Shown here: in pieces, positions 1 through 64,000 of the stretch
Numbering within the stretch: the stretch's first letter is position 1
How the letters are laid out: every line of letters begins with the position of its first letter
IMG/VR virus record: IMGVR_UViG_3300020477_001008
Span: 124,001-188,000 of that record
DNA length: 64,000 bases
Direction: 5' to 3' (one strand)
Program-made: the position numbers and the translations under genes
The notes under the pieces: generated by a model
Told to the model about the DNA's origin: nothing
Seen by the model: only the letters and a program-made list of their open reading frames with translations
Databases searched by the model: none

Positions 1-1
1 G

Positions 2-166
2 TTTACAACTAATAATATAGGTGATAAAATTGGTATGAAATGGGGCGATCCTAAATTAGCAATAGGTTGGTTACCTGTTGGAAGAATGATAACAAATATT
101 GATTACCAAGAATTAATAGGTATTAATGAAATTAAAAAAGTTGACTATTTAGAAAAAACAAGTTAG
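2..166 (+). CDS. 3' end of a gene entering from the left edge (unknown function)
   Basis: Open frame from position 2 (FTTNNIGDKIGMKWGDPKLAIGWLPVGRM...KTS) to TAG at 164-166; not in the ORF track. Confidence 0.6.
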   Translation, partial: FTTNNIGDKIGMKWGDPKLAIGWLPVGRMITNIDYQELIGINEIKKVDYLEKTS

Positions 167-169
167 TAT
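141..169 (+). promoter_or_regulatory. sigma70-type promoter; ATG of dNMP kinase lies 5 nt after the -10
   Basis: TTGACT(141-146)-N17-TAGTAT(164-169)-N5-ATG(175). Confidence 0.55.
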
Positions 170-174
170 ATATT

Positions 175-804
175 ATGATAGTTGGATTAGTAGGTTTTAT
201 AGGTTCAGGAAAAGATTCAGTAGCAAAACATTTTGAAGAAAGTGGTTTTACAAGAGATTCTTTTGCGGCGCCATTAAAAGATGCTGTATCAAGTATATTC
301 AATTGGCCACGTGATATGTTAGAAGGCGATACAGATAAGAGTAGAGCATTTCGAGAAATGAGAGATACGTGGTGGTCTAGCAAATTAGAAGATAAAGGCT
401 TTACACCAAGATGGGCTTTACAATACATTGGTACAGAAATATTAAGAGATCAATTTAATCATAATATTTGGCTTCATAGTTTAGAAAATAGATATATGGC
501 TAAAGGTAGAAAACAAACTATTGTTAGTGATTGTAGATTTAAAAATGAAGTTGGATTAATTAAAACTTTAGGTGGATATGTAGTTAGAGTTAAAAGAGGG
601 CCAGATCCACATTGGTACGAAATGGCTAAAGAAGCCGCTTCAGGCGATAAATTTGCACAACATAGTTTATATGAAATGGGCGTACATCAAAGTGAATGGG
701 ACTGGGTTAATACTAGAGTAGATTTTGTAGTTGAAAATTCAGGATCATTAGATGATCTATCAAAAGGTGTTCAGAACATTGTCGCTCAAATTAATAAAAA
801 TTAA
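175..804 (+). CDS. deoxynucleoside monophosphate kinase (T4 gp1-like)
   Basis: N-terminal P-loop GFIGSGKD, SFAAPLK, PRWALQYIGTE and IVSDCRFKNE motifs. Confidence 0.9.
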   Translation: MIVGLVGFIGSGKDSVAKHFEESGFTRDSFAAPLKDAVSSIFNWPRDMLEGDTDKSRAFREMRDTWWSSKLEDKGFTPRWALQYIGTEILRDQFNHNIWLHSLENRYMAKGRKQTIVSDCRFKNEVGLIKTLGGYVVRVKRGPDPHWYEMAKEAASGDKFAQHSLYEMGVHQSEWDWVNTRVDFVVENSGSLDDLSKGVQNIVAQINKN

Positions 805-1095
805 TTAAAACGACAAATGCTCATCAGTTTCTAATAGTGGTAAACTTGTTGAAGCAACAGGTTCTATATCTAAAGCATCATATTCTGCTCTAGTAATATT
901 CCATTCTTCTGTTATAACTAAATCACTACCAACAATTTCAGATTTAAAATTTATTCTTCCATTTTCAGTAGCCCAAGTTTGATAGTCTTTACCATACTTG
1001 TTCTCGTAGTACTGTGAACCAGTACCATTTTCTTGTCTGCCTGCTACTAAATCTATTGCACCGGCAGAACCGTCAGTTTTCCAAGAAATTTTCAT
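805..1095 (-). CDS. hypothetical protein, tandem paralog A
   Basis: 96 aa; shares ISWKTDGS.GA, GSD.VITEEW.I.RAEYDAL and LP..ET..HLSF with the 1125..1397 protein. Confidence 0.8.
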   Translation of the reverse strand: MKISWKTDGSAGAIDLVAGRQENGTGSQYYENKYGKDYQTWATENGRINFKSEIVGSDLVITEEWNITRAEYDALDIEPVASTSLPLLETDEHLSF

Positions 1096-1124
1096 TGTTA
1101 CTTCCTTACTTTAAAAATTTAAAA

Positions 1125-1397
1125 TTACGCAAAAGATAAATGATCGCTAGTTTCAACAACTGGTAATGCACTACCATCAGCTGAATGATCAATACCTAAT
1201 GCATCATATTCTGCTCTTGAGATGGACCATTCTTCAGTAATAACGATGTCACTACCAACTTCTTCCCATCTGTAATCTGTTCTTCCGTTAGCATCGGCCC
1301 AAGATCTGTAACTAGTATGCTTATCACCGTTTTCTAACCAATTTTTTACTGTGTCAACTGCGCCTGTTGAACCATCAGTTTTCCAAGATATCATCAT
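1125..1397 (-). CDS. hypothetical protein, tandem paralog B
   Basis: 90 aa; SD AAGGAG upstream; obvious paralog of 805..1095. Confidence 0.8.
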   Translation of the reverse strand: MMISWKTDGSTGAVDTVKNWLENGDKHTSYRSWADANGRTDYRWEEVGSDIVITEEWSISRAEYDALGIDHSADGSALPVVETSDHLSFA

Positions 1398-1435
1398 AGT
1401 ATAATGCTCCTTTTTAATAATATATATTATGTTTG

Positions 1436-1443
1436 TATTTATA
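1436..1443 (-). promoter_or_regulatory. T4-type late promoter TATAAATA driving the paralog pair
   Basis: Reverse complement of tatttata at 1436-1443 is the T4 late consensus. Confidence 0.6.
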
Positions 1444-1471
1444 CAGTAATATATAAAATTTAAGTGATTTA

Positions 1472-1897
1472 CTATAATTTAACGTCTATGCCCATAGAAC
1501 GTGCCTGTCCACTTACAATTTTAACAGCGGCTTCAAGATCGTGTGCATTTAAGTCTTCCATCTTTTCTTTAGCTATATCTTCTACTTGAGCTTTAGTTAA
1601 TGTTGCAATTCTTGATCTACCAGGAGTTCTAGAACCTTTTTTCAGCTTTAATTTTTCTCTAATTAAAAAAGATGTAGGTGGTTGTTTTGTAATAAATTTA
1701 AAACTTTTATCTTTAAAAACAGTGATAATGACAGGTATAACTTTACCCATTTTATCTTTAGTTTTATCATTAAATTGTTTACAAAAGTCCATTATGTTAA
1801 CACCTTTTTGACCTAGTGCTGGACCTACTGGTGGAGCTGGATTGGCCTTGCCTGCTTCTATCTGTAATTTTAGCATTCCTGCTATTTCTTTTGCCAT
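1472..1897 (-). CDS. rplK: 50S ribosomal protein uL11
   Basis: [40 protein letters not shown] and G.ARSMGI motifs; true start MAKE at 1897 with SD AAGGA (the ORF track start at 1948 is upstream). Confidence 0.97.
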
Positions 1898-1919
1898 ATA
1901 ATCCTTTGTTGCGACAAAG

Positions 1920-1948
1920 ATAATACGAAGTTTTTTAAGTAAAGTCAA
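1920..1948 (-). promoter_or_regulatory. sigma70-type promoter of rplK
   Basis: Minus strand TTGACT(1948-1943)-N17-TATTAT(1925-1920). Confidence 0.7.
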
Positions 1949-1968
1949 ATGGTTTTTTAGCCAGTATT

Positions 1969-2355
1969 CTAAGGTTTATCAGGCATTAATCCGCCTTGCT
2001 TCCAACCTATTTCTTCTACTGCTTTTATACGACCACAGTTAGCACAAATAGTTTTTAAATTGTTCCAACTAGCATTTTTTAAATTACCATCTATATGATA
2101 AACATCCATTTGTGCAGGATGTTTAGATTTAAATGCACATTTTTCACATATAGACTTTTTTCTATAACCAGCTTTTTCCCAAGAGCTTTTAAAACCAGTC
2201 TTTAATCCTAGACCTTCTTTAATACATTGGTCACACTTACTACGATAGTAGATTTTACCTTTTCTTTTGTAGTTAAAGGCACTCGGCCTCTGTTTACATT
2301 TAGAGCATAAGGGTCTTACGTGCTTTATTTCACTGGTGTCGTTTATATCTTCCAT
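1969..2355 (-). CDS. Zn-finger / HNH-like protein
   Basis: Three CxxC pairs plus HIDGN...NL.T.CANC, HNH-like but lacking the last His; TAAATA-N6-ATG. Confidence 0.6.
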
Positions 2356-2489
2356 ATATTGTATTTAATACCTTTAAAGGCGATCTTGAATAGGGTACTT
2401 TTTGCAGAAATACAATAAATATAAGCATTAACATAGGACTAGTTTATATTATTAATATAACAGAATATAAGCAGGGAGGATAATAGATT

Positions 2490-5400
2490 ATGCCAACATT
2501 AGTATCACCAGGTGTATCAGTTTCAGTAACTGATGAATCAATGTATGCTCCAGCTGGCCAAGGTACAGTACCACTAGTAGTAGTTGCGACTGCAGAGAAT
2601 AAAACAGATCCAAGTACTAGTAATATAGCAATAGGTACAACTTCGGCAAATGCAGGAAAACCATACCTTGTAACATCACAAAGAGAACTGGTTACAACCT
2701 TTGGCGAACCTAAGTTTCAATCACTAGCTGGAGTACAGCTAAATGGTGATGAAAGAAACGAATACGGTTTGCTATCAACATATTCATATTTAGGTATCTC
2801 AAACAGAGCTTATGTAGTAAGAGCTAACGTGGATTTAGCAGAGCTAGAAGGAACATCAACAGCTCCTAAATTAGCCCCGGCAAATGGCACATATTGGTTA
2901 GATACTGCAGAGACAGATTGGGGTATATTTACAGCTAACACTACGTCAAGTGCGTGGGAAAAGCTAACACCAACAGTATTAACAGACACACCAGGAGCAG
3001 GTGGAAGTAGAGTAAACAATACAGCAGACAAAGATCCAGTAACAACATATGGTCAAGATAATGACTATGTTTTAGTTGCATCGGCATCTCCAGCCAAGTT
3101 ATGGCAGAAGATTTCAGGAACTTGGGAAGTTGTAGGTTCACCATCTTGGAAGTCAGCAACAAGTGCCAACACATATATACAGCCAGGCACAGGCACAGCG
3201 CCAACAGTAGCGGCATCAGGTGCATATAGAGACGTTTGGTTAAAATCAACACCAGGCGGACAAGGTGCTAATATAGCCGTTAAATCATACTCAACATCAA
3301 CAGCAAAATGGACTTCATTGTCAGCTAACTTGTATTCAAGAGACGACGCGGCAACAGCCACTGAAGGTTCATCATTAGCACAGAACGATGTTTATGTACA
3401 ATTTGACGACTTTGATGACGGTAATATTGCGGCACAGTTAGAAGCAACATTTACTTCTACAGCGGCAACTTTATCATCAGTAGCTTTTGGTAAAACATCA
3501 ATTGAACAATATAACACAGCGGCAAGTAAAACACCGGAAATTATGTACACTCTAAAAATTAGAGGTTCAGGAACAGAATCATCAATCACAGGTACAGCAA
3601 TGGCTTTAATTGGTGGAGTTCCAGGTGTAGATTTAGCGGCAACTAAAACAGCTATCAACTTTGAGCTTAACGGTTACGACTTTAACGTTACAGCGGCAGG
3701 TGGTGCAGGTTCACACGTTACGTTAGCAGAGATTGTTACATCAATTAATAACGGTCAAGCAAACACAGGTAACGTAGTAGCTTCAATTGATTATAGAAGT
3801 GCAACAGATCAAAGATTAAATTTAACAAGAGCAGGTGGTTACGAAATTTACTTACAAGACGGAACAGATGCAGGAACAGTAGTAGGTATTCAAACTGCTA
3901 ACCTAGGTTTTGTAGATAACACTTCAACAGGTTCAACAGCATTTAAACATTTTTCATTATGGTCAGATGCAACGTATGAAGCAAGTGATTCAACACCTAC
4001 AAGCTCACCGGTAGATGGAACATTATGGTACAAATCAACACAAGATGCAGATATCTATATTGCTGAAAACGATGGCGGAACAATGAAATGGAAAGCTTAC
4101 GTAAACAGTAAAGATGTTGCTCCAACAGGATCAACAGCATCAGGTGGTTTAAGAGACTTACAAATTGTTTCAGCAGAACCAACAAAACAATCAGATGGTA
4201 CAGCTTTAGCTAACGGCGATATTTGGATTGATTCAGATGAATTAGATTCATATCCAAAAATTTACAAATATAATTCAGGTACAAGTAAATGGGTATTGTT
4301 AGACAATACTGATCAAAGTACAGCAGACGGAGTTATTTTTGCAGACGCAGTTGGTAATCCGGGCGGTGCAGATCAAGATGCTCAAGGATGGGGATCAAAC
4401 TATACAGCTTTCCATTCAGACGCAACTGATCCAGCAACAGCACCAGCTGGTATCTTATTGTTTAATACAAGATTATCAGGTTACAATGTTAAGAAGTATA
4501 CAGTAAATTATACTTACAACAGTACAAACAACGGTAATGTATGGGTTTCAACATCTGGATTAAGAACAGATGGTAGTCCATATATGGGAAGAGCGGCACA
4601 AAGAAATACAGTAGTAACTTCAATGCAGTCAGCTCTTGCAAGTAACGAAGAAATTAGAGCAGAGTCAAGATTCTTTAATATTATAACGGCACCTGGATAT
4701 CCAGAAATGGTCGATGAGATGATTACTCTATCTACTGATAGAAAACAAACAGCTTTCGTACTTGCTGACACACCATTTAGATTAAAACCAAGCGGAACAA
4801 CAGTTCAAGCTTGGGCAACTAACTCGAACAATGCGGCTACAAACGGTGAAGATGGTTTAACATCAGCTTCTCCATATGCGGCAGTTTATTATCCATCAGG
4901 TTATTCAACTGACTTGGCAGGTAGTAACGTAGTAGTTCCACCATCGCATATTGCGTTAAGAACTCTTGCATTTAACGATCAAGTTGCTTATCCTTGGTTT
5001 GCTCCAGCAGGTTTCACTAGAGGTTTAGTAGGTAACTCAACTTCAGTTGGTTACGTTACTGGCGAAGGTGAATTCCAAGCTGTAACATTATCAGAAGGTC
5101 AAAGAGACACTATGTACGCAAACAAAGTTAATCCGATTGCGTTTATTCCAAACAGAGGATTAGTTGTATTTGGTCAAAAGACTTTAAGTTCAACTGCATC
5201 TGCAATGGATAGAATTAACGTAGCTAGATTGATTGTGTACTTAAGATATCATTTAGACTTAATTGCTAAACCGTTCTTGTTTGAACCAAATGATAGAATT
5301 ACTAGAGATCAAGTAACAGACACGTTTAACAGATTCTTAGAAGATCTAACATCGAAAAGAGCTTTGTTTGACTTCTTAGTAGTTTGTGACGAAACTAATA

Positions 5401-5525
5401 ACACTGGCACTAGAATTGATAAGAATGAATTATGGATTGATATTGCAATACAACCAGTAAAAGCAGTAGAATTCATTTACATTCCATTACGTATCAAAAA
5501 TACTGGTGAAAGTTTAACAAGTTAA
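2490..5525 (+). CDS. contractile tail sheath protein (gp18-like)
   Basis: N-terminal LVSPGVSVSVTDES; C-terminal WFAPAGFTRG, NKVNPI, VVFGQKTL, DRINVARL, FLFEPND and IQPVKAVEFIYIP. Confidence 0.97.
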   Translation: MPTLVSPGVSVSVTDESMYAPAGQGTVPLVVVATAENKTDPSTSNIAIGTTSANAGKPYLVTSQRELVTTFGEPKFQSLAGVQLNGDERNEYGLLSTYSYLGISNRAYVVRANVDLAELEGTSTAPKLAPANGTYWLDTAETDWGIFTANTTSSAWEKLTPTVLTDTPGAGGSRVNNTADKDPVTTYGQDNDYVLVASASPAKLWQKISGTWEVVGSPSWKSATSANTYIQPGTGTAPTVAASGAYRDVWLKSTPGGQGANIAVKSYSTSTAKWTSLSANLYSRDDAATATEGSSLAQNDVYVQFDDFDDGNIAAQLEATFTSTAATLSSVAFGKTSIEQYNTAASKTPEIMYTLKIRGSGTESSITGTAMALIGGVPGVDLAATKTAINFELNGYDFNVTAAGGAGSHVTLAEIVTSINNGQANTGNVVASIDYRSATDQRLNLTRAGGYEIYLQDGTDAGTVVGIQTANLGFVDNTSTGSTAFKHFSLWSDATYEASDSTPTSSPVDGTLWYKSTQDADIYIAENDGGTMKWKAYVNSKDVAPTGSTASGGLRDLQIVSAEPTKQSDGTALANGDIWIDSDELDSYPKIYKYNSGTSKWVLLDNTDQSTADGVIFADAVGNPGGADQDAQGWGSNYTAFHSDATDPATAPAGILLFNTRLSGYNVKKYTVNYTYNSTNNGNVWVSTSGLRTDGSPYMGRAAQRNTVVTSMQSALASNEEIRAESRFFNIITAPGYPEMVDEMITLSTDRKQTAFVLADTPFRLKPSGTTVQAWATNSNNAATNGEDGLTSASPYAAVYYPSGYSTDLAGSNVVVPPSHIALRTLAFNDQVAYPWFAPAGFTRGLVGNSTSVGYVTGEGEFQAVTLSEGQRDTMYANKVNPIAFIPNRGLVVFGQKTLSSTASAMDRINVARLIVYLRYHLDLIAKPFLFEPNDRITRDQVTDTFNRFLEDLTSKRALFDFLVVCDETNNTGTRIDKNELWIDIAIQPVKAVEFIYIPLRIKNTGESLTS

Positions 5526-5532
5526 TTTAACC

Positions 5533-5562
5533 TTAAAGGGGTAGTGAAAGCTATCCCTTTAA
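5533..5562 (+). terminator. 13-bp hairpin with GAAA tetraloop after the sheath gene (terminator or mRNA-processing stem)
   Basis: TTAAAGGGGTAGT-GAAA-GCTATCCCTTTAA with two G-U pairs. Confidence 0.7.
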
Positions 5563-5637
5563 ATTACCTTTAATAAATTTTTTGCCTAGGCATTAATTTA
5601 GTAAAGTTGTAAATATTAATATAAGGAGCATTTTAAA

Positions 5638-6234
5638 ATGGCAACACTTTCAAAATTTGGTGTACCGATAGACGGATCAACAGGACGTGGTGGTATCTTA
5701 CAACCTAAATTAAAATATAGATTTAGAGTTAGATTCACAGGTTTTGGATCTGTAGGACAATCTCCATTGCAACTTACACAACAAGTGATGAACATAACTA
5801 GACCTAAAGTTTCTCACGAGGAAGTACCTATTCACTCATATAACTCAATCGCTTATATGCAAGGTAAACATACTTGGGAAGCTATCAACATTACATTACG
5901 TGATGATATTAATAATAATATTTCAAAACTAGTTGGTGGACAAGTACAGAAACAAATGAACCACTTTGAACAAACTTCTGCAATATCAGGTTCAAGATAT
6001 AAATTTGGCACTAAGATTGAAATCTTAGATGGTACAAATAATACTGAACTAGAGCAGTGGGATTTAGAGGGTTGTTTCTTGCAAAACGTTGATTACTCAG
6101 ACGGTGACTACGCAGTATCAGAACCAGTTCAAGTTATCTTGACGCTGAAATATGATAATGCTATTCATACAGCACCAGGTGATACAATATTCCCATTCAG
6201 TTCGCTTTCGGCTTTTAGTGGCTCGGGAGTATAA
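5638..6234 (+). CDS. tail tube protein (gp19-like)
   Basis: Follows the sheath gene; QPKLKYRFRV, GKHTWEAINITLRDD, GCFLQNVDYS and LTLKYDNA tube-like pattern. Confidence 0.9.
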   Translation: MATLSKFGVPIDGSTGRGGILQPKLKYRFRVRFTGFGSVGQSPLQLTQQVMNITRPKVSHEEVPIHSYNSIAYMQGKHTWEAINITLRDDINNNISKLVGGQVQKQMNHFEQTSAISGSRYKFGTKIEILDGTNNTELEQWDLEGCFLQNVDYSDGDYAVSEPVQVILTLKYDNAIHTAPGDTIFPFSSLSAFSGSGV

Positions 6235-6262
6235 TCCTTATTAATTTATTAAGGAGGCTGAA

Positions 6263-7486
6263 ATGGCAACAGAACAGGATATAGCACTACATCCAGCGAA
6301 TCGTGCCGCTCATCTCTATTTGAGCGGCACTAATAACGAGACTAGACGTGCTGATCAATTTTTTATCGTTTTTAACTTATATCCAATTGACGATGATTTC
6401 CTACAAGCAAAATATTCATATCTAAAAGAGTTTAGAGATAGATTACATTTTCTTTGTCATACAGCTGAAGGACCAAAATTTCAGATTCAGCAAGATGTAA
6501 TGAATCAATACAATAGGAAAAGAGTTATTAATAGAAAAGTTGATTATGATCCTGTTAGTATAAGAATGTATGATACAGTTGATGGATTAGCTTTAAAATT
6601 TGCAAAATTATTATACGAATTTGAATTCCAAAATGCTAGATTGTATTCATCTAGACAGCAAGGACCTTCTGTAACAACAGGTTCAAAATCAGATAATTTC
6701 CAAGAATCAGTTTTAACTAATGAAAATCAATTTAAAAAAACTCATAACTTTGGTATGATTGCTCAAAAAGGTCATCAACATAGATTACTTAAAAGTATAG
6801 ATTTATATCAACTTCAAGGCAAGTTATATAGCAAAGCAAGAATGGTACATCCTAGATTATCAAGAATGGATATGGATCAATTTGATTATGCTTCAAGTGC
6901 CATAACAAATGTTTCATTAGCATTCCAATATGAAAATTTAATGTTTGATGAAGTGGCTGTTAAAATGCAAGGCTTACCAGCTAACGTAAAAACTGCATTT
7001 ACTGAATCATCTGGAAAATATGAAGATTGGGTTAGATCTACAGCTACAGAAAATACTGACGCTCCAGCTGATGACGGAATTAATTCAGTTATTGTAGAAG
7101 ACGGTATTGCAGGAAGTTATAAAAATAATGAAGTTACAGCAGATGATGGATTTGCAACAGCTGATAATGTTCAAAGTTCAGATATGCAAAAATCAGTTAC
7201 AAGTAAGTTTTCACTTCCAACAAATAATATTTTAAATAAAGTTCACCAAGCTGTATATAGAACTACAGTAACAAATCAAAATACATCTTCTGAACTAAAG
7301 GCATTGAACGCCACTTTAAGTTCAGCACAGTTAACTGCTGAAAGAGATAAAATAATTGCTAATGGTCCTACTAGTAATACATTAGATGCCAAAGCGGCAC
7401 ATAAAGAAAATATTGCAATTTACGATCAAGCAATTGCAAATAAAAAAACTGACGAAGCAAATAATAAATCAGGAACTTGGACGTAA
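6263..7486 (+). CDS. tube-fold baseplate/tail-tube initiator protein (gp19/gp48/gp54-like)
   Basis: GPKFQI..DVMNQYNRKR....KVDYDPVSIRMYD and ..VSLAFQYE tube-fold pattern, with a C-terminal extension. Confidence 0.65.
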   Translation: MATEQDIALHPANRAAHLYLSGTNNETRRADQFFIVFNLYPIDDDFLQAKYSYLKEFRDRLHFLCHTAEGPKFQIQQDVMNQYNRKRVINRKVDYDPVSIRMYDTVDGLALKFAKLLYEFEFQNARLYSSRQQGPSVTTGSKSDNFQESVLTNENQFKKTHNFGMIAQKGHQHRLLKSIDLYQLQGKLYSKARMVHPRLSRMDMDQFDYASSAITNVSLAFQYENLMFDEVAVKMQGLPANVKTAFTESSGKYEDWVRSTATENTDAPADDGINSVIVEDGIAGSYKNNEVTADDGFATADNVQSSDMQKSVTSKFSLPTNNILNKVHQAVYRTTVTNQNTSSELKALNATLSSAQLTAERDKIIANGPTSNTLDAKAAHKENIAIYDQAIANKKTDEANNKSGTWT

Positions 7487-7489
7487 GAT

Positions 7490-7930
7490 ATGGCAGTAGA
7501 TAGTACAAAAGCAGTTGAGAGTTTAGGAGCAATTAAAACCATTATAAAACAATTTGGTAAAATTACTTCTTCAATGGGAGGTGGAAACAACGTTGATATT
7601 TCTCAAACCGTTTTAGAAAACATTGGTGGCAGACCAGAATTTATTAATGGTCAACAATTTGAATTAATAAAAGGCATCTTTCAACAACATACTGATAATG
7701 AAAATTTAGCTACGGCTTATGCATTATTAACTACAGATGCTATGAAGAAATTTAATACAGAATACGAACAATTGTTTGAACAAATAAACAATGAAGATGG
7801 TAGTGTAAATTTAAGATTTAGTCAATTAGGCGTTGCATTACTTAATAATTATAGACCATCTACAAGTCAAATTGGTATAAAAGTTGCACAAAATACACAA
7901 CCTTACGTGGCACGTAATATTATCGTTTAA
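7490..7930 (+). CDS. hypothetical protein (tail cluster)
   Basis: 146 aa ORF tightly packed after the tube-like gene. Confidence 0.75.
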   Translation: MAVDSTKAVESLGAIKTIIKQFGKITSSMGGGNNVDISQTVLENIGGRPEFINGQQFELIKGIFQQHTDNENLATAYALLTTDAMKKFNTEYEQLFEQINNEDGSVNLRFSQLGVALLNNYRPSTSQIGIKVAQNTQPYVARNIIV

Positions 7931-7951
7931 TAACCCTGGTTAAATAACTGT

Positions 7952-8380
7952 ATGGCACAGTTTCATAGAGGCACATTTAAACCTAAAAATCCATCGAAGT
8001 ATGCTGGAAAGCGACTTCCAATATATAGGTCTGGTTGGGAATTAACATTTATGCGAATGTGTGATAACCATCCTGCTGTTTTAAGTTGGGCAAGTGAACC
8101 AGTAAGAATACCATATCGTAATCCTTTCACTGGAAAATATACAATGTATGTTCCAGATTTTATAATGGTATATCAAAACAAAAGTGGAAAGAAAATTGGT
8201 GAGCTTGTTGAAATAAAACCAAAAGCACAAACACTAGTTGAACAAGCTAAAACAAGAAATGATAAAATGAAAATCCTATTAAACAGAGAAAAGTGGAAAG
8301 CGGCTGGAGAATGGGCAAAAAGAAAAGGATTAAGATTTAGAATTATAAATGAAGATTCAATTTATTCAATTAAAAAATAA
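7952..8380 (+). CDS. head completion protein (T4 gp4-like, TnsA-type nuclease fold)
   Basis: G.FKPKNPSKY, YRSGWE..FM..CD, WASE...IPY, Y.PDF, VEIKP and KW.AA. Confidence 0.9.
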   Translation: MAQFHRGTFKPKNPSKYAGKRLPIYRSGWELTFMRMCDNHPAVLSWASEPVRIPYRNPFTGKYTMYVPDFIMVYQNKSGKKIGELVEIKPKAQTLVEQAKTRNDKMKILLNREKWKAAGEWAKRKGLRFRIINEDSIYSIKK

Positions 8381-8381
8381 C

Positions 8382-8410
8382 TTGTTATTGTGGATAAATT
8401 GTGTTATGAT
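8382..8410 (+). promoter_or_regulatory. sigma70-type promoter with extended -10; ATG 5 nt downstream
   Basis: TTGTTA-N17-TGn-TATGAT(8405-8410)-N5-ATG(8416). Confidence 0.55.
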
Positions 8411-8415
8411 ATGAT

Positions 8416-8976
8416 ATGAATAAAAAATTAGAAGATACATTTGATTTACCAAGTATGGAAGAAGCTTTGGAAAATGCTAAAGATAAAGAGCAAAAATCTG
8501 AAAGCAAAGAGAAAGTAGAAAAACCAGCTGACGAAAAGGTAATTGAAGAGCTTAAAATTAAAAAAGCACTAACAACAGCAGAAAAAATTGATAGAGCATT
8601 ACCACAAGTTAAAGACTTAGAAACTCACGATGAAGATATGGACGTGTATTCAGATGAAGCTATGAAGTCATATAAAGAATTAATGGATTTAGGTATGAAT
8701 TCTGAGGCTAGACACGCCGGTAAAATGTTTGAAGTTGCGGCTACTATGCTTAAAAATGCAGTAGAATCTAAGAATGCAAAAGCTGATAAAAAGCTTAGAA
8801 TGATTGAATTACAGCTTAAAAAACAGCGGGTAGATCAGTGGGATAAACGTGATGATAAGCAAGATGAAGTAATAGAAGGTGAAGGATATGTGGTTGGAGA
8901 CCGTAATAAGCTACTAGATCAGCTAATTCAGAAGGTTCAGGAAACCGACTCAGAATCCGATAAGGAGGATAAATAA
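8416..8976 (+). CDS. helical protein, possibly small terminase subunit (gp16-like)
   Basis: RHAGKMFEVAATMLK resembles the gp16 HPRAYEV..QLIK motif; remote similarity only. Confidence 0.45.
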   Translation: MNKKLEDTFDLPSMEEALENAKDKEQKSESKEKVEKPADEKVIEELKIKKALTTAEKIDRALPQVKDLETHDEDMDVYSDEAMKSYKELMDLGMNSEARHAGKMFEVAATMLKNAVESKNAKADKKLRMIELQLKKQRVDQWDKRDDKQDEVIEGEGYVVGDRNKLLDQLIQKVQETDSESDKEDK

Positions 8977-8980
8977 TTAT

Positions 8981-9640
8981 ATGAAGACATTTACACAATA
9001 TCTATCTGAAGCGGTTAAAGAAATTCCAGTAAGAATTAAACTGGCTACAGATTTATCAGACGATATGATTGACATTATTGAGTCAGAATTAGCTCGTTAT
9101 GATGTAGTTAATGTTGCAAAACCAGTAAAAACTATCGTACAAGAACATCCATTAGATTTTGGTACTAAAATTAGAAATGCTGAAGTTGTTATAATTGACG
9201 CTACAGTAAGAATGCCAATATCTCCAGAAACGTTTAGAAGAAACTTATCTGATAAGTTAGGTATACCATATGATTACGTTGTAGTCAAAGGTCCTAATGA
9301 TCCATTAGAAGCTGAGAATGAAGCTGAAGTAAAAAGACAAGGTAGTACAGGTGAAGACTATGAACCTAAAATGGGTCAAGATTATACAGAAGAAGAAAGA
9401 GGCGAATCAGGTGATAAGGTTGCTGGTGAGAAATTTAAAGCTGAGTTTTTAAAAACTTTAGCAGACAACAAATCAAAAAATCCAGACAGAGCTCAAGTAG
9501 AAGTTGATGGTCCTTTAAGTGCTGAGACACCTAAAAAGGAAGATGATACTAGTCAGCCTAAAGAAGATGACAAAAAAGCAGTATCCCCATATCAAACTAA
9601 AAAAACTATATCTTTTCCAAATCACCCAAAGAAAGGATAA
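8981..9640 (+). CDS. hypothetical protein with capsid-targeting-like N-terminus
   Basis: MKTFTQYLSE matches the T4 internal-protein CTS pattern (e.g. MKTYQEFIAE); SD GGAGG. Confidence 0.7.
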   Translation: MKTFTQYLSEAVKEIPVRIKLATDLSDDMIDIIESELARYDVVNVAKPVKTIVQEHPLDFGTKIRNAEVVIIDATVRMPISPETFRRNLSDKLGIPYDYVVVKGPNDPLEAENEAEVKRQGSTGEDYEPKMGQDYTEEERGESGDKVAGEKFKAEFLKTLADNKSKNPDRAQVEVDGPLSAETPKKEDDTSQPKEDDKKAVSPYQTKKTISFPNHPKKG

Positions 9641-10132
9641 TTGACTATGGAACCAATTACCAAGCCAAATATGCAGAGGTATTCAGTTATAGTCGATGAT
9701 CTAGGTGATTTTGATTTAGATGATGACAGATCAATTGCTCCATCTATAGCATTTTCTTTAAAGCAAGGTGGTATAAAAGATGCAGTTGTTGATCAACACG
9801 AGTTTAATAGAGCGGCTGTTGAGGTAAGTACAACAGCATCAGCTGATGAAGTTGAAAAAGCTTTAAGGATGGATGATTTACACGCAGAGGTACAAATTAT
9901 GGAAGCCAAAGAAATTGAAAACGTAAACACTGGTCCAGGTCATTTTAAACAAGACGACTTTACAAGTTCAGTTAAGAAGTCTAAGAAGTTTAAATATAAA
10001 CCTGCAGGACACGGTGATAACGGTTTAGCAGACGAAGATAAACAAACTGACGGCAAAGCTGTAAACGAAAAAGCTGAAGCTTTATTAAAAGAATATAGAA
10101 AGTTTGTTAGTGAGTCTAGCAAAACCGAGTAA
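9641..10132 (+). CDS. hypothetical protein
   Basis: 163 aa ORF; start may be the ATG at 9647. Confidence 0.7.
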   Translation: MTMEPITKPNMQRYSVIVDDLGDFDLDDDRSIAPSIAFSLKQGGIKDAVVDQHEFNRAAVEVSTTASADEVEKALRMDDLHAEVQIMEAKEIENVNTGPGHFKQDDFTSSVKKSKKFKYKPAGHGDNGLADEDKQTDGKAVNEKAEALLKEYRKFVSESSKTE

Positions 10133-10785
10133 TGAGATATAGAGAGATAACTGAAGTTGATTACACTTATGCAGGTCGTCTAAGAAGAAACGATCAGCAG
10201 ATCGCTAGAGCTCTCTTAAAAGATTACTCAGGACCATTAGCAAAATCATTACAAACATATAATTTAGCAGTAAAAGAATTAGCATTATCTCCAGAGAATA
10301 GAGGACAAAGAGTTAATACTTTTCAAACAAGAAGATTACAAGCATCAAACGTAAGCGGTGATCCAATGTTTATGGGTATGGCAACTAGTATGTTTAGAAT
10401 GGGTAGAGGTAAAAAAGATTTAGGTAAATTATTAACAACTGATGAGCCAGCTGACACGTTATCTAATATTAGAAAATATGCTGAAAAAAATTGGTTCCAA
10501 CAATTACAATCTGCAATGAGACAGGATAATCCAAATGCATCAAAAACATTTGTAACTCCTGAAAATTTAAAAAAATCATTAGCAACTGCACCAGCATCAT
10601 TGTTTGGTGGAGAAGTTGAAAATATGATTAACGATGAAGTAGATGTAGTTAAATTTTATGCTTTAGTAGACTTCTTTGAAGTTATATTAACTGATTTAAA
10701 TTTAAAAGATAAAGCTGGTAAATTTACACCTAGTAATATTGCAAAAGGCTTTAGCGATTTCGAACGTACAGTAACTGGCCAATAG
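10132..10785 (+). CDS. hypothetical protein (candidate internal head protein)
   Basis: 217 aa; N-terminus MRYREITE. Confidence 0.7.
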   Translation: MRYREITEVDYTYAGRLRRNDQQIARALLKDYSGPLAKSLQTYNLAVKELALSPENRGQRVNTFQTRRLQASNVSGDPMFMGMATSMFRMGRGKKDLGKLLTTDEPADTLSNIRKYAEKNWFQQLQSAMRQDNPNASKTFVTPENLKKSLATAPASLFGGEVENMINDEVDVVKFYALVDFFEVILTDLNLKDKAGKFTPSNIAKGFSDFERTVTGQ

Positions 10786-10801
10786 TAAATACTATTAGGT
10801 T

Positions 10802-12121
10802 ATGTCAGAAAAATTTAAGAAAACTCAGGAACGTCTAAATTCAGTTTCGCCAACATTATGTTTGGCTAAATGGCAACAAGTAACGATACATTTACAAAAT
10901 GGACATACACATAGTTGTCACCATCCACAAACACATAAAATTCCTTTAGAAGAAATTAAAGAAAATCCATCAGCATTACATAATACAAAGTTTAAAAAAG
11001 AACAACGTAAATTAATGCTAGAAGGTAAACGTCCTAGCGAATGTCATTATTGTTGGGCAGTAGAAGATTCAAAAGGAGAACATTATAGCGATAGAATTAA
11101 AAAGTCAGCAAACAAAACCTGGGCGGCACCTTATTTTGATGAAGTAAAAAATAACGATTACAATTATGATGTTATACCAAAACAAATAGAAGTAAGCTTT
11201 GGTAATGTATGTAATATGAAATGTTTATATTGTGGTCCTGTGTTTAGTAGTGATTGGTGGAGTGAAATAAAAAATCACGGACCTTATCCTACACAAGACA
11301 GTTATAATAATTTAGAATGGATAGCTGAAACAGATAGGACTCCGTATTTAAACAGAGAATTAAATCCTTATGTAGAAGCTTGGTGGAAATGGTGGCCAAC
11401 AATAAGAAGCGAACTTAAAGTATTAAGAATAACAGGTGGTGAACCTTTGTTAAACCATAACACACAGAAGCTATTAAATGACATTCAGCAGAACCCTGCC
11501 CCGGATTTACAACTGGAAATTAACTCTAATTTGGCAATATCAAATAAACTATTAAAAGATTTTGTAATTCAATTAAAAGTATTGGTACAAGAAAAGAAAA
11601 TTAAAAGTATTCTTATACACACTAGTTGTGATACACACGGAGAACAAGCAGAATATATACGTGAAGGTTTGATATATAATGAATGGTTAGACAACTGTGA
11701 ATACGTATTACAAAATGACATACCAGTACACGTAATGATTACTGCCAATCAATTATGCATTGATCGTTTTTATGTATTTTTACAAGACTTATATTCATTA
11801 AAAGAAAAGTACAAATTAACATACGGAATATCATTATTAAACAATCCACCATTTTTAGATGTGCGTAATTTACCAAAAACAGAGTATTGGAACGCAAAAT
11901 TTAATAGGGTACTTGCTTATGTAAGTGAAAACAAATTTACAAACACTAACGAGTTAAACTATATTATTAGATTAAAAAATTATTATACACAAAGTCAATT
12001 TACTGAACAGCAAATAAAGAACAATAAAGAAGACTTGATGAAGTTTGTAAGAGAAATTGACCGAAGACGTAATAAAAATTTTACTAATACATTTACTACT
12101 TTTATAAATCATATAAGCTAA
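10802..12121 (+). CDS. radical SAM protein with N-terminal twitch/SPASM-like Cys cluster
   Basis: CNMKCLYC (CxxxCxxC), ITGGEPLL; N-terminal LCLAKW...SCHH...ECHYCW. Confidence 0.9.
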   Translation: MSEKFKKTQERLNSVSPTLCLAKWQQVTIHLQNGHTHSCHHPQTHKIPLEEIKENPSALHNTKFKKEQRKLMLEGKRPSECHYCWAVEDSKGEHYSDRIKKSANKTWAAPYFDEVKNNDYNYDVIPKQIEVSFGNVCNMKCLYCGPVFSSDWWSEIKNHGPYPTQDSYNNLEWIAETDRTPYLNRELNPYVEAWWKWWPTIRSELKVLRITGGEPLLNHNTQKLLNDIQQNPAPDLQLEINSNLAISNKLLKDFVIQLKVLVQEKKIKSILIHTSCDTHGEQAEYIREGLIYNEWLDNCEYVLQNDIPVHVMITANQLCIDRFYVFLQDLYSLKEKYKLTYGISLLNNPPFLDVRNLPKTEYWNAKFNRVLAYVSENKFTNTNELNYIIRLKNYYTQSQFTEQQIKNNKEDLMKFVREIDRRRNKNFTNTFTTFINHIS

Positions 12122-12165
12122 TACACATACAAATTAGCACATACAAAAATTGCGTAAATACACTT

Positions 12166-13290
12166 ATGTTTAATATTTTAACTCTAGACAAAGTAAGAAA
12201 AATTGAAGTAGAGACTACTACCTACTGTAACGCAGGATGTCCTCATTGTGCAAGACATAAACCAAATACAAGTATATTGCAAGACAATATGGAAATGGAA
12301 CATCTTAATTCTGAGTTAATTTATAAACTTAAAGATGACTTTGGTGAACAAACATCAAAAATGGATATATGGTATGTAGGTAATTTAGGTGATTCATTAA
12401 TGCACCCTCATATGGAAAATATGTGGGATTTTACTGCTAAAAATTTTAGATATACTGAAATGGAAACTAATGGTGGTGCAAGAAAAAAAGACTTTTGGAA
12501 AAATTTAGGAAACATTAGTAAAACAAATGGTAATGCTATGATGCTTTTCTCTATTGATGGTTTAGAAGATACTAATGAAATATATAGAAAAAAAGTAAAG
12601 TGGGACGCTGTAATGGAAAATGTTCAAGCTTATATTGGTGCTGGAGGATTAGCTACTTGGAAATGGTTAATTTTTAAACACAATGAACATCAGGTAGAAG
12701 AAGGAAAAGAGTTAGCAAGAAAATTAGGATTTGCAGAATTTATACCTCAATATGCAACACGATTTGAACAAAAAACATATGATGCTACACCAAAGAATGT
12801 TAATGAAAATGTTAAAAAGAGTTTAGGAAAAGATAACCTTGTTAAGCTCCAAGAATCAGAAGTACAACACGCATCAAATATTTCTGAAGTAACTTCTAAA
12901 AAATTAAAGCAAGTTAATTTTGATAATTCAATATTAAAAGTAGATTGCAAATATATTAAAAAACAACGTATGTATTTGAATGCTAGAGGTAGAGTATGGC
13001 CTTGTTGTTGGCATTCAACTTGGGATCAATTTAATGATCATAGACATATGGATCCATTAATATTACCTCATTATAAAAGAGGATTCAATAATTATCATAC
13101 AAAATCGATGTCTGAAATATTTAATGATTCAGCTTGGAAAGAAATGACCGATGCTTGGGAAACAGAATCAGTAAATGAAAGAGGAAAACAACCAATGAGT
13201 ATATGTTATCGTAAATGTATGAATAAAAAATGGGAAGCTTTATGTAATATTAAAGATTTGGAAAATAAGGCAGTTTTTGCAAATCATTAA
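12166..13290 (+). CDS. radical SAM protein with C-terminal SPASM/twitch domain
   Basis: CNAGCPHC, FSIDGLE; C-terminal CKY...VWPCCW...CYRKC. Confidence 0.9.
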   Translation: MFNILTLDKVRKIEVETTTYCNAGCPHCARHKPNTSILQDNMEMEHLNSELIYKLKDDFGEQTSKMDIWYVGNLGDSLMHPHMENMWDFTAKNFRYTEMETNGGARKKDFWKNLGNISKTNGNAMMLFSIDGLEDTNEIYRKKVKWDAVMENVQAYIGAGGLATWKWLIFKHNEHQVEEGKELARKLGFAEFIPQYATRFEQKTYDATPKNVNENVKKSLGKDNLVKLQESEVQHASNISEVTSKKLKQVNFDNSILKVDCKYIKKQRMYLNARGRVWPCCWHSTWDQFNDHRHMDPLILPHYKRGFNNYHTKSMSEIFNDSAWKEMTDAWETESVNERGKQPMSICYRKCMNKKWEALCNIKDLENKAVFANH

Positions 13291-13310
13291 ATACGCATAT
13301 AAATACTAGT

Positions 13311-14915
13311 ATGGTACACAAAAGTCTAGACGGAAACCTAACAAAAAAAGCATATAGTAAGTCAAAATATAATGATAAGAAATTATTAGACTTAAAAAAA
13401 TGTGCTGACAAAGATACAGGTTATCTTTATTTTATGGAAAATTTTATGTGGATTCAACATCCTACTAAAGGACGTATGAAGTTTATACCATTTGAATACC
13501 AAGAAAGATTATTAAAAACATACAACGATAATAGATTTGCAATAGCGATGTGTGCCAGACAAACTGGTAAAACAACCTGTGCGGCAGGATTTTTATTATG
13601 GTATGCTATGTTCAATCCAGATGTTTTAATTTTAATTGCGGCACACAAATATCAAGGTGCTCAAGATATTATGCAACGTGTTAGATTTGCATATGAAGAA
13701 TGTCCTGATTATATTAGATGTGGTGTAACAAGTTATAATAAAGGATCAATGGATTTTGATAATGGTTCAAGGATTATGGCACAAACAACTACAGAAACAA
13801 CTGGTAGAGGTATGTCTTTATCTTTAGTGTATATGGATGAGTTTGCGTTTGTTGAACCACAACAAAAAGCTAGTGAGTTCTGGACTTCCTTATCTCCTAC
13901 ATTGTCAACAGGTGGTAAATGTATTATTACATCAACACCAAATAATGATGATGACGTTTTTGCAGGTATATGGAGAGGTGCTAATAAAAAAGTTGATGAA
14001 TACGGACAACCTAAAAGAGATGGTACAGGTATAAATGGCTTTAAAGCAATTAATGTACATTGGTCAGAACATCCTGATAGAGATGAAAAATGGGCTAATG
14101 ATGAACGTGCTAGAATTGGTGAAGAAAGATTTAGGCGTGAACACGATTGTGAATTTATTGCATTTGATGAAACACTAATTGATGGATTAAAACTTGTAAC
14201 ACTTGCAGGTAAAGATCCTTTATATAAATCAGGTCAAGTACGTTGGTATGAAAGGCCTAAAAAAGGTTCAACTTATGTTATAGCTTTAGATCCTAGTTTA
14301 GGTACAGGAGGTGATTATGCGGCAATACAAGTTTTTAGTGTACCAGAATTTAAACAAGTAGCTGAATGGCAACATAATAAAACAACTGTACAAGGGCAAG
14401 TTAGAACATTGTTAGCTATATTAAAAGATATAGATAGTCAATTAAAAGAACAAGGCACACCACAACCAGAAATATATTGGACTATTGAAAATAATACTTT
14501 AGGTGAAGCGGCTATTGTTGCAGTAGAAGAAATGGATGAAGCAAGATTTCCTGGATACTTTATGCACGAACCTAGACGTGCAGGACAGCAAAGAAGAGAT
14601 GTACATAAACGTAAAGGTTACAATACAACTCATAAAGCAAAATTATCAGCTTGTTCTAGGTTAAAAAATTGGGTAGAATCAGGAAAACTACAAGTTAATA
14701 GTAGGAACTTAATTAGAGAATTAAAAGTGTTTGTTGCAAAAGGAAATTCATTTGCGGCTAAATTAGGTGAAAATGATGATCTAGTTTCAGCAAGTTTATT
14801 ATGCTGTAGGCTAGTTGGATATCTATCAAAATATGACCCTATATTTGAGAAGAGTTTAGGTGAAAATGATACAGAAGATGGAGGCATATCTGGTCCAATG
14901 CCTATGATAATATAA
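13311..14915 (+). CDS. terminase large subunit (gp17-like)
   Basis: Walker A ARQTGKTT, Walker B YMDEFAF, ITSTPN, nuclease ALDPSLG and DDLV; no intein seen. Confidence 0.96.
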   Translation: MVHKSLDGNLTKKAYSKSKYNDKKLLDLKKCADKDTGYLYFMENFMWIQHPTKGRMKFIPFEYQERLLKTYNDNRFAIAMCARQTGKTTCAAGFLLWYAMFNPDVLILIAAHKYQGAQDIMQRVRFAYEECPDYIRCGVTSYNKGSMDFDNGSRIMAQTTTETTGRGMSLSLVYMDEFAFVEPQQKASEFWTSLSPTLSTGGKCIITSTPNNDDDVFAGIWRGANKKVDEYGQPKRDGTGINGFKAINVHWSEHPDRDEKWANDERARIGEERFRREHDCEFIAFDETLIDGLKLVTLAGKDPLYKSGQVRWYERPKKGSTYVIALDPSLGTGGDYAAIQVFSVPEFKQVAEWQHNKTTVQGQVRTLLAILKDIDSQLKEQGTPQPEIYWTIENNTLGEAAIVAVEEMDEARFPGYFMHEPRRAGQQRRDVHKRKGYNTTHKAKLSACSRLKNWVESGKLQVNSRNLIRELKVFVAKGNSFAAKLGENDDLVSASLLCCRLVGYLSKYDPIFEKSLGENDTEDGGISGPMPMII

Positions 14916-14932
14916 AACAGATAAATACTAAT

Positions 14933-16966
14933 ATGGCAGTAAATTATAGCACAGTTGCAGAAAAAATTTTTAGGGTACTTAAAGGTCACGGGTATCAAGT
15001 ACAGATGTTTGACGACACTGAAGGCAACGAAATATCAAATCCAGCTGAAGCTAGGTTTTTTTATGTTAATCAGCCTAACTTAATGGTTAATTTATCGCCA
15101 GAAAATGAAGAAGTTAAAATGCATAAAGGACCTGAAAATATTGAAAATGTTGAAAAAACCGTACAATCAGTTAAAAACTTGGCTAAAGACAACTTATTAG
15201 ACTTTGATTTGCGTGAATTTGGAAGGGAAATAAAGCCTAAAAATTATGCATTTAGGTTAAATAGTAATACTATGTCAGATGAAAATATTAAAACAGAAAG
15301 CTACAGCCAAATGGCTGGAACTGTAAAAACTTCTAATCAAAAGTTAGAAGGTGCTAAACTATTAATTAAGCATAGAAAAGCAGTAAACGAAGAAATTCCA
15401 GGTGCTAGATCAAGAAACATCAAAGCATTATATATTGAAAATGCTGACGGTGAAAGATTTAAGTATCCATTCATACATTTAAACGGTGCTAGAGCAATGA
15501 CTAGACACGTACAGGCGGGAGGAAATCCGTTTGATGAAGTAGGACAAAGTATTACAAATATCAGCGAAAGATTAAGCAAGATTAGAGAAGTACTAAACAT
15601 AATTAGACGTTCTCCAGCTATTCAAGAACAAGCGGCTTCAGTAGTAACATCATTAAATTACAATCAAGATAGATTAAGAGAAACTATTAAGAAATTAATG
15701 ACTGGTGTTGGCTATGAGTCATATGTTGAGAATTATGCAAAAGCTGAAACAAAAGAATATGATCAAAATACATTGGATTCAATGAAAGAGAAATTTACAG
15801 TAACTAACATTGAAAATAAAATTACAGATTTATTACCAATGATACAAGAAATACACGACGAAGAAATTAATGATACTGACTCTTTAAGAAAAAGAGTACA
15901 AGCTAAATTAAATGATCCAGTTGAAATTCACGCACCATCAGATAGTCAAAAAGCTTTTGGTAGTGATATTGTAAAATATAGAACTAACGCAGATGCTATA
16001 AGACATAGAATTGGTGAGTTAGCTCAATTAGTTAAAGATGATGAAATTTCAGTTTTCTTATCAAGAATGCACGATAAGTTATCTGGAATGGATGAAGAAC
16101 CAATGTCAAAAGATGACGTTGCAACTGTTAGAGCAATTTTAGATAAAGTTAAAAAAGATGAACCAAAAGCAGTTGCAAATGCAGAATCAACTGAAGTAAA
16201 AGAAGTTACAGATTTAAATGAATCTTTTAATAAAATTTTAGGTGTGTTCAATCCAGACGCAATCAACATTGATCCAACAAACATTAATGAAGAGCCAGGT
16301 GATTATAAGACTGTTATGTCTTACACAGGTAAAGATGCTAAACCAACAATGAGTTATGATGCTTGGTTAAAAAAAGAAAAAGGCATTGAAAGAGGTGCGG
16401 CAGGAATTAAAGCTGACCAACACATTAAGTTTGGTAAAGAATACAGAGATCTTAAAAAATCAGATAAAATGACTTGGGCTGATGAATCAGTTGAAGAAGC
16501 AAAACCAGACTTTTTAGATTTAGATAAAGACGGAAATAAAACAGAGCCAATGAAAAAAGCGGCAGATGATAAAGAAGCTAAAAAAGAAGATTGGACTCAA
16601 GCAGATTCAGACGCAGAAAGATTTGCTGAAATTCACGATTACGAGCAATATAGAGATGCAGTAATGGATACTATTGAAGATCCAGAAGGTTATTACAAAG
16701 GTAAGTCAACAGAAGAAATTGCAAAATCATTAAGAGATGAAGCCGCAAGTATTGATTATGCTGATGTAACAGATGGCGAAAGACATCCGTCAGAATCAGC
16801 TTGGTTAGAAAAAATTGCAGATGAACTAGATGGCTCAGCTTCAGAAGAAGTAGAAGCACCAAGTTCAGGTATGGATGCTCCAACACCAGCAGATGGTGAA
16901 ACAGTAGCACCAACAGATTTAAATAAAGTAATACTTAGAATTAAAGATTTAGCAGGTATCAAATAA
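14933..16966 (+). CDS. large acidic hypothetical (head/scaffold-like) protein
   Basis: 677 aa; TAAATA-N5-ATG; contains KPDFLDLDKDGNKTEPMKKAA and an internal TAAATA-N8-ATG at 15272. Confidence 0.75.
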   Translation: MAVNYSTVAEKIFRVLKGHGYQVQMFDDTEGNEISNPAEARFFYVNQPNLMVNLSPENEEVKMHKGPENIENVEKTVQSVKNLAKDNLLDFDLREFGREIKPKNYAFRLNSNTMSDENIKTESYSQMAGTVKTSNQKLEGAKLLIKHRKAVNEEIPGARSRNIKALYIENADGERFKYPFIHLNGARAMTRHVQAGGNPFDEVGQSITNISERLSKIREVLNIIRRSPAIQEQAASVVTSLNYNQDRLRETIKKLMTGVGYESYVENYAKAETKEYDQNTLDSMKEKFTVTNIENKITDLLPMIQEIHDEEINDTDSLRKRVQAKLNDPVEIHAPSDSQKAFGSDIVKYRTNADAIRHRIGELAQLVKDDEISVFLSRMHDKLSGMDEEPMSKDDVATVRAILDKVKKDEPKAVANAESTEVKEVTDLNESFNKILGVFNPDAINIDPTNINEEPGDYKTVMSYTGKDAKPTMSYDAWLKKEKGIERGAAGIKADQHIKFGKEYRDLKKSDKMTWADESVEEAKPDFLDLDKDGNKTEPMKKAADDKEAKKEDWTQADSDAERFAEIHDYEQYRDAVMDTIEDPEGYYKGKSTEEIAKSLRDEAASIDYADVTDGERHPSESAWLEKIADELDGSASEEVEAPSSGMDAPTPADGETVAPTDLNKVILRIKDLAGIK

Positions 16967-16981
16967 TCAAAGGGAGAGGTT

Positions 16982-17188
16982 ATGAAATTACCAAAATTTA
17001 AAATGCCAACGATTAAAATGCCAAACATTGGTGAAAAAGTTGGTAAAGCTACAGATAAAGTTAAAGGTGCTATGTCAGGTGCAACAAATAAAGCCAAAGG
17101 TGCTGTATCAGGTGCAACAGACAAAGCCAAAGGTGCTGTTTCTAGTGCAACTAACAAAATCAAAAGCTTAAATCCTTTTAAAAAATAA
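16982..17188 (+). CDS. small basic protein with 11-residue amphipathic repeats
   Basis: SD GGAGAGG; ATDKVKGAMSG / ATNKAKGAVSG / ATDKAKGAVSS. Confidence 0.75.
   Translation: MKLPKFKMPTIKMPNIGEKVGKATDKVKGAMSGATNKAKGAVSGATDKAKGAVSSATNKIKSLNPFKK
17048..17164 (+). repeat. 33-nt coding tandem repeat (about 3.5 copies)
   Basis: Units start at 17048, 17081, 17114 and 17147 (gcWacWRaYaaag...aaaggtgct). Confidence 0.85.
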
Positions 17189-17217
17189 TACTTGCTTCTT
17201 AAGAATAAGAAAGTTTT

Positions 17218-17631
17218 ATGAAGAAGCGATTAGACGTAGACGACAATACAGCAATTAGTATGCCAATCCGTAATATGATTGCCATCATTGGTGTCGTATG
17301 TATTGGTGTTTGGGGTTACTTTGGTATAACTGAAAAACTTAATCAGCACTCAACTACAATTACGTTAATGCAAAAAGATCTCAACGAAAATTCAGAATTT
17401 AGAATTAAATATCCTCGAGGCGAGTTAGGCCAATCACAAAATGATTTAGAACAATTTATGCTCATCGAAGAGCTGTATACACAAATTGAAAGAATGCAGA
17501 AGCATCTAGATGATATGGCAAACAACAAAATAAACATAGAATTTTTAAAAGAGCAAATGGAAAAAGCTCAATCAAGTATTGAAAAACTAAAAGATGCAGA
17601 CAGAGAGATTGTCTACAAGAACGGAAACTAA
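17218..17631 (+). CDS. hypothetical membrane-anchored coiled-coil protein
   Basis: One hydrophobic segment (MIAIIGVVCIGVWGYF) followed by heptad-rich region. Confidence 0.75.
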   Translation: MKKRLDVDDNTAISMPIRNMIAIIGVVCIGVWGYFGITEKLNQHSTTITLMQKDLNENSEFRIKYPRGELGQSQNDLEQFMLIEELYTQIERMQKHLDDMANNKINIEFLKEQMEKAQSSIEKLKDADREIVYKNGN

Positions 17632-17843
17632 TGATAGAAACAGTTGTAGCCTTATTGATGTTTATTAATAATGAGATCAAAGAACACAGAATACAAGACA
17701 CTATGAGTCAGTGTTTAAGAGGAAAACGTACAGCCGAAAGACAATATTCTGAAGGAGTAAAGTATCAGTGTATCAAGTCTAAAGCTGAAGTAGAACTAAA
17801 TATTGACGGAAGTAAAACAATCAAATCTTTGATACTGGAGTAA
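17631..17843 (+). CDS. hypothetical small protein
   Basis: 70 aa, translationally coupled; hydrophobic N-terminus and two Cys. Confidence 0.7.
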   Translation: MIETVVALLMFINNEIKEHRIQDTMSQCLRGKRTAERQYSEGVKYQCIKSKAEVELNIDGSKTIKSLILE

Positions 17844-17845
17844 TT

Positions 17846-18121
17846 ATGAAATTATTAGCAACTATACTATTTTTATTCGCAACTGTGGCAGTAGTCACAG
17901 ACGTTAATGCTGGTCACAAAAGAGGCAATGGTACTTGTTTTGATGACTATACGCATTGGAAAAATATGATCAACAAAAGATCTGATGCACCACTTTGGCA
18001 ACAAAGTAAGGATATGAGAGATTTAGCAATATCTCAACGTGTCCAAGGTAATACTGAAAAGTGCGAAGAATTAATGGAAGAAGCTTTACGAATGATTCGT
18101 AAACCTTATCCAACTGAATAA
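17846..18121 (+). CDS. hypothetical secreted protein
   Basis: Sec-type signal peptide MKLLATILFLFATVAVVTDVNA; two Cys. Confidence 0.7.
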   Translation: MKLLATILFLFATVAVVTDVNAGHKRGNGTCFDDYTHWKNMINKRSDAPLWQQSKDMRDLAISQRVQGNTEKCEELMEEALRMIRKPYPTE

Positions 18122-18127
18122 ATCTGC

Positions 18128-18155
18128 TTGACATCGGAGCAAAATCAAGTATAAT
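18128..18155 (+). promoter_or_regulatory. consensus sigma70 promoter of the B12 module
   Basis: TTGACA(18128-33)-N16-TATAAT(18150-55). Confidence 0.85.
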
Positions 18156-18164
18156 AAAAATTAA

Positions 18165-18341
18165 GTAGTGAATCGTGTTGGGGAATCAGTGTGAAATTCG
18201 CTGGCTCTACCAGGAACCGTAAAGTCGGAGTGCCAACCACTACAAGTCCGCTGTCGAATGAGGGCCTGGGAAAGTCTAGTTCTACAATGAAAAGTTAACA
18301 GTGGCGAGGCACGGCAACGTGTCATAAGGAAACTGTTAATG
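18165..18341 (+). ncRNA. cobalamin riboswitch (5' UTR) with RBS-sequestering expression platform
   Basis: Closing helix GTAGTG/CACTAC, GGGAA, T-loop GTGAAATTC, ACCGT, TGCCA; possible kissing pair CCAGG/CCTGG; TTAACAGT...ACTGTTAA stem encloses SD AAGGA and reaches the ATG; precedes a BtuB-like gene. Confidence 0.8.
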
Positions 18342-18848
18342 AATAAAACAACTGAAACGTTAGTATTATTTCTCTACTATATAGGTATTATAGCCTTGAG
18401 TAGAATAATACCACATCCACCAAACTTTACACCGGTTATTGCTATGGCAATTTTTATGCCATATATGACTCGCGATGTATATTTGGCTATGTTAGTTCCA
18501 ATTACGGCAATGTTTGTTTCAGATCTTTATTTGGGTTTGCACTCATTTATGATTTGGATTTATGGAACTATAATGTTATGTACACTTGTTAGTAGATATT
18601 TTAATTTAATAACAATGTCTATATTTGCACCAGTTATATTTTTTACAACAACTAATTTTGGTGTATGGTTAACAAGCACATTATATCCAAAAACACTAGA
18701 CGGTTTAATCTTATGTTACACGATGGCGATACCTTTTTTTAGAAACACATTATTGAGTACGATATTTTATATATTATTACTTGGAGCAATATATGAAATA
18801 GCAAAAAGGAGTTATACGTGGTTAAAAAAATATTACTATCTGCAATAA
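18339..18848 (+). CDS. DUF6580-like / ECF S-component-like membrane transporter (putative cobalamin)
   Basis: SRIIPHPPNFTPV.A.A.F motif, SDL.LG, NFGVW, Y..AIPFF.NT; multiple TM helices. Confidence 0.75.
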   Translation: MNKTTETLVLFLYYIGIIALSRIIPHPPNFTPVIAMAIFMPYMTRDVYLAMLVPITAMFVSDLYLGLHSFMIWIYGTIMLCTLVSRYFNLITMSIFAPVIFFTTTNFGVWLTSTLYPKTLDGLILCYTMAIPFFRNTLLSTIFYILLLGAIYEIAKRSYTWLKKYYYLQ

Positions 18849-20686
18849 TACTATTATGTTGGTGGCTTGTTATGACAAAGGTACAAGCTAATGAAACAGA
18901 ACAATTTAAATCAGAATCTTTTTATGAAGAAGATGGTGCGTTAGTTGTTGATATAACAATTTATTTGATTAGAGATCCAAGCACACTTACAACAAAATCA
19001 ATGAGTGTTGATTATGTAGACAAATACACAATTGAAAATACAAATAGTGTTGATACAATACAAGCAATACAAAGAGTAACAGGTTTAACAATAGTACAAT
19101 CAGGTCCAACAGGACAACAAACATCAATCTTTATGAGAGGAACAAATTCTAATCATACAATGGTTGCTATAAATGGAATACCAATTAAAGATAATTCAAC
19201 AACAGGCGGACTACACGATTTAGGACAAGACTTTATTAAACATATTACTGGAATACAAGTAGTAAAAGGTTCACAAGGAACACTATTTGGTCCAAATGCA
19301 GTTGGTGGTGTAATTAATTTTATTACAACAGACAGTTATGAAAATTCAATATCAACAACAATAGGATCAAACAATACTAAAGGTGTAACAGTAAAAATAC
19401 ACGAAGATATTGATAATCACTCAATAAGTTTAATTTTAGATGGTACAAAATCAGATGGTATATCAGTATATCCAAATGGTGCTGAAAAAGATGGATATGA
19501 TACTAAAAATATTACAGTAAACACAAATAGTAAATTTGAAAACTTTGATATAGGAACTACTATTATTAAAAGAAATAATAATTCAGATTTAGATGCATCA
19601 GGTTCTGATGATACAGATTACACATCAAATAACAAAATGAGTGTATATCAAATTTATACAAAAATAAAAAATGCACTAGGATTTAGTAATTTTACTTTTT
19701 CTAGAAGTGAATATGATAGAGAATATGTAAATGGTACAGAAATTGATGAATATGATTCAAATACGAACACTTATCTTTTTACAAATACTTTTATGTTTAA
19801 TGATTTTGATATAACGCCTGGTATTGAGTATGAACAATATGATGGTACGTTTAACAATAGAGGTTCATATACATCATCAGTTGATAAAGAAGGAGATAAC
19901 ACAGGAACATTTATTAATGGAAATTATCTAGTAAATGATAAACTTCTTTTTTCAATAGGTTTAAGAAATGATAACTCTAGTATGTTTAACAACTATAACA
20001 CTTATAGACTAGGTACTACATATGAACTAACTGATGACTTAACATTAAAAAGCAATTATTCAACAGCAGTAAAAACACCTACACTATACGAACTATATGG
20101 TGCAGACAGTTATGGTTATAATGGTAATCCTGACTTACAACCAGAAGAAGCAGAAACAATAGATATAGGTTTTGAATATCAAATAAATGATAAAATGGAT
20201 ATGGACCTTGTTTACTTTACTACTGACTTAGATAATATGATCACGTATGGTAATAGTACATATTCAAATGCAACAGGTACATCTAACAGACACGGTGCTG
20301 AATTAAAAATGAATAGTGCTATAGATGAAAACTTTTATGTAAGGTCAGGTACAACGTTTACTATTGCACAAGACAGTGATGATAAACAAGTTACTAGAAG
20401 ACCAAAATGGAATTGGTTTACAGGTATTGATTACAAGAAAGACAAAGTTACAAACACACTTGAATGGATTTATACTGGAAAGCATTTAGACATAGATTCA
20501 CAAACTTATGCTACTATTGAAAAACCAGCAGTTGATATAATTAATTTTCATTCAAAGTATGAGCTTAATGAAAGTTCAGAATTAATACTTTCTGTAAACA
20601 ATCTTACAGATGTAGATTATGAAAGACCAGATGGCTATTCGCAAGATGGTAGAAACTTCTTACTAACATTTAAAATTAAATACTAA
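18818..20686 (+). CDS. btuB: TonB-dependent outer-membrane receptor, BtuB-like (vitamin B12)
   Basis: Signal peptide; plug motif SIFMRGTNSNHTMVAINGIPI, GSQGTLFGPNAVGGVINFIT, NPDLQPEE; C-terminal NNLTD.DYE...GY...GR.F....K.KY; downstream of Cbl riboswitch. Confidence 0.85.
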   Translation: MVKKILLSAIILLCWWLVMTKVQANETEQFKSESFYEEDGALVVDITIYLIRDPSTLTTKSMSVDYVDKYTIENTNSVDTIQAIQRVTGLTIVQSGPTGQQTSIFMRGTNSNHTMVAINGIPIKDNSTTGGLHDLGQDFIKHITGIQVVKGSQGTLFGPNAVGGVINFITTDSYENSISTTIGSNNTKGVTVKIHEDIDNHSISLILDGTKSDGISVYPNGAEKDGYDTKNITVNTNSKFENFDIGTTIIKRNNNSDLDASGSDDTDYTSNNKMSVYQIYTKIKNALGFSNFTFSRSEYDREYVNGTEIDEYDSNTNTYLFTNTFMFNDFDITPGIEYEQYDGTFNNRGSYTSSVDKEGDNTGTFINGNYLVNDKLLFSIGLRNDNSSMFNNYNTYRLGTTYELTDDLTLKSNYSTAVKTPTLYELYGADSYGYNGNPDLQPEEAETIDIGFEYQINDKMDMDLVYFTTDLDNMITYGNSTYSNATGTSNRHGAELKMNSAIDENFYVRSGTTFTIAQDSDDKQVTRRPKWNWFTGIDYKKDKVTNTLEWIYTGKHLDIDSQTYATIEKPAVDIINFHSKYELNESSELILSVNNLTDVDYERPDGYSQDGRNFLLTFKIKY

Positions 20687-20712
20687 TATAAATATAGTTA
20701 AAGGAAATAAAA

Positions 20713-21483
20713 ATGCCATACCACAATAGTGATAAAAGGTTTGAAAAATATCAGAACATAGCATTTATGCCATTAGACATTCCATATGAAAAAATGGATT
20801 TAGAAGAGCTACAAGTATTTTCTGATAGGAACTATATATGGCCACCTGATGTACACACAAATTTGTACGGAAATAAAAAAAACAAACACGGTGAATATGT
20901 TGAAAAACATCCTCATATGATTTGGAGAATAGTTTGTTTACGTGGTCAAGGATTTGAAAAACCTGAAGATTGGATTGATGCGGCAATGGTTAGAAACTCT
21001 TGGTCAAGCAGATTAGAACGTACACAAGAAGTTAAAAACAATCCAAACTTACCAAAAGAACTACAAGGTATAATAAAGTTAATTGAACAATTACCTATAC
21101 AATGTAATCACGCAGAACTTGTACAGCAAAGAAAAGATGTTCCATTACATAATGACGCCGCAGTAGATTTAGATTCAAGTAAGCTATCTCCATATGAACC
21201 ATCAGGTTTTAGATTACTATTAAATGATGTAAGAAAACCAAGTTTTTATTTCTGTAAAGAACACAAACCAACAGAAGACAATCCATTGTTATATGTGGAT
21301 GTACCAATGGATACAAATGCGTTTGTGATTAATGAATTAGTATACCCACACGGTGCTAAAAAAATAGACGAATTAAAGTGGGTAGTAACAGCAACTGGTC
21401 CTATAGATTCTGGAAAACATTTACAATTATTGGAAAAAAGCTATAACAAATATAGTGATAAAATAATTGCATTTACAGAGTAA
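20713..21483 (+). CDS. hypothetical protein, possible 2OG/Fe(II) oxygenase-type cupin
   Basis: HxD (LHND) and distal His (YPHGA); late promoter TATAAATA at 20687-20694. Confidence 0.45.
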   Translation: MPYHNSDKRFEKYQNIAFMPLDIPYEKMDLEELQVFSDRNYIWPPDVHTNLYGNKKNKHGEYVEKHPHMIWRIVCLRGQGFEKPEDWIDAAMVRNSWSSRLERTQEVKNNPNLPKELQGIIKLIEQLPIQCNHAELVQQRKDVPLHNDAAVDLDSSKLSPYEPSGFRLLLNDVRKPSFYFCKEHKPTEDNPLLYVDVPMDTNAFVINELVYPHGAKKIDELKWVVTATGPIDSGKHLQLLEKSYNKYSDKIIAFTE

Positions 21484-21563
21484 CCAGTTGGTTTAAAAGC
21501 CCCTCCCGGGATTAAGGAACCTAAGGTGTAAAAGCTATGGTTCCTTTCTATTGAAAAAAAGAC

Positions 21564-21592
21564 TTGACTTTATCATAAAAGCTAAATATAAT
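21564..21592 (+). promoter_or_regulatory. overlapping sigma70 and late promoter of the SSB gene
   Basis: TTGACT(21564-69)-N17-TATAAT(21587-92), with TAAATA at 21583-88. Confidence 0.7.
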
Positions 21593-21626
21593 GTGTATAT
21601 AATGTTTAAGATATTTTATACATTAT

Positions 21627-21675
21627 GGCAAACAAAGGCTAATATAGGCAAACATAGGCTTAATAAAAGGAGGCA
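21627..21675 (+). repeat. 10-nt-period GGC(A/T)AA repeats in the gp32 leader
   Basis: GGC at 21627, 21637, 21647 and 21657; GGCAAACAAAGGCT / GGCAAACATAGGCT direct repeat before SD AGGAGG. Confidence 0.7.
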
Positions 21676-21681
21676 CATTAT

Positions 21682-22728
21682 ATGGCATCATTAGCAGACA
21701 TCCGTGCGAAACTGGCGGCACAAGAAAATAAAAGCTCAAACAGAGCATCAGTTTCAGATAACGCAATTTACCCATTTTGGAATATACCTGAAGGAACAAC
21801 TTCTACTATGAGGTTCTTACCTGATGGAGATAAATCCAATACTTTCTTTTGGCAAGAAAGAGCAATGATTAAATTACCATTTCCAGGAGTTAAAGGTCAA
21901 GCTGATACTAAACCAACTTTAGTACAAGTACCTTGTATGGAAATGTTTAATGAACCTTGCCCAGTACTTGCAGAAGTAAGAACTTGGTTTAAAGATTCAT
22001 CTTTAGAAGATATGGGTAGAAAATATTGGAAGAAAAGAAGTTACATCTTTCAAGGTTTTGTAGTTAATTCAACTTTAGACGAGGAAACTACACCAGAGAA
22101 TCCTATTCGAAGGTTTGTAATTAATCCATCAATATATCAAATCATCAGATCAGCATTAATGAATCCTGATATGGAAGATCTACCAACTGATATTGAAAAA
22201 GGTAGAGATTTCAAATTAACAAAAACACAAAAAGGTGGTTATGCTGATTATTCAACTTCAACTTGGTCATTTAAATCAAGAGCATTAAGTGATTCAGAAC
22301 AAGGTGCAATCAAACAATATGGTTTGCATAACTTGGCAGACTTTATGCCTAAAAAACCATCTCAAGAAGATCTTAACGTGATTCAAGAGATGTTTAAAGC
22401 ATCAGTTGATGGTGAATTGTATGATCCAGAAAGATTTGGACAATATTATAAGCCAGCTGGATTAAACACAGGATCTAAAGCAACGGCTACAACTAAATCA
22501 GTACCAGTACAAGCGGCACCAACACAGCCAGCACCTGTACAAACTGAAGCAGTAGTACAACCGTCACCTGTTCAAGCTGAAGTTAAAGTAGCAGAAACAG
22601 TAACAGCGACAGCAACAACTGAATCTCCTGCTCAAACAACAGCACCAGCAACATCTACAGCAAGTCAAAGTAAAGTATCAGCAGATGATATTTTATCAAT
22701 GATTAGAAGTAGACAAGCTAACAAATAA
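21682..22728 (+). CDS. single-stranded DNA-binding protein (T4 gp32-like)
   Basis: MASLADIRAKL, RFLPDG, VPCMEM...CPV, RKYWKK.SYIFQG, GRDFKLTK and YADYSTS. Confidence 0.93.
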   Translation: MASLADIRAKLAAQENKSSNRASVSDNAIYPFWNIPEGTTSTMRFLPDGDKSNTFFWQERAMIKLPFPGVKGQADTKPTLVQVPCMEMFNEPCPVLAEVRTWFKDSSLEDMGRKYWKKRSYIFQGFVVNSTLDEETTPENPIRRFVINPSIYQIIRSALMNPDMEDLPTDIEKGRDFKLTKTQKGGYADYSTSTWSFKSRALSDSEQGAIKQYGLHNLADFMPKKPSQEDLNVIQEMFKASVDGELYDPERFGQYYKPAGLNTGSKATATTKSVPVQAAPTQPAPVQTEAVVQPSPVQAEVKVAETVTATATTESPAQTTAPATSTASQSKVSADDILSMIRSRQANK

Positions 22729-22730
22729 TT

Positions 22731-22770
22731 TGTATAATAGAGGCTGTGGGGAAACTCACAGCCTTATACA
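22731..22770 (+). terminator. GAAA-tetraloop hairpin between the SSB and uvsX genes
   Basis: AGGCTGTGGG-GAAA-CTCACAGCCT flanked by TGTATA/TATACA; no U-tract. Confidence 0.6.
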
Positions 22771-22785
22771 AGAACAGGAGAAATT

Positions 22786-23889
22786 ATGGTAAGACCATTT
22801 GACGTAAGTAAGTTTAGATCCAGTTTAACAAAAAGTATACAGGGTATTTCTACAGGTTTTGAATCTGATCCTGATACTTGGATCTCAACAGGAAATTATA
22901 CATTAAATTATCTAATTAGTGGAGACTTTAATAAAGGTGTACCGCTAGGTAGAGTAACAATGTTAGCAGGAGAATCAGGCTCGGGTAAGAGTTTAATTGC
23001 TTCTGGTAACTTAATTAAAAATGCACAAGACCAAGGTATATTTTGTGTAGCAATAGACAGTGAAAATGCATTACACGAAGATTGGTTACAAGCATTAGGT
23101 GTAGATACATCACCTGAAAAGATGTTAAGAATAAATGTATCAATGGTAGATGATGTTGCTAAAATTATTAGTGACTTTATTTCAAGTTATAAAAAAGATT
23201 ACGAAGGTAAAGAAGACAAGCCAAAAATTCTATTTGTTGTAGATAGTTTGGGTATGTTACTAACACCAACAGATAGAGATCAATTTGAAAAAGGTGAAAT
23301 GAAAGGTGATTTAGGGAGAAAAGCTAAATCATTAACAGCACTCATTCGTAATACAGTAAATTTAATTGGTAGTTTAAATATTGGATTAGTAGCAACTAAT
23401 CATACATACGCATCGCAAGATATGTTTGATCCAGATGATAAGATATCAGGTGGACAAGGTTTTATGTATGCAAGTTCAGTAGTAGTTGCTATGAGAAAAC
23501 TTAAACTCAAAGAAGACGAAGATGGTAATAAAATAACTGATGTAACTGGTATTAGATCAGCTTGTAAAGTAATGAAATCAAGGTTTAATAAACCTTTTGA
23601 AGCAGTACAAGTAAAAATTCCATATGAAAAAGGAATGGATCCATATTCAGGATTAGTTGACTTGTTTGAAAAGAAAGAAATTTTAGTAAAACAAGGTAAT
23701 AGATTAAAGTACGTTGACAGATTTGGAAAAGAACATTTACATTATCGTAAACAATGGACGGGAGAACATTTGGATTTAGTTATGGCTGAGTTCCAGGATA
23801 ATAATGACCCGGAAAACATAAATAAAACCAAACAAACCATAGGAGCAAACAGCGATGATGAATCACTCGGAGGTAGCGATGCTACTTGA
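22786..23889 (+). CDS. uvsX: RecA-like recombinase UvsX
   Basis: WISTGNYTLNYLISG, Walker A AGESGSGKS, DSENAL, VVDSLGML and ISGGQG. Confidence 0.95.
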   Translation: MVRPFDVSKFRSSLTKSIQGISTGFESDPDTWISTGNYTLNYLISGDFNKGVPLGRVTMLAGESGSGKSLIASGNLIKNAQDQGIFCVAIDSENALHEDWLQALGVDTSPEKMLRINVSMVDDVAKIISDFISSYKKDYEGKEDKPKILFVVDSLGMLLTPTDRDQFEKGEMKGDLGRKAKSLTALIRNTVNLIGSLNIGLVATNHTYASQDMFDPDDKISGGQGFMYASSVVVAMRKLKLKEDEDGNKITDVTGIRSACKVMKSRFNKPFEAVQVKIPYEKGMDPYSGLVDLFEKKEILVKQGNRLKYVDRFGKEHLHYRKQWTGEHLDLVMAEFQDNNDPENINKTKQTIGANSDDESLGGSDAT

Positions 23890-24115
23890 AGCCTGGAATA
23901 AAATAGTTGAATACATACCACAAAAAGATAGAATGGAAGCCGCAAAAGCTTATGTAACATTATTAGATGATTACGGCATTGACGGCCAAGATTTAGAAGA
24001 GTTTAAAGGTAGTGATGACTATTTAGAAACAGCAATCTCAGAACATTATGAAGATTTAGAAGAGTATGATGATGAAGATGAAGGATCTGCGTACAACGAC
24101 GAAGAGGCTTACTAA
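23855..24115 (+). CDS. acidic hypothetical protein
   Basis: 86 aa between uvsX and uvsY; alternative start at 23879 after GGAGGT. Confidence 0.7.
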   Translation: MMNHSEVAMLLEAWNKIVEYIPQKDRMEAAKAYVTLLDDYGIDGQDLEEFKGSDDYLETAISEHYEDLEEYDDEDEGSAYNDEEAY

Positions 24116-24588
24116 TGTCAGCTAAATGGTACGGACAAGTTTCAAACAATCTTGGTAAGATTCCTGAATGTATCGAATATTACGAAAATCAATTAGAAGA
24201 AGCAAGACTAGAGTGTGGACTTACTGGTAACATTGAAAGAAATGCTAAAAATGTTCCTGGTATAGTTGAACATCGATTTAATCAATTACAAGAAATAGAA
24301 GCAATTTTAGAGTTTCTTAATATCCAACTAAGAAAAATCAGAAGTAAACATTATAAGAAGTTTTTAGAAAATTATCAAAGAGCATTAACATCAAATGATG
24401 TTAGAAACTATATTGACGGAGAAGATGACGTTGTTGATATGGCTAATTTAGTTAATGAATTTGCTTTGTTAAGAAATAAATTCTTAGGTTTACTTAAAGC
24501 CATTGATGCCAAACAATTTCAAATTAATAATATTGTAAAATTAAGGGTAGCTGGGCTAGATGATGCAGAATTATTTGCAAAAAAATAG
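24115..24588 (+). CDS. uvsY: recombination mediator UvsY-like
   Basis: Position between uvsX and uvsW; ...RALTSNDVRNYIDGEDDV...LLRNKFLG..KAID.KQFQI.NIVKLR.AG. Confidence 0.75.
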   Translation: MSAKWYGQVSNNLGKIPECIEYYENQLEEARLECGLTGNIERNAKNVPGIVEHRFNQLQEIEAILEFLNIQLRKIRSKHYKKFLENYQRALTSNDVRNYIDGEDDVVDMANLVNEFALLRNKFLGLLKAIDAKQFQINNIVKLRVAGLDDAELFAKK

Positions 24589-24603
24589 TCTCAGTTGTAT
24601 AAT
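24575..24603 (+). promoter_or_regulatory. sigma70 promoter; uvsW ATG 5 nt after the -10
   Basis: TTGCAA(24575-80)-N17-TATAAT(24598-603)-N5-ATG(24609). Confidence 0.65.
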
Positions 24604-24608
24604 AAGAA

Positions 24609-26060
24609 ATGAAAACAACAGTACTGCATATTAAAGACGAAGTAAATGTTAAGTTTGAAAACTTAGATGTAGTAACTCGTAGAAAAATTTCCGACAAGTT
24701 AAAATTTTTTGTACCATATGCATATCATTTACCAGCATATAAGCTAGGAAGATGGGATGGTAATATACGTTTCTGTGATATAGGTGGAAGAACATATTTA
24801 AATTTAATTGATAGAATACTGCCTGTTATTGAAGATCAAGATTATGATATTAAAATCAAAGATGATAGAAAAGATTATGATTTAAAATTTGAAGCTATAG
24901 ATGAAGGATATTTGTCAGAAATTACTTGGCCTAAAACTCATCCAGAAGCTGGAGAACCAATTATATTAAGAGACTATCAAGTTAAAGTTATAAATGAATT
25001 TATAAAAGCACCACAAAGTTTACAAGAAATTGCCACAGGTGCAGGTAAAACAATTATTACTGCCGCATTATCAAAAATGTGTGAGAAGTATGGTAGAACT
25101 ATTGTTATAGTACCTAATAAAAGTTTAGTAGGACAAACAGAACAAGATTATATTACTTGCGGATTAGATGTTGGTGTATATTTTGGAGACAGAAAAGAAT
25201 TAGGTCATCAACATACAATTTGTACTTGGCAAAGTTTAAATGTATTGCACAAAAAAACTAAAAAAGCAGAAGCTCCTTTTCCTTTAGATGAGTTTATAAA
25301 AGATGTTGTATGTGTAATGGTAGATGAAGTTCATATGGCAAAAGCAGATGTATTAAAAACTTTATTAACAGGACCATTTGCACACGTTCCAATGAGATGG
25401 GGATTAACAGGAACAATACCAAAAGAAGATTATGAAAAAATAAGTTTAATAGCTTCACTAGGTAAAGTAATAAATCAATTATCAGCAAGTGAATTACAAG
25501 AAAAAGGTGTGTTAGCACAATGCCACGTTAATATTATTCAAACGCAAGACTTTCAAACTTTTAGATCTTACCCAGAAGAATTAACTTATCTTACAAGTTT
25601 TAAACCAAGACTTACATTTATGGGTAAGTTAGTTGATGAAATAAGATCAGGTGGTAATACATTAATATTAGTTGATAGAATTAAAACAGGAGAACTGTTA
25701 CAAGAAGAAATACCTGGATCAGTTTTTATACAAGGTAAAACAAAATTAGAAACACGTGAAGAAGAATATTCAGAAGTAGCTACAGAACAATATAAAGTTA
25801 TTATTGCAACATACGGAGTTGCGGCAGTAGGTATTAATTTACCAAGAATTTTTAATCTAGTACTTGTGGAACCAGGAAAAAGCTTTGTAAGAGTTATACA
25901 AAGTATAGGAAGAGGTATTAGAAAAGCAGAAGACAAAGATTATGTGCAAATTTGGGATATTACATCAAGTTGCAAATATTCAAAAAGACACTTAACGGCA
26001 AGAAAAAGGTTTTACAAAGAAGCCAAATACCCGTATACTGTTAGTAAGGTAAAAATATAA
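24609..26060 (+). CDS. uvsW: SF2 DNA helicase UvsW
   Basis: LRDYQ, ATGAGKT, DEVH, GLTGT, GINLP and QSIGRGIRK. Confidence 0.93.
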   Translation: MKTTVLHIKDEVNVKFENLDVVTRRKISDKLKFFVPYAYHLPAYKLGRWDGNIRFCDIGGRTYLNLIDRILPVIEDQDYDIKIKDDRKDYDLKFEAIDEGYLSEITWPKTHPEAGEPIILRDYQVKVINEFIKAPQSLQEIATGAGKTIITAALSKMCEKYGRTIVIVPNKSLVGQTEQDYITCGLDVGVYFGDRKELGHQHTICTWQSLNVLHKKTKKAEAPFPLDEFIKDVVCVMVDEVHMAKADVLKTLLTGPFAHVPMRWGLTGTIPKEDYEKISLIASLGKVINQLSASELQEKGVLAQCHVNIIQTQDFQTFRSYPEELTYLTSFKPRLTFMGKLVDEIRSGGNTLILVDRIKTGELLQEEIPGSVFIQGKTKLETREEEYSEVATEQYKVIIATYGVAAVGINLPRIFNLVLVEPGKSFVRVIQSIGRGIRKAEDKDYVQIWDITSSCKYSKRHLTARKRFYKEAKYPYTVSKVKI

Positions 26061-26560
26061 TGAAGATATTAACAACAGAAAATTATTCGTACAATTTAGA
26101 CAAAGTTCCAGAATCAGCAGATGAAGTGCAATATTGTGTGTTGGATACTAATAATCCAAAAAATATAGACTTCTTTTTTGTGCCTTTAATTTTTATGGAA
26201 ACTTTTAATGCTCCAAGTATGATAATGGAAATAGGAAGAAACACAGTTCAAATGCCTATTGATTGGAGCGTCTTGGCTGTTGAAAGAGAATTAGGGATAT
26301 GTGAAATGGTTCCGTTAACAAGTTTAAATGATAGAGGATTTGAAGTATTAACAATTAATCCACTGACTCATAAAATGATACAAGCAAAAGAAGTTAAAAT
26401 AGTAAATGTGTTTCAAGAAGTAAAATGGTATTTTCCAAAATTAAAACACGGACATATAATTGCTGTTCCATTAAATGACCAACCAAATCCACCGTGTGTT
26501 TTCTTTGCAAAAGAAACAAATCAAATTCCAGACTCTTTTGATGCAGGGAGTATACTATGA
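26060..26560 (+). CDS. conserved hypothetical protein
   Basis: 166 aa, coupled to uvsW. Confidence 0.75.
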   Translation: MKILTTENYSYNLDKVPESADEVQYCVLDTNNPKNIDFFFVPLIFMETFNAPSMIMEIGRNTVQMPIDWSVLAVERELGICEMVPLTSLNDRGFEVLTINPLTHKMIQAKEVKIVNVFQEVKWYFPKLKHGHIIAVPLNDQPNPPCVFFAKETNQIPDSFDAGSIL

Positions 26561-27030
26561 CAAAGCCAAATATAAATTTAAATCAGATGTTGTATAATTT
26601 AGATATTGGTAAAAAGGATTGGTACGAAAATTTAGATAGTGAACTTAAAAAAACATTTTCATCATATCTTGCTATGAGATTTGCTAGTAGTATAAAAGCT
26701 AGTAAAATATTACAAGAAACATATATTCAAAATGTTAATGAGTTTTGCAATAAGGATTTTTCTACTTTACAAAAACACGCAGGTGATAGTTTATTATTTT
26801 GGAAGTTATTATGTTTATGTGGTGTAGGTAAAAAAATGTTTCACCCGTGGATTAAAGCACCAAAAGGAAAAGGTAAAAAAACTAAAAGGATTGAGTTTCT
26901 ACAATCATTATATCCTAACTATAAAAATGATGAAGTAGAGTTATTGTCAAGCATATTAGATAAAGATGCTATAAAGCAATTAGCTCGTGATGCCGGATTA
27001 GATGATAAAGAAATTAAATTATTAAAATGA
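26557..27030 (+). CDS. hypothetical protein, remotely like clamp-loader small subunit gp62
   Basis: YLAMRFASS...FHPWIKAPK...EFLQSLYP pattern; weak similarity. Confidence 0.4.
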   Translation: MTKPNINLNQMLYNLDIGKKDWYENLDSELKKTFSSYLAMRFASSIKASKILQETYIQNVNEFCNKDFSTLQKHAGDSLLFWKLLCLCGVGKKMFHPWIKAPKGKGKKTKRIEFLQSLYPNYKNDEVELLSSILDKDAIKQLARDAGLDDKEIKLLK

Positions 27031-27704
27031 TGTATGAGTGTAAGTTCTGCAAAAAAAGTTTTTCTAATGAAAGCACACTGGTTGCACATCTTTGTGAACC
27101 AAAAAGAAGATGGAACAATAGGAAAGATACAAACGTGCAATTAGCTTTAAGATGTTATCAACACTTTTTTCGTATTAGTAGTACTACTATGAAAAATGAA
27201 AGAAACTATGAAGACTTTATGGGAAGCAAATATTATACAGCATTTGTTAAATTTGCAAACTATGTAACTGGAGTTTATATTGCATCAGTAGAACATTATA
27301 TTGAATGGTTGTTAAAGAACAGAGAAAGAGTTGACAGATGGTCAAGCGATGAAGTATATGAAAAATATATTAAAGAATTTAGTCATAGAGAAAGTGTTAG
27401 TTCAGCAACAGAAAGAACTATACTATCAATACAAAAATGGGCAGAAGAAATAAATGCAGATTGGACTAAATTTTTTGAAGAAGTATCTTTACCAAGAGCA
27501 ATTCATATGATTAGATCAGGTAAAATTAGTCCGTGGGTTATCTATAACAGTGAAGGCGGAATAAACTTATTAGAAAAATTATCTTCAGAACAAATGACAA
27601 TGATTGAAGATTATATTTCACCAGGTCCTTGGGCTAAACGATTTCAAGATAGTCCTGATGATGTTAAATTTGTAATAGAAGTAACTAAGGCGGCTGGACT
27701 ATGA
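27027..27704 (+). CDS. hypothetical protein with N-terminal C2H2-like Zn finger
   Basis: YECKFCKKSFSNESTLVAHLC. Confidence 0.7.
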   Translation: MMYECKFCKKSFSNESTLVAHLCEPKRRWNNRKDTNVQLALRCYQHFFRISSTTMKNERNYEDFMGSKYYTAFVKFANYVTGVYIASVEHYIEWLLKNRERVDRWSSDEVYEKYIKEFSHRESVSSATERTILSIQKWAEEINADWTKFFEEVSLPRAIHMIRSGKISPWVIYNSEGGINLLEKLSSEQMTMIEDYISPGPWAKRFQDSPDDVKFVIEVTKAAGL

Positions 27705-27982
27705 CAAAAGAAATAACTGATTTACGATCTATAGCAACAGCAATGACTCTTACGGAAACAAATAGAAAAGAAATATTAGAAGAATGGGAAAAATTACAAG
27801 TAGTAGTACAGTTAGCTGAAAAAGAACTGTATAATAAAAATGTAGATACTGTTAAACAATCTTTAATTCAAATGAAAGATTTAGGGCAAAGAGTAAAGAT
27901 GTTAGAAACATATACAGGCTCTCTTAAAAATAGAGTAGAAGTATTAATACAACAACGAGATCCAAGGCATAATCAAGAATGA
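27701..27982 (+). CDS. hypothetical coiled-coil protein
   Basis: 93 aa, 4-nt overlaps on both sides. Confidence 0.7.
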   Translation: MTKEITDLRSIATAMTLTETNRKEILEEWEKLQVVVQLAEKELYNKNVDTVKQSLIQMKDLGQRVKMLETYTGSLKNRVEVLIQQRDPRHNQE

Positions 27983-28584
27983 ATATAGCTAAAACAGATA
28001 TAGATATAGATACAGGTAATAGAGATAAACTTTTAGAATTATTAAAGCATATACCTGCAAGTATTAAAGATAAGAATGGATTAAAAAAACATAATACAGG
28101 TGTGTATTGCACAGATATTCCAGTTAATCCAATTCTTGGTGTATCTAATATTGAGTATAAAGAAGCAGAAGAGAGAGGTTATTTTAAATTAGATATTTTA
28201 AATGTATCAATTTACAATGATGTAAAAGATGAAAAGCATTTAATAGAACTTTTAAATCAGGAGCCGTTATGGGAATTACTCACGCACAAAGAATTCAGCA
28301 GTCAATTGTTTCACGTAGGAGAACACAGTTCGATACTAAAGACAATGAATCCAACAAGCATAGAACAACTAGCGATGGTACTAGCAATTATCAGACCAGC
28401 CAAGAGGAACTTGCTAGGAAAAAGTTGGGAAGAAATAAAAAGCCAAGTTTGGGTTAAGCCAACTGACGGATCTTATTACTTTAAGAAGGCACACGCCATA
28501 GCCTATGCACACGCCATTGTCGTTCAGATGAACTTAATATGTAATGATTTTTCGGGGGTACTTACACCCCAGGTGACCACTTAA
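27979..28584 (+). CDS. miniature DNA polymerase III alpha (DnaE)-like protein
   Basis: DIDID, KHNTGVY, GYFKLDIL, L.M.LAIIRP and YYFKKAHAIAYA are family-C polymerase palm/thumb motifs in only 201 aa. Confidence 0.8.
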   Translation: MNIAKTDIDIDTGNRDKLLELLKHIPASIKDKNGLKKHNTGVYCTDIPVNPILGVSNIEYKEAEERGYFKLDILNVSIYNDVKDEKHLIELLNQEPLWELLTHKEFSSQLFHVGEHSSILKTMNPTSIEQLAMVLAIIRPAKRNLLGKSWEEIKSQVWVKPTDGSYYFKKAHAIAYAHAIVVQMNLICNDFSGVLTPQVTT

Positions 28585-28634
28585 ACCCCGCTGTATGACC
28601 CTTAAAATGCGTTTATTACCGTGGAAAATGCTAA

Positions 28635-29006
28635 TTAATCGTCTGTTTTCTTAATTAAGCTAATATTACGTCTTATAATACGTTTCTTTAAAACATTGTT
28701 TAAACTAGTGGCTGGACCAAAAACTACCTCTGTATCTTTAGTAGTGAACGTCTTAATATAACCTCTAAATTCTTCAAATTCTCTATTTAAAAATATATTA
28801 ATAGGAATGGTTCTATTAGACTCCCACCACCAAACTTCACCTAATTCTAGGAATAGTTGCTTTTTGTTATGATCTTTAATTTCATCATATACATAGATTG
28901 ATGTTACATACTGATCTTGATTGAGTAATATACCTACATATTCGTTATTACTGTGTCTAATACAGCTTAAAAACGGAAATTTTTCTTGTAACTCTGCGTA
29001 TTCCAT
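28635..29006 (-). CDS. conserved hypothetical protein
   Basis: 123 aa; one of the few minus-strand genes; WWWESNR.IPINIFL. Confidence 0.75.
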   Translation of the reverse strand: MEYAELQEKFPFLSCIRHSNNEYVGILLNQDQYVTSIYVYDEIKDHNKKQLFLELGEVWWWESNRTIPINIFLNREFEEFRGYIKTFTTKDTEVVFGPATSLNNVLKKRIIRRNISLIKKTDD

Positions 29007-29016
29007 AAATATTAAT

Positions 29017-29817
29017 ATGTCCAGTTCATATACAGTATATATCTTAGATAAAACTTATACACTAGCGGTACCAACTTCGTTAAATAGTAATATGCCAATG
29101 TATGACAAAACAATATTACTATATTCTGGTACAGATAACAAGATAAATTTTAATCTAGTTAACTCTGATAATAAACCCTACGACTTAACAAGTCAATCGG
29201 CTTATTTTAGTATGTCAGATATAGAAAACAATGAAACTGTATTAGCAAAGCAATTAACTATTAGTGATGCTACTAGGGGTATATGTCATACCACAGTTTT
29301 AGTTAGTGAATTGTATAATTTAGCACCTGGCTTATATCATTTCTCATCTTATGTTCAAAATGCCTCAGGTGCAAAAACACTAGTTCATACAGATAGAGCC
29401 GGTGATGCCGTAGGAGTAGTAGAAATCAAAGGCGATAGTTTTCCAACAGCAAGATCAACAAAAGTAGCAAACACGTGGTCAGTAAGAGGTGGATGGAATT
29501 ATAGTAATAATCTGTCAGGCTCATCTGAACAAAACCTTACATCAAGAGCTCATACAATAGCAATATACACTACAAACTTTAATGGTAATGTAGCTATTGA
29601 AGGCAATATGGATGACACAGCTAGTACCAATGATGATCATTGGTTTGTAATACCAATTCAAGGTATGGGTACAACACAAACACAATTTACGCCAGCTTCG
29701 GCTGATCCAAAAATTGATCCATATCAATTTAATACTGCCGTAAGATGGATTAGAGTAAAATGGAAAGCGGCAACTGGAAACACAGGAACCTTTGATCAAA
29801 TGCTATTAAGAAATTAA
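29017..29817 (+). CDS. putative virion structural protein (BppU-like Ig/baseplate N-domain)
   Basis: True start 29017 (TAAATA-N5-ATG); INFNLVNSDNKPYDLT and DATRG...T motifs; beta-rich. Confidence 0.6.
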   Translation: MSSSYTVYILDKTYTLAVPTSLNSNMPMYDKTILLYSGTDNKINFNLVNSDNKPYDLTSQSAYFSMSDIENNETVLAKQLTISDATRGICHTTVLVSELYNLAPGLYHFSSYVQNASGAKTLVHTDRAGDAVGVVEIKGDSFPTARSTKVANTWSVRGGWNYSNNLSGSSEQNLTSRAHTIAIYTTNFNGNVAIEGNMDDTASTNDDHWFVIPIQGMGTTQTQFTPASADPKIDPYQFNTAVRWIRVKWKAATGNTGTFDQMLLRN

Positions 29818-30776
29818 TGCTTGATCTTTTATATAGCGACATAAATCCACAAGATAAAAAATGTTATCAGGCTTACATAAGCAGTGATGCAGGATCTGAA
29901 CGTTCTAATATAGTTCGTTTATCTTTTGAAACATTTAATAGTAAAGAAGATTTTGAAACTCGTTGTTTGAATGTAGCCTTTTCAGATTACACAAAACAAG
30001 TAACATCAGGACAACCTTTTAATGGTATATCGTTAGTAGTTGCAAATGATTTTGGATTAGGTGGTAAAGCTATTGATAAGCAAATTGTATTCTTAATTAA
30101 TTTTTTAACAAAAAAATATAATTTAAAAGTTTATCCATCTGCAGGAGTCCCTCAACATATTATAAACAAATTAAAAGAAGTACAATGGCCACCTGATGTA
30201 GATATGTGTGAACCAGATTATATGAGTTTACTTCATACAATATTAGCAACAAAAAAAGCAATTGGTAGAAATTTATTATCAGTATATTTTGACTATGATT
30301 ATGAAGATAGTTTTAATCAATTTTTTAAATATTATCATATTGATGTTGTAGATGATCCAAAAGATGCAGTTCTTATTACAGACAAATATATTGATTTTGA
30401 TAGAGCAAAAGAAATAGTTAAGTTAAAACCAGAAATAGTTATTAGTTTTAATGATGCTTGTATTTGGGAAAGTAGTATTAATGATGCTCCAATGGCATTA
30501 TTAAGAGTAAACAACATAGATTTAATTCCATCTGGTATTACAAAACTTGGAAACAGCTTAATTGCTGATAATTTTGTTAATAATTTACGTTCAATTGAGC
30601 AAACTTTTAAATTAATTGAAACAACTGGATTGCGAGTAGAAAAACTTTGGAAATATGCATTGGAACAAAGAATAAATTTCAATGATGTTGTATCAGAAAT
30701 AGCCAAAGCAAAAATAGCCACAAATAGGTTCAAATTAGAAACACACGATGTTGGTGTTAATATATATAAAGCTTAA
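29817..30776 (+). CDS. hypothetical protein, possibly a degenerate Glu/Leu/Phe/Val dehydrogenase fold
   Basis: GLGGKAI and C-terminal ..IDLIP....LGN.LIA...I..T......K.A....I....V...IAK.KI pattern; no GxGxxG. Confidence 0.35.
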   Translation: MLDLLYSDINPQDKKCYQAYISSDAGSERSNIVRLSFETFNSKEDFETRCLNVAFSDYTKQVTSGQPFNGISLVVANDFGLGGKAIDKQIVFLINFLTKKYNLKVYPSAGVPQHIINKLKEVQWPPDVDMCEPDYMSLLHTILATKKAIGRNLLSVYFDYDYEDSFNQFFKYYHIDVVDDPKDAVLITDKYIDFDRAKEIVKLKPEIVISFNDACIWESSINDAPMALLRVNNIDLIPSGITKLGNSLIADNFVNNLRSIEQTFKLIETTGLRVEKLWKYALEQRINFNDVVSEIAKAKIATNRFKLETHDVGVNIYKA

Positions 30777-30781
30777 ATTAA

Positions 30782-30810
30782 TTGACTTTTAGATAGCTTT
30801 CACGTATAAT
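30782..30810 (+). promoter_or_regulatory. sigma70 promoter of the primase gene
   Basis: TTGACT-N17-TATAAT(30805-10)-N7-ATG(30818). Confidence 0.75.
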
Positions 30811-30817
30811 AACATTA

Positions 30818-31816
30818 ATGAATTTACAATCTACAATTTTAGCATTTATTGGTGGTAAACATAAAAAAACACCATCAGGTTGGCACACTATTAATTGTCC
30901 AATGTGTGTAACTCAAGGGCATTCTGCAGACAAAAGAAGACGTGGTGGATTTAAATTCAGCGAAGTTTCAAGCTATCATTGTTTTAATTGTGGATATAAA
31001 GCATCATATACAGCCGGAAGATTAATAGGACGTAAAATGCGTGACTTATTAATTAATATTGGAGTACCAGAAGCAACAGTAAAAGAATTACAATTACTTG
31101 CAATGAAAGAAAAAGACGATAATGTAATTGTTAATAAACAAACCCACTATGCAAATGATTTTGAAGAAAAACAATTACCAAAAAATTCAGTATTATTAAG
31201 TGAAATTATTAAAGGTGCAAATCCACCTGCTAGTGCTTTATTTGTTTACAAATATTTAATGGATAGAGGTTTAGATTTTTATGATAAGTTTTATTGGAGT
31301 TCAGATCCATATATGAAAATTAATGAAAGAGTTATTATACCATTTTATGCTAATGGAAAATTAGTAGGATATACAGCTAGAATTATAAGAAATTATGATA
31401 ATGTACCAAAATATTATTCAGTAGTACAACCTGGATACATTTATAATTTTGATCACTTGTATAAAGATAGAAAATATATTATAATAACAGAAGGTGTGTT
31501 AGATGCACTTGCAATAGATTCAGTAAGTTCTTTAGGAAATAAGCTTACACAAGGACAAATAGATTTAATTAATAGCATTGGCAAAACTGTCATTGTTTGT
31601 CCAGACAGAGATAAGTCTGGAGGAAATTTAATTGATGTTGCTGTTGAAAACAACTGGCTAGTAAGTTTTCCACAATGGGAAAACAATATTAAAGATTGTG
31701 CAGAAGCAGTAAATAATTATGGGAGATTATATACAGTACAGTCTGTAATAAATGGTGCTATAGGTAATATAGCAAAAATTAAAGTTTTGAAAAGAATAGG
31801 AGCCACTAATGGTTAA
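30818..31816 (+). CDS. DNA primase (gp61/DnaG-like)
   Basis: Zn ribbon CPMC...HCFNCG, RVIIPF, TOPRIM ITEGVLDA and PDRD. Confidence 0.92.
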   Translation: MNLQSTILAFIGGKHKKTPSGWHTINCPMCVTQGHSADKRRRGGFKFSEVSSYHCFNCGYKASYTAGRLIGRKMRDLLINIGVPEATVKELQLLAMKEKDDNVIVNKQTHYANDFEEKQLPKNSVLLSEIIKGANPPASALFVYKYLMDRGLDFYDKFYWSSDPYMKINERVIIPFYANGKLVGYTARIIRNYDNVPKYYSVVQPGYIYNFDHLYKDRKYIIITEGVLDALAIDSVSSLGNKLTQGQIDLINSIGKTVIVCPDRDKSGGNLIDVAVENNWLVSFPQWENNIKDCAEAVNNYGRLYTVQSVINGAIGNIAKIKVLKRIGATNG

Positions 31817-32417
31817 AGAAAGTAAGAAAGATAAAGATAAAAACGCACAACCAAAGCAACCACAACAACCAATGCAACCAGGTATGTTAATGTGGGAAGC
31901 TGGAATAATGTATTTCAGTGATGGTTTTGATAGCCAAACAACGAAGCCAGTAATTCAAGCAATTATTGAAAAGAATTTAATGCCAGATTCACAAAGGCCA
32001 AAAGAATTAACGTTGGTGGTTAATTCACCAGGTGGACAAGTACATTCAGCATTTGCATTAATAGACACAATGAAAGGATCAGCAATTCCTGTAAAGACAG
32101 TAGGACTTGGTATGATAGCAAGTTGTGGATTGCTAACTTTTATGAGTGGTCATAAAGGACGTAGGGTTATTACACCAAACACGTCTATATTATCACACCA
32201 ATACAGTTGGGGATCTGGTGGTAAAGAACACGAACTATTTGCAAGAGTAAGAGAGTTTGAATTGAGTACAGCAAGAATGTTAGAACATTATAAAAAATGT
32301 ACAGGTTTAAGCGAAAAGAAAGTTAGAGATATTTTATTACCACCTGAAGACAGATGGTTAAGTGCCAAAGAAGCAGTCAAGTATGGTATTGCAGATAAAA
32401 TTGTATCAACATATTAG
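31809..32417 (+). CDS. clpP: ATP-dependent Clp protease proteolytic subunit ClpP-like
   Basis: VNSPGG, catalytic Ser (IASCG), His (LSHQ), Asp (EDRWLSAKEA.KYGIAD). Confidence 0.9.
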   Translation: MVKESKKDKDKNAQPKQPQQPMQPGMLMWEAGIMYFSDGFDSQTTKPVIQAIIEKNLMPDSQRPKELTLVVNSPGGQVHSAFALIDTMKGSAIPVKTVGLGMIASCGLLTFMSGHKGRRVITPNTSILSHQYSWGSGGKEHELFARVREFELSTARMLEHYKKCTGLSEKKVRDILLPPEDRWLSAKEAVKYGIADKIVSTY

Positions 32418-32426
32418 GAGAATAAA

Positions 32427-33077
32427 TTGAAAGTCACATTAGTTGACAAAATGGGAACAGACTTAACGGTAGTAAATGCCGCTAGAGTAAGTTATGCAAA
32501 AACTAAAGAGAAGTTTGACGATAAAGATAAAAAGTTAATTAGCTATCTTGCAAAACACAATCATTGGTCACCATTTGCACACGCAAGTTTACAATTTAGA
32601 ATTAAGGCTCCTATTTTTGTAGCAAGGCAATTGGTTAAGCATCAAGTTGGTTTAAGTTGGAATGAAGTTAGCAGACGTTATGTTAATTATACACCTGAGT
32701 TATATGATATAGAAACTTGGAGAGGTAAGCCAGAAAATTCAAAACAAGGTTCTGGAGGTGAAATAAAACTTAATAGAAGATTAGCAAACGCAGTAGCAAT
32801 GGCTATGAAAAAATGTACAGTTGCTTATGTTGAATTAATTGAAAAAGGAGTTGCACCAGAAATGGCAAGAGCTGTTTTACCACAAAGTATGATGACTGAA
32901 TGGTATTGGAGTGGAAGTTTATATGCATTTGCTAGAGTATGTAATTTAAGATGTGCAAAAGATACACAGTTAGAAACACAAGAAGTGGCTAATAAAATTG
33001 ATAAAATTTGCAATAAAGAGTTCCCACATAGTTGGAAATACTTGCGAAACTTAGATGAAGAGGTTATAATAAAATAA
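32427..33077 (+). CDS. thyX: flavin-dependent thymidylate synthase
   Basis: VVNAARVSY, HWSPFAH, ARQLVKHQ..SWNEVSRRY, EMARAVLP; TTG start after AGGAG. Confidence 0.95.
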   Translation: MKVTLVDKMGTDLTVVNAARVSYAKTKEKFDDKDKKLISYLAKHNHWSPFAHASLQFRIKAPIFVARQLVKHQVGLSWNEVSRRYVNYTPELYDIETWRGKPENSKQGSGGEIKLNRRLANAVAMAMKKCTVAYVELIEKGVAPEMARAVLPQSMMTEWYWSGSLYAFARVCNLRCAKDTQLETQEVANKIDKICNKEFPHSWKYLRNLDEEVIIK

Positions 33078-34480
33078 TGGCAACAGTATATACAGACGAT
33101 TTACAAAAATTATTTTTAGAGTTTATGATAACTGACCCTGAGTTATTTGTAAGAGCTAGAAATATTATTAGTCCAGTTTATTTTAGTAAAAAGTATTTTG
33201 AAACAGTTTCAATGTTTGTTGAACACGCAGAGAAATATAAAACATTACCAACAATTGATCAAATTAAAGCTAAATGTGAAATAGAATTAACACCAGTACC
33301 TAATATCGATGAAACACAGAAGCAATGGTTCTTAGATGAATTTGAAACATTTTGTAGACACAAAGCATTAGAAAGAGCAATTATAGATTCAGCTGACTTG
33401 TTAGAAAAAGGTGATTACGGTCCTGTTGAAGAAAAAATTAAAGACGCAGTAAGGATCGGGCTTACAAAAGATTTAGGAACAGATTATTTTGAAGATCCAA
33501 AAGCAAGATTAATGGCACTTAAAAATAACAATGGAACAATTAAAACTGGTTGGTCTATGTTAGATAAAAAATTATATGGTGGATTTAATAAAGGTGAATT
33601 AACAATATTTGCAGGATCATCTGGAGCAGGTAAAAGTTTATTTTTACAAAATTTGGCATTAAATTGGATAGGTCAAAAATTAAATGTTTTATATTTTACA
33701 TTTGAGTTAAGTGAAGAATTAAGTGCAATGAGATTAGATGCAATGGTAACAGGAACACCAACTAATGAGATATTTAAAAAAATAGAAGATGTTGATTTAG
33801 CAGTTAGATTAGAAAAAACTAAATCAGGAAATTTCCAAGTAAAATATATGCCATCTGGTAGTACTACTAATGATTTACGTTCATTTGTTAAAGAGTATAC
33901 TATACAAAAAGGCGTAGCACCAGACGTAGTTTTAGTTGACTATTTAGATTTAATGATGCCAATTAGTAAAAGAATATCACCAACAGAATTGTTTATTAAA
34001 GATAAATTTGTGTCTGAAGAATTAAGAAATTTTGCAGTAGAACAACAAATAGTATTAGTAACAGCATCACAATTAAACAGAGGTGCAATAGAAGAAGTAG
34101 AATATGATCAAAGTCATATAGCAGGTGGTATTAGTAAAATTAATACAGCAGATAATTTAATAGGTATTTTTACAAGTAGAGCTATGCGTGAAAGAGGCAG
34201 ATATCAAATACAATTAATTAAAACTAGATCAAGTGGTGGTGTAGGAAGTAAAATTGATTTAGCATTTGATATTGATAGATTAAGAATTACTGACTTAAAT
34301 GAAGATGATGAGGAGATTTTACCAACATCATCAGACGCTTTAGTTCAGTCAATTAAGAAAAGATCATCCACAGTAACAGACAAATCAGAAGGTTCAGTAG
34401 TGGCCGAAAAGACGGAAATTACTAAAGGATTACGTGATTTATTAAAGTCACAACGTCAAACCTTTGATAATACCCAATAA
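33077..34480 (+). CDS. replicative DnaB-like helicase (gp41-like)
   Basis: GGFNKGELTIFAGSSGAGKS, FELSEE, VDYLDL and TASQLNR; TTGCGA-N17-TATAAT-N6-ATG. Confidence 0.93.
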   Translation: MATVYTDDLQKLFLEFMITDPELFVRARNIISPVYFSKKYFETVSMFVEHAEKYKTLPTIDQIKAKCEIELTPVPNIDETQKQWFLDEFETFCRHKALERAIIDSADLLEKGDYGPVEEKIKDAVRIGLTKDLGTDYFEDPKARLMALKNNNGTIKTGWSMLDKKLYGGFNKGELTIFAGSSGAGKSLFLQNLALNWIGQKLNVLYFTFELSEELSAMRLDAMVTGTPTNEIFKKIEDVDLAVRLEKTKSGNFQVKYMPSGSTTNDLRSFVKEYTIQKGVAPDVVLVDYLDLMMPISKRISPTELFIKDKFVSEELRNFAVEQQIVLVTASQLNRGAIEEVEYDQSHIAGGISKINTADNLIGIFTSRAMRERGRYQIQLIKTRSSGGVGSKIDLAFDIDRLRITDLNEDDEEILPTSSDALVQSIKKRSSTVTDKSEGSVVAEKTEITKGLRDLLKSQRQTFDNTQ

Positions 34481-34538
34481 ATGCTGTTAATTTTTTGTAA
34501 AAATGTAATAAATATTTCATAAGGCGGTAATTTAAGCT

Positions 34539-34799
34539 ATGAAGAAACATACACGTACCATATTACAAGAAATTAGCAGAGTAGTTCCTGCTACAGATAT
34601 GAATAATTTAGTTGAGACTCGTGCTGGCCACGTTATATCATCAGCAATTAATATCACTAAAATGATATATGAATCATATGATGAAGCAGTTGCTGACGAT
34701 TTAGTAAAGAGATTTGTTAATAGCATTAAGACAGCAGATCCAAAGAAATTTGAGCGTGGTATAAAAAAGTTAAATGAGTCCAATAACAATGAAAGCTAA
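34539..34799 (+). CDS. hypothetical protein
   Basis: 86 aa; TAAATA at 34509-14 upstream. Confidence 0.7.
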   Translation: MKKHTRTILQEISRVVPATDMNNLVETRAGHVISSAINITKMIYESYDEAVADDLVKRFVNSIKTADPKKFERGIKKLNESNNNES

Positions 34800-36675
34800 T
34801 GATTTATTACAAGAAAATCCAAATCTTCATCTTACACACCTTGAAGATTTAGCCTTATTTCAAGGTAAAGCAGGTGCCACTAGAGCAGTTGCATTTTTAA
34901 GAAATTTAGCCAATTTAGCCAAAACATCAAGTACTAAAAAATTTAATGTAACAATTAAATGGGACGGGTCACCAGCAATAGTATGTGGTACTGATCCTAG
35001 TGATGGAAAGTTTTTTGTTGCAACAAAAAGTGCATTTAATAAAGATGCAAAACTTAATAAGAGTATAGACGATATTAGAGTTAATCATCCTGATGCAGGG
35101 GAAACTAGCAAACAAGGATTAAGAGATAAACTAGTACAAGCATTTAATAGTTTACAAAAACTAGGTATAAAAAATGTATTACAAGGTGATTTACTTTGGA
35201 CTAAAGGAGATTTAAAAACAATAAATTACCAAGGCGAATCTTATATTGCTTTTAAACCAAATACAATAACTTATGCTGTTCCACAAAGTATGGATCTAGC
35301 AAAACAAATACAACAAGCAAATTTAGGTATTGTTTTTCATACAAGCTATTCAGGAAAAAGTTTAGATAGTATGACAGCAAGTTTTGATATTGATATAGAA
35401 GGTTTAAACAAAACACCTGATGTATGGTTTGATGATGCTTACATAAAAGATTTTACAGGAGTTGTAAATCTTACAAAAGGTGAGTATGCTAATATAACTC
35501 AAGCTATTAATGATGCTGAAAAATATATTAACTCATCAGGTAATATTTTTGATTTTTTAGAAGCTAGTGAGTTAGGAAAAAATTTTCAACAATTAGTTCA
35601 CGCCAATCATAACAATATGATTAAAGCTGGAGAAATTACACAAGACCCTTTAGCATTCTTTTATAACTTTGCAAAAGATTACGAAGCAAGAGTTGAAAAA
35701 GAAATTGCAAAATTAAAAACAGGCAGAGAAGGTCCAGCTGGGCAAAGAAAATTATTAGCATTAGAACAATGGCGAAATTATTATATGGCTAATAAGAAAA
35801 ATATTCAAAATTGGTATAGTGCTTGGTTAAAGTTAACAGCAATCAAAAACACATTATATCAAAAACTAAAAAATATAAAATCAATTGATGCTTTTGAATT
35901 ACAAGGCGATGAATATGTTGTAAGAGATCAAGAAGGATTTGTTGCAGTTGACCACGTAGGTAATGCAGTTAAAGTTGTAGATAGATTAGATTTTAGTAGA
36001 AAGAATTTTGCTAAAGAAAGTTTATCATTAGTTAATGATTTAAGTGAAAGCAGAGCTTTTAGATCTAGACAAGATTTAGGAAAAAATTCAGCATATGAAA
36101 ATGGTGAATTAGTTTATGCTTATTGTTTAGCATTACTAGTTTTAACAGGTGAATACAAATATCAAAAAATGGCAAGAAATTATATTATTAGAAGTATGAG
36201 TTATGGTAATTATGATTTTTTTAGAACTAATGGAACAGATTTATATTTGTTATTACATAGTATAGTTGGTTCAGGATCTATTGTACAATTTGACGATACA
36301 TCAAGTAAAAATTATATTGAAAGACTACAAAGACAATACACTGATATAAATCAATTATTAAGATATATTTCTAATGACAACTTTTCAAGAAAACAAACGT
36401 CAACTATGCTAATAAGGTTAGAATCACAATTAGCAATAAGATCACGTGATTTAAAAAAAATAAGAAGATTTGCATCTGATTGGGACCGTTTAAAACAAAA
36501 AGAAAAGTATAATGTTGCAATTGATATAATGCATTATATAAGAGACCATTCTCCTAAAAGTGAACTTTATGGAATATTACAAAATATGGTTAAAGAAAGA
36601 AACTTACAAGATAGGCATAATGTAAGACAAAAATCATTGCCTAGAAACGTGGCGGTAGGAGCAATAAGAAGATAA
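34789..36675 (+). CDS. protein with ligase-type nucleotidyltransferase motifs (RNA-ligase-like N-domain) plus helical C-domain
   Basis: Motif I KWDGSP, III QGDL, IV QEGFVAV, V VKVV; likely start 34789 (MKANDLLQE). Confidence 0.55.
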   Translation: MKANDLLQENPNLHLTHLEDLALFQGKAGATRAVAFLRNLANLAKTSSTKKFNVTIKWDGSPAIVCGTDPSDGKFFVATKSAFNKDAKLNKSIDDIRVNHPDAGETSKQGLRDKLVQAFNSLQKLGIKNVLQGDLLWTKGDLKTINYQGESYIAFKPNTITYAVPQSMDLAKQIQQANLGIVFHTSYSGKSLDSMTASFDIDIEGLNKTPDVWFDDAYIKDFTGVVNLTKGEYANITQAINDAEKYINSSGNIFDFLEASELGKNFQQLVHANHNNMIKAGEITQDPLAFFYNFAKDYEARVEKEIAKLKTGREGPAGQRKLLALEQWRNYYMANKKNIQNWYSAWLKLTAIKNTLYQKLKNIKSIDAFELQGDEYVVRDQEGFVAVDHVGNAVKVVDRLDFSRKNFAKESLSLVNDLSESRAFRSRQDLGKNSAYENGELVYAYCLALLVLTGEYKYQKMARNYIIRSMSYGNYDFFRTNGTDLYLLLHSIVGSGSIVQFDDTSSKNYIERLQRQYTDINQLLRYISNDNFSRKQTSTMLIRLESQLAIRSRDLKKIRRFASDWDRLKQKEKYNVAIDIMHYIRDHSPKSELYGILQNMVKERNLQDRHNVRQKSLPRNVAVGAIRR

Positions 36676-37049
36676 TGTATTCTCTAAATACTAATAAAAA
36701 TCAGTATATGCAAGTAAGTGAAGATCTTGAAGTATATAAACTAATTACAACGTTACCAATTGATTATCAAAATAACGATTTAGATCACGATAAGCAAAAA
36801 GATTTTGATCATTTACATCAAATGATTACAATGTATGGTAAAATATTATTTTTTTCAAAACCACGTAAATCTACCTATAAAGGTAAGCAAGTTTATGAGG
36901 TAACATTTGGAGTTGAGCAAAAGAATTTATTTGAGCTTGGTGTAAATCCTGTGGGAGTGCTTGAAAATCGTCTAAATAACGTCGTTTTGTTTAGTGATAC
37001 TATATGCACACAAGGAGTAAATACAAATGTATGGATTACTAAATTTTAA
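36675..37049 (+). CDS. hypothetical protein
   Basis: 124 aa, coupled to the previous gene. Confidence 0.7.
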   Translation: MYSLNTNKNQYMQVSEDLEVYKLITTLPIDYQNNDLDHDKQKDFDHLHQMITMYGKILFFSKPRKSTYKGKQVYEVTFGVEQKNLFELGVNPVGVLENRLNNVVLFSDTICTQGVNTNVWITKF

Positions 37050-37063
37050 GGAGCATAGAGAAA

Positions 37064-37324
37064 ATGGATAAAGTACCACCAAAAGTAGTTACAGCACCAA
37101 AAACGCAGGATAGTGTTGAATTTGGTAGTTTGGAAGTTCACGTAGCTTTAAGTCGTGAAAGACACGAGGAAATTAACTCAAGGTTTGATAGAGTTGAAGC
37201 ACATATGATAAAAATTGAAGAAGAAGTAGACAAAGGCTTTGAAAAGATACAAAAAGTCGTTTTATGGTCTGCTGGTACAATGTTTTTCACATTAATATCT
37301 ATGTTTGTTTCAACACTCTTATAA
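37064..37324 (+). CDS. small coiled-coil protein with C-terminal TM helix
   Basis: SD AAGGAG; hydrophobic VVLWSAGTMFFTLISMFVSTLL. Confidence 0.7.
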   Translation: MDKVPPKVVTAPKTQDSVEFGSLEVHVALSRERHEEINSRFDRVEAHMIKIEEEVDKGFEKIQKVVLWSAGTMFFTLISMFVSTLL

Positions 37325-37335
37325 AAGGAATTACG

Positions 37336-37668
37336 ATGCTAATAAAAGACATAGTAGGCGAAGGCACACCGCAAATATACGGAAAGTATAAGCAATCTCT
37401 TAAGAGAAGATATAGATGCCAAACGGGTCCAAGAAAAGGCAGAATAGTAGCTGATCCGGCCACTTGTACAGCACCAATTAATATTCAAAAAAAACAACAG
37501 ATGAAAGCCACTAGAGCAAAACGTTCTACAATTCAAGGCAAGTTATCATCATATACTAAAAAATACAACCCAACTTCAAAAATTGCTAGAAAACTTAACA
37601 CGCAAGTTAAGAAAAGAAGACAACCAAAAATGAAAGCTTTAAAACCTATTAAGTTAGGAAAAAGATAA
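37336..37668 (+). CDS. highly basic protein, tandem paralog A
   Basis: True start 37336 after AAAGGA; YRC..G..KGRIV..P..C.AP and TKKYNP shared with the next gene. Confidence 0.75.
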   Translation: MLIKDIVGEGTPQIYGKYKQSLKRRYRCQTGPRKGRIVADPATCTAPINIQKKQQMKATRAKRSTIQGKLSSYTKKYNPTSKIARKLNTQVKKRRQPKMKALKPIKLGKR

Positions 37669-37669
37669 A

Positions 37670-37963
37670 ATGTTTATTAGTGATATTATAACTGACGGTA
37701 TACAAGAAGCTAAAATGATATATGGTCGTAAAGGTAAGACCGTAGTTAAAAAATATCGTTGTACATTTGGTAGAAAAAAGGGTAGGATTGTTAGCAATCC
37801 AAGTGTTTGTAGTGCCCCATTAGATATCAAAAAACGTTTTATTATGAAAAAAATGAAAGCAAGAATGGGTGCTAGATTACAAAGAAAAATCAAGTTTACT
37901 AAAAAGTATAATCCTGCTTCACGTAGGGTTAGAGCATTAAACAAGTCATTAAGACGAAAATAA
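37670..37963 (+). CDS. highly basic protein, tandem paralog B
   Basis: KKYRCTFGRKKGRIVSNPSVCSAP...TKKYNPASR. Confidence 0.75.
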   Translation: MFISDIITDGIQEAKMIYGRKGKTVVKKYRCTFGRKKGRIVSNPSVCSAPLDIKKRFIMKKMKARMGARLQRKIKFTKKYNPASRRVRALNKSLRRK

Positions 37964-38001
37964 TACTTGATCTTTGATAATAAATTTAGTATATTATTAG
38001 T

Positions 38002-38754
38002 ATGGGTATAAACATAAACAAAAATTTACCAGACAGAAGCGGTCCAGCATATAAGAGAAATAGAGAATTTTGCGTAGCAGGTTTTCCTGACTACCCTTCA
38101 CTTAATTCAGCTATAGAGCATTTTAGATTTATTAAGATCCTTTCAAAATGGGGTCCACCAGGAACAGTTAGAGCTGACTTTTTAGATCATATGGAACTAC
38201 AATTAAAGAAATTCAAAGGTCAAAAAGATGCACATAAAAAGAAAGTCCAACACGTAAGAGAAATGTTGGATAAATTTGATCATATAACTGATAAAGTTGT
38301 TAAACGTATAGTAATAAAAAACAAAAATAATCCAAATTTTAATGAAGCAGTATCTACTAAAAAACGTAATGATGGTGTTGAAGTAGGTAATTATGTTATT
38401 CAGGTTGTAAAACAAAAGTATAAAAGCTACGATATTATAAACAAGTTAAATCAAGATAAAATTTTTACTGAGATTAGGCTTTATGAATCAGCATATCTTA
38501 TTGTAAAAGCCTTAATAAATGGGGCTACTGTAGACTCTGAAGAAGTAGAAAACTTCTTAGATGAAAATGAAGAATACAATGAAATAGCTAAAAATATATG
38601 GCTTGAATCACGTAAATTACGTGATAAATCATTATCAGACGAAGATAAAGATGCGGCTAAACAGACTATAGACCACCTTGAAGATCAGCTATTTGATATA
38701 AAAACGCATATAACGAGCAATTACAATAGCGAAATTAATGGCGAAGATGTATAA
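38002..38754 (+). CDS. hypothetical protein
   Basis: 250 aa; TTGATC-N17-TATATT-N6-ATG. Confidence 0.75.
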   Translation: MGININKNLPDRSGPAYKRNREFCVAGFPDYPSLNSAIEHFRFIKILSKWGPPGTVRADFLDHMELQLKKFKGQKDAHKKKVQHVREMLDKFDHITDKVVKRIVIKNKNNPNFNEAVSTKKRNDGVEVGNYVIQVVKQKYKSYDIINKLNQDKIFTEIRLYESAYLIVKALINGATVDSEEVENFLDENEEYNEIAKNIWLESRKLRDKSLSDEDKDAAKQTIDHLEDQLFDIKTHITSNYNSEINGEDV

Positions 38755-38765
38755 ATAACTGTACT

Positions 38766-39557
38766 ATGAAATTAAACGATCTAAAATCCACATATGAAAC
38801 GAAGATAGCGAGAGTAAATCGTTGGCTTGAAGAGACTTATGGCTTCAAAGTGTTTGATAAAGTTGATATAGAAAAGCTATATGCAACTAAAGAACAGTTA
38901 GACGTACAACGTGAAGAGCTTAAAAGAAGCTTACCTTTCAATTCGTATCACGAACATCCTGACTATGCAAAAAATATTCTTTTATCAGAAGCAATTGTTT
39001 TAATGATTGGTCAAATTGCTGATGAAGACTTACCAGCAAAACCAGATGATGATAATGAAGATGGTGAAGAAAGTCCATTAACAACTGACAATAATAGTGA
39101 TGAAGCTCCTGCAACAGAGAGCAAAGAAGCTATTAAAGAAAACGAAGATTTAGAACAAGCTGAAACAGTTTTAGCTTCTAAAAATTTAGTTGATTCATTA
39201 CAAGGTATGATTGAAGATTTAGGTAAAATGCAAAATGAAGATTTAGCGGCAATTACAGACCAAATGCAAAATCAGTTTGGTGTAGATTCAGCTAGTTCGT
39301 TTAATGCTAATGTAAACGGAATTATTGATAACTTATTAAATGCGGCAAAAGAAGCTAAAGAGAGTGTCAACAATGAAGTATTGATGCTACAAGGTGAAGC
39401 ACCAGCAACTATGTCAGACGAACCATCAATGGATGCACCAGCAGATGACGAAGGTGACTCTTTAGAAATAGAAGAACCAGTTGATGCTGAAACAGACGGT
39501 GACGATTCTGCATCAGGTCCATTGGATGAGCCTCTTGGTAGAGCCAAGAAGGCATAA
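38766..39557 (+). CDS. acidic hypothetical protein (scaffold/internal-protein-like)
   Basis: TATAAATA(38750-57)-N8-ATG; acidic linker and tail. Confidence 0.75.
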   Translation: MKLNDLKSTYETKIARVNRWLEETYGFKVFDKVDIEKLYATKEQLDVQREELKRSLPFNSYHEHPDYAKNILLSEAIVLMIGQIADEDLPAKPDDDNEDGEESPLTTDNNSDEAPATESKEAIKENEDLEQAETVLASKNLVDSLQGMIEDLGKMQNEDLAAITDQMQNQFGVDSASSFNANVNGIIDNLLNAAKEAKESVNNEVLMLQGEAPATMSDEPSMDAPADDEGDSLEIEEPVDAETDGDDSASGPLDEPLGRAKKA

Positions 39558-39880
39558 TGAGACTTAAAGAAATTTCAGAAAGCTATATATCAAAATTGCG
39601 TACTGACGCACTTAATCTTCTTGTGAGATTAGTTGCTAAAGGAGACAATGAAATTAATACAAATTCAATGTCCGATGAACTTAATAAAATGGGTCATTCA
39701 GTAAATCCTAATTCATTAGCTGATTTAGTAAAAAATATGCCAATGGTTAGAAGTATTAACCCAGATAAAATCACTTTAAAACCAAATTCGAATTTGACAC
39801 AGTTCTCAAAAGATGCTACAATGGATAATGAAAAGAAAGTTGATAAACTTGCTAAAAAAACCATTGATAAGAATCTTTAA
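39557..39880 (+). CDS. hypothetical protein
   Basis: 107 aa; N-terminus MRLKEISE. Confidence 0.7.
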   Translation: MRLKEISESYISKLRTDALNLLVRLVAKGDNEINTNSMSDELNKMGHSVNPNSLADLVKNMPMVRSINPDKITLKPNSNLTQFSKDATMDNEKKVDKLAKKTIDKNL

Positions 39881-39882
39881 TT

Positions 39883-40563
39883 GTGACCAAATTACTAATA
39901 GAAAAATTTCAATATAAAAGTTTAAAAAGAACAACAATAGACGGTAAGCGTCATTATGTTGGTGAAGATGGTAATCCTGTTCCTAGTGTTACTACAATAT
40001 TATCTCACTCTAAAGATATGACGGCTCTTAATGCTTGGAAAAAGCGAGTAGGTAAAGCTGAAGCTCAAAGAATTGTTACAGAGTCAGCAAATTTAGGTAC
40101 AGTTACACACAAACATTTAGAATCATATATTGAAGGAGTTGAGCGTCCGGGCGGTAGCAATCAAGTATATCAACAAGCAAAACAATTAAGCGATATTATT
40201 ATTGATAAAGGATTTGATAAAGTTAATGAAGTTTGGGGGATCGAGCAGGGGTTGTGTTTTCCTAACTTGTATGCCGGGACGGCAGATATGGTTTGTGTGT
40301 ATGACGGTATGCCTGTGATAGGTGACTTTAAAACAAGTCGTAAAGTTAAAAAGAAAGAGTGGATTGAAGATTATTTTGTTCAATGTGCCGCTTATGCCTT
40401 AGCACACAATGAAGTTTACGGCACAGATATACAAGCAGGGCTTATTTTTATAGTATCTCATAGTGGTGAATACCAGCAATTTTTAGTCAAAAACGGCGAA
40501 TTTAAAAAATATACAGATATGTGGCTTGACAAAGTAGAAGCTTTTTACAAAGCTACTAAATAG
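39883..40563 (+). CDS. PD-(D/E)XK exonuclease (RecB/Cas4-like superfamily)
   Basis: PSVTTIL, GTVTHKHLE, E..L......YAGTAD, IGDFKTS and Q..AYA. Confidence 0.88.
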   Translation: MTKLLIEKFQYKSLKRTTIDGKRHYVGEDGNPVPSVTTILSHSKDMTALNAWKKRVGKAEAQRIVTESANLGTVTHKHLESYIEGVERPGGSNQVYQQAKQLSDIIIDKGFDKVNEVWGIEQGLCFPNLYAGTADMVCVYDGMPVIGDFKTSRKVKKKEWIEDYFVQCAAYALAHNEVYGTDIQAGLIFIVSHSGEYQQFLVKNGEFKKYTDMWLDKVEAFYKATK

Positions 40564-40586
40564 TATTATATTAAGGTTTTAGCAAG

Positions 40587-41897
40587 ATGACAACAACATT
40601 TGTAAGATTAAAGAACAGAAGAGGAAATCGTACTGATTTACCCCAGCCATTAGCTGAAGGTGAAATTGGTCTAGCACTAGATACACGTGAGTTGTATATT
40701 GGTGGTGGTGACCAGTCAACTAAAAACAGAATGGTGCAAGTAGGTAATTTCTTAAATGCACAATCATCTGTACAAAGTTTAATTGATACAAGATTAGTTG
40801 TTTTTAAAATGGCTTCAACTGAAAGTTTTGTAGGTAATGGAACAGATACAAGTTCAACTGTATTAAACGGTGGAACAGCTTTAACATTTCCAACTGGAAA
40901 AAGTACAACTGGTTTTGGTTCAGATAAACTTGAGATATACAAATACAATGTTAACAAGTTGCCTTCAAAAGTTTCAACAGCAGGATATTCAGTTGGTGTA
41001 GCAGGTTCAGATTTAACTATTACATTTAACTCAGCAGGTAAGCCAGAAAACAATTCAGTAATTTGTGTAACAAAATGGCTTGGTACAGAAATAATTGATT
41101 ATGTTAAAAAAGCTTATGCAGATGAAATGTCAATTGCCACAACGGCTGTAACAACAGCAGTTTCAAAAACAGAAGACGTTATAACTTTTAGTGCTACTGG
41201 TAAATCAACATATACATTATACATAGATGTTTCAACTGGTACTGGATTTGTTGATATTGGAGATCAAGGTGCTAACCAAGTTGCTAAACAAAATTCATTT
41301 GCAACAGAATTAGCGGCGGAAAATGGAATTAGCTCAGCTGGTATTAATACGGCTGTGTTTATACGTGGAACAATGGCAGGATTAGGATACACAGCGGCAA
41401 AAGTATCAGTTCCAGGATCATTGTTAATTGAATTAGATAGTCCACAACAAGCAGTACTATTATCAAAATTTTTAAATTTAGCTGTTGGAACAGCAGAAGT
41501 TTCAGTAGCAAACAATATTAAAATTTATACTCAAGATAGCAAACCAGAATTTGCTAATAATCAATATGTTGGGCCAACTTTTTTAATTAAGAAAACTTTA
41601 ACCAAAGGTGGTGCAACAGCAGACGTTACAAGTTTTTCATCAACTGAAACTAATACTTACTTTTTAGACTACTCACTAAAGATAGGTAGTGCCTATGCCG
41701 TAGGTTGTATAAGAATTATTTCAGATGGAACAAACGTTCATTATATTGATGATAGAACAGAAACAGCAAGTACAAGCGATGTAGTGTTTTCTACTCCAGC
41801 AGTAAGCGGTGGATTAATTAAATTACAATACACTAATTCAAATTCTTCAACTGATGCTACATTATCTTATGTTTTAAAACGTTGGTTAACCAGTTAA
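40587..41897 (+). CDS. putative tail fibre / virion structural protein
   Basis: N-terminal RRG...L...LAEGEIGLALDTRELYIG fibre-attachment motif; Thr/Ser/Gly-rich. Confidence 0.7.
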   Translation: MTTTFVRLKNRRGNRTDLPQPLAEGEIGLALDTRELYIGGGDQSTKNRMVQVGNFLNAQSSVQSLIDTRLVVFKMASTESFVGNGTDTSSTVLNGGTALTFPTGKSTTGFGSDKLEIYKYNVNKLPSKVSTAGYSVGVAGSDLTITFNSAGKPENNSVICVTKWLGTEIIDYVKKAYADEMSIATTAVTTAVSKTEDVITFSATGKSTYTLYIDVSTGTGFVDIGDQGANQVAKQNSFATELAAENGISSAGINTAVFIRGTMAGLGYTAAKVSVPGSLLIELDSPQQAVLLSKFLNLAVGTAEVSVANNIKIYTQDSKPEFANNQYVGPTFLIKKTLTKGGATADVTSFSSTETNTYFLDYSLKIGSAYAVGCIRIISDGTNVHYIDDRTETASTSDVVFSTPAVSGGLIKLQYTNSNSSTDATLSYVLKRWLTS

Positions 41898-42006
41898 CTA
41901 TCCAGATAACTAACATTTGTCCACGATTTTATTAATATTATTATTGACAATAGACTATGTTGTCTAGTAATATTATTATTATAAAGAATTTAGAGAATAG
42001 GCAAAA

Positions 42007-44334
42007 ATGAATAAAGAAGCAGACCTGTACATTGTTAAACGAGACGGAAGAAAAGAATTACTTGATATTAATAAAGTACACAAAATGACTGAAGCGGCTT
42101 GTGAAGGCTTAACTGGAGTTTCATCATCACAAGTAGAAATGAATTCAGGTTTACAATTTTCAGATGGAATGTCAACACAAGACATTCAAGAAGTATTAAT
42201 TAAATCAGCAAACGACTTAATTACATTAGAAGCACCTAACTATCAGTACGTTGCTTCAAGACTACTTCTTTTCTCACTTCAAAAACACGTATTTGGAAAA
42301 TGGTTGCCATCAGATAATCATATTCCATTAAGATATTTGGTATCAAGAAATATTGAACGTGGTGTATACGATAAAGCAATATTAGATCAATTTAGTGATG
42401 ATGAATGGAATAAGTTAAATGGGTATATGAAGCACGAAAGAGATTGGGATTTTACATACGCAGGTTTAAGACAAGTTGTAGACAAATATCTAGTACAAGA
42501 TAGAAGTACAGGTGCAGTATACGAAACACCACAATATATGTATATGATGATTGCGGCAACACTATTTGCAAATTATCCATTAGATACAAGAATGCAATAC
42601 ATCAAAAAATATTATAATGCTATTTCTACTTTTAAAATTAATATACCTACACCAGTAATGGCAGGAGTAAGAACACCAATGAAACAATTTGCAAGTTGCG
42701 TTCTTGTAGAAGTTGATGATACACTTCCTTCTATTTTTTCTAGCGATATGGCTATTGGAAGATATATTGCACAAAGAGCCGGCATAGGTATTAATGCAGG
42801 TCGTATTAGAGGTATTAATTCTAAAATTAGAGGTGGTGAAGTAGCACACACAGGCGTTGTTCCATTCCTTAAAAAGTTTGAAGCAACTGTAAGATGTTGT
42901 ACACAAAACGGAGTACGTGGTGGTAGTGCTACAGTTCATTTCCCTATATGGCACCAAGAGATTGAAGACATTTTAGTTTTAAAAAATAATAAAGGTACAG
43001 AAGATAATAGAGTACGTAAACTAGATTATTCAATACAAATTAGTAAATTATTTTATGAGAGGCTATTAGCTAATGCCGATATAAGTCTTTTCTCGCCTCA
43101 CGAGGTGCCGGGTTTGTATGATGCATTTGGCACAACAGAATTTGATGATTTATATATTAAGTATGAAAAAAATAAATCAATTAGACGTAAAAAAGTTTCT
43201 GCACAAGATTTGTTTAATAACTTATTAAAAGAAAGAGCTGAAACAGGTCGTATCTATATTATGAATATTGACCATTGCAATAGTCACTCATCATTTAAAG
43301 ATAAAGTTAATATGAGTAACTTATGCCAAGAGATAACACTACCAACAGTACCAATTAATCACATTGATGGAAATGGTGAAATTGCACTTTGTATTCTTTC
43401 TGCTATTAATGTTGGTCAGATTAAAGATTTAGATGAATTAGAAAACTTATGTGATTTATCAGTTAGAGCTTTAGATGAAATTATTGATTATCAAAAGTAT
43501 CCTGTAAAGGCGGCTGAAATATCAACTAAAGCTAGAAGAAGTTTAGGAGTAGGTTATATTGGACTTGCACACTATCTAGCTAAAAATTATGTTGGCTATG
43601 ATGATAAAAAAGCATTAAAGATTGTACACGAATTATCAGAAGCATTTCAATATTATCTAGTTCAAGCATCTATGAATCTTGCACAAGAAAAAGGTAAATG
43701 TGAATATTTTGAAAGAACAAAATATGCAGATGGTAAAATGCCAATTGATCATTACAAAGAAGATTTAGATGATATTTGTAATACAAGACTAAAATTAAAC
43801 TGGGAAAAATTAAGAAAACAAGTAAAACAATTTGGTATGAGAAATTCAACATTATCAGCCCAAATGCCAAGTGAAAGTTCTTCCGTAGTTAGTAATGCTA
43901 CTAATGGAATTGAGCCACCACGTGGTTTTTTATCAGTAAAAAAATCTAAAAAAGGCCCACTAAAACAAATTGTTCCACAATATAAAACACTAAAAGATTA
44001 TTATACTTTGTTATGGGATATGGAATCAAATGATGGTTATATTAATATTGTTTCAGTAATGCAAAAGTTCTTTGATCAAGCTATATCAGGTAATTGGAGT
44101 TACAATCCAACGCAATTCGAAAATAATGAAGTACCAATGAGTGTTATGTTTAAAGATTTATTAACAACATACAAATTAGGTTGGAAAACAAGTTATTATC
44201 AAAACACATATGATTTCAAAACTGATGCTTCAGTAGAAGTAGAAGTACAACCAATACAACAAGCGGCACAAGATTTTGCAAAAGCAAATTTAGAAGTCCA
44301 AGCAGGTGATGACTGCGATGCTTGTAATATATAG
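42007..44334 (+). CDS. nrdA: ribonucleotide reductase class Ia alpha subunit
   Basis: ATP cone (IVKRDGRKE), PTPVMAG, SCVL, SNLCQEI, QMPSESS and C-terminal CDAC. Confidence 0.97.
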   Translation: MNKEADLYIVKRDGRKELLDINKVHKMTEAACEGLTGVSSSQVEMNSGLQFSDGMSTQDIQEVLIKSANDLITLEAPNYQYVASRLLLFSLQKHVFGKWLPSDNHIPLRYLVSRNIERGVYDKAILDQFSDDEWNKLNGYMKHERDWDFTYAGLRQVVDKYLVQDRSTGAVYETPQYMYMMIAATLFANYPLDTRMQYIKKYYNAISTFKINIPTPVMAGVRTPMKQFASCVLVEVDDTLPSIFSSDMAIGRYIAQRAGIGINAGRIRGINSKIRGGEVAHTGVVPFLKKFEATVRCCTQNGVRGGSATVHFPIWHQEIEDILVLKNNKGTEDNRVRKLDYSIQISKLFYERLLANADISLFSPHEVPGLYDAFGTTEFDDLYIKYEKNKSIRRKKVSAQDLFNNLLKERAETGRIYIMNIDHCNSHSSFKDKVNMSNLCQEITLPTVPINHIDGNGEIALCILSAINVGQIKDLDELENLCDLSVRALDEIIDYQKYPVKAAEISTKARRSLGVGYIGLAHYLAKNYVGYDDKKALKIVHELSEAFQYYLVQASMNLAQEKGKCEYFERTKYADGKMPIDHYKEDLDDICNTRLKLNWEKLRKQVKQFGMRNSTLSAQMPSESSSVVSNATNGIEPPRGFLSVKKSKKGPLKQIVPQYKTLKDYYTLLWDMESNDGYINIVSVMQKFFDQAISGNWSYNPTQFENNEVPMSVMFKDLLTTYKLGWKTSYYQNTYDFKTDASVEVEVQPIQQAAQDFAKANLEVQAGDDCDACNI

Positions 44335-44351
44335 GACAATAAATAATTTAG

Positions 44352-45452
44352 ATGGCTAAGACAATTTTTAACAGAAACGAGATCGACTTCACTAAAGAGC
44401 CAATGTTCTTTGGTGCGGATCAGAACGTGCAAAGATATGATGTATTCAAGTATCCACAGTTTGATAAACTTAACCAAACAATGTTAGGATACTTTTGGAG
44501 ACCTGAAGAAGTAAGTTTACAAAAAGATAGAGCTGATTTTTCTACATTCAGACCAGAACAAAAACATATATTCACATCTAATTTAAAATATCAAACACTA
44601 TTAGATAGTGTACAAGGTAGAGGACCATCATTGGCATTTTTACCTTATGTTTCTAATCCAGAATTGGAAGGTTGTATTGTTACTTGGGATTTCTTTGAAA
44701 CGATACACTCAAGATCATATACACACATCATTAAAAATGTTTATCCAGATCCGTCAGAAGTATTTGATACTATATTAAATGACAAAGAGATTTTAAAAAG
44801 AGCTGTAAGTGTTACAAAAAATTATGATTCATTTAGCGAAGCGGCAGAGAACTATTTTGTAAAAGGCAAAGGTGATTTATATGATGTTAAGAAAAAATTA
44901 TATCTTGCTATGCACAATGTAAACTTATTAGAAGGCTTAAGATTTTATGTATCATTTGCTTGTACCTTTGCATTTGGTGAACTTAAACTTATGGAAGGTT
45001 CAGCAAAAATTATTAGTTTAATTGCTAGAGATGAAGCAACACACTTAAACTTGTCAACACACGTAATTAAAAATTGGCAACAAGGTGATGATAAAGATTT
45101 TACAAAGATTATCAAAGAATGTGATAGTCAAGTATACGAAATGTATAAAACCTGCGTAGAAGAAGAAAAGGCGTGGGCAAAACACTTGTTCAAAGATGGA
45201 AGTATTATTGGATTAAACGATAGACTATTATTTAAATATGTTGAGTTTATTGCTAATAAAAGATTAAAAGCACTAGGTATGGAGCCAATCTTTGAACAAC
45301 CAGTAACACAAAATCCATTACCTTGGACACAGCACTGGTTATCGTCTGCCGGTCTGCAAGTTGCACCACAAGAAACTGAAGTTGAAAGTTATATTATTGG
45401 TGGTGTTAAACAAGACGTAAACAAAGATACATTTAAAGGATTTAAATTATAA
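44352..45452 (+). CDS. nrdB: ribonucleotide reductase class Ia beta subunit
   Basis: FWRPEEV, LLDSVQGR, ETIHSRSY, LEGLRFY, IARDEATH and APQETEVESY. Confidence 0.97.
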   Translation: MAKTIFNRNEIDFTKEPMFFGADQNVQRYDVFKYPQFDKLNQTMLGYFWRPEEVSLQKDRADFSTFRPEQKHIFTSNLKYQTLLDSVQGRGPSLAFLPYVSNPELEGCIVTWDFFETIHSRSYTHIIKNVYPDPSEVFDTILNDKEILKRAVSVTKNYDSFSEAAENYFVKGKGDLYDVKKKLYLAMHNVNLLEGLRFYVSFACTFAFGELKLMEGSAKIISLIARDEATHLNLSTHVIKNWQQGDDKDFTKIIKECDSQVYEMYKTCVEEEKAWAKHLFKDGSIIGLNDRLLFKYVEFIANKRLKALGMEPIFEQPVTQNPLPWTQHWLSSAGLQVAPQETEVESYIIGGVKQDVNKDTFKGFKL

Positions 45453-45772
45453 TGTTAAAAGAACCAATAACAAAAGATGATGTTATAGCTTTAAAACTTG
45501 TATCTGGAGAAGAAGTTATTGCTAAAGTTGTTACAAACGACGAAACAATGCTTACAGTTAATAAGCCATTAACACTAATTCATACACCAAAAGGTATAGC
45601 TATGAGTCAGTATATATTAATGCAAGATATGACTGTGCCAGTACAAATTGATAAAGAAAAAGTTATCGTAATGACTAAAGCCAATTCAATAGCTAGTGAT
45701 CAGTATACTCAAACTTTATCTTCAATTAAAAAGCCAACACCAGCTGAAAAATCAAGTATTATAACAAATTAA
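45452..45772 (+). CDS. hypothetical protein (Sm-like beta pattern)
   Basis: LKLVSGEEVIAKV; coupled to nrdB. Confidence 0.7.
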   Translation: MLKEPITKDDVIALKLVSGEEVIAKVVTNDETMLTVNKPLTLIHTPKGIAMSQYILMQDMTVPVQIDKEKVIVMTKANSIASDQYTQTLSSIKKPTPAEKSSIITN

Positions 45773-45792
45773 TAACAGTTAAATAGTAGTGT

Positions 45793-46998
45793 ATGGACAC
45801 TACTAATAATAAATTTTTTTGTTTTTATCCCTTTCGTGCGATTGATGTATTAGCAGATTCGTCTGTGGTACCTTGTTGTAGATTTGATGGAAGGCACGAC
45901 AAAAGCTTACAATATGTTAATGATAAAAATTCTATAACTGATGCGTTTAATTCTGATTACTTTAATAACTTAAGAAAAAAAATGTTAGCTGGTGAAAAAG
46001 TTAACGGTTGCTGGAAATGTTATAAAGAAGACGAAGCAGGTATTAAAAGTATGAGGCTTGGCTCTGATGAATTTATGGAGCAAACTACAGATGTAGGATT
46101 AGAATTTGTAGAATTAGAATCAGGTAGGTTTTGTAATTTAAAATGTAGATCGTGTAGCCCAGCAGTTTCAAGTGGATTTCATAATGAAGTTAAGTCTTCA
46201 AAATTTATGGCTGAACATTTTGGAATAGATTTAAACAATGAAATATTAGATCCTGCAAATCAATTAAACAAATCGTTTTTATATATTTCAAAAGAACAAG
46301 CACAGAAAATAAAATATATTAAAGTTACAGGTGGGGAACCTCTATTAAGTGAATATTTTTTAAAGTATATTCAAAATCTTAATGAATGGGGTTTGTCAAA
46401 AAATATCACTTTAGAAATCTATACTAATGCATCTTTTCTACCAAAACAAAAGCTCTCAGATGCGTTAAAACCTTTTAAAAAAATTTACTTGTTTATGAGT
46501 ATTGATGCTATAGGTAAAAAATCTGATTATTTAAGATCAGGTAGCAATTGGACTACAATGGAAAAAGTTGCAAAGCATTGGTATGATTTATCAACACAAA
46601 TGAATATGGAATTAAATGTTAGTACTACAATATCTATCTATAATGTTTTATATCTAAAAGAATTAATTGATTGGATACAACAAACTATTAAAATTTCTTG
46701 GCCAAGTATAAATTTTGTACATAATCCTTCGTATATGTGTGTATCAAGCTTTAATGTTGATATTAGAAATGAAATACTTAATACACTACAAAATACTTGG
46801 GACGAAAAAACATTAACAAGTAGGCAAGCCAGAGAATATAAAAAAATTATAAATTTTGTTGAAAATACTACAGAATCTATACCTCCTCACTATTTTTTTG
46901 AAACTACAGAAACAATAGATAAAATTAGAAATGAAGATTGGAAACAACTATTTCCGGAGTTATACAGCTTATTAAGTAGGTATAAAAACAGTATATAA
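45793..46998 (+). CDS. radical SAM protein with N-terminal twitch domain
   Basis: FCFYPF...PCCRF...GCWKCY; CNLKCRSC; VTGGEPLL; SIDAIG..YLR. Confidence 0.9.
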   Translation: MDTTNNKFFCFYPFRAIDVLADSSVVPCCRFDGRHDKSLQYVNDKNSITDAFNSDYFNNLRKKMLAGEKVNGCWKCYKEDEAGIKSMRLGSDEFMEQTTDVGLEFVELESGRFCNLKCRSCSPAVSSGFHNEVKSSKFMAEHFGIDLNNEILDPANQLNKSFLYISKEQAQKIKYIKVTGGEPLLSEYFLKYIQNLNEWGLSKNITLEIYTNASFLPKQKLSDALKPFKKIYLFMSIDAIGKKSDYLRSGSNWTTMEKVAKHWYDLSTQMNMELNVSTTISIYNVLYLKELIDWIQQTIKISWPSINFVHNPSYMCVSSFNVDIRNEILNTLQNTWDEKTLTSRQAREYKKIINFVENTTESIPPHYFFETTETIDKIRNEDWKQLFPELYSLLSRYKNSI

Positions 46999-47006
46999 AT
47001 ACTGTT

Positions 47007-47291
47007 ATGCCAGCGGTAACAAGATTAGGAGATGTATGTACAGGTCACGGGTGTTTTCCCTCTAGACCAAATGTGAGTGCTTCTCCGAATGTATTTGTAA
47101 ATGGAATTCCAGTTCATAGAGTAGGTGATTCCTGGGATGTTCATTGTTGTGGAGTTTGCCACTCAGGTGTATTAGCCAGTGGATCATCAACAGTATTTGC
47201 AAATGTAAAACAAGTAGGTAGAATTGGTGATGCTGTAGATTGTGGTAGCTCAGTAGCAAGTGGTTCTGGAAACGTATACGCAGGAGGATAA
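47007..47291 (+). CDS. PAAR spike-tip protein (gp5.4-like)
   Basis: MPAVTRLGD.CTGH, VFVNG.PVHRVGD..H, GS.TVF.N...GR.GD..CG. Confidence 0.93.
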   Translation: MPAVTRLGDVCTGHGCFPSRPNVSASPNVFVNGIPVHRVGDSWDVHCCGVCHSGVLASGSSTVFANVKQVGRIGDAVDCGSSVASGSGNVYAGG

Positions 47292-47293
47292 AA

Positions 47294-48229
47294 ATGTCAA
47301 CAAGAAATATATGGGGTATAGGACAAGATACATTAAACTTTCCATCTGATACTATTCCAGTATCAAGTATGATGAGTGATACACAAAAGAATTTAATTAA
47401 TAGTGGATTACTTGATCAAGTTGATTTTACGGATCCTTGGGGAAGAAAATCTAAAGCATATCCTGGTTTTCAAAATCCGCATAATGATACTTTAACACAA
47501 ATTGCTAATGGCTGGAATTCAAGATTATCAGTTATGCCAGATGGTTGGAATGATAGCAACTATGCCAATAGAGCAGTTGTTGATGGAAATGCATTAGGTA
47601 ATGGTTTCAGTGCTAGAAAGTTAACTGATACAGAAATTAAAGATATTGGTTTTGTTGAAGGTATATTAAAAGACTTTACATTTTTAACTAATAGACAATC
47701 TGGTATGGACATTATGGAATATGCAAATCCTAATAGTATGTGGTCAGCATTAGGAAATACAGGTACCTATGGTGCTATGGTTGGTTTACCTACCACAGCA
47801 AGTTTTCCAACTGGTATTGTAGTTCCAGGTGTAACAAATTATCTTGGTGTTGCTAGAACTATAAATGAAATTGGACAAATTTTAAATAATGTACCAACAG
47901 GTTATACTTCTGGTCCTTGTAAATGGATAGAAGATATAATGAAAGCTGTAATGAAAGGTGGTTCAATATTAGCAGATATATTGAATAAAGTACTTGACGT
48001 ATTAGGCATCATTGGATTAGTAAACTCAATACTTGGTATGATTAAAATGTTAATGGATATGATACTTGAAGATCTAAGAACATTAGGATCAGCTATTGAA
48101 AGAATGAAGCAGGCGGCTTTATCTGGATTGTTAGAAGCATTAATGAAAGACCCTTGTATGAGATACTTAATTACGGCAGGGTTGGCAGTAGCTGGTACAG
48201 TAGCAATATTAAAAACAACCTCTCTATAA
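47294..48229 (+). CDS. hypothetical protein downstream of PAAR, hydrophobic helical C-terminus
   Basis: 311 aa, SD AGGAGG; long amphipathic/hydrophobic C-terminal helices. Confidence 0.75.
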   Translation: MSTRNIWGIGQDTLNFPSDTIPVSSMMSDTQKNLINSGLLDQVDFTDPWGRKSKAYPGFQNPHNDTLTQIANGWNSRLSVMPDGWNDSNYANRAVVDGNALGNGFSARKLTDTEIKDIGFVEGILKDFTFLTNRQSGMDIMEYANPNSMWSALGNTGTYGAMVGLPTTASFPTGIVVPGVTNYLGVARTINEIGQILNNVPTGYTSGPCKWIEDIMKAVMKGGSILADILNKVLDVLGIIGLVNSILGMIKMLMDMILEDLRTLGSAIERMKQAALSGLLEALMKDPCMRYLITAGLAVAGTVAILKTTSL

Positions 48230-48269
48230 TTTTTTCTTGTTTTTTCTAAAAATTCGTGTATAATTAACA

Positions 48270-48514
48270 GACAACGTTGAAGTTATCGTAATAGATTATA
48301 TGGACGTGGGGGCAGTACCCACCACCTCCACCATTAAGTTAAAAAGTTTTATGGGGGTGAACTAGGATCGACAGTAATTCAAAGGGTAATGGAGTTGTCC
48401 GGATGGAAGCTCGGTTAACGCGACAAACTTATAAATGCAGATGAAAATCTAGCACTTGCGGCCTAATTCGTTAGGCTAACGGGGTCCGGGGCACCTGGCA
48501 ACAGAACGCCCCAC
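48270..48514 (+). ncRNA. ssrA: circularly permuted (two-piece) tmRNA, alphaproteobacterial type
   Basis: Acceptor piece with T-arm GTGGG-GGCAGTA-CCCAC and CACCTCCA-CCA (ends 48333); 19-nt intervening segment; coding piece starts GGGGGTG at 48353 (G3:U70 pair) with GGATCGAC; tag gca gat gaa aat cta gca ctt gcg gcc taa = ADENLALAA (48437-48466); GGCAACAGAA; 5' end approximate. Confidence 0.93.
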
Positions 48515-48521
48515 TTGTATT

Positions 48522-48800
48522 ATGATAAAAAAAATTAAAGAATTTTGGGTAACAAGTTATAAATCAGATCCGTTTGCATTTATTAATGAAATGGCTTCAA
48601 CTATTCTAATAGTTATAGGATCAGCTATTTTAACGTGGACAGTATTAGATCCAAAGCCAGAAATTTTTATTCCTTTTTATTGGGCTGGTAGTATTGCTGG
48701 ATTTATAGGAGCATATCGTAGAACTCTGCCTTGGGTAATGGTATTGACATTTTGGTTTATAATGTTAAATAGTATTGCACTTTGGAGGTTGTTTTTATAA
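48522..48800 (+). CDS. small integral membrane protein
   Basis: Three hydrophobic segments in 92 aa. Confidence 0.7.
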   Translation: MIKKIKEFWVTSYKSDPFAFINEMASTILIVIGSAILTWTVLDPKPEIFIPFYWAGSIAGFIGAYRRTLPWVMVLTFWFIMLNSIALWRLFL

Positions 48801-49180
48801 TGGCAGAAGTACATAAACATTTGATAATCAGAGCTGAAACTAACAAAACACCAACTGATCCAGCTTGGGCTCATCAGTGGTTAACAAAGTTAGTAAAGAA
48901 AATAGGAATGAAAATTTGTCAAGGTCCTATTACTGCTTATGTTAATGTACCTGGCAATAAAGGATTAACAGGTTTAGTAGTTATTGAAACAAGCCATATT
49001 GCTTTGCATTGTTGGGATGAAGATGAGCCAGGATTGTTACAACTTGATGTTTACACTTGTGGACCGTTAGATGAACAAATTATTTTTAATGAACTAAAAC
49101 AATTTGATCCTGTTTGTGTAGAATACAAATACCTTGATAGAAAAAGAAATTTAAAAGAAATAGATGTCAATAAAAAATAA
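48800..49180 (+). CDS. speD: S-adenosylmethionine decarboxylase proenzyme (SpeD/SpeH-like)
   Basis: HLII.AE, GLTGLVVIETSHIALH.W, LDVYTCG; likely start MAEVH at 48800. Confidence 0.88.
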   Translation: MAEVHKHLIIRAETNKTPTDPAWAHQWLTKLVKKIGMKICQGPITAYVNVPGNKGLTGLVVIETSHIALHCWDEDEPGLLQLDVYTCGPLDEQIIFNELKQFDPVCVEYKYLDRKRNLKEIDVNKK

Positions 49181-49568
49181 AATAGACAATTGGGGAAAAC
49201 AATTATCAGTATTAGAAGGTATAGATAGATTACAATATCTAGTTGACCTAGCAGATAAAGAAACTTCATTGGCTAGTGATAAAAGAATAAATGCAAATAT
49301 GATACCTGGATGTGTATCTCAAATTTGGGTAGATGTTAGATTAGAAGATAATAAAGTTATTGCAGATTATGATTCAGATGCAATGATAACAAAAGGAATT
49401 ACAAGTGTAGTATGTGATTGCTTTACAGGTGCTACAAAAGAAGAAGTTAGCAATATAGTTGTAGAAGACTTTGAAAATTTAAATATTAAGCAATTATTAA
49501 CAGCACAACGACAAAATGGTTTAGGAAACCTGATCAATACAGTCATAAACAAGTCCCAGAAGTTATAA
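49164..49568 (+). CDS. sufE: cysteine desulfuration protein SufE
   Basis: DRLQYLVDL, catalytic IPGCVSQIW, DSDAMITKG and R.NGL. Confidence 0.9.
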   Translation: MSIKNKIDNWGKQLSVLEGIDRLQYLVDLADKETSLASDKRINANMIPGCVSQIWVDVRLEDNKVIADYDSDAMITKGITSVVCDCFTGATKEEVSNIVVEDFENLNIKQLLTAQRQNGLGNLINTVINKSQKL

Positions 49569-49607
49569 TAGTAGTTAAGTTTCTATTAACTACCCTTTAA
49601 ATACAAA

Positions 49608-50069
49608 GTGTCAAGCAGTAAGAGAGGCATAACCGCAATCTTCGTAGCATTAATGTTACTCATTGCAACTATACCTTTGAATCTTCATTCCAAGGCTAGT
49701 GCAAGTTCTGACAATTTTATCATAGATTTTAGAATTAATGTTTCGTATGGATTAGGTTGGCGAGTAGATACTCCAGATCCAATGACAATTATACCAGGTA
49801 AAGAATACAAAGTTAATTTAATGGCAGTAAATGATATGGATTCTACTAAAATTGCTGAAATTATGTATGGGTATTTGCCCCCTGAGTTTGCAAGATATTT
49901 TTTATTAGTAGAATGTTTTTGTTATGATACTATTAAATTAAAAGCAAAAAGAATAATTGAATTGCCAGTTGTTTTTATTATTGATCCAGCTATATTAAAA
50001 GATAGAAAATTTAGGAAAGATAAAAATATAACAATAAGATTCAATTTCTACCCACAGATAAAACGTTGA
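49608..50069 (+). CDS. cytochrome c oxidase copper chaperone CtaG/Cox11-like
   Basis: N-terminal TM anchor, Cu-binding ECFCY motif, LPVVFIIDP; GTG start. Confidence 0.72.
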   Translation: MSSSKRGITAIFVALMLLIATIPLNLHSKASASSDNFIIDFRINVSYGLGWRVDTPDPMTIIPGKEYKVNLMAVNDMDSTKIAEIMYGYLPPEFARYFLLVECFCYDTIKLKAKRIIELPVVFIIDPAILKDRKFRKDKNITIRFNFYPQIKR

Positions 50070-50094
50070 CTAAAACATAATTATATCATATAAT
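50066..50094 (+). promoter_or_regulatory. sigma70 promoter of the rnpB-tRNA-Ser transcript
   Basis: TTGACT(50066-71)-N17-TATAAT(50089-94), RNA starting at about 50101. Confidence 0.8.
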
Positions 50095-50100
50095 AGTTTT

Positions 50101-50260
50101 AATGAGTGTAATCGGACTATCGCTGGTAACAGAGGAAAGTCAGGACACAGGTGGATATGTGCAAGTCCAAATAGAGTGTTAACAACCACCGGGACACAGG
50201 GTAGGACGCAAAGGTAGATGATAGTCTAAAACAGAATCCTGCTTACGGATTATACTCATT
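50101..50260 (+). ncRNA. rnpB: minimal RNase P RNA (about 160 nt)
   Basis: P1 AATGAGTGTAATC/GATTATACTCATT; P2 GGACTATC/GATAGTCT; CR-I GAGGAAAGTC; CR-IV TAGATGAT; CR-V AAACAGAATCCTGCTTA; P4 with bulged U and compensatory CAGG/CCTG. Confidence 0.88.
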
Positions 50261-50268
50261 ACTAACCC

Positions 50269-50358
50269 GGAAGGGTGGCTGAGTGGTTGAAAGCACCGGT
50301 CTTGAAAACCGGCAAAGGCGCAAGTCTTTCGTGAGTTCGAATCTCACCCCTTCCGCCA
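50269..50358 (+). tRNA. tRNA-Ser(TGA)
   Basis: Cloverleaf GGAAGGG...CCCTTCC-G-CCA, anticodon arm CCGGT-CTTGAAA-ACCGG, long variable arm, TTCGAAT. Confidence 0.97.
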
Positions 50359-50380
50359 GTTAAATGAAAGAAAAAGAAAA

Positions 50381-50620
50381 ATGGAAGATAATGATACAAA
50401 ATTAAATGATGCTTATAACGTAATTTTTAAGCAAGTAGAGAAATTAACTAAAGATGGAGTAGAGCCTGTTATTATTGCTGGAACATTATTAGCTCAAGCA
50501 CTTAGGTTATACAGAACAGTATTATCAGAACCAGATTTTGAAAAAATGATGGATAGTGTCTTTGGTAGACTTGATGAAATTGAACCATATGGTCCAACTG
50601 ATAAAACTTTGCTTCACTAA
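50381..50620 (+). CDS. hypothetical protein
   Basis: 79 aa helical ORF. Confidence 0.7.
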   Translation: MEDNDTKLNDAYNVIFKQVEKLTKDGVEPVIIAGTLLAQALRLYRTVLSEPDFEKMMDSVFGRLDEIEPYGPTDKTLLH

Positions 50621-50645
50621 ATATGTATAAAATAGAAATAAAAAT

Positions 50646-51005
50646 ATGACCTATTATGTTAATCAAGCCTGTGTAATGTGTAAACACACCGATTGCGTGG
50701 AAGTTTGTCCAGTAGATTGTTTTTACGAAGGTGAAAATTTTTTAGCAATTAATCCAGATGAATGTATAGACTGTGGAGTTTGTGAACCAGAATGCCCAGT
50801 TGATGCAATTAAACCTGACACACACGATGAACCAGACAAAGACAAATGGATAGAAATTAATAAAAAGTATTCAAGTGGACCAAACAGATGGCCAGTATTA
50901 ACAAAAATGATTGAAGCATTAGAAACAGCAGAAGAATATGCAACTAAAACAGATAAAATAAATTTATTATCAGAAAAACCTGGACCAGGAGATGAAGGAC
51001 GATGA
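50646..51005 (+). CDS. fdxA: 7Fe ferredoxin FdxA ([3Fe-4S]/[4Fe-4S])
   Basis: MTYYV...[43 protein letters not shown]. Confidence 0.95.
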
Positions 51006-52042
51006 GTAAAAAGTTTAGTGAGAAGTGGCGAGAAGAAAAAGAAGCTAAAAAGAAAAAGAAATTAGAAAAAGCTGGAGTTAAGCCTGATCCAGAAGTAGGC
51101 AAAAATCTAGATCAAGTAATGAAAAAACAAATTAAAATTGATCTTAACACTCTTAAAGATAGACATTTATTCATTGCCACACCGGCTTATGGTGGTTTAG
51201 TAGGAGAAGCATATTTAAAAGCTATGGTAAGAGTAGGTATATTGTTTAAACAATACAATTTAAACTTTACACTTTGTACAATAGCAAATGAATCATTAAT
51301 AACCAGAGGTAGAAATACACTGACAGCTATGTTTATGAGTGATCCAAAATTTACTGATATGATGTTTATTGATGCTGACATACATTTTGAAGCAGAATCA
51401 GTTATAAAGTTATGGGCTCATATAAGCAATCCAAATTTACCACAATGTGAAGTTGCCATTGGGGCATATCCAAAGAAAACTATTAATTGGGAACAGATTC
51501 ATAAAGCAGTAAGAGCCGGAGCGTCAGTTGATGATATGACTTTACATCAAGGTTCTTATGTAATGAATATTCGTATGGATAATAAAGGAAGAATACCATT
51601 AACAGATGGATTAATTCCTGTATATGATGGTGGAACTGGATTTATGATATTCAAAAGAGAAGTAATACAAACAATGATGGACAAATGGCCTGACTTGCAT
51701 TATAAAAATGATTTAAATACAAACCCTAAACACGATCCATATATGTTTGCTTTATTTGATACTATTATTGATCCTGATACAAGACGTTATTTGTCTGAAG
51801 ATTATACTTTTTGCAGACGTTATCAAGAAATAGGTGGAACAATTTGGATGGATCCTTCTATTAATTTAGATCATCAAGGAAATTATTTGTTTAAAGGTAA
51901 TATTTCTAATCAGTTTACTTACTCAGGTGAAGCAACACAAGAAGAAATGAAAACTATTAATAAAGAGATGGAACTTAATATAGCACCAACACCAAATGAA
52001 CAAAAACCACAAGGTGAATCAAGTGATGAAACAGAACTCTAA
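51002..52042 (+). CDS. GT-A-fold glycosyltransferase-like protein
   Basis: [23 protein letters not shown] (DxD), GTGFM and SEDYTFC..G..IW.D...H.G. Confidence 0.6.
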
Positions 52043-52277
52043 TACTATAAAAACTGAGATTAGTGAATTAAAGAAAGAAGTTAGAGATCAAGCAATAATT
52101 ACTAGAAGAACAATCGTAAAAACATATCAAAAAAATGAAGAAGATAGTTTAAGAAGTAAAGTAGCAAGGCAAGAAAAGAAATTAAAGCAAGAACAATACT
52201 TACGTAGAAAATATCCATCGGTAAATGAAGCATACAAACATTATTTGATGACAATGAAGTTAGTAAAATCAAAATAA
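51996..52277 (+). CDS. hypothetical basic coiled-coil protein
   Basis: RRKYPSVNEAYKHY; true start probably 52026 (MKQN). Confidence 0.6.
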   Translation: MNKNHKVNQVMKQNSNTIKTEISELKKEVRDQAIITRRTIVKTYQKNEEDSLRSKVARQEKKLKQEQYLRRKYPSVNEAYKHYLMTMKLVKSK

Positions 52278-52637
52278 ATGACAAATTGGCATAACGTAAA
52301 CGACCTTTATATAGTTTGTAATAAAAAAATAGCAAACGTACCAAAGAAGAAAGCAACAATTGATTGGGTTGGAATAGATTGTGTATATAAAATTAAAATT
52401 AATAACAAAGTAGTACACGTTGGTAGGTCTGATACTTGTAAGAAACACGGTGGTGCCGAAAAAACTAGAAAAGCTTTAGTTCAATTAATGGGTTGGGAAA
52501 CAAAAAACCCTGGAATTACAACAACAAAGCTTTGGGAAAGCATTAAAAAAACCTATAAACCAAAAATTGGCGATATTAAAATTGGAATTATAGCGACAAA
52601 CAACATAGAAAAAGTGTATAATAAAGAAGCAATATGA
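52278..52637 (+). CDS. hypothetical protein, possibly GIY-YIG-like
   Basis: CVYKI...HVGRS resembles a degenerate GIY-YIG motif. Confidence 0.4.
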   Translation: MTNWHNVNDLYIVCNKKIANVPKKKATIDWVGIDCVYKIKINNKVVHVGRSDTCKKHGGAEKTRKALVQLMGWETKNPGITTTKLWESIKKTYKPKIGDIKIGIIATNNIEKVYNKEAI

Positions 52638-53038
52638 TATTTAGAAGTAACAAAGATCACTTATTACACGAAGTTTTTAAAGGCTTAAATACTTTTGTAG
52701 AGAAAACTATGTTTAAGCAATACGAAAACGATACCCTAAAATCATTAGAATACCTAACTACAAAAACAGGCGAATTAAAACTAGAATATAAAGAATTAAT
52801 GGCTTGTTGGAAATGGTATAACATTGATCGTCCTAAAAGAGAAGCTAAAAATGATTTAGGCAATAGTATGATGTACTATGAGCAAGATACAAAAATGTTA
52901 GCAAGGGCGGTAGCATTAAGAAAATTTTCACAAAAACTTTTTAAAGGAGGAGATTATGAACCAAGAATCGGGACTTTTCAAGCGACACGCAAATCTGTCA
53001 CAAAAGGTAGAAATGTTGGAAAAGGAGAGACAGCATAA
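52634..53038 (+). CDS. hypothetical protein
   Basis: 134 aa; 3' end overlaps a 59-aa ORF. Confidence 0.6.
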   Translation: MIFRSNKDHLLHEVFKGLNTFVEKTMFKQYENDTLKSLEYLTTKTGELKLEYKELMACWKWYNIDRPKREAKNDLGNSMMYYEQDTKMLARAVALRKFSQKLFKGGDYEPRIGTFQATRKSVTKGRNVGKGETA

Positions 53039-53135
53039 TAGAACTTTTCAGCATAAAGCTGAACTACTACAACTTAAAAAAGAAAAATTGAAAATAAAAG
53101 AACAAATAGAAAGATTAAAAACAAGAACAAATTAG
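52956..53135 (+). CDS. YdcH/DUF465-like small coiled-coil protein (not in the ORF track)
   Basis: SD AAGGAGG; MNQESGLFKRHANLSQKVEMLEKER...ELLQLKKEKLKIKEQIERL; stop abuts the next ATG. Confidence 0.7.
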   Translation: MNQESGLFKRHANLSQKVEMLEKERQHNRTFQHKAELLQLKKEKLKIKEQIERLKTRTN

Positions 53136-53136
53136 T

Positions 53137-53562
53137 ATGTACGAATATAGATGTAAAATATTAAAAATCATTGACGGGGATACTGTTGATGTTGATATAG
53201 ATTTAGGTTTTGGAGTATGGATGCACAAGGAACGTGTTAGATTGTTTGGCATTGATACTCCTGAGTCTAGGACTAGAGATAAAGAAGAAAAGAAATACGG
53301 TTTACTATCCAAAAAATTTATACAAGAAAGATATCCAGTAGGATCAAATGCAATATTAATAACGCATAAAGACGCAACTGGAAAGTTTGGACGTATATTG
53401 GGTGAGCTAAAATATAATAATACTACAATTAATAAGAAAATGATACTTGAAGGTTATGCAGTTGCTTATCACGGACAATCAAAAGAAGATGTTGAAGCAG
53501 AACATTTAAAAAATAGAAAAAAGTTGGATAAAAAAATAAGCAAATTTACTAAAGTAAAATGA
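53137..53562 (+). CDS. thermonuclease (SNase-like)
   Basis: IIDGDTVDV.IDLGF, RVRLFGIDTPESRT, GKFGRILG and GYAV.Y.G. Confidence 0.92.
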   Translation: MYEYRCKILKIIDGDTVDVDIDLGFGVWMHKERVRLFGIDTPESRTRDKEEKKYGLLSKKFIQERYPVGSNAILITHKDATGKFGRILGELKYNNTTINKKMILEGYAVAYHGQSKEDVEAEHLKNRKKLDKKISKFTKVK

Positions 53563-53795
53563 GATTAGATCTTCACGGATTTACAGTACACGATGCTTGG
53601 AAAAAATTTAGTGTATGGATTCAAGACGCACAAACAAAGGAAAATGTTAAATCTGTTACAATAGTAACAGGCCAAGGAGAAATCCATAAAGAACTTCCTC
53701 GATGGTGTGATAATATGAATTTTATTAGACAAATACAACCACACTTTCATAATGGTGCTTACCAAATTTATTTTTACAAAAACAGACGTGAATAG
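53559..53795 (+). CDS. stand-alone Smr-domain protein (putative mRNA endonuclease)
   Basis: LDLHG (DxH) and IVTGQG (GxG) Smr signature motifs; 78 aa. Confidence 0.82.
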   Translation: MRLDLHGFTVHDAWKKFSVWIQDAQTKENVKSVTIVTGQGEIHKELPRWCDNMNFIRQIQPHFHNGAYQIYFYKNRRE

Positions 53796-53796
53796 A

Positions 53797-53825
53797 TTGA
53801 CAAAAATTGGATTGTATAGTATATT
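53797..53825 (+). promoter_or_regulatory. sigma70 promoter of queD
   Basis: TTGACA(53797-802)-N17-TATATT(53820-25). Confidence 0.75.
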
Positions 53826-53831
53826 AAACAA

Positions 53832-53882
53832 TGAGGACTTAACGTCAACCCTCTTTAAAAATTCTGCCGTCAATATAAGGAG
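53832..53882 (+). ncRNA. candidate preQ1-I riboswitch
   Basis: GAGG...ACCCTC stem followed by an A-rich TTTAAAAA tail at the predicted +1, upstream of queD; loop CTTA can pair with TAAG of the SD region. Confidence 0.5.
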
Positions 53883-53887
53883 AAAAT

Positions 53888-54352
53888 ATGGGTAAACATT
53901 TTAGTACAAAACATTACGGACATAATATTGGGTTGAGTGCAGTTTTTAGACAACCAAACGCAGACCATTCACATTGTCATTTTTTACACGGATATAGTTT
54001 AGCATTTACATTTACATTTGGTTGTGATGAGTTAGATAATAAAAATTGGGCAGTTGATTTTGGAGGACTAAAACCTTTAAAAAAATGGCTTGAAGACTCA
54101 TTTGATCATAAACTTTGCTTGGATAAAAACGATCCACATCTAGAAAAATTTAAAGAATTAGAAGCAATGGATCTTGCACAGATTAGAATTTTTGATGGTG
54201 TTGGAGCAGAAAAATTTGCCGAACACGCCTTTAATTTTGCAGATAATTTAATTAAAGAAGCAACAAATAATCGTTGTTATGTAGTAAAAGTAGAATGTGC
54301 AGAACACGGAGCCAATTCGGCAATATATCAAATAACTGAAAAAAACCTATAA
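53888..54352 (+). CDS. queD: 6-carboxy-5,6,7,8-tetrahydropterin synthase QueD
   Basis: FRQ..AD.SHC.FLHGY, W.VDFGGLK, FDHK, GAEKFAE and ECAEHGANSAIY. Confidence 0.9.
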   Translation: MGKHFSTKHYGHNIGLSAVFRQPNADHSHCHFLHGYSLAFTFTFGCDELDNKNWAVDFGGLKPLKKWLEDSFDHKLCLDKNDPHLEKFKELEAMDLAQIRIFDGVGAEKFAEHAFNFADNLIKEATNNRCYVVKVECAEHGANSAIYQITEKNL

Positions 54353-54360
54353 ATAGTTAT

Positions 54361-56058
54361 ATGTTATTAACTTTGCTAACATTATTGTCAGCATTATCTA
54401 TAAGTGCGGTAGCGATCTTCTATTCTATAGCAGGTCTGGCCGCGATATTTGCCGGTGCGGCTGTTCCTATTATGATAATGGGTACTGTTTTAGAAGTAGG
54501 TAAATTAGTTACCGCTTCTTGGCTATATCAGAATTGGAAGAAGTCACCATTCTTTTTAAAGTTCTATCTCACGATCGCAGTAGTAGTTTTAATGTTTATA
54601 ACGTCTATGGGTATCTTTGGTTTCTTATCTAAAGCACACGTAGAACAAACAGCACCGTCGACACTTATTACACAAAAGATAGAACAGATAGATGAAAGAC
54701 TAGTTCGTGAAAATGCTAAAGTAGAAAGATTTACATTAGATTTAGAAAGATTAAACACAGGTACTAACGTAAGAATAGATACATTAGTAGATACAGAACA
54801 AGGCAAATTAGATTCAATTTATTCACGTATTGATAAAGAGATTGCTGATATTACAGCAATTGCTAATACAAGTATTAATACGCAAAAAGAAAGAATAACT
54901 CAAGCTAAAGAAAGAGCTGATAGAGATATTGCACAATTAAATGAAGCTAGAGCAAAAACTTGGGGTAAGAAAAGAATTGATGATGAAATAGCAAAGATTA
55001 GAGATAATGAATTAGCTGTGGCGGCCGCGGCACAAAAAGAAATAATAAAAATACAAGAAAAATTAAATGTTGATATACAAGCTATTAAAGACAAATATCA
55101 AGCTAGTATTGATGCTATTACAACCAATGTAACAAAGTTAACAGGCGAAGCTGAAGCTACAACAGGTGAAATAGAAGTCAAAGCAGATGAACTTGAAGGA
55201 AAACTTACAGTTGTATATGCTAATATTGATGATTTAAATGAAGAAAAATTTGTACTACAATCACAAATTAAAGAGATAGAAGTTGAAGTAGGACCAATAA
55301 AATACATAGCAGAATTTGTATATGGTATGGAAGCAGATGCTGATCTATTAGAAAAATCAGTTAGATGGGTTATTATTATAATTATATTTGTATTTGATCC
55401 ACTTGCAGTATTATTATTGATTGCGGCAAACTTCTCTTTAAAAAGAAGATTTGGTAGTGATATGGAAGAAATGGTTGAAGCCAAATTTGGTGGCGGAAAA
55501 TTAGATGACTATTGGAAAGATAGATATCAAGATATGAAAGAAGATCTTTCAAGATTTAATAAACAAAAAGAACACCAAGATACTACACAAGAAGAACATT
55601 CAGTTAGTGCCTCATATAATTTAGGTGAAGTTAATGTTGATAATACTGATCAATCAGTTGAAGATTATTTAGATGAAGTACAATATGATATAGATCCTAA
55701 AGAATTTGAAGGTGTAGAAGAAAACGATTTAGGTCATCCAAATTATGATTTAATTAAAGATGAAGAAACAGGTAAAAAGAAATATTGGGAAGACCAAAAT
55801 AAAGAAGAACAGCTAGAAAGATTTAAACAGCGAGAAGAAGAAGAAAAACAAGCACTAGAAGAATATTCACGTAAAGCTAGGGAAGAAGATGGCTTTGATC
55901 CAGATGAAGTTGAAGGATATGAAGAATTTAATAAAAATTACGAGAATAAAGAAGATGACGAATCAGTTAGTATTGCTGAAGATGAAGTAACGCCAACTAT
56001 AATTGAAGATGTTAAGATTACAGATCTATCCGATGAGGATGTTAAAAAAAAGACTTAA
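54361..56058 (+). CDS. membrane protein with long periplasmic coiled coil and acidic tail
   Basis: N-terminal TMs (SIAGLAAIFAG..., GIFGFLSKAH), coiled coil, VGPIKY, IIFVFDPLAVLLLIAAN; ends just after A_AAA_AAG. Confidence 0.8.
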   Translation: MLLTLLTLLSALSISAVAIFYSIAGLAAIFAGAAVPIMIMGTVLEVGKLVTASWLYQNWKKSPFFLKFYLTIAVVVLMFITSMGIFGFLSKAHVEQTAPSTLITQKIEQIDERLVRENAKVERFTLDLERLNTGTNVRIDTLVDTEQGKLDSIYSRIDKEIADITAIANTSINTQKERITQAKERADRDIAQLNEARAKTWGKKRIDDEIAKIRDNELAVAAAAQKEIIKIQEKLNVDIQAIKDKYQASIDAITTNVTKLTGEAEATTGEIEVKADELEGKLTVVYANIDDLNEEKFVLQSQIKEIEVEVGPIKYIAEFVYGMEADADLLEKSVRWVIIIIIFVFDPLAVLLLIAANFSLKRRFGSDMEEMVEAKFGGGKLDDYWKDRYQDMKEDLSRFNKQKEHQDTTQEEHSVSASYNLGEVNVDNTDQSVEDYLDEVQYDIDPKEFEGVEENDLGHPNYDLIKDEETGKKKYWEDQNKEEQLERFKQREEEEKQALEEYSRKAREEDGFDPDEVEGYEEFNKNYENKEDDESVSIAEDEVTPTIIEDVKITDLSDEDVKKKT

Positions 56059-56264
56059 AAACCAGGAAAGAGAGAATAAAAAAAATTGACATCAACGATG
56101 AAATTAGTGTACAATTAAAAGAAGTAAAAAAAACTATTGATATGGAAGGCATTAATCAAAGAACTCAAAAAACACTGGCACTCAATCACGGAGCAAAAGG
56201 TGAGACAGTAATATCCAAGGCTGACAAAGAATGGTTAGATCAGAAATCAGATAATAATAAATGA
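56046..56264 (+). other. -1 frame extension of the 54361 gene (72 open codons) or small ORF 56142..56264
   Basis: Frame open from 56046 to TGA 56262-64, overlapping the clpX ATG. Confidence 0.45.
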
Positions 56265-57553
56265 GCGATAAAGAGATTAAAATGAAATGCTCGTTCTGTG
56301 AAAAGACTAGAGCCGAATCACATAAATTAATAGCAGGACCTAAAGAAACATTTATTTGCGATGAATGTGTAAAACTTTGCCACGATATTTTAAAAGAAGG
56401 AACAATTGAAAACGAAACAAAAGAGTTTGCTATTCCTGATCCAAAAAAATTACACGGATATTTAAATGAACACGTAATTGGTCAAGATAGAGCAAAGAAA
56501 ATTGTTAGTGTAGCAGTTTATAACCATTATAAAAGAATTGTTAATAATTTAATTAAAGAAGATGGGCAAGACGAAATTGAAAAATCTAATGTTATGATGT
56601 TAGGACCATCAGGTGTTGGAAAAACACTTTTAGCTAAAAAGGTTGCTGAATACGTAAATGTACCATTTGCTATTGCTGATGCAACAACAATAACAGAATC
56701 AGGTTATGTAGGTGATGACGTAGAGAATATTGTAACAAGATTATTGCAACAAGCAGACTTTAATGTTGAAAAAGCTGAACGTGGAATTATATACATTGAT
56801 GAAATAGATAAAAAAGCAAAAAAAGGTGAGAACGTATCAATTACTAGAGATGTATCTGGTGAAGGTGTACAACAAGCTTTATTAAAAATTATTGAAGGAA
56901 CAACTGTTAGAGTTCCGCCACAAGGTGGAAGAAAACATCCTGGTGCAGAAATGATTGAAGTTGATACATCAAATATATTGTTTATAGTTGGTGGAGCATT
57001 TGTTGGTATAGATAAAGTTATTAATAAAAGGGCTAATAAGTCAGCAGGTATTGGATTTAATCAACGAGTAGAAACTGTTGATACAGGATTTGATGAATGC
57101 GAACCAGATGATTTAATTAAGTATGGATTAATACCTGAACTTGTTGGAAGGTTACCAGTTATAGTAGGTTGTCATAATTTAGATAAAAAAGATTTAAAAG
57201 CAATTATGCTTGATGTAAAAAATTCATTGATTAAACAATCTCAACGTTTATTTAAAATGGAAAATGTAAATTTAATTATAACTGAAGATGCAGTAGATTA
57301 TGTAGTAGATGAAGCACACGAAAAGAAATTAGGTGCTAGAGGATTAAAATCTGTGTTAGAAAAAGGTTTATTAGAAATACAATATGACTTACCAGAATAC
57401 AGAGATGGTGGAGTTAGTGAAATTACAGTTACAGAAAAAACGCTCAAAGGAGAAAAACCGATGCTCACTTATGAGTTTGATGCTAAAGATATAAAAGCTA
57501 AAGAAACAAAAAAAGGGAAAAAGGAAGATAACGGTACAACAGGAAAAGAATGA
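56261..57553 (+). CDS. clpX: ATP-dependent Clp protease ATP-binding subunit ClpX
   Basis: Zn domain CSFC...ICDEC; Walker A GPSGVGKT; pore loop GYVG; IDEIDK; RDVSGEGVQ; RKH loop; IGF loop (AGIGF). Confidence 0.97.
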
Positions 57554-58104
57554 AACAAAGATATAGTAATTACGAGTATCAAAAAAAGAAAGCATTAATT
57601 AACGAGAATATTAGAAGTAAAGAAGTTCGTTTAATATTAGAATCATCACAAGAAATAGTAACTACACAAGAAGCATTAAGATTATCTAGAGAGCAAGATT
57701 TAGATCTAGTTTGTGTTAGCACAAAATCAAATCCACCTATATGTAAAATTATGGATTATGGGAAACATCTATATGAACAAAAAAAGAAACAAAAAATTGC
57801 TGATAAAAAACAAAGAGAAGCTATTGTGGATACAAAAGAAATCCAGTTTAGACCAGCAACTGGAATTGGAGATCTTAAAGTAAAAGCTAAAAAGGTACAA
57901 GAGTTTATAGATGATGGAGATAAGGTAAAATTAGTAATGAAATTGCGTGGCAGGGAAAATGCTATGAAGGATTTTGCTATGGAACAATTCAAAAAATTTG
58001 TTGATTTAATTGAGAATTATGACTACGATTATAGGCCAAATATACAGGGAAATAAAATACTTGCAATTTTAAAGAAAGGTGTTATAATAAAGAACAATGA
58101 GTGA
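57550..58104 (+). CDS. infC: translation initiation factor IF3
   Basis: INENIR..EVRLI, DLDLV.VS....[28 protein letters not shown]....RGRE. Confidence 0.95.
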
Positions 58105-58453
58105 TAAACCAAGGAAAAAATACGACATCAAAAATTTCTCTAATTTTGGGAAATTTGAGCAAAAGCGAGATCGAAGACCAAGACGTGAGCCAGATCCACC
58201 TGGTTTAGCAGTTACAGTTCACGGCGACGATGTAATGAAAGCTTATAGAAGGCTTAAAAAGAAACTAATGAAAGATAACCTTATGGATACAATAAGGGAT
58301 AAAAGATATTACAAAAAGCCAAGTGAAATTAGACAAGAAAAATTAAAAGTGCAAAGAAGGAATATGCAAAAAGCTCAAAGAGATAGAGCTATGCAATATG
58401 GTATAAGATATAAAAACTATGATCCTAGCACAGCCAAAACACGTGGCTATTAA
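58097..58453 (+). CDS. rpsU: 30S ribosomal protein bS21 with N- and C-terminal extensions
   Basis: VTVHGDDVMKAYRRLKKKL...RYYKKPSE.R core; own promoter TTGCAA-N16-TGn-TATAAT-N8-ATG. Confidence 0.85.
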   Translation: MSDKPRKKYDIKNFSNFGKFEQKRDRRPRREPDPPGLAVTVHGDDVMKAYRRLKKKLMKDNLMDTIRDKRYYKKPSEIRQEKLKVQRRNMQKAQRDRAMQYGIRYKNYDPSTAKTRGY

Positions 58454-58779
58454 TGTTCGACCAAATAAAGTTTCATCAGCACCCCACAGAGAATAAAGGC
58501 AAACAAGCTATAATAGATTTTGTAGATTACAAAATGAGTATAGTATGCTCACCTACATCTTATGGTGGAGATAAAGGTTTGTTTGAAATTGCAGTATTTG
58601 ATAAAGCTGGAGAGTTTGTTGATTTAAAAGGTATTAGTGATAAAGATGATCAAGTACACGGTTGGTTAAGAGAAGATGAAGTTGTATTAGTAATAGAAAA
58701 ATTGTGTGAAATAACAGATATGGATGTTAGATTAGTTTTATTGCGTTCAGCATTTAGGGAGAACAAAAATGATAGATGA
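58453..58779 (+). CDS. hypothetical phage protein
   Basis: SYGG..GLFEIAV...V.GWL pattern. Confidence 0.7.
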   Translation: MFDQIKFHQHPTENKGKQAIIDFVDYKMSIVCSPTSYGGDKGLFEIAVFDKAGEFVDLKGISDKDDQVHGWLREDEVVLVIEKLCEITDMDVRLVLLRSAFRENKNDR

Positions 58780-58921
58780 ACTTGTAGAACAAATAGCTAG
58801 AATGAACAAAGACGAAAGAAATGAATTTGTTGAAACTCTAGTTAAAAAATGGCCTGATTTATCAGAGTCAATTTATTTTTTATTAAATGTAAATTTAATG
58901 GAGAAGGAGAACATTAAATAG
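58769..58921 (+). CDS. small hypothetical protein (50 aa, not in the ORF track)
   Basis: SD AGGGAG; MIDELVEQIARMNKDERNEFVETLVKKWPDL... Confidence 0.55.
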   Translation: MIDELVEQIARMNKDERNEFVETLVKKWPDLSESIYFLLNVNLMEKENIK

Positions 58922-58934
58922 ATGTTTAATTCAA

Positions 58935-59010
58935 GGGCGGTTAGCTCAGTTGGTAGAGCATCTCGTTTACACCGAGGGGGTCAAAGGTTCGAGTCCTTTA
59001 CTGCCCACCA
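58935..59010 (+). tRNA. tRNA-Val(TAC)
   Basis: GGGCGGT...ACTGCCC-A-CCA; anticodon loop TTTACAC; TTCGAGT. Confidence 0.97.
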
Positions 59011-59014
59011 TTAC

Positions 59015-59090
59015 GGAGTATTAGTGTAGCGGTTAACACGTCGCCCTGTCACGGCGAAGACCACGGGTTCGAATCCCGTATACTCCGCCA
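59015..59090 (+). tRNA. tRNA-Asp(GTC)
   Basis: GGAGTAT...ATACTCC-G-CCA; anticodon arm TCGCC-CTGTCAC-GGCGA. Confidence 0.97.
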
Positions 59091-59108
59091 TCAACAATAA
59101 ATATTATT

Positions 59109-60314
59109 ATGCACAATATTCGAAAACAATTTCCCATATTTGATAAAACATTACCTAACGGTAAAAAATTAGTATATTTAGATAGTGCTAATTCTTCACA
59201 AAAACCGAAAAGGGTATTAGATAGATTATATGATTTTTATGCACAAGAATATAGTAGTGTTGGGAGAAGTATACACCAGTTAAGTACAGGTGCAAGTAAA
59301 TGTTTAAATGATAGTAGAGAAGCAGTTGCAAAATTTTTAAATGCTGGTTCTGTAGATGAAATTGTTTTTACTAAAAGTGCCACAGAAGCTATTAATACGA
59401 TTGCAGAAAGTTTTGGCAGAACTCAACGTGATCATTATGAAATAATTTGTTCTGAATTAGAACATAATTCAAATTATCTTCCTTGGCATTTGCAAAGAGC
59501 TCATAAAAATGCAACAATTAAATTTATTCCTTTAAAAGATGATTATACATTAGATGTAGATAAGCTAGAAAGTTTAATTACTAAAAAAACTAAAATGATA
59601 GCAATAACTCATTTATCAAATGTTACTGGAGAAGTAATTAATGTTAAAAAAATATGTGAGATAGCACACAGTAAAGGAATAGCAGTTTTTGTAGATGGTA
59701 CACAAGGTGCACCACATATGAAAGTTGATGTACAAGATATTGATTGTGATTTTTATTGTATTAGTGGTCATAAAATGTACGGACCTTCAGGCGTTGGGGC
59801 TTTGTACGCCAAAGAAAAATGGTTAGATGAATTATCGCCTTTTCAAGGTGGTGGTGGAACGGTACTTGATGCAACGCAAAGTGTTATTCAATATGCAGAT
59901 GGACCAAAAAAATGGGAAGCTGGAACACACCCAGTTGCTGAAATTGTAGCATTAAAAGAAGCAATTGATTTTTATTATGATGTTGGATTTGATAATATGT
60001 TAAATCACGAAAAACAATTAGTTGAGTATTTGTATGAAAAATTAGCATCTGATAATGATATTGAGTTACTATGTGGTAATAAGCCTAATGCTGTTTTATC
60101 ATTTAATATTAAAGGAATACATCACGAAGATATGTCAATGTTTTTAGATGAATATGGTATTGCTACAAGACCAGGTCAACATTGTGCTATGTTATTCCAT
60201 AAAAGGTACAGTTTAACTGGTTCTGTTAGAGTATCATTAGGTGTATATAATACCAAAGAAGAAATGGACTTTTTCTTACAGTCTTTGGGTGAAATTAAGA
60301 AGAGATTATCCTAA
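59109..60314 (+). CDS. sufS: SufS-type cysteine desulfurase
   Basis: VYLDSA.SSQKP, ELEHNSN, PLP lysine SGHKMYGP, catalytic RPGQHCA, R.SLG.YNT.EE. Confidence 0.93.
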   Translation: MHNIRKQFPIFDKTLPNGKKLVYLDSANSSQKPKRVLDRLYDFYAQEYSSVGRSIHQLSTGASKCLNDSREAVAKFLNAGSVDEIVFTKSATEAINTIAESFGRTQRDHYEIICSELEHNSNYLPWHLQRAHKNATIKFIPLKDDYTLDVDKLESLITKKTKMIAITHLSNVTGEVINVKKICEIAHSKGIAVFVDGTQGAPHMKVDVQDIDCDFYCISGHKMYGPSGVGALYAKEKWLDELSPFQGGGGTVLDATQSVIQYADGPKKWEAGTHPVAEIVALKEAIDFYYDVGFDNMLNHEKQLVEYLYEKLASDNDIELLCGNKPNAVLSFNIKGIHHEDMSMFLDEYGIATRPGQHCAMLFHKRYSLTGSVRVSLGVYNTKEEMDFFLQSLGEIKKRLS

Positions 60315-60319
60315 TCCTA

Positions 60320-60367
60320 TTGACTTCCTGATAAGTATTTTATATAATACTGATGTACAATTAAATA
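60320..60367 (+). promoter_or_regulatory. tandem sigma70 and late promoters for rplL-sufB
   Basis: TTGACT(60320-25)-N17-TATAAT(60343-48); TAAATA 60362-67; SD AAGGA. Confidence 0.7.
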
Positions 60368-60385
60368 TAATTAATAAGGAAAACT

Positions 60386-60856
60386 ATGTCAGAAGATGAA
60401 GTAAAAAAAGCTGAAGAAACAAAGGCAGAAGAAAAGCCAGTAGAACCAAAAGCTGAAGAAACATCTAAAACTATTACAAGAAATTTAGATGCTATTGTTG
60501 AAGAACTTGGACAATTAACAGTTATGGAAGCGGCCGATCTTGCTAAAAAATTAGCTAAAGCTTGGGATATTGATTTAGATAATATGGCGGCCGGTGTTGC
60601 ACCAGCAGGTGGTGGCGCCGCGGGAGCTCCAGCAGACGCAGATGCTCCTGTAACAGTTATATTAAAAGATTTTAAAGAAGGTACTAAAATTAATGTCTTA
60701 AAAGCAATTAAGGCAATTAAAGGTTTAGGACTAATGGAATCTAAACAATTTGTAGAAGCATTACCTAAAGAAGTTGATTCAGAAATACCAAGAGATAAAG
60801 CAGAAGAAATTAAAAAACAATTGGAAGAAGTTGGCGGTAACGTTGAAATAAAATAA
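60386..60856 (+). CDS. rplL: 50S ribosomal protein bL12 (L7/L12) with N-terminal extension
   Basis: [16 protein letters not shown], Ala/Gly hinge, [34 protein letters not shown]. Confidence 0.95.
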
Positions 60857-62280
60857 TGTTAGATGAGCATAAGGTAGGAAAAGATTATAAAGAAGGCTTT
60901 ACTACGGACATTGAAGCCTATACACTACCCCCTGGTCTAAATGAAGACGTTATTAAAAAGATATCAAGTTTTAAAAAAGAACCACAATGGCTTTTAGACT
61001 GGAGACTAAAAGCTTATAAGGTTTGGCTGAATATGAAACAGCCTGAGTGGGCAAAGTTAGATATTAAGCCAATTGACTATCAAGCAATATCATATTATTC
61101 AACACCTAATCCTAAATTAAAATCTTTAGATGAATTAGATCCTAAAATTTTAGAAACATATAATAAGTTAGGTATTCCATTACACGAACAAAAAGCATTA
61201 GCAGGTGTGGCCGTTGATGCAGTATTTGATTCTGTATCTGTAGCTACAACGTACAAAGCAGATTTAGAAAAACAAGGTATACTTTTTTGTAGCTTTAGTG
61301 AAGCAGTAGAAAAATATCCAGAAATAGTTAAAAAATATTTAGGTAGTGTAGTACCACAAGGTGATAATTTTTTTGCTTGTTTAAATTCAGCTGTATTTAC
61401 AGATGGTTCATTTGCTTATATTCCTAAAGGAGTTAGATGTCCTATGGAACTATCAACTTATTTTAGAATAAATGCGGCCAACACAGGACAATTTGAAAGA
61501 ACATTAATTATATGTGAAGATGATGCATACGTATCTTATCTAGAAGGATGTACAGCACCAATGCGTGATGAAAATCAATTACACGCCGCGGTAGTTGAAT
61601 TAGTAGCAAAAGAAAATGCAGAGATAAAATATTCAACAATACAAAATTGGTATCCAGGAGATGAAGATGGAAAAGGTGGTGTATATAATTTTGTAACTAA
61701 ACGTGGTAAATGTCAAGGACGTAAAAGTAAAATATCTTGGACACAATTAGAAACAGGTTCAGCATTAACTTGGAAGTATCCTTCTTGTGTATTAATGGGA
61801 GATTATTCAGTAGGAGAGTTTTATTCAGTAGCAGTATCAACAGGTAAACAACAAGCTGATACAGGAACTAAAATGATACATTTAGGAAAACATACAAAAT
61901 CAACAGTTATATCAAAAGGTATTTCAGCAAAACAAGGAAAGCAAACTTATAGAGGATTAGTATCAATGGGTGGTAATGCTAAAAAATCACAAAACTATAC
62001 TCAATGTGATTCGTTGCTTCTTGGAGATAAGTGTTCAGCACTTACTATACCTTATATTAAAAGTAAAACAAAATCTTCTAAATGCGAACACGAAGCGTCA
62101 ACATCAAAAGTATCTGATGAACAATTATTTTATTTAAGACAACGTGGACTTAAAGAAGAAGATGCTGTGAACTTAATTGTAAATGGTTTTGTAAAAGAAG
62201 TAACTAAACAGTTACCAATGGAGTTTGCAGTTGAGGCCAATAAACTTTTATCAGTAACATTAGAAGGATCAGTAGGATAA
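60856..62280 (+). CDS. sufB: Fe-S cluster assembly scaffold SufB
   Basis: [55 protein letters not shown] and CEHEASTSK. Confidence 0.97.
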
Positions 62281-62501
62281 TGATAGATAAATTAGATTTA
62301 AGAACGTTGCAAAAAGAATCAGCAAGAGCATTAATAGTAATGCAAAATGCTGACAATTTATCTTTATCTGAAATAAATCAAAAAGTTAGTCACGACTCAA
62401 CTATATTTTATAAAAAAGTTTTAGAAAAATATGTAGAACTGTTTGGTGACTTACCAAGTAAAACAACAGAAGGACAAAAAATAAATTTAATAATGGAGTA
62501 G
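62280..62501 (+). CDS. hypothetical protein
   Basis: 73 aa, coupled to sufB. Confidence 0.7.
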   Translation: MIDKLDLRTLQKESARALIVMQNADNLSLSEINQKVSHDSTIFYKKVLEKYVELFGDLPSKTTEGQKINLIME

Positions 62502-62505
62502 TTTT

Positions 62506-63876
62506 ATGAAAGTAGACAAATATATTAAAGTAATTGATGAGTCAATTGAAGCACAGAAAAAATGGAGAACTGTTCCTGCACCTGTACGTGGTGAGGCAAT
62601 TAGAAAGTTTGGAAATAAATTAAGAGAAAATTTAGTATCAGTTGGAAAAGGTGTTACTAGAGAAAGTAAAAAAATATTAGTAGAAGGTATAGGTGAAGTA
62701 CAAGAAGTAATTGATATGTGTGATTTTGCAGTTGGGCTATCAAGACAACTATATGGAAAAACAATGCCTTCTGAAAGACAGGATCATAGACTACAAGAAA
62801 TTTGGAATCCTATTGGAGTAGTTGGTGTAATTACAGCTTTTAATTTTCCTGTTGCACCTTGGGGTTGGAATTTTTGTTTAGCAATTGTATGTGGTAATAG
62901 TGTTATTTGGAAACCATCTCCAAAAACAATGGAAGTATCTCATTTATGTAAAAAGATTTGGGACGAAACTGTAGAAACTGATGATGAACGTAAACTTTTA
63001 GAAATTATAGATGGTGATGTAACTGAATCACGTTGGATGGCACAAGACAAAAGGATTAATTTATTAAGTGCTACAGGTTCTTGTGAAATGGGTAAAGCAT
63101 TAGCACCATTAGTATCAGAAAGAATGGGTAAAGGATTATATGAATTAGGTGGAAATAATGCAATGGTTGTGTCTAAACACGCAAATTTAGATTTGGCAGT
63201 AAGAGCTATTGTTTTTAGTGCAGTAGGAACTTGTGGACAAAGATGTACAACATTAAGAAGATTAATAGTACACGAGTCTAAATATGATGAATTATTGGAA
63301 AGATTAACAAAATCATATGCAAGTTTACCTATAGGAAATCCAATAAAAAGAGAAAATTTAGTAGGTCCATTAATAAATCAACAAGCATTAGATAAAATGC
63401 AAGGTGTATTAAAAGAATGTAAAGAAAAAGGATATACAATACACGGCGGAGAACCATTAGCAGATCTTGGAGAAGGCTTTGTTAAACCTGCTATTGTTGA
63501 AGTACCAGAACAATGCGATATTGTAAGAACAGAAACATTTGCTCCTATTTTGTATACTATGAAATATAATGAGCTAGATGAAGCAATAGCAATACAAAAT
63601 GATGTAGATCAAGGATTAAGTTCTTGTATATTTACAGACAATATTCAAGAAGCTGAAACATTTATTTCTGCACAAGGTTCAGATTGTGGAATAGTAAATA
63701 TTAACATAGGACCATCAGGTGCAGAGATTGGTGGAGCATTTGGTGGAGAAAAAGATACAGGCGGCGGAAGAGAATCAGGCTCTGATGCTTGGAAACAGTA
63801 TATGAAAAGAACTACTGTTACAACAAACTATGGTAAAGACCTACCATTAGCACAAGGAATAACATTCGATGCCTAA
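62506..63876 (+). CDS. aldehyde dehydrogenase, ALDH7 / piperideine-6-carboxylate dehydrogenase family
   Basis: GVITAFNFPVAP, ELGGNN (catalytic Glu), GTCGQRCTT (catalytic Cys), ETFAPILY, GAEIGGAFGGEK.TGGGRESGSD.WK.Y. Confidence 0.92.
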   Translation: MKVDKYIKVIDESIEAQKKWRTVPAPVRGEAIRKFGNKLRENLVSVGKGVTRESKKILVEGIGEVQEVIDMCDFAVGLSRQLYGKTMPSERQDHRLQEIWNPIGVVGVITAFNFPVAPWGWNFCLAIVCGNSVIWKPSPKTMEVSHLCKKIWDETVETDDERKLLEIIDGDVTESRWMAQDKRINLLSATGSCEMGKALAPLVSERMGKGLYELGGNNAMVVSKHANLDLAVRAIVFSAVGTCGQRCTTLRRLIVHESKYDELLERLTKSYASLPIGNPIKRENLVGPLINQQALDKMQGVLKECKEKGYTIHGGEPLADLGEGFVKPAIVEVPEQCDIVRTETFAPILYTMKYNELDEAIAIQNDVDQGLSSCIFTDNIQEAETFISAQGSDCGIVNINIGPSGAEIGGAFGGEKDTGGGRESGSDAWKQYMKRTTVTTNYGKDLPLAQGITFDA

Positions 63877-64000
63877 AGGCTTTTATAAAGATCCAGACTT
63901 AAATTTTGATATTAAGAAAATGCAATCAGCATTAAAAGAAGTTGATTCAAGAGTAGCAAGACAATCTCCGTTAGGTGAAAGAGATATTAATGCAATTTGT
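63869..64000 (+). CDS. 5' end of a gene running off the right edge
   Basis: ATG at 63869 overlapping the ALDH stop; MPKGFYKDPDLNFDIKKMQSAL... Confidence 0.6.
   Translation, partial: MPKGFYKDPDLNFDIKKMQSALKEVDSRVARQSPLGERDINAIC

Follow-up and report, generated by a model that had tools for sequence, protein, structure and literature searches.

A 64-kb stretch of the 242.6-kb IMG/VR contig IMGVR_UViG_3300020477_001008, hereafter the window, carries a sigma-70 type promoter, a minimal RNase P RNA of about 158–162 nt and a tRNA-Ser(UGA) in a row on its plus strand (Table 1). A permuted tmRNA gene lies 1.6 kb upstream and two more tRNA genes follow further downstream. The window is from a jumbo myovirus, as it encodes a tail sheath, a T4-type terminase and a UvsW helicase. 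It also carries a large translation set of the tmRNA, three tRNAs, ribosomal proteins L11, S21 and L7/L12, and IF-3. An organelle or cellular origin was considered because of cytochrome b, Suf genes, the ribosomal proteins and IF-3, but was rejected for the window because of the tail sheath, the terminase, UvsW and the contig itself.

Table 1. Features of the RNase P RNA locus and of possible substrate genes in the window.
Position	Strand	Feature	Details
50066–50094	+	Sigma-70 type promoter	-35 TTGACT (50066–50071), 17-nt spacer, -10 TATAAT (50089–50094); predicted start about 50100–50102, at the first pair of P1
50100–50261	+	Minimal RNase P RNA	P1, P2, P3, P4, P5, P6, P15 and P16; no P7–P14, P17 or P18
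50100–50113 with 50248–50261	+	P1	14 bp
50114–50121 with 50220–50227	+	P2	8 bp
50123–50125 with 50130–50132	+	P3	3 bp, GUAA loop
50132–50141	+	CR-I	GAGGAAAGUC
50137–50139 and 50141–50145 with 50237–50244	+	P4	8 pairs; U50140 bulged; A50142 in place of the usual C; CR-I and the P4 5′ strand together span 50132–50145
50146–50149 with 50158–50161	+	P5	8-nt loop where the whole specificity domain would be
50150–50154 with 50186–50190	+	P6 pseudoknot	5′ strand is the first 5 nt of the P5 loop; 3′ strand is in the P16 loop
50162–50219	+	J5/15 to J15/2	J5/15 is CAAG; includes P15, L15, P16 and J15/2 with CR-IV
50165–50168 with 50204–50207	+	P15	
50176–50180 with 50193–50197	+	P16	
50199–50203	+	L15 GGGUA	GGU motif at 50200–50202, pairing with the tRNA 3′ CCA in type A enzymes
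50216–50221	+	CR-IV	AGAUGA; 69 nt from the end of the P4 5′ strand
50228–50245	+	J2/4 and P4 3′ strand	CR-V ACAGAA at 50232–50237; P4 3′ strand AUCCUGCUUA
50262–50268	+	Linker and tRNA 5′ leader	CUAACCC, 7 nt; expected RNase P cleavage between 50268 and 50269, inferred from the known site at tRNA position +1
50269–50358	+	tRNA-Ser(UGA)	Encoded 3′ CCA (50356–50358); inferred co-transcribed substrate
48221–48557	+	Permuted (two-piece) tmRNA	Tag ADENLALAA; possible further substrate, not shown to be one
58935–59090	+	tRNA-Val(UAC) and tRNA-Asp(GUC)	4 nt apart, both with encoded CCA; likely further substrates

The RNase P RNA and its structural elements

The bacterial type A RNase P model of Rfam, RF00010, aligns 50104–50261 (+) over model positions 1–367. 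The score is 77.5 bits, with an E-value of 7e-24 in a 471-nt search and 9.5e-22 over the whole window on both strands. This is below the curated gathering threshold of 100 bits, so the scan of the window at that threshold gave no RNase P hit and standard annotation would miss it. The shortfall comes from the deletions and not from a poor match of what is present. In the alignment, 155 model positions of the specificity domain (S-domain) are replaced by 5 nt and the 24 positions of P18 by none. Our own model R1 scores 194 bits and finds one copy in the window.

The match is not chance. Besides the E-value, the fold is more stable than shuffled sequences (z −3.9), with none of 200 shuffles as stable. 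The promoter has 11 of 12 consensus matches and is the best in 47500–51500. The tRNA-Ser was called by ARAGORN and matches the Rfam tRNA model at 63.2 bits, while the tmRNA matches alpha_tmRNA at 152.8 bits and tmRNA_permuted at 125.6 bits. No ORF of 50 aa or more overlaps 50070–50380.

The original prediction, of an RNase P RNA with its specificity domain almost absent in tandem with a tRNA under one sigma-70 promoter, is supported. Every element that it listed is in place, including the CAGG/CCUG pair change in P4. Two details are corrected here, in that the match falls below the Rfam threshold and that P18, on which the prediction was silent, is absent as well.

Homologues and their conservation

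We found 27 distinct relatives of the same size, mostly in marine metagenomic and IMG/VR contigs. Larger relatives of about 180–370 nt in other viral contigs form a size series up to a full-length type A RNA. Of 16 hits in 185,579 species genomes, one (L127) is a minimal-like RNase P RNA, another (L125) looks like part of an ordinary full-size one, and the other 14 look like chance matches in unrelated, apparently coding sequence. The minimal RNA and relatives of 210, 308 and 367 nt had no blastn match in 50,697 deposited phage records, although blastn is insensitive for structured RNA and this is weak evidence of absence. No cultured model phage was found. The tmRNA led to Methylophilales phage Melnitz, but the 24 kb around its ssrA gene has no hit to our model.

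Several other hits were set aside. Most of the 59 hits to a 16-nt CR-V/P4 pattern were chance, four loci (L015, L132, L133 and L134) gave no model hit, and two (L082 and L106) were judged by eye only. Two contigs (L001 and L004) matched the spacing pattern of the minimal form by chance, inside a full-length type A RNA. This was confirmed for L001, and L004 shows the same sequence over the region compared. A scan for even smaller forms, with 35–65 nt between CR-I and CR-V, found none in viral contigs.

The helices covary, with 90% of cells paired against 32–38% in controls with slid partners. On the 27 same-size homologues, 90.1% are paired against 32–37%, 26 of 51 pairs change on both sides, and none of 500 shuffles reaches the observed score. 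On 36 sequences including larger relatives, 90.5% are paired and 36 of 46 pairs change on both sides. The sequences are related, which can inflate the shuffle-based statistics, and the slid-partner controls address this only in part. P4 is 100% paired in the 36 sequences, where the A50142–U50240 pair is A-U in 34, C-G in one and G-C in one, and another pair is A-U or G-C. The P6 pseudoknot appears as five different complementary helices at the same place, GGUGG/CCACC, GGCAG/CUGCC, GGUAG/CUACC, GUUGAG/CUCAAC and GCUGG/CCAGC.

The catalytic core is also under selection. The homologues were retrieved with patterns that required CR-I and part of CR-V, so the conservation of those motifs is partly by ascertainment. 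However, the core joining regions not used for retrieval are about 94% conserved, with 24 of 36 positions invariant, against 61–76% for P1, P2, P3 and the loops. The L15 GGGUA is invariant in the family. Moreover, a scan that did not require CR-I, P4 or CR-V recovered the same 7 viral loci, all with these motifs intact.

The gene layout is conserved together with the RNA. All 29 distinct upstream contexts have a TTGACA-like hexamer, a spacer of exactly 17 nt but varied sequence, and a TATAAT-like hexamer. The -10 ends 34–38 nt before GAGGAAAGUC, or 45 nt in homologue L078, where P3 is longer. A CCA-encoding tRNA starts 11–24 nt after the P4 3′ strand in 33 of 35 distinct contexts, although its identity changes among Ser, Asp, Ala and Gln. 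In the syntenic relative L002, the minimal RNase P RNA sits directly upstream of the tRNA-Asp that lies within 58935–59090 in the window. All phage tRNAs inspected encode CCA, and in one clade they are spaced by only 1–3 nt in most gaps.

Comparison with known RNase P RNAs

Among the closest known RNAs are the bacterial type A RNAs such as E. coli M1 RNA. The phage RNA has the same order and sequence of CR-I, J5/15, L15, CR-IV and CR-V, the same helices P1–P6, P15 and P16, and the bulged U in P4. It differs in its size of about 160 nt against the usual 340–420 nt (PMC4919922), in the loss of P7–P14, P17 and P18, in the 3-bp P3, in the A-U pair of P4 where bacteria have C-G, and in being encoded by a phage next to a tRNA. 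In layout it is close to the engineered catalytic-domain constructs, which cleave pre-tRNA less efficiently (PMC5839562), but it is natural.

The type T RNAs of Thermoproteaceae (Pyrobaculum, Caldivirga, Vulcanisaeta) are the natural precedent for an RNase P RNA that keeps the catalytic domain, lacks nearly the whole specificity domain and is missed by standard covariance models (PMC3579882, PMC4919922). The resemblance is in architecture only. Type T is archaeal, has a 3-bp P2, a shortened P15, a 2-nt P5/P15 linker and P7–P9 or P10 stubs (PMC3579882), works with several archaeal proteins and is the only RNase P RNA of the cell. The phage RNA has an 8-bp P2, a CAAG linker and no P7–P10 stub, coexists with a host enzyme, and has its best match in the Rfam RNase P clan to the bacterial type A model.

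The mitochondrial rnpB/RPM1 RNAs of budding yeasts and some other fungi are similar in size at the small end, about 150 nt in Saccharomycopsis fibuligera. The yeast gene lies between those of tRNA-fMet and tRNA-Pro in a genome transcribed as polycistronic precursors (PMC3790967), so its maturation is linked to tRNA processing. In the minimal mitochondrial RNAs, only P1 and P4 (CR-I and CR-V) remain recognisable and a large dedicated protein is needed (PMC3790967). The phage RNA keeps the complete bacterial catalytic domain including P6, P15 and L15, and is in a tailed phage rather than an organelle.

The full-size and intermediate RNAs in other viral contigs (L001 of 367 nt, L066 of 308 nt, and L013, L030, L032, L039, L043, L057 and L131 of 208–255 nt) sit in or next to phage tRNA arrays. 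Most share the same P4 variant, GUCAGGAC/AUCCUGCUUA, and several are directly followed by a tRNA. They keep all or a 45–70-nt remnant of the specificity-domain region inserted in the P5 loop, whereas the window clade has lost it completely. The forms from 367 nt down to about 160 nt give a pathway of ribozyme reduction that can be studied.

We found no report of a phage-encoded RNase P RNA in full-text literature searches, which did not cover most subscription journals, or in the huge-phage survey (PMC7162821). Phages are known to carry tRNAs, tmRNAs, ribosomal proteins and translation factors, and an RNase P RNA would extend that set to tRNA maturation. RNase P RNA is one of the few universal ribozymes and its minimal functional size is a long-standing question, approached so far with engineered deletions, type T RNAs and degenerate mitochondrial RNAs. 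A bacterial-type catalytic domain of about 160 nt, kept by selection with an exact excision of the specificity domain, is a natural experiment on it and is small enough for direct structural and kinetic work.

Possible functions of the minimal RNA

The locus encodes a real RNA that is kept by selection, a homologue of bacterial type A RNase P RNA reduced to its catalytic domain. All helices and joining regions that build the active site and the CCA-binding loop are present. In the absence of activity, transcript or RNA-end data, we consider it most likely, though far from certain, that this is a functional RNase P RNA. It is also a gene in its own right, as the relative in L030 ends in an intrinsic terminator and the homologue in L074 has no tRNA after it.

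By inference, host RNAP makes a precursor of the minimal RNA plus tRNA early in infection, and RNase P cuts it at tRNA position +1. The first cut is probably made by the host holoenzyme and later ones possibly by the phage RNA itself. The cut would mature the tRNA 5′ end and release the ribozyme with a short 3′ tail. The originally predicted freeing of the 3′ end by cleavage at the tRNA fits the data. The released RNA probably binds host RnpA, whose known binding surface lies in the catalytic domain. It would then add RNase P capacity for the closely spaced, CCA-carrying tRNAs of the phage and perhaps for its tmRNA, recognising substrates through the acceptor stem and the L15–CCA pairing rather than the T-loop contact of the lost domain.

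The use of host RnpA is an assumption. No RnpA gene was found among the 60 ORFs scanned, which include every ORF of 86–170 aa in the window, but the window is only 64 kb of the 242.6-kb contig. Loss of the S-domain and P18 lowers substrate affinity in engineered RNAs, so the in vivo activity may be weak. The benefit to the phage is also unclear in a host that already has RNase P. A bolder and unlikely view is that the RNA is an autonomous minimal ribozyme, which frees itself by cutting its tethered tRNA in cis and then works in trans on the phage tRNAs and tmRNA, possibly without depending on the host RNA subunit. That would give a phage its own tRNA-maturation enzyme, and define the smallest bacterial-type RNase P RNA and a new recognition mode by the acceptor stem and CCA only.

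Other functions are conceivable but less favored. A cis-acting, single-use unit, in which the tether replaces the binding energy lost with the S-domain and little or no activity in trans remains, would fit the tRNA adjacency, which survives the changes of tRNA identity, and the precursor 50100–50358 folds into two independent domains. However, the distance from P4 to the tRNA varies and P1 ranges from about 4 to 14 bp, which argues against a tuned intramolecular geometry. L074 and the larger relatives L030, L039 and L043 have no adjacent tRNA, several tRNAs follow one ribozyme in clade B and need cleavage in trans, and the host enzyme would cut the site anyway. This reading is doubtful. Equally doubtful is a non-catalytic use of the fold, such as a decoy that captures host RnpA and lowers host tRNA maturation, or a stable 5′ structure that protects or times expression of the tRNA. 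The protein-binding half is indeed kept while the tRNA-body-binding half is lost, a strong early-type promoter would give high copy number, and no phage RnpA is seen among the window ORFs scanned. Yet nucleotides needed for chemistry and substrate docking, namely the bulged U, the P4 pairs, J5/15, the L15 GGU and J15/2, are invariant where the retrieval left them free. Lowering RNase P activity would also harm the phage tRNAs, and a mere protective hairpin would not need two conserved pseudoknots.

A relaxed or redirected specificity toward non-tRNA targets with an acceptor-like stem and CCA, such as the tmRNA precursor, phage mRNAs and host RNAs, seems still less likely. The S-domain is lost while the CCA-binding loop is retained, and bacterial RNase P is known to process tmRNA, mRNAs and phage RNAs (PMC4919922). 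A permuted tmRNA lies upstream also in the homologous locus L016, and tmRNAs lie near the larger relatives in L057 and L131. The conserved partner is, however, an ordinary tRNA, most homologous loci fetched show no tmRNA nearby, and no candidate non-tRNA target was identified. Very unlikely is a decaying relic of a captured host rnpB gene, kept only because its promoter drives the tRNA. The size series could be read as progressive decay, but the deletion is exact at helix boundaries, with P7–P14 replaced by 1–3 nt and P6 preserved, and 26–36 pairs show compensatory changes. The core is conserved across two divergent clades and 27 distinct sequences, and the motif-independent scan found no degenerate copies. 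This reading is already largely refuted by the covariation. A split enzyme with the S-domain encoded elsewhere was rejected within the window, where no separate S-domain-like hit exists at E up to 1. An attachment-site fragment of host rnpB was rejected because both ends of the RNA are present, with an exact internal deletion and covarying helices.

Detection and anatomy of the RNA

The region reads as in the original prediction of a reduced RNase P RNA followed by tRNA-Ser. ARAGORN and Rfam both place tRNA-Ser(UGA) there. At the curated thresholds of Rfam, the window shows a permuted tmRNA, an AdoCbl-II riboswitch and three tRNAs, but no RNase P. With E-value reporting, however, the bacterial type A model RF00010 aligns over all its 367 positions with a score of 77.5 bits and an E value of 7e-24 for the 471-nt search and 9.5e-22 for the whole window on both strands.

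The alignment explains the score below the threshold. The specificity domain of P7–P14, taking up 155 model positions, is replaced by 5 nt and the 24 positions of P18 by none, while P3 and P16/P17 are shortened. Everything else aligns at high posterior probability. The RNA folds more stably than its shuffled versions with a z of −3.9, and no ORF of 50 aa or more overlaps 50070–50380.

The promoter-like site upstream is the best one in the surrounding 4 kb, matching 11 of 12 positions. From the end of its −10 box, transcription should start at about 50100–50102, at the first pair of P1. In P4, an A-U pair stands where bacteria have C-G, and this is the CAGG/CCUG change noted in the original prediction. 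The positions of the helices and joining regions, read from the sequence under the guidance of the RF00010 alignment, are listed below with the other features.

Positions of the RNA elements and other features in the window and in other contigs
Feature	Source	Position	Strand	Detail
Promoter-like site	window	50066-50094		TTGACT, 17 nt, TATAAT; −10 box ends at 50094
RF00010 alignment	window	50104-50261	+
P1	window	50100-50113 with 50248-50261		14 bp
P2	window	50114-50121 with 50220-50227		8 bp
P3	window	50123-50132		3-bp stem with a GUAA loop
CR-I	window	50132-50141		GAGGAAAGUC
P4	window	50137-50139 and 50141-50145 with 50237-50244		U50140 bulged
P5	window	50146-50149 with 50158-50161		8-nt loop in place of the whole specificity domain
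P6 pseudoknot	window	50150-50154 with 50186-50190		first five nucleotides of the P5 loop with the loop of P16
J5/15	window			CAAG
P15	window	50165-50168 with 50204-50207
L15 GGGUA	window	50199-50203		internal loop; its GGU pairs with the tRNA 3′ CCA in type A enzymes
P16	window	50176-50180 with 50193-50197
J15/2	window			contains AGAUGA (CR-IV)
J2/4	window			contains ACAGAA (CR-V)
Linker	window	50262-50268		seven nucleotides between P1 and G+1 of the tRNA
tRNA-Ser(UGA)	window	50269-50358		ends in an encoded CCA
Permuted (two-piece) alpha-type tmRNA gene	window	48221-48557	+	tag ADENLALAA
AdoCbl-II (B12) riboswitch aptamer and downstream genes	window	18165-20686	+	aptamer 85.1 bits; DUF6580 protein 18339-18848; TonB-dependent receptor with a plug domain 18818-20686
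Ribosomal proteins L11, S21 and L7/L12, IF-3 and a ClpX homologue	window	1472-1948 (−), 56261-57553, 57550-58104, 58097-58453, 60386-60856 (+)
Metabolic genes around the RNA	window	48782-51005, 59109-63876	+	AdoMet decarboxylase, SufE, CtaG/Cox11, ferredoxin, SufS-like aminotransferase, SufB/D, aldehyde dehydrogenase
Radical-SAM/SPASM proteins	window	10802-13290, 45793-46998
Type A RNase P RNA	L001	3892-4258	+	367 nt, full-length, 167.8 bits
Type A RNase P RNA	L066	5040-5347	−	308 nt, 102.6 bits
Intermediate RNase P RNA	L030	6193-6404	−	GUGGGAG...CCAC motif
Intermediate RNase P RNA	L131	12070-12279	−	GUGGGAG...CCAC motif
Intermediate RNase P RNA	L057	1936-2143	−	GUGGGAG...CCAC motif
Intermediate RNase P RNA	L032	7790-8009	+	GUGGGAG...CCAC motif
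Intermediate RNase P RNA	L043	1241-1495	−	GUGGGAG...CCAC motif
Intermediate RNase P RNA	L013	3887-4103	+	217 nt
Intermediate RNase P RNA	L039	4734-4965	+
Minimal-like RNase P RNA	L127	3929-4109	−	181 nt, GC-rich, canonical CCGG P4
GOLLD RNA	L013	5642-6103	+	178.9 bits
Cytochrome b and TolC-like outer-membrane efflux protein	L010	6160-7428 (−), 11502-13025 (+)
Borderline tRNA-Sec hit	L032	835-921	+	48.5 bits, threshold 47

Relatives, covariation and gene layout

A spacing-restricted pattern of CR-I, 65–95 nt and CR-V found seven true homologues in IMG/VR contigs. One of them (locus L008 in the 242.6-kb contig IMGVR_UViG_3300020477_001008) is identical to the window and another comes from a 328-kb contig. 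The same idea applied to metagenomes gave 41 loci, nearly all true homologues, and many have Tara or 'marine metagenome' record names. In total, there are 27 distinct sequences of 158–170 nt, which fall into two main clades differing in P1, P3, P5, P6 and P16, plus the outlier locus L074.

In one genome for each of 185,579 bacterial and archaeal species, the pattern found no member of this clade. It found one minimal-like RNA (L127) inside a tRNA array on a 20-kb contig binned to a groundwater Elusimicrobia MAG, which may be a mis-binned phage, a prophage or an independent reduction. It also found one piece of what looks like an ordinary full-size RNase P RNA (L125), and the other hits look like chance matches. 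Among 50,697 deposited phage records, blastn found nothing.

The structure is under selection. On the 27 sequences, 90.1% of cells are standard pairs, against 32–37% when the 3′ partners are slid by 1–3 columns. Both sides change in 26 of 51 pairs and no shuffle of 500 reaches the observed covariation score, although the sequences are related, so the shuffle statistics overstate significance. We also built a covariance model, R1, and aligned 36 sequences including larger relatives with it. In this alignment, 90.5% of cells are paired and 36 of 46 pairs change on both sides.

Neither P4 nor P6 was part of the model. P4 is paired in every sequence, with A-U, C-G or G-C at the variant position. 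In the 12 distinct versions of P5/P6/P16, all but L074 have P6 as the longest complementary stretch of 5–6 bp, always starting right after P5, in five different sequences. L074 carries the same GGUGG/CCACC as the window.

The sequence is under selection as well. CR-I and part of CR-V were required for retrieval, but the joining regions J5/15, L15 and J15/2 were not constrained by our patterns and are 94% conserved, with 24 of 36 positions invariant. This compares with 61–76% for P1, P2, P3 and the loops. Moreover, two scans keyed on L15/J15-2 instead of CR-I, P4 and CR-V recovered the same seven viral loci, all with intact catalytic motifs, plus three chance hits.

The gene layout is also conserved. 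All 29 distinct upstream contexts carry a TTGACA-like hexamer, exactly 17 nt and a TATAAT-like hexamer, while the spacer sequence differs. The −10 ends 34–38 nt before CR-I, or 45 nt in the locus L078 with a longer P3. In 33 of 35 distinct contexts, a tRNA begins 11–24 nt after the P4 3′ strand. One further locus is cut off too early to tell, and L074 instead runs into an ORF.

The tRNA is Ser(UGA), Asp, Ala or Gln, depending on the lineage. In the locus L002, syntenic with window 54–62 kb (ClpX, SufB, SufC, SufS), the RNA sits before tRNA-Asp rather than tRNA-Ser. Therefore, the order of the minimal RNase P RNA and then a tRNA is kept while the partner changes. All phage tRNAs we read encode CCA, and up to four tRNAs follow in one clade, mostly separated by only 1–3 nt. 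RNase P cleavage alone would then nearly finish both ends.

Larger relatives in other viral contigs, found with R1 and Rfam, form a size series. The full-length RNA of L001 lies in a tRNA array of a 113-kb contig, and the RNA of L066 is full-length or near full-length and is also inside a tRNA array. Phage-borne RNase P RNA is therefore not limited to the minimal form. The seven intermediates of 208–255 nt keep a 45–70-nt insert in the P5 loop, which may be a miniature replacement or remnant of the specificity domain, and five of them share a motif in it. Several of the larger relatives are also followed directly by a tRNA. In the tRNA-rich contig L013, a GOLLD RNA lies 1.5 kb from the RNase P relative, and L032 has 13 tRNAs besides the borderline tRNA-Sec.

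Inferred mechanism and comparison with known RNase P RNAs

The RNA is a structurally conserved homologue of RNase P RNA, reduced to the catalytic domain only, with its own promoter and a tRNA immediately downstream. Thus, the original interpretation is supported in its main point, an extremely reduced RNase P RNA. We are highly confident that it is an RNase P RNA homologue under selection, and only somewhat more confident than not that it acts as a catalytic subunit during infection.

We infer that the host RNA polymerase makes the precursor of the RNA plus tRNA, and that cleavage at tRNA +1 releases the RNA. It would bind host RnpA and add RNase P capacity for the phage tRNAs and possibly for the tmRNA, docking substrates through the acceptor stem and L15-CCA rather than through the T-loop. 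No RnpA (Pfam Ribonuclease_P) was found in the 60 ORFs scanned, including all ORFs of 86–170 aa, of a window that is only about a quarter of the genome. As to precedents, the bacterial catalytic domain alone is active, though less efficient (PMC5839562). The type T RNAs of Thermoproteaceae lack nearly the whole S-domain, yet are the accepted RNase P RNAs of those archaea (PMC4919922, PMC3579882).

The releasing cleavage could alternatively occur in cis. By our rough estimate, a 7-nt linker could just span a 14-bp P1 back to the P4 end. However, the variable lengths of the linker and P1, the relatives without a tRNA and the multi-tRNA arrays do not favour it, and the host holoenzyme would suffice for the cleavage. 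We consider the cis route unlikely. Another idea is that the fold is only a tRNA leader. The intermediate RNA of L030 ends in an intrinsic terminator and that of L039 has a promoter ending exactly at its 5′ end, so the larger relatives look like independent RNA genes, which argues against this idea.

The RNA descends from the bacterial type A RNase P RNA and probably works like it, but falls short of RF00010 in the score threshold and the S-domain. It resembles the archaeal type T in architecture but not in lineage signatures. It also resembles the smallest mitochondrial rnpB genes in size, about 150 nt, and may resemble them in being flanked by tRNA genes (PMC3790967), while keeping far more of the consensus than they do. 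Bacterial P RNAs are typically 340–420 nt (PMC4919922).

We found no report of a phage-encoded RNase P RNA in the full texts searched, including the huge-phage survey, although most subscription journals were not covered and prior description cannot be excluded. What appears new is that a bacterial-type RNase P RNA with the catalytic domain only is natural and phage-borne. This bears on the minimal size of a universal ribozyme and would extend the known translation toolkit of phages.

Genomic context

The window is from a jumbo myovirus. It has a tail sheath, a T4-type large terminase, UvsW, a RecA/UvsX-like protein and ribonucleotide reductase. The terminase is 53% identical to that of Pseudomonas phage PA5oct and 50–53% to those of alphaproteobacterial jumbo phages. 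GC content is 30–35%, about 32% overall, and 75 of 80 ORFs are on one strand.

The phage carries an unusually rich set for translation and quality control, made of the tmRNA and three tRNAs, the ribosomal proteins L11, S21 and L7/L12, IF-3 and ClpX. The only blastn relatives of the tmRNA among deposited phages are short matches to the ssrA of Methylophilales (OM43) phage Melnitz. The host could therefore be a streamlined marine alpha- or betaproteobacterium.

A dense run of metabolic genes surrounds the RNA, and several radical-SAM/SPASM proteins lie elsewhere. The IMG/VR contig L010 of 24 kb, which carries the clade-B minimal RNA, also encodes a full cytochrome b and a TolC-like protein next to the tRNA array, unusual cargo for a phage if its viral assignment holds. 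In the window, the AdoCbl-II aptamer lies just upstream of the DUF6580 protein and the TonB-dependent receptor, and this looks like an outer-membrane uptake module controlled by a B12 riboswitch and carried by a phage.

What the first reader, a model, noticed from the sequence alone, without database searches (positions are those of the whole stretch)
53797..54352. Candidate preQ1 riboswitch in front of phage queD
Seen: the predicted transcript starts (~53832) directly at GAGG-ACTTAACGTCA-ACCCTC-TTTAAAAA. This resembles the preQ1-I aptamer layout (GAGG-loop-ACCCUC plus an A-rich tail), and loop CUUA can pair with UAAG adjoining the SD (AAGGAG). Established: preQ1-I riboswitches control que genes, and phage QueD/C/E-type enzymes feed 7-deazaguanine DNA modification or queuosine. 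Inference: a phage feedback-regulating a deazaguanine pathway via RNA would be a second metabolite-sensing RNA in this window.
Basis: partly seen in the sequence, partly recalled or inferred. Interest (0 to 1): 0.72.

Follow-up and report, generated by a model that had tools for sequence, protein, structure and literature searches.

The report
Pseudoknot riboswitch candidate before phage queD
The leader of this marine phage's queD gene holds a small, strongly conserved RNA pseudoknot that looks like a new riboswitch class with a preQ1-I-like core, found in about 150 fetched related virus sequences in front of 7-deazaguanine synthesis genes, but it is not a recognisable preQ1-I riboswitch and its ligand is unknown.

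Summary
It is far more than chance. About 150 related viral contigs carry the same ~45-nt element. Both helices of an H-type pseudoknot covary: 90.7% of cells paired against 27-49% for slid controls. A model built without the window finds it at 38.6 bits (next best 13.4).

The second helix is not CUUA:UAAG next to the SD. It is UAACG (53840-53844) with CGUCA (53868-53872), extended by C53846-G53866 and A53847-U53865 across a conserved U.C mismatch.

The Rfam preQ1-I model does not recognise the element. There is no hit in the window, and at best 10.4 bits against a 39-bit threshold in a relative. It does share preQ1-I's P1, its invariant C just 5' of the P1 return strand, and its A-rich L3.

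In most relatives the 3' strand of P2 can alternatively pair with the start-codon/SD region. That suggests a ligand-ON translational switch rather than feedback repression.

Relatives encode FolE and QueE but no QueC or TGT/DpdA. I read this as a new riboswitch-class candidate sensing an unidentified guanine-like metabolite.

The parts
53797..53825 (+). Sigma-70-type promoter: TTGACA (53797-53802), 17-nt spacer, TATATT (53820-53825). It places the transcript start at about 53832-53833, right at the foot of P1.
   Evidence: 11 of 12 consensus positions. In many relatives a TATAAT-like hexamer ends 7-9 nt before P1 (by eye). No direct TSS data.
53833..53836 (+). P1 5' strand, GAGG.
   Evidence: Pairs with 53850-53853. 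Covaries as GAGG/CCUC, GCGG/CCGC, GUGG/CCAC, CCGG/CCGG, UCGG/CCGA, GUCG/CGAC and AAGG/CCUU. P1 cells are 93-98.6% paired.
53837..53839 (+). L1 (A, C, U). C53838 is invariant. L1 length varies from 3 to about 13 nt among relatives.
   Evidence: Alignments A1 and A3.
53840..53844 (+). P2 5' strand, UAACG.
   Evidence: Pairs with CGUCA at 53868-53872; 4 of 5 positions pair in the window, with A53841.C53871 mismatched. All five positions show changes on both sides among relatives, e.g. GGCAU/AUGCC, GACAU/AUGUC, GGCG/CGCC, GGUG/CACC.
53845..53847 (+). Inner extension of P2: U53845 (conserved mismatch with C53867), C53846 (pairs G53866), A53847 (pairs U53865).
   Evidence: C-G is invariant (46/46 and 88/88). 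The next pair is A-U or G-C and never unpaired: 36+10 and 83+5.
53848..53849 (+). L2: A53848 (variable position) and C53849, an invariant unpaired C directly 5' of the P1 3' strand. It occupies the position of the preQ1-I specificity cytidine.
   Evidence: Invariant in A1 and A3. The cmscan alignment of relative L029 to RF00522 puts it on the model's conserved loop-closing C. The role of that C in preQ1-I is described in PMC10622847.
53850..53853 (+). P1 3' strand, CCUC.
53854..53864 (+). L3, UUUAAAAAUUC, A-rich. A53861, U53863 and C53864 are invariant.
   Evidence: invariant columns. It aligns to the AUAAAAA tail of RF00522 in relative L029.
53865..53872 (+). P2 3' strand: U53865 and G53866 (pair A53847 and C53846), C53867 (mismatch with U53845), CGUCA 53868-53872 (pair 53840-53844). 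In relatives this is the 'switching strand' that can instead pair with the AUG/SD region.
   Evidence: pairing; alternative pairing in 88 of 97 distinct leaders.
53869..53893 (+). Vestigial or weak sequestering helix P3 in this phage: GUCAAUAU (53869-53876) could pair with AUAUGGGU (53886-53893), with the SD AAGGAG (53877-53882) in the loop. It is predicted to be unstable here.
   Evidence: Evaluated at +3.1 kcal/mol, pair probabilities <=0.07. Homologous helices in relatives reach -6 to -13.6 kcal/mol.
53888..54352 (+). QueD-like 6-carboxytetrahydropterin/6-pyruvoyltetrahydropterin synthase family gene (154 aa; motif C-HFL-HGY).
   Evidence: Pfam PTPS E 2.6e-14. phrog_2389 E 2.4e-40. NCBIfam QueD equivalog only 36.3 bits against a cut-off of 89. 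54-55% identical to the QueD-like proteins of Burkholderia phage BcepGomr and Synechococcus phage BUCT-ZZ01.

Best explanation
The queD leader (about 53832-53873) encodes a compact H-type pseudoknot aptamer. I regard it as a previously uncatalogued riboswitch class whose core resembles preQ1-I.

Shown. The architecture is P1 (4-5 bp), a variable L1, and a 7-bp P2 interrupted by a conserved U.C mismatch. L2 is 2 nt and ends in an invariant C. L3 is A-rich and ends in invariant A-N-U-C. The element sits at the 5' end of the mRNA for the QueD-like enzyme, or of X-queD(-queE) operons, in marine and other environmental phages. In most relatives the 3' strand of P2 is also complementary to the start-codon or SD region.

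Inferred. A small molecule with a guanine-like Watson-Crick face docks at the P1/P2 junction against the invariant C (C53849). Candidates are a 7-deazaguanine-pathway metabolite such as CDG, 7-deazaguanine, preQ0 or preQ1, or a precursor such as H2NTP or GTP. Binding would lock P2. That would keep the switching strand from forming the AUG/SD-sequestering hairpin and so turn queD translation ON.

In this particular AT-rich phage both P2 (about -1.9 kcal/mol) and the sequestering helix (+3.1 kcal/mol) are weak. The size, and even the sign, of regulation here is uncertain.
For: Structure and covariation.
- 46 distinct close leaders: 88-90% of cells paired against 34-59% for slid controls; 9-10 pairs with changes on both sides; 0 of 500 shuffles reach the observed score.
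- 88 distinct sequences from two independent retrieval routes: 90.7% paired against 27-49%.
- Non-circular detection of the window copy at 38.6 bits, E 1.4e-10.

Specific gene association.
- 70 of 80 protein-retrieved loci and 79 of 80 pattern-retrieved loci carry it.
- It always lies directly before queD, or before a first gene immediately followed by queD.
- There is one copy per large genome.
- Eight close relatives with the same promoter lack exactly this module.

Riboswitch-like traits.
- Unpaired positions are invariant.
- Several different expression-platform designs all reuse the P2 3' strand: 88 of 97 leaders against 41 +/- 3.7 in shuffles.

preQ1-I-like register. The local RF00522 alignment of L029 covers P1, the loop-closing C and the A-rich tail. 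The features that define preQ1-I are taken from PMC10622847.

Pathway context. Relatives encode FolE (E 1e-85 to 1e-89) and QueE (E 1e-71 to 1e-79), both measured against the cyanophage BUCT-ZZ01 proteins, and one (G010) a phosphoribosyltransferase.
Against: - No ligand binding has been tested, and no Rfam family supports the assignment.
- The window's own leader folds no better than shuffles. Its P3 is predicted unstable, so the ON-switch logic is borrowed from relatives.
- The sequences are related, so cell counts overstate the number of independent events. A3 is fitted to a model and enriched for the GCGG variant by the search pattern.
- The platform analysis rests on MFE predictions and a mononucleotide shuffle.
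- The 3' strand of P3 is partly coding (AUG-GCA or AUG-GGN), so some of the complementarity could be constrained by the protein.
- Metatranscriptome contigs gave no TSS or leader coverage.
- An ON switch for a biosynthetic gene has no obvious known precedent in this pathway.
Confidence: 0.6

Rival explanations
1. It is a genuine but very divergent preQ1-I riboswitch. It binds preQ1 or preQ0 and represses queD (feedback OFF).
For: Same topology, a P1 closed by G-C, an invariant C just 5' of the P1 3' strand, an A-rich L3, and association with a que gene (preQ1-I features from PMC10622847). In the window's own subgroup the SD lies only about 5 nt after P2, with no stable alternative hairpin. A ligand-stabilised pseudoknot could therefore hinder 30S binding.
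Against: - RF00522 does not detect the element: no hit, and 10.4 bits against 39.
- P2 is 7 bp plus a mismatch rather than 3-4 bp, and it does not contain the SD.
- The L1 position next to P1 is variable rather than a conserved U.
- The L3 nucleotide next to P2 is an invariant C rather than A.
- The platform in 88 of 97 leaders predicts ON.
- Near-complete relatives lack QueC and TGT/DpdA, so the phage pathway probably stops at CDG and does not make preQ0 or preQ1.
Confidence: 0.15
2. The pseudoknot is a protein-binding operator. A phage or host protein, possibly QueD itself or a translational regulator, would bind it, as gp32 binds the T4 gene 32 leader pseudoknot. No small-molecule ligand would be involved.
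For: Pseudoknotted leaders with conserved loops are used for translational autoregulation in phage T4 and in ribosomal-protein operons (established knowledge). The element is restricted to one gene family's leader. Viral lineages could carry a dedicated regulator.
Against: - The element is very small, with invariant unpaired nucleotides clustered at the helix junction.
- It has a switching strand and many alternative platform designs, which is typical of riboswitches.
- It persists when another gene (cupin, methyltransferase-like, or unknown) is placed first in the operon.
- No co-occurring candidate RNA-binding protein was seen.
Confidence: 0.15
3. It has no regulatory role. It is a 5'-terminal stabilising hairpin, a minus-strand terminator-like hairpin, or a chance stem in AT-rich DNA.
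For: The scan reports a terminator-like hairpin on the minus strand at 53853-53833. The single-sequence fold is no better than shuffles.
Against: All neighbouring genes are on the plus strand. The minus-strand G.U extensions are not conserved. A stabilising hairpin would not need a covarying pseudoknot helix, invariant loop bases or a switching strand. Chance is excluded.
Confidence: 0.03

Closest known systems
preQ1-I riboswitch (Rfam RF00522; types I-III)
   Same: H-type pseudoknot of about 35-45 nt. P1 of 4-6 bp closed by G-C. A highly conserved unpaired C immediately 5' of the P1 3' strand. An A-rich L3 following P1. Location in leaders of queuosine/7-deazaguanine genes. A local cmscan alignment of relative L029 covers P1, that C and the tail.
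   Different: Scores at most 10.4 bits against a gathering score of 39. P2 is 7 bp with a conserved internal U.C mismatch, built partly from what is unpaired L2 in preQ1-I plus an extra conserved (C/U)UC(U/C)GC segment. L1 is variable in length, and its first base is not a conserved U. The base 5' of P2' is C, not A. The SD is outside the pseudoknot. The platform predicts ON. Found, so far, only in viral contigs.
preQ1-II, SAM-II and SAM-V type pseudoknot riboswitches
   Same: Classical H-type pseudoknots with a longer second helix and pyrimidine-rich L1 nucleotides that could form major-groove triples. Here the invariant C53838 lies opposite the invariant C53846-G53866 pair (inference only). 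SAM-V is likewise common in marine sequence (recalled, not tested).
   Different: No Rfam match beyond noise: the preQ1-II hit of 16 bits comes from the flanks only. The conserved nucleotides and gene association differ.
Translational ON riboswitches such as the Vibrio vulnificus add adenine riboswitch
   Same: The inferred logic is the same. The apo state sequesters the SD/AUG with a strand that the ligand-bound aptamer claims for its own helix.
   Different: A different fold (three-way junction against pseudoknot) and a different ligand. The logic here is inferred from predicted structures only.
freshwater-2 RNA motif (Rfam RF02980, orphan cis-regulatory candidate from metagenomes)
   Same: Weak full-length hits in two relatives (16.4 and 13.3 bits). 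Both are short leaders ending in AAAGGAG...AUG from environmental sequence.
   Different: Far below the gathering score of 49.9. The aligned helices are out of register with the covarying P1 and P2. There is no hit in the window. I treat it as noise.

Membership tests
preQ1-I riboswitch (RF00522) | Matches the Rfam covariance model at or above its gathering score (39 bits). | tested here: not met
   No RF00522 hit on 53830-53875 at E<=10. Six weak hits elsewhere in the 242.6 kb record, none on the element. None on the element in five small relatives. Best case is L029 with a local 10.4 bits.
preQ1-I riboswitch (RF00522) | H-type pseudoknot with a 5-6 bp P1 and an A-rich L3 after P1. | tested here: met
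   P1 and P2 covary. L3 is UUUAAAAAUUC with an invariant A. P1 is 4 bp in the window and 5 bp in most relatives.
preQ1-I riboswitch (RF00522) | Highly conserved specificity cytidine at the 3' end of L2, next to the P1 3' strand. | tested here: met
   C53849 is invariant in 46 and in 88 distinct sequences. Whether it reads a ligand is untested.
preQ1-I riboswitch (RF00522) | Conserved L1 uridine and L3 adenine that read the ligand's other edge (PMC10622847). | tested here: not met
   The first L1 base is A, U or C. The invariant L1 base is C53838. The base immediately 5' of the P2 3' strand is the invariant C53864; the invariant A53861 lies 3 nt further away.
preQ1-I riboswitch (RF00522) | Short P2 (3-4 bp) formed with the 3' tail, overlapping or abutting the SD, so that the ligand represses expression. 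| tested here: not met
   P2 is 7 bp plus a U.C mismatch. The SD lies 5 nt or more downstream. The P2 3' strand competes with an AUG/SD-sequestering helix in 88 of 97 leaders.
preQ1-I riboswitch (RF00522) | Binds preQ1 (and preQ0). | not testable with these tools
   Needs in-line probing, ITC or SPR.
Riboswitch (generic) | Conserved aptamer with covarying helices and conserved junction nucleotides in a 5' leader. | tested here: met
   Promoter 7 nt upstream of P1.
Riboswitch (generic) | Expression platform whose structure is mutually exclusive with the aptamer. | tested here: inconclusive
   Met in relatives by prediction: 88 of 97, in several designs. In the window the alternative helix is evaluated at +3.1 kcal/mol.
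Riboswitch (generic) | Direct, selective binding of a small molecule that changes expression. | not testable with these tools
QueD / COG0720 (6-carboxytetrahydropterin synthase) | PTPS fold and membership of the QueD equivalog model. | tested here: inconclusive
   Pfam PTPS 53.6 bits against a 22.4 cut-off. phrog_2389 QueD-like E 2.4e-40. NCBIfam QueD 36.3 bits against an 89.25 cut-off. The motif is C-x3-H-G-Y rather than C-x3-H-G-H, but BcepGomr and BUCT-ZZ01 QueD-like proteins, which sit in que clusters, share it.
Phage 7-deazaguanine DNA-modification pathway (FolE-QueD-QueE-QueC-DpdA) | Co-occurrence of folE, queE, queC and a DpdA/TGT transglycosylase. | tested here: not met
   Own 242.6 kb fragment (CheckV 55% complete): only QueD, plus a PP-loop protein with a QueC-like C-terminus at 23 bits. 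Relatives that are 96-100% complete have FolE and QueE, but no QueC and no TGT/DpdA detectable by Pfam or by the BcepGomr DpdA sequence. Divergent DpdA3/4 were not tested.

The most novel reading that the evidence does not exclude
This would be the first riboswitch class known only from viruses. It would be a preQ1-I-like pseudoknot, rebuilt with a long P2 and a switching strand, that turns ON synthesis of 7-carboxy-7-deazaguanine-type bases. The trigger would be a precursor or pathway metabolite, for example H2NTP/GTP or a 7-deazaguanine the host does not make. RNA-based metabolite sensing would then be coupled to phage DNA or nucleotide hypermodification in abundant marine phages that lack a recognisable DpdA.
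Probability: 0.4. Interest if true: 0.85.

Novelty: new variant of a known kind. Interest (0 to 1): 0.75.

Why it matters
Riboswitches are rare in phages, and none is known for the 7-deazaguanine pathway outside bacterial preQ1 classes.

If this element binds a metabolite, it would add a new aptamer class of about 45 nt, among the smallest known. It would give a natural example of how the preQ1-I scaffold can be rebuilt, either for another ligand or for ON regulation. It would also show that large marine phages time or dose a base-modification pathway by sensing a small molecule directly.

It is immediately testable, because the RNA is short, many natural variants are available, and the candidate ligands are few. 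Finally, the element marks a set of phages (FolE+QueD+QueE, in some a phosphoribosyltransferase, no QueC or DpdA) whose deazapurine chemistry is unexplained.

Tried and rejected
- **Rfam at gathering thresholds on the whole window.** It finds AdoCbl-II, tmRNA and tRNAs, and nothing at the leader.
- **Permissive Rfam scans of the window leader and two relatives.** Only noise-level hits appear: preQ1-II by its flanks, freshwater-2, and a local preQ1-I fragment.
- **RF00522 over the whole record and five small relatives.** No hit falls on the element.
- **Single-sequence folding.** Uninformative (z = 0.09).
Rejected because the covarying partner lies elsewhere.
- **The minus-strand terminator reading.** Rejected: there are no minus-strand genes and the pairs are not conserved.
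- **My first two regex parsers.** They mis-registered P1. I replaced them with CM-based alignments.
- **The apparent QueC hits.** One is a NAD synthase. The other is a PP-loop protein with only a QueC-like C-terminal stretch.
- **tblastn and phmmer of BcepGomr and BUCT-ZZ01 QueE, QueC, FolE, DpdA and XGPRT against the own record.** Nothing but QueD.
- **Complex prediction.** The QueD trimer + RNA job was accepted but not folded, so it gives no evidence.
- **Metatranscriptome contigs.** They are sparse. One contig from a relative covers 53877-54115 only, with no TSS or leader information.
- **Literature searches for a queD/PTPS-associated RNA motif or a fourth preQ1 class.** Nothing found. McCown 2014 is not held.
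- **Genome-collection scan with a specific pattern.** 8 hits, of which only 2 are real, both on short MAG contigs.
Full report
**1. What is in the sequence**

The window is bases 124001-188000 of a 242.6 kb IMG/VR viral record, which CheckV rates 55% complete. It is AT-rich and shows only weak DNA similarity to pelagimyophage and Melnitz-type phages.

After the stop codon of an Smr-domain ORF comes a promoter-like site, TTGACA-17-TATATT, at 53797-53825. It matches 11 of 12 consensus positions.

Seven bases later the sequence reads GAGG ACUUAACGUCAAC CCUC UUUAAAAAUUCUGC CGUCA AUAU AAGGAG AAAAU AUG.

The ORF 53888-54352 (154 aa) is a PTPS/QueD-family protein:
- Pfam PTPS, E 2.6e-14.
- phrog_2389 'QueD-like', E 2.4e-40.
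- It stays well below the NCBIfam QueD equivalog cut-off, 36 against 89 bits.
- Its closest cultured-phage homologues are 54-55% identical. They are the QueD-like proteins of Burkholderia phage BcepGomr and Synechococcus phage BUCT-ZZ01, which sit in que gene clusters and share its C-x3-HGY motif.

**2. Is it more than chance?**

Alone, the leader folds no better than shuffled sequence (z = 0.09). Rfam finds nothing there. The evidence is comparative.

Eighty viral loci encode an 83-91% identical protein. Of these, 70 carry the same element immediately upstream, and 2 more are cut by contig ends. Eight lack it cleanly. Some of those eight keep the same promoter, which then abuts the SD.

P1 changes as GAGG/CCUC, GCGG/CCGC, GUGG/CCAC, CCGG/CCGG, UCGG/CCGA, GUCG/CGAC and AAGG/CCUU.

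A second helix links the hairpin loop to the sequence after a conserved (C/U)UC(U/C)GC. Examples are GGCAU/AUGCC, GACAU/AUGUC, GGCG/CGCC, GGUG/CACC and AACG/CGUU.

Pair counts on 46 distinct sequences:

| Measure | Observed | Slid controls |
|---|---|---|
| Cells paired | 88% | 41-59% |
| Covariation score | 0.65 | 0.05-0.20 |

No shuffle out of 500 reached the observed score.

P2 extends inward across a conserved U.C mismatch. The next pair is an invariant C-G. The pair after that is A-U in UCA...UCUGC sequences and G-C in UCG...UCCGC sequences, and it is never unpaired.

A DNA-pattern scan for the GCGG variant found at least 120 further viral stretches. Seventy-nine of the 80 fetched are true matches at 36-58 bits. 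On 88 distinct sequences the pseudoknot is 90.7% paired, against 27-49% for slid partners.

A model built from 56 sequences that exclude the window and its subgroup (R2) detects the window copy at 38.6 bits, E 1.4e-10, with filters off. The next best hit in 64 kb scores 13.4 bits.

**3. Anatomy in window coordinates**

| Part | Coordinates and features |
|---|---|
| P1 | G53833-G53836 with C53850-C53853 |
| L1 | A53837, C53838 (invariant), U53839 |
| P2 | U53840-G53844 with C53868-A53872; A53841.C53871 is mismatched here |
| P2 extension | U53845.C53867 (conserved mismatch), C53846-G53866, A53847-U53865 |
| L2 | A53848, C53849 (invariant) |
| L3 | U53854-C53864, with A53861, U53863 and C53864 invariant |

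**4. Comparison with preQ1-I**

According to PMC10622847, preQ1-I riboswitches have these features:
- An H-type pseudoknot with a 5-6 bp P1.
- An A-rich L3 lying in the P1 minor groove.
- A highly conserved L2 cytidine that reads the ligand's Watson-Crick face.
- A conserved L1 uridine and L3 adenine that read its other edge.
- SD sequestration by the short P2.

This element shares the first three. In relative L029, cmscan produces a local RF00522 alignment that puts P1, the loop-closing C and the AUAAAAA tail in register. It scores only 10.4 bits against a gathering score of 39. RF00522 finds nothing on the element in the window, in the whole record or in five small relatives.

The differences are substantial:
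- P2 is twice as long. It recruits what is unpaired L2 in preQ1-I together with an extra conserved segment.
- The L1 base next to P1 is variable.
- The L3 base next to P2 is C, not A.
- The SD is outside the pseudoknot.

It therefore works like a preQ1-I-type pseudoknot aptamer, but it fails the membership tests. No other Rfam 15 family matches, and the held literature describes nothing like it.

**5. Expression platform**

I folded the region from the P2 3' strand to +15 of the coding sequence. In most relatives it forms a hairpin (P3) whose 5' strand begins inside the P2 3' strand and whose 3' strand covers the AUG or the SD.

Different lineages use different designs: UGCCAUUG/CAAUGGCA, UGUCAUUGUU/AACAAUGGCA, GCCAUUAUU/AAUAAUGG, GCCCAUAA/UUAUGGGU, CCUAUG/CAUAGG, UGUCGUC/GAGAUGGCA and UGUCU/AGACA.

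In 88 of 97 distinct leaders, at least 2 of the 5 outer P2' nucleotides are used this way. Shuffles give 41 +/- 3.7.

P2 and P3 are therefore mutually exclusive. Whatever stabilises the pseudoknot should expose the start site, which makes this an ON switch. This is an inference from predicted structures.

In the window's own subgroup the equivalent helix, 53869-53876 with 53886-53893, is evaluated at +3.1 kcal/mol. The P2 duplex is only about -1.9 kcal/mol, against -7.8 for L033. Regulation in this phage may be weak, or may work differently.

**6. Gene and pathway context**

The element always precedes queD, or an operon whose first gene is directly followed by queD and sometimes queE. That first gene is a cupin, a methyltransferase-like protein or a recurrent unknown protein of 236-243 aa. 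L025 has two copies.

Each large related genome has a single copy.

Gene content of relatives:
- Near-complete relatives (96-100%) encode FolE and QueE.
- One near-complete relative (G007) has a second QueD paralogue.
- The 49%-complete relative G010 encodes a phosphoribosyltransferase.
- None has QueC, and none has a TGT/DpdA detectable with Pfam TGT or with the BcepGomr DpdA sequence.

The window's own fragment has only queD, plus a PP-loop protein with a QueC-like C-terminus.

According to PMC10516641, some phages stop at CDG and use very divergent DpdA3/4. I could not test for those.

A pathway that ends at CDG makes preQ1 an unlikely product-type ligand. A guanine-like metabolite, either a precursor or a 7-deazaguanine, fits the invariant C53849.

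**7. Distribution**

A specific pattern scan of 199,900 species genomes gave 8 hits. Only 2 are real, both on short MAG contigs at contig ends. On present evidence the element is viral.

**8. Transcription**

Metatranscriptome assemblies from the source samples contain scattered contigs from this region. Only one, from a relative, covers 53877-54115. Nothing informs the TSS or the leader.

**9. Verdict**

It is wrong in particulars: the P2 partner, family membership, and probably the sign of regulation. The ligand is open.

I rate it a new riboswitch-class candidate, that is, a new variant of a known kind. My confidence is about 0.95 that it is a conserved structured cis-element, about 0.7 that it is a riboswitch, and about 0.55 that it is ON-type.

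Noticed in passing
window 18165-18243 (+): AdoCbl-II (cobalamin) riboswitch aptamer, 85.1 bits against a gathering score of 36.5. Relatives also encode B12-binding radical-SAM proteins next to queD (L025 608-2107; L105 3048-5012).
   Followed up: partly
window 48221-48515 (+); 50269-50355, 58935-59007, 59015-59087 (+): Alphaproteobacterial-type permuted (two-piece) tmRNA, 152.8 bits, and three tRNA genes in a phage genome.
   Followed up: no
window 56261-57553, 57550-58104, 50646-51005 (+): Phage-encoded ClpX (zf-C4_ClpX + AAA_2), translation initiation factor IF-3 (IF3_N + IF3_C) and a 2x[4Fe-4S] ferredoxin. This is unusual host-like cargo for a phage.
   Followed up: partly
own record G000:C1, about 99975-100722 (-) (L087 1492-2235): A 248-aa PP-loop protein whose last ~55 residues match QueC (23 bits) and phrog_1550 'QueC-like' (E 6.5e-10). 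It could be a divergent QueC-type amidotransferase or an unrelated PP-loop enzyme.
   Followed up: partly
L105 (G007:122000-131000), L106, L107, L166, L154: A cassette of FolE, HIT or phosphoribosyltransferase, [RNA element], QueD (two tandem paralogues in G007) and QueE. G009 also has homologues of two hypothetical proteins found next to FolE in cyanophage BUCT-ZZ01, one weakly glycosyltransferase-like. The presence of a PRTase and the absence of DpdA hint at a nucleotide-level (pre-replicative) route for 7-deazapurines.
   Followed up: partly
L025 2132-2178 and 2929-2975: Two near-identical copies of the element about 800 nt apart. One precedes an unknown 236-aa ORF and the other precedes queD. 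A homologue of that ORF is the first gene of the element-controlled operon in L166.
   Followed up: partly
L010, L012, L013 compared with L007 (about 100 nt upstream of queD): Close relatives share the same promoter (TTGACAGACTTGG...TATAAT), but the ~50-nt element is cleanly absent and the promoter abuts the SD. This is a natural presence/absence pair that would be useful for experiments.
   Followed up: no
L029 2110-2192; L033 2918-3003: Weak full-length hits to the orphan freshwater-2 RNA motif (RF02980), 16.4 and 13.3 bits against a gathering score of 49.9. Probably noise from the shared SD/AUG context, but the motif's genes are uncharacterised, so a distant link was not excluded.
   Followed up: no
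window 53137-53562 and 53559-53795 (+): Staphylococcal-nuclease-like (SNase) and Smr-domain ORFs immediately upstream of the queD promoter, overlapping by ATGA.
   Followed up: no

What the first reader, a model, noticed from the sequence alone, without database searches (positions are those of the whole stretch)
57550..58453. clpX-infC-rpsU coupling; bS21 has long extensions and its own promoter
Seen: IF3 overlaps the end of clpX, and bS21 overlaps the end of IF3. The bS21 is 118 aa, with ~35 extra basic N-terminal residues ([36 protein letters not shown]) and a C-terminal tail, versus the ~60-70 aa typical of cellular bS21. A promoter inside the 3' end of infC could express it separately. 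Inference: the extensions may contact the anti-SD/mRNA exit region and change initiation preference.
Basis: partly seen in the sequence, partly recalled or inferred. Interest (0 to 1): 0.65.

Follow-up and report, generated by a model that had tools for sequence, protein, structure and literature searches.

The report
Huge-phage bS21 with conserved extensions
A marine huge phage carries a tightly overlapping clpX-infC-rpsU gene string whose ribosomal protein bS21 has conserved extra tails and its own conserved promoter; that promoter sits so close to the start codon that the mRNA should be leaderless, but phage bS21 proteins with such tails, and the idea that they redirect ribosomes, are already published.

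Summary
The window is part of a 242.6-kb viral contig, estimated 55% complete, with a tail sheath and a large terminase. Its permuted tmRNA is of the alphaproteobacterial type.

- **Gene string:** clpX, infC and rpsU overlap by 4 and 8 nt. They belong to a six-gene overlapping string that is conserved in 14 or more distinct marine relatives.
- **Start and extensions:** the 118-aa bS21 start is the only usable one. The 36-aa N-extension has dN/dS 0.11, the same as the core (0.12). No counterpart was found in 401 alphaproteobacterial genomes.
- **Fold:** AlphaFold models both tails without stable structure.
- **Promoter:** taken alone it is no better than chance. However, it lies in the strongest synonymous-site cold spot of infC (p about 0.003), and both hexamers are invariant.
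- **Leaderless class:** the same promoter type sits 5-8 nt before the ATG of seven other genes. These include primase-like, DnaB-like and UvsW-like genes. The DnaB-like case is conserved in 13 diverged relatives.
- **Not tested:** the transcript 5' end and any effect on initiation.
- **Prior work:** Al-Shayeb et al. 2020 already reported N-extended phage bS21 and proposed the same function.

Verdict: a new member of a known kind, with a modest new detail in the leaderless internal promoter.

The parts
56086..56115 (+). Upstream sigma-70-type promoter P1 (TTGACA, 18-nt spacer, TACAAT), 26 nt before the first small ORF of the string
   Evidence: 11 of 12 matches. Both hexamers are conserved in relatives L003, L006, L009 and L011 while the spacer varies.
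56142..56264 (+). 40-aa ORF overlapping the clpX start by 4 nt; function unknown
   Evidence: An ORF of 38-42 aa is called at the same place in relatives. No Pfam or PHROG match.
56261..57553 (+). clpX: zinc-finger N-domain plus AAA+ unfoldase
   Evidence: NF003745 551 bits, PF06689 and PF07724. Three ClpP-family genes lie in the same contig.
57550..58104 (+). infC (IF3, 184 aa). It has an ATG start with AGGA 5 nt upstream and overlaps the clpX stop (ATGA).
   Evidence: TIGR00168 152 bits, IF3_N 17-82 and IF3_C 93-175. The start context was read. phrog_9787 gives E = 2.7e-54.
58061..58088 (+). Internal promoter P2 inside the last 15 codons of infC: -35 TTGCAA (58061-58066), 16-nt spacer, extended -10 TGT-TATAAT (58080-58088). 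The -10 ends 8 nt before the rpsU ATG.
   Evidence: Both hexamers are invariant in 19 distinct sequences, and the variation falls in the spacer. Only 2 of 13 third-codon positions vary here, against 129 of 184 gene-wide; permutation p = 0.0033.
58097..58204 (+). rpsU codons 1-36: N-terminal extension, basic and aromatic (12 K/R, 4 F/Y, 7 P/G)
   Evidence: This is the only start codon in the open frame before residue 47. It is conserved in the family. dN/dS is 0.112. pLDDT is 50-57. No counterpart in the cellular bS21 searched.
58205..58402 (+). rpsU codons 37-102: canonical bS21 core
   Evidence: PF01165 covers residues 39-88 and TIGR00030 covers 39-92. Helices at 46-59, 62-70 and 75-101. Matches solved bS21 and bS21m chains.
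58403..58453 (+). rpsU codons 103-118 plus stop: C-terminal tail with a conserved IRYKNYDP motif, ending R-G-Y in this copy
   Evidence: dN/dS 0.161; pLDDT 50-57. Plain phage and alphaproteobacterial bS21 end near residue 102.
58453..58779 (+). 108-aa ORF coupled to rpsU through a TAATG overlap; function unknown, always next to rpsU in the family
   Evidence: No Pfam or PHROG match. The Atlas returns only viral hypothetical-protein clusters.
58769..58921 (+). 50-aa ORF, last protein gene of the overlapping string
58935..59090 (+). tRNA-Val(TAC) and tRNA-Asp(GTC), directly downstream
60320..60856 (+). Conserved promoter (TTGACT, 17-nt spacer, TATAAT) with an SD-bearing leader, followed by rplL (bL12, 156 aa, with a Glu/Lys-rich N-extension of about 32 aa)

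Best explanation
This is a translation and proteostasis module of a marine huge myophage, probably of an alphaproteobacterial host.

**Expression.**
- A conserved host-type promoter (P1) drives an overlapping, probably translationally coupled string: 40-aa ORF, clpX, infC, rpsU, 108-aa ORF, 50-aa ORF, then two tRNAs.
- A second conserved sigma-70-type promoter (P2) is embedded in the last codons of infC.
- P2 ends 8 nt before the rpsU ATG. It should therefore give a leaderless or near-leaderless rpsU transcript that needs no Shine-Dalgarno pairing.
- rpsU then belongs to the same promoter class as the phage's primase-like, DnaB-like and UvsW-like replication genes, which suggests early or middle expression.

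**Protein.**
- The product is a genuine bS21 core. It carries a selected 36-aa basic and aromatic N-tail and a 16-aa aromatic C-tail, both likely disordered until bound.

**Inferred, not shown.**
- The protein replaces the loosely bound host bS21 on 30S subunits, next to the 16S 3' end.
- The tails add rRNA or mRNA contacts that help it compete for the site and bias initiation toward phage mRNAs.
- The phage IF3 has an ATG start. It therefore lacks the non-canonical start codon that, by textbook knowledge, underlies IF3 autoregulation in cells, and it would raise IF3 activity in parallel.
For: - **Gene identities and overlaps:**
- **Phage nature and size:**. Alpha-type permuted tmRNA.
- **Closest isolates:** jumbo phages of Pseudomonas, Sinorhizobium and Agrobacterium. 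Atu_ph07 has clpX-infC adjacent, with an 83-aa bS21 about 1.3 kb further along the same strand.
- **Synteny:** conserved in relatives.
- **N-extension is real and selected:** no other start codon; family conservation; dN/dS 0.112 against 0.123 for the core.
- **No cellular counterpart:** 374 of 401 alphaproteobacterial genomes match only residues of about 36-103. The top-scoring hits that were translated are 66-82 aa once upstream non-coding residues are set aside.
- **P2 promoter:** a synonymous-site cold spot with invariant hexamers and a variable spacer. Permutation p = 0.0033.
- **Leaderless class, counts:** TATAAT ends 5-8 nt before the first ATG of 9 of 293 ORFs, against about 0.5 per position. 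Seven of these have a TTG at 15-18 nt. The full pattern occurs 27 times against 14.5 +/- 3.7 simulated.
- **Leaderless class, conservation:** the DnaB-like case is conserved across 13 diverged relatives.
- **Leaderless class, gene functions:**
- **RNA:** exact-match metatranscriptome contigs cover rpsU and both gene junctions.
- **Literature:** phage bS21 enters ribosomes (PMC6375957). bS21 supports the anti-SD, and its C-terminus lies by the SD helix (PMC7550191; PMC10491246).
Against: - No 5' end could be mapped, because only assembled contigs were available.
- One RNA contig (57983-58122) runs straight through P2. Read-through from upstream therefore exists, or DNA is present in the library.
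- The promoter consensus match alone is not above chance.
- The 8-nt gap between the -10 and the ATG is at the long end for a start exactly on the A, so a 1-3-nt leader is as likely as a true leaderless 5' end.
- No ribosome binding, structure or initiation effect was tested for this protein.
- AlphaFold says nothing useful about the tails (pLDDT 50-57).
- The host is inferred only from the tmRNA type and the hosts of related isolates.
- The pelagiphage bS21 tested by Mizuno et al. made E. coli ribosomes almost inactive. That result fits inhibition as well as it fits redirection.
Confidence: 0.6

Rival explanations
1. There is no internal promoter. rpsU is made only from the long polycistronic mRNA, by termination-reinitiation at the 8-nt overlap. 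The conserved block upstream reflects requirements of translational coupling (an unstructured A/U-rich ribosome landing zone) or constraints on the IF3 C-terminus.
For: - All six genes overlap by 1-11 nt.
- An RNA contig spans 57983-58122 without mismatch.
- Promoter-like matches in the region are not above chance.
- The block is coding sequence.
Against: - The constraint reaches from about -43 to -4, further than a ribosome footprint.
- The invariant positions are exactly the two hexamers, while the spacer and the SD-like AAGG vary.
- The same -35/-10/ATG geometry is conserved at the DnaB-like gene even where the upstream sequence is unrelated.
- The geometry recurs at eight genes in the genome.
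Confidence: 0.2
2. The protein is a bS21-derived inhibitor or decoy rather than a working ribosomal subunit. It either occupies the bS21 site and shuts down host SD-led translation, or it acts off the ribosome as an RNA-binding protein through its basic tails.
For: - Ribosomes carrying pelagiphage bS21 had about 5% activity in an E. coli system (PMC6375957).
- The tails are basic, aromatic and predicted disordered.
- The phage has leaderless genes that would escape a block of SD-dependent initiation.
Against: - About 17% of the phage's own genes carry GGAG upstream, against 2.5% background, and 30% carry AGGA. A general block of SD-led initiation would therefore hurt the phage too.
- The core is under the same purifying selection as the tails and keeps the bS21 profile above the curated cut-offs.
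- The low activity in E. coli may be simple incompatibility, as those authors note.
Confidence: 0.17
3. The extension is an annotation artefact and translation starts downstream.
For: Cellular bS21 proteins are about 66-82 aa.
Against: - The only in-frame ATG, GTG or TTG after 58097 is Met47, which lies inside the bS21 domain.
- The frame opens only 2 codons before the ATG.
- Codons 2-36 have dN/dS 0.11, and indels there are in frame.
Confidence: 0.02

Closest known systems
N-terminally extended S21 of huge phages (Al-Shayeb et al. 2020, Nature, PMC7162821)
   Same: Both are phage-encoded bS21 in a genome over 200 kb that also carries IF3, bL12, tRNAs and tmRNA. [quoted passage not shown]
   Different: - This lineage is marine, and its tmRNA points to an alphaproteobacterial host.
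- The extension is 36 aa with its own conserved motifs, and there is an added 16-aa C-tail.
- The gene sits in an overlapping clpX-infC-rpsU string and has a conserved promoter abutting the ATG. That paper describes none of these, as far as I read it.
bS21 of pelagiphage HTVC008M and other aquatic phages (Mizuno et al. 2019, PMC6375957); bS21 phages of Chen et al. 2022 (PMC9723584)
   Same: These are viral bS21 under purifying selection, mostly in aquatic lytic phages. The HTVC008M protein was shown to enter E. coli ribosomes.
   Different: - HTVC008M bS21 is 67 aa with no extensions.
- The bS21 phages of Chen et al. place the gene among late structural genes of Bacteroidota phages.
- Here the promoter class is shared with replication genes.
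Agrobacterium phage Atu_ph07 (490 kb) and Sinorhizobium phage Phosso (469 kb)
   Same: - They are among the closest cultured relatives by large terminase (about 53%).
- Atu_ph07 has clpX directly followed by an annotated IF3, with a bS21 homologue about 1.3 kb further along the same strand.
- Both phages infect Alphaproteobacteria.
   Different: - Their bS21 proteins are 83 and 88 aa, with an N-extension of only about 13 aa and no C-tail.
- rpsU is not fused into the clpX-infC string in either phage.
- The Atu_ph07 copy is annotated only as a hypothetical protein.
Leaderless phage and bacterial mRNAs (lambda cI from pRM; leaderless genes in Caulobacter, Deinococcus and mycobacteria)
   Same: The -10 hexamer sits 5-8 nt before the ATG with no room for a Shine-Dalgarno sequence. 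In E. coli, ribosomes lacking uS2 and bS21 handle lambda cI leaderless mRNA more easily (PMC10491246).
   Different: The 5' ends are only predicted here. Here the leaderless gene itself encodes bS21 and lies directly after an IF3 gene.
Organellar bS21 with extensions (mitochondrial bS21m, plastid bS21c) in solved ribosomes
   Same: The best solved-structure matches to the family profile are mammalian bS21m (E about 1e-12). The alignment runs into the C-tail motif. Plastid and plant mitochondrial bS21 chains also carry long N-extensions (chain lengths 100-190).
   Different: The tail similarity is only a few residues and may be chance. The alphaproteobacterial bS21 proteins translated here lack this tail. 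No structural comparison of the tails was possible.

Membership tests
Ribosomal protein bS21 (PF01165 / TIGR00030) | Profile match above the curated cut-off | tested here: met
   PF01165 scores 42.3 bits against a cut-off of 27. TIGR00030 scores 44.7 bits against 28.95. The match covers residues 39-92. phrog_21469 also matches.
Ribosomal protein bS21 (PF01165 / TIGR00030) | Small helical fold like solved bS21 chains | tested here: met
   AlphaFold gives helices at 46-59, 62-70 and 75-101 with pLDDT 77-91. A family profile matches 40 solved bS21, bS21m and bS21c sequences.
Ribosomal protein bS21 (PF01165 / TIGR00030) | Incorporation into the 30S subunit next to the 16S 3' end | not testable with these tools
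   This has been shown only for another phage's bS21 in E. coli (PMC6375957).
N-extended huge-phage S21 (Al-Shayeb 2020) | Encoded by a phage genome larger than 200 kb | tested here: met
   The viral record is 242,646 bp and estimated 55% complete. It has a tail sheath and a large terminase.
N-extended huge-phage S21 (Al-Shayeb 2020) | [quoted passage not shown] | tested here: met
   The 36 residues before the core hold 12 K/R and 4 F/Y. They are conserved with dN/dS 0.11.
Translation initiation factor IF3 | IF3_N and IF3_C domains, equivalog score | tested here: met
   TIGR00168 scores 152 bits against a cut-off of 60. PF05198 and PF00707 are both above their cut-offs.
Translation initiation factor IF3 | Non-canonical start codon (AUU type) that underlies autoregulation of cellular infC (textbook knowledge) | tested here: not met
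   The frame opens at 57532, and the only start is ATG at 57550, with AGGA 5 nt upstream. This concerns regulation, not protein family membership.
ClpX | C4 zinc finger plus AAA+ module, equivalog score; a ClpP partner available | tested here: met
   NF003745 scores 551 bits against a cut-off of 359, and PF06689 matches. Three ClpP-family genes lie in the contig.
Sigma-70-type promoter | -35 and -10 hexamers at 16-18 nt, here with an extended -10 TG | tested here: met
   TTGCAA, 16-nt spacer, TGT-TATAAT: 10 of 12 matches plus the TG.
Sigma-70-type promoter | Consensus match more frequent than chance in this A+T-rich region | tested here: not met
   11 sites were found against 15.2 +/- 4.1 in shuffles.
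Sigma-70-type promoter | Conservation beyond what the overlapping coding sequence requires | tested here: met
   Only 2 of 13 third-codon positions vary, against 129 of 184 in infC. This is the lowest window in the gene, with permutation p = 0.0033. Both hexamers are invariant.
Sigma-70-type promoter | Mapped transcription start | not testable with these tools
   Only assembled contigs of RNA runs were available.
Leaderless mRNA | -10 element within about 5-8 nt of the start codon and no Shine-Dalgarno sequence | tested here: met
   The gap is 8 nt. The nearest AAGG is 17 nt upstream and is lost in L011. Eight genes show this geometry, and it is conserved at the DnaB-like gene.
Leaderless mRNA | 5' end of the RNA at the start codon | not testable with these tools
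   No raw reads or 5'-end data were available.
bS21 C-terminal RLY/KLY head-contact motif (Watson et al. 2020) | Terminal basic-aliphatic-Tyr motif | tested here: inconclusive
   This copy ends R-G-Y. Family members end RGY, RG, RGR or KH. Watson et al. describe the motif for Gamma- and Betaproteobacteria and some phages.

The most novel reading that the evidence does not exclude
The phage runs two classes of mRNA, SD-led and leaderless. The leaderless class includes its own bS21 and its primase-like, DnaB-like and UvsW-like replication genes. Under this reading the adjacent IF3 and the tailed bS21 form a switch that retunes host ribosomes between the two initiation modes during infection. IF3 is known to disfavour leaderless initiation, and bS21 supports the anti-SD. 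If so, the bS21 gene would be expressed by the very mode of initiation that its product regulates.
Probability: 0.15. Interest if true: 0.75.

Novelty: new member of a known kind. Interest (0 to 1): 0.4.

Why it matters
Phage-encoded ribosomal proteins are common in aquatic viruses, but their function is still untested. This lineage offers a clean case:

- a bS21 whose tails are as strongly selected as its core;
- physical linkage to IF3 and ClpX;
- a conserved promoter that predicts a leaderless transcript.

This gives concrete, cheap experiments: promoter-reporter fusions, 5'-end mapping, ribosome pull-downs with and without the tails, and toeprinting on leaderless against SD-led mRNAs. It also points to cultured relatives (Atu_ph07, Phosso) in genetically tractable Alphaproteobacteria where the clpX-infC-rpsU module can be studied.

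It does not change the current picture. The central hypothesis is already in print.

Tried and rejected
- **tblastn of the bS21 against the phage collection.** Both the whole protein and residues 30-118 found nothing, even at E = 5. The low-complexity filter probably masks this lysine/arginine-rich query. I treat this as uninformative, not as absence. A profile search did find bS21 in Atu_ph07 and Phosso.
- **Single-protein scan of viral contigs.** It found no relatives. The alignment-based scan did.
- **Genome-collection scan with the bS21 alignment.** It found nothing.
- **Genome-collection scan with ClpX.** It gave about 50-55% identity to many phyla and does not identify a host.
- **RNA evidence.** Only assembled contigs were available, so transcript starts, strand and level could not be read. 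The high depth bins at 56832-56935 and 58912-59015 come from other organisms' conserved ClpX motif and tRNAs, as shown by many mismatches and loose ends. They are not phage expression.
- **Terminator-like hairpin at 58432-58448.** It is weak (5 pairs, no T run) and is expected by chance (1 found against 0.9 expected). Rejected.
- **SD-like AAAGG upstream of rpsU.** It lies 17 nt from the ATG and is lost in L011. Rejected as a ribosome-binding site.
- **The 108-aa ORF coupled to rpsU.** It stayed unexplained.
- **Searches and steps not run.** No complex prediction was run, because I do not claim a specific protein-protein contact. No genetic code other than table 11 was used.
Full report
**What the window is.**
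- The window is bases 124001-188000 of a 242,646-bp IMG/VR viral record, estimated 55% complete.
- It has 32% G+C and almost all genes lie on one strand.
- It encodes a tail sheath, a large terminase and replication genes.
- It also carries a permuted tmRNA of the alphaproteobacterial type (RF01849, 153 bits) and three tRNAs.
- By large terminase, the nearest cultured phages are jumbo phages of Pseudomonas (PA5oct group, 54%) and of Sinorhizobium (Phosso, 53%).
- I read it as a marine huge myophage with a probable alphaproteobacterial host. The host is an inference from the tmRNA type and the hosts of related isolates.

**The observation.**
- clpX (56261-57553), infC (57550-58104) and rpsU (58097-58453) are all well above curated family cut-offs.
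- They overlap by 4 and 8 nt.
A 40-aa ORF overlaps clpX by 4 nt. rpsU overlaps a 108-aa ORF by 1 nt. That ORF overlaps a 50-aa ORF by 11 nt. tRNA-Val and tRNA-Asp follow.
- The same order and overlaps occur in many metagenomic relatives with 74-92% bS21 identity.
- Short overlaps are common across this genome, so coupling as such is ordinary for a phage.

**The start and the extensions are real.**
- The rpsU frame opens two codons before the ATG at 58097.
- It has no other ATG, GTG or TTG until Met47, which lies inside the bS21 domain (residues 39-92).
- Across 14 distinct coding sequences, pooled dN/dS is 0.112 for codons 2-36, 0.123 for the core and 0.161 for the C-tail. Synonymous divergence is about 0.5 in all three parts.
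- Indels in the extension are in frame.
- The extension has 12 K/R and 4 F/Y in 36 residues.

**Comparison with other bS21.**
- In 401 alphaproteobacterial genomes, 374 had a match. The matches covered only residues of about 36-103, at 40% identity or less.
- The best cellular hits translate to proteins of about 66-82 aa without either tail.
- Other marine phage bS21 proteins are plain (about 68 aa) or carry shorter or different basic N-extensions of 22-38 aa.
- Atu_ph07 and Phosso have 83- and 88-aa versions with an extension of about 13 aa.
- Atu_ph07 has clpX directly followed by IF3, with its bS21 homologue about 1.3 kb further along the same strand.
- A more distant marine relative (L042) has clpX directly overlapped by a 101-aa extended bS21, with no infC between them.
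- The clpX link is therefore older than, or independent of, infC.

**Structure.**
- AlphaFold with a 22-sequence alignment gives a confident helical core (helices 46-59, 62-70 and 75-101).
- Both tails come out as low-confidence coil, with pLDDT 50-57.
- A family profile matches 40 solved bS21-type sequences. Mammalian mitochondrial bS21m is best, at about 1e-12, and the alignment runs a few residues into the C-tail motif.
- I treat that tail similarity as a lead only.

**The promoter.**
- The site at 58061-58088 reads TTGCAA, a 16-nt spacer, then TGT-TATAAT. It is one of 11 promoter-like matches in a region where shuffles give 15.2, so the match alone proves nothing.
- Conservation supports it. 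In 19 distinct sequences, 129 of 184 infC third-codon positions vary. In the 13 codons at 58054-58092 only 2 vary. This is the lowest window in the gene (the next lowest has 5), with permutation p = 0.0033.
- The two hexamers are invariant. The variable positions fall in the spacer, including the SD-like AAGG, which is lost in L011.
- The -10 hexamer lies in a short IF3 tail beyond the end of the Pfam IF3_C domain.

**A leaderless class.**
- The -10 ends 8 nt before the ATG, so a transcript from it would have a leader of about 0-3 nt and no room for a Shine-Dalgarno sequence.
- Genome-wide, TATAAT ends 5-8 nt before the first ATG of 9 of 293 ORFs, against about 0.5 per position elsewhere. Seven of these have a TTG at 15-18 nt.
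- The full pattern occurs 27 times, against 14.5 +/- 3.7 in Markov simulations.
- The long ORFs served this way include a UvsW-like helicase (24609), a Toprim primase-like gene (30818), a DnaB-like helicase (33077) and rpsU.
- At the DnaB-like gene, the pattern TTGCRA, 17 nt, TATART, 6 nt, ATG is kept in 13 distinct relatives whose flanks have diverged or been replaced.
- There too the promoter lies in the end of the upstream gene (thyX), which overlaps the ATG by 1 nt.
- Leadered promoters with good SD sequences also exist and are conserved, namely P1 before the string and one before rplL.
- SD-like motifs are moderately enriched overall: GGAG in 17% of upstream regions against 2.5% background.
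- No sigma-70 region-2 gene was found in the 242-kb fragment. The promoters are therefore presumably read by the host holoenzyme.

**RNA.**
- Six marine metatranscriptome runs from three studies hold parts of the stretch, but only as assembled contigs.
- Exact-match contigs cover 57504-57691 (the clpX/infC joint), 57983-58122 (the infC/rpsU joint, running through the promoter), 58171-58465 and 58299-58485.
- This fits transcription of the region and some read-through from upstream.
- It cannot show starts, strand or level, and DNA carry-over is not excluded.

**Mechanism.**
- *Shown:* the gene content, the overlaps, the selected tails, the conserved promoter-like element and its geometry.
- *Inferred from established knowledge:* bS21 is a late-binding, exchangeable 30S protein. 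It sits at the platform, supports the anti-SD, and has its C-terminal part beside the SD helix and the head (PMC7550191; PMC10491246). A phage bS21 can enter ribosomes (PMC6375957).
- *My reading:* the phage makes its own bS21 early, from a transcript that does not depend on SD pairing. The protein takes the host bS21 site, with the tails adding RNA contacts. The ATG-initiated IF3 adds initiation-factor activity without the usual start-codon feedback.
- ClpX, three ClpP homologues and a tmRNA whose tag ends in LAA form a neighbouring quality-control set.
- The direction of any effect on initiation is unknown.

**Novelty.**
- Phage bS21 is widespread in aquatic viruses (PMC6375957).
- Basic and aromatic N-terminal extensions on huge-phage S21, and the idea that they aid competitive binding or preferential initiation, were published in 2020 together with phage IF3 and bL12 (PMC7162821).
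- C-terminal motifs of phage S21 were discussed by Watson et al..
- Leaderless transcripts are discussed in transcript-mapping studies of the jumbo phages phiKZ and AR9, going by search hits only; I did not read those papers.
- What I did not find described:
  - the overlapping clpX-infC-rpsU string of this marine lineage;
  - the equal selective constraint on the tails and the core;
  - the conserved promoter abutting the rpsU start;
  - its shared class with replication genes.
- This is a new member of a known kind with a useful extra detail.

Noticed in passing
window 18165-20686: An AdoCbl-II (cobalamin) riboswitch (85 bits) sits directly upstream of a DUF6580 gene and a TonB-dependent receptor gene (Plug plus beta-barrel). 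This looks like a phage-borne, B12-regulated outer-membrane uptake cassette.
   Followed up: partly
window 48221-48515; 31809-32417; genome C1:196745-197284 and C1:73956-74465: The phage encodes a permuted alpha-type tmRNA whose tag ends in LAA. Alongside ClpX it has three ClpP-family genes. No SmpB and no IF1 were found in the 242-kb fragment.
   Followed up: partly
window 24575-24603, 30782-30810, 33042-33070 (genes at 24609, 30818, 33077): Sigma-70-type promoters end 5-7 nt before the ATG of UvsW-like helicase, Toprim primase-like and DnaB-like genes, which predicts leaderless mRNAs. The DnaB-like case is conserved in 13 relatives and lies inside the end of thyX.
   Followed up: partly
window 60386-60856: The phage bL12 is 156 aa, with a Glu/Lys-rich N-terminal extension of about 32 aa before the dimerisation domain. 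Relatives have 122, 149 or 154 aa, so this extension is variable. The gene sits between sufS and sufB and has its own conserved promoter.
   Followed up: partly
window 58453-58779: A 108-aa ORF is always coupled to the rpsU stop (TAATG, or a few nt away) in the family. It has no Pfam or PHROG match, and only viral hypothetical-protein clusters appear in the Atlas. It may belong functionally with bS21.
   Followed up: partly
L042:1025-2543: A distant marine relative has clpX overlapped by 32 nt by a 101-aa N-extended bS21, with no infC between them and no TATAAT before the ATG.
   Followed up: no
L136:2097-2348 (Agrobacterium phage Atu_ph07, AUZ95452.1): This gene is annotated as a hypothetical protein, but it matches the bS21 profile at 47 bits. 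It lies about 1.3 kb beyond clpX-infC on the same strand.
   Followed up: yes
window 58403-58426 (residues 103-110): The conserved C-tail motif IRYKNYDP aligns with MRKNRADP near the C-terminus of mammalian mitochondrial bS21m. The alphaproteobacterial bS21 proteins translated here lack it. This may be chance.
   Followed up: partly
window 54361-56058: A 565-aa protein with N-terminal membrane helices, a long coiled-coil-like middle and an acidic C-terminus is conserved just upstream of the string in all relatives. It has no family match above a cut-off.
   Followed up: no
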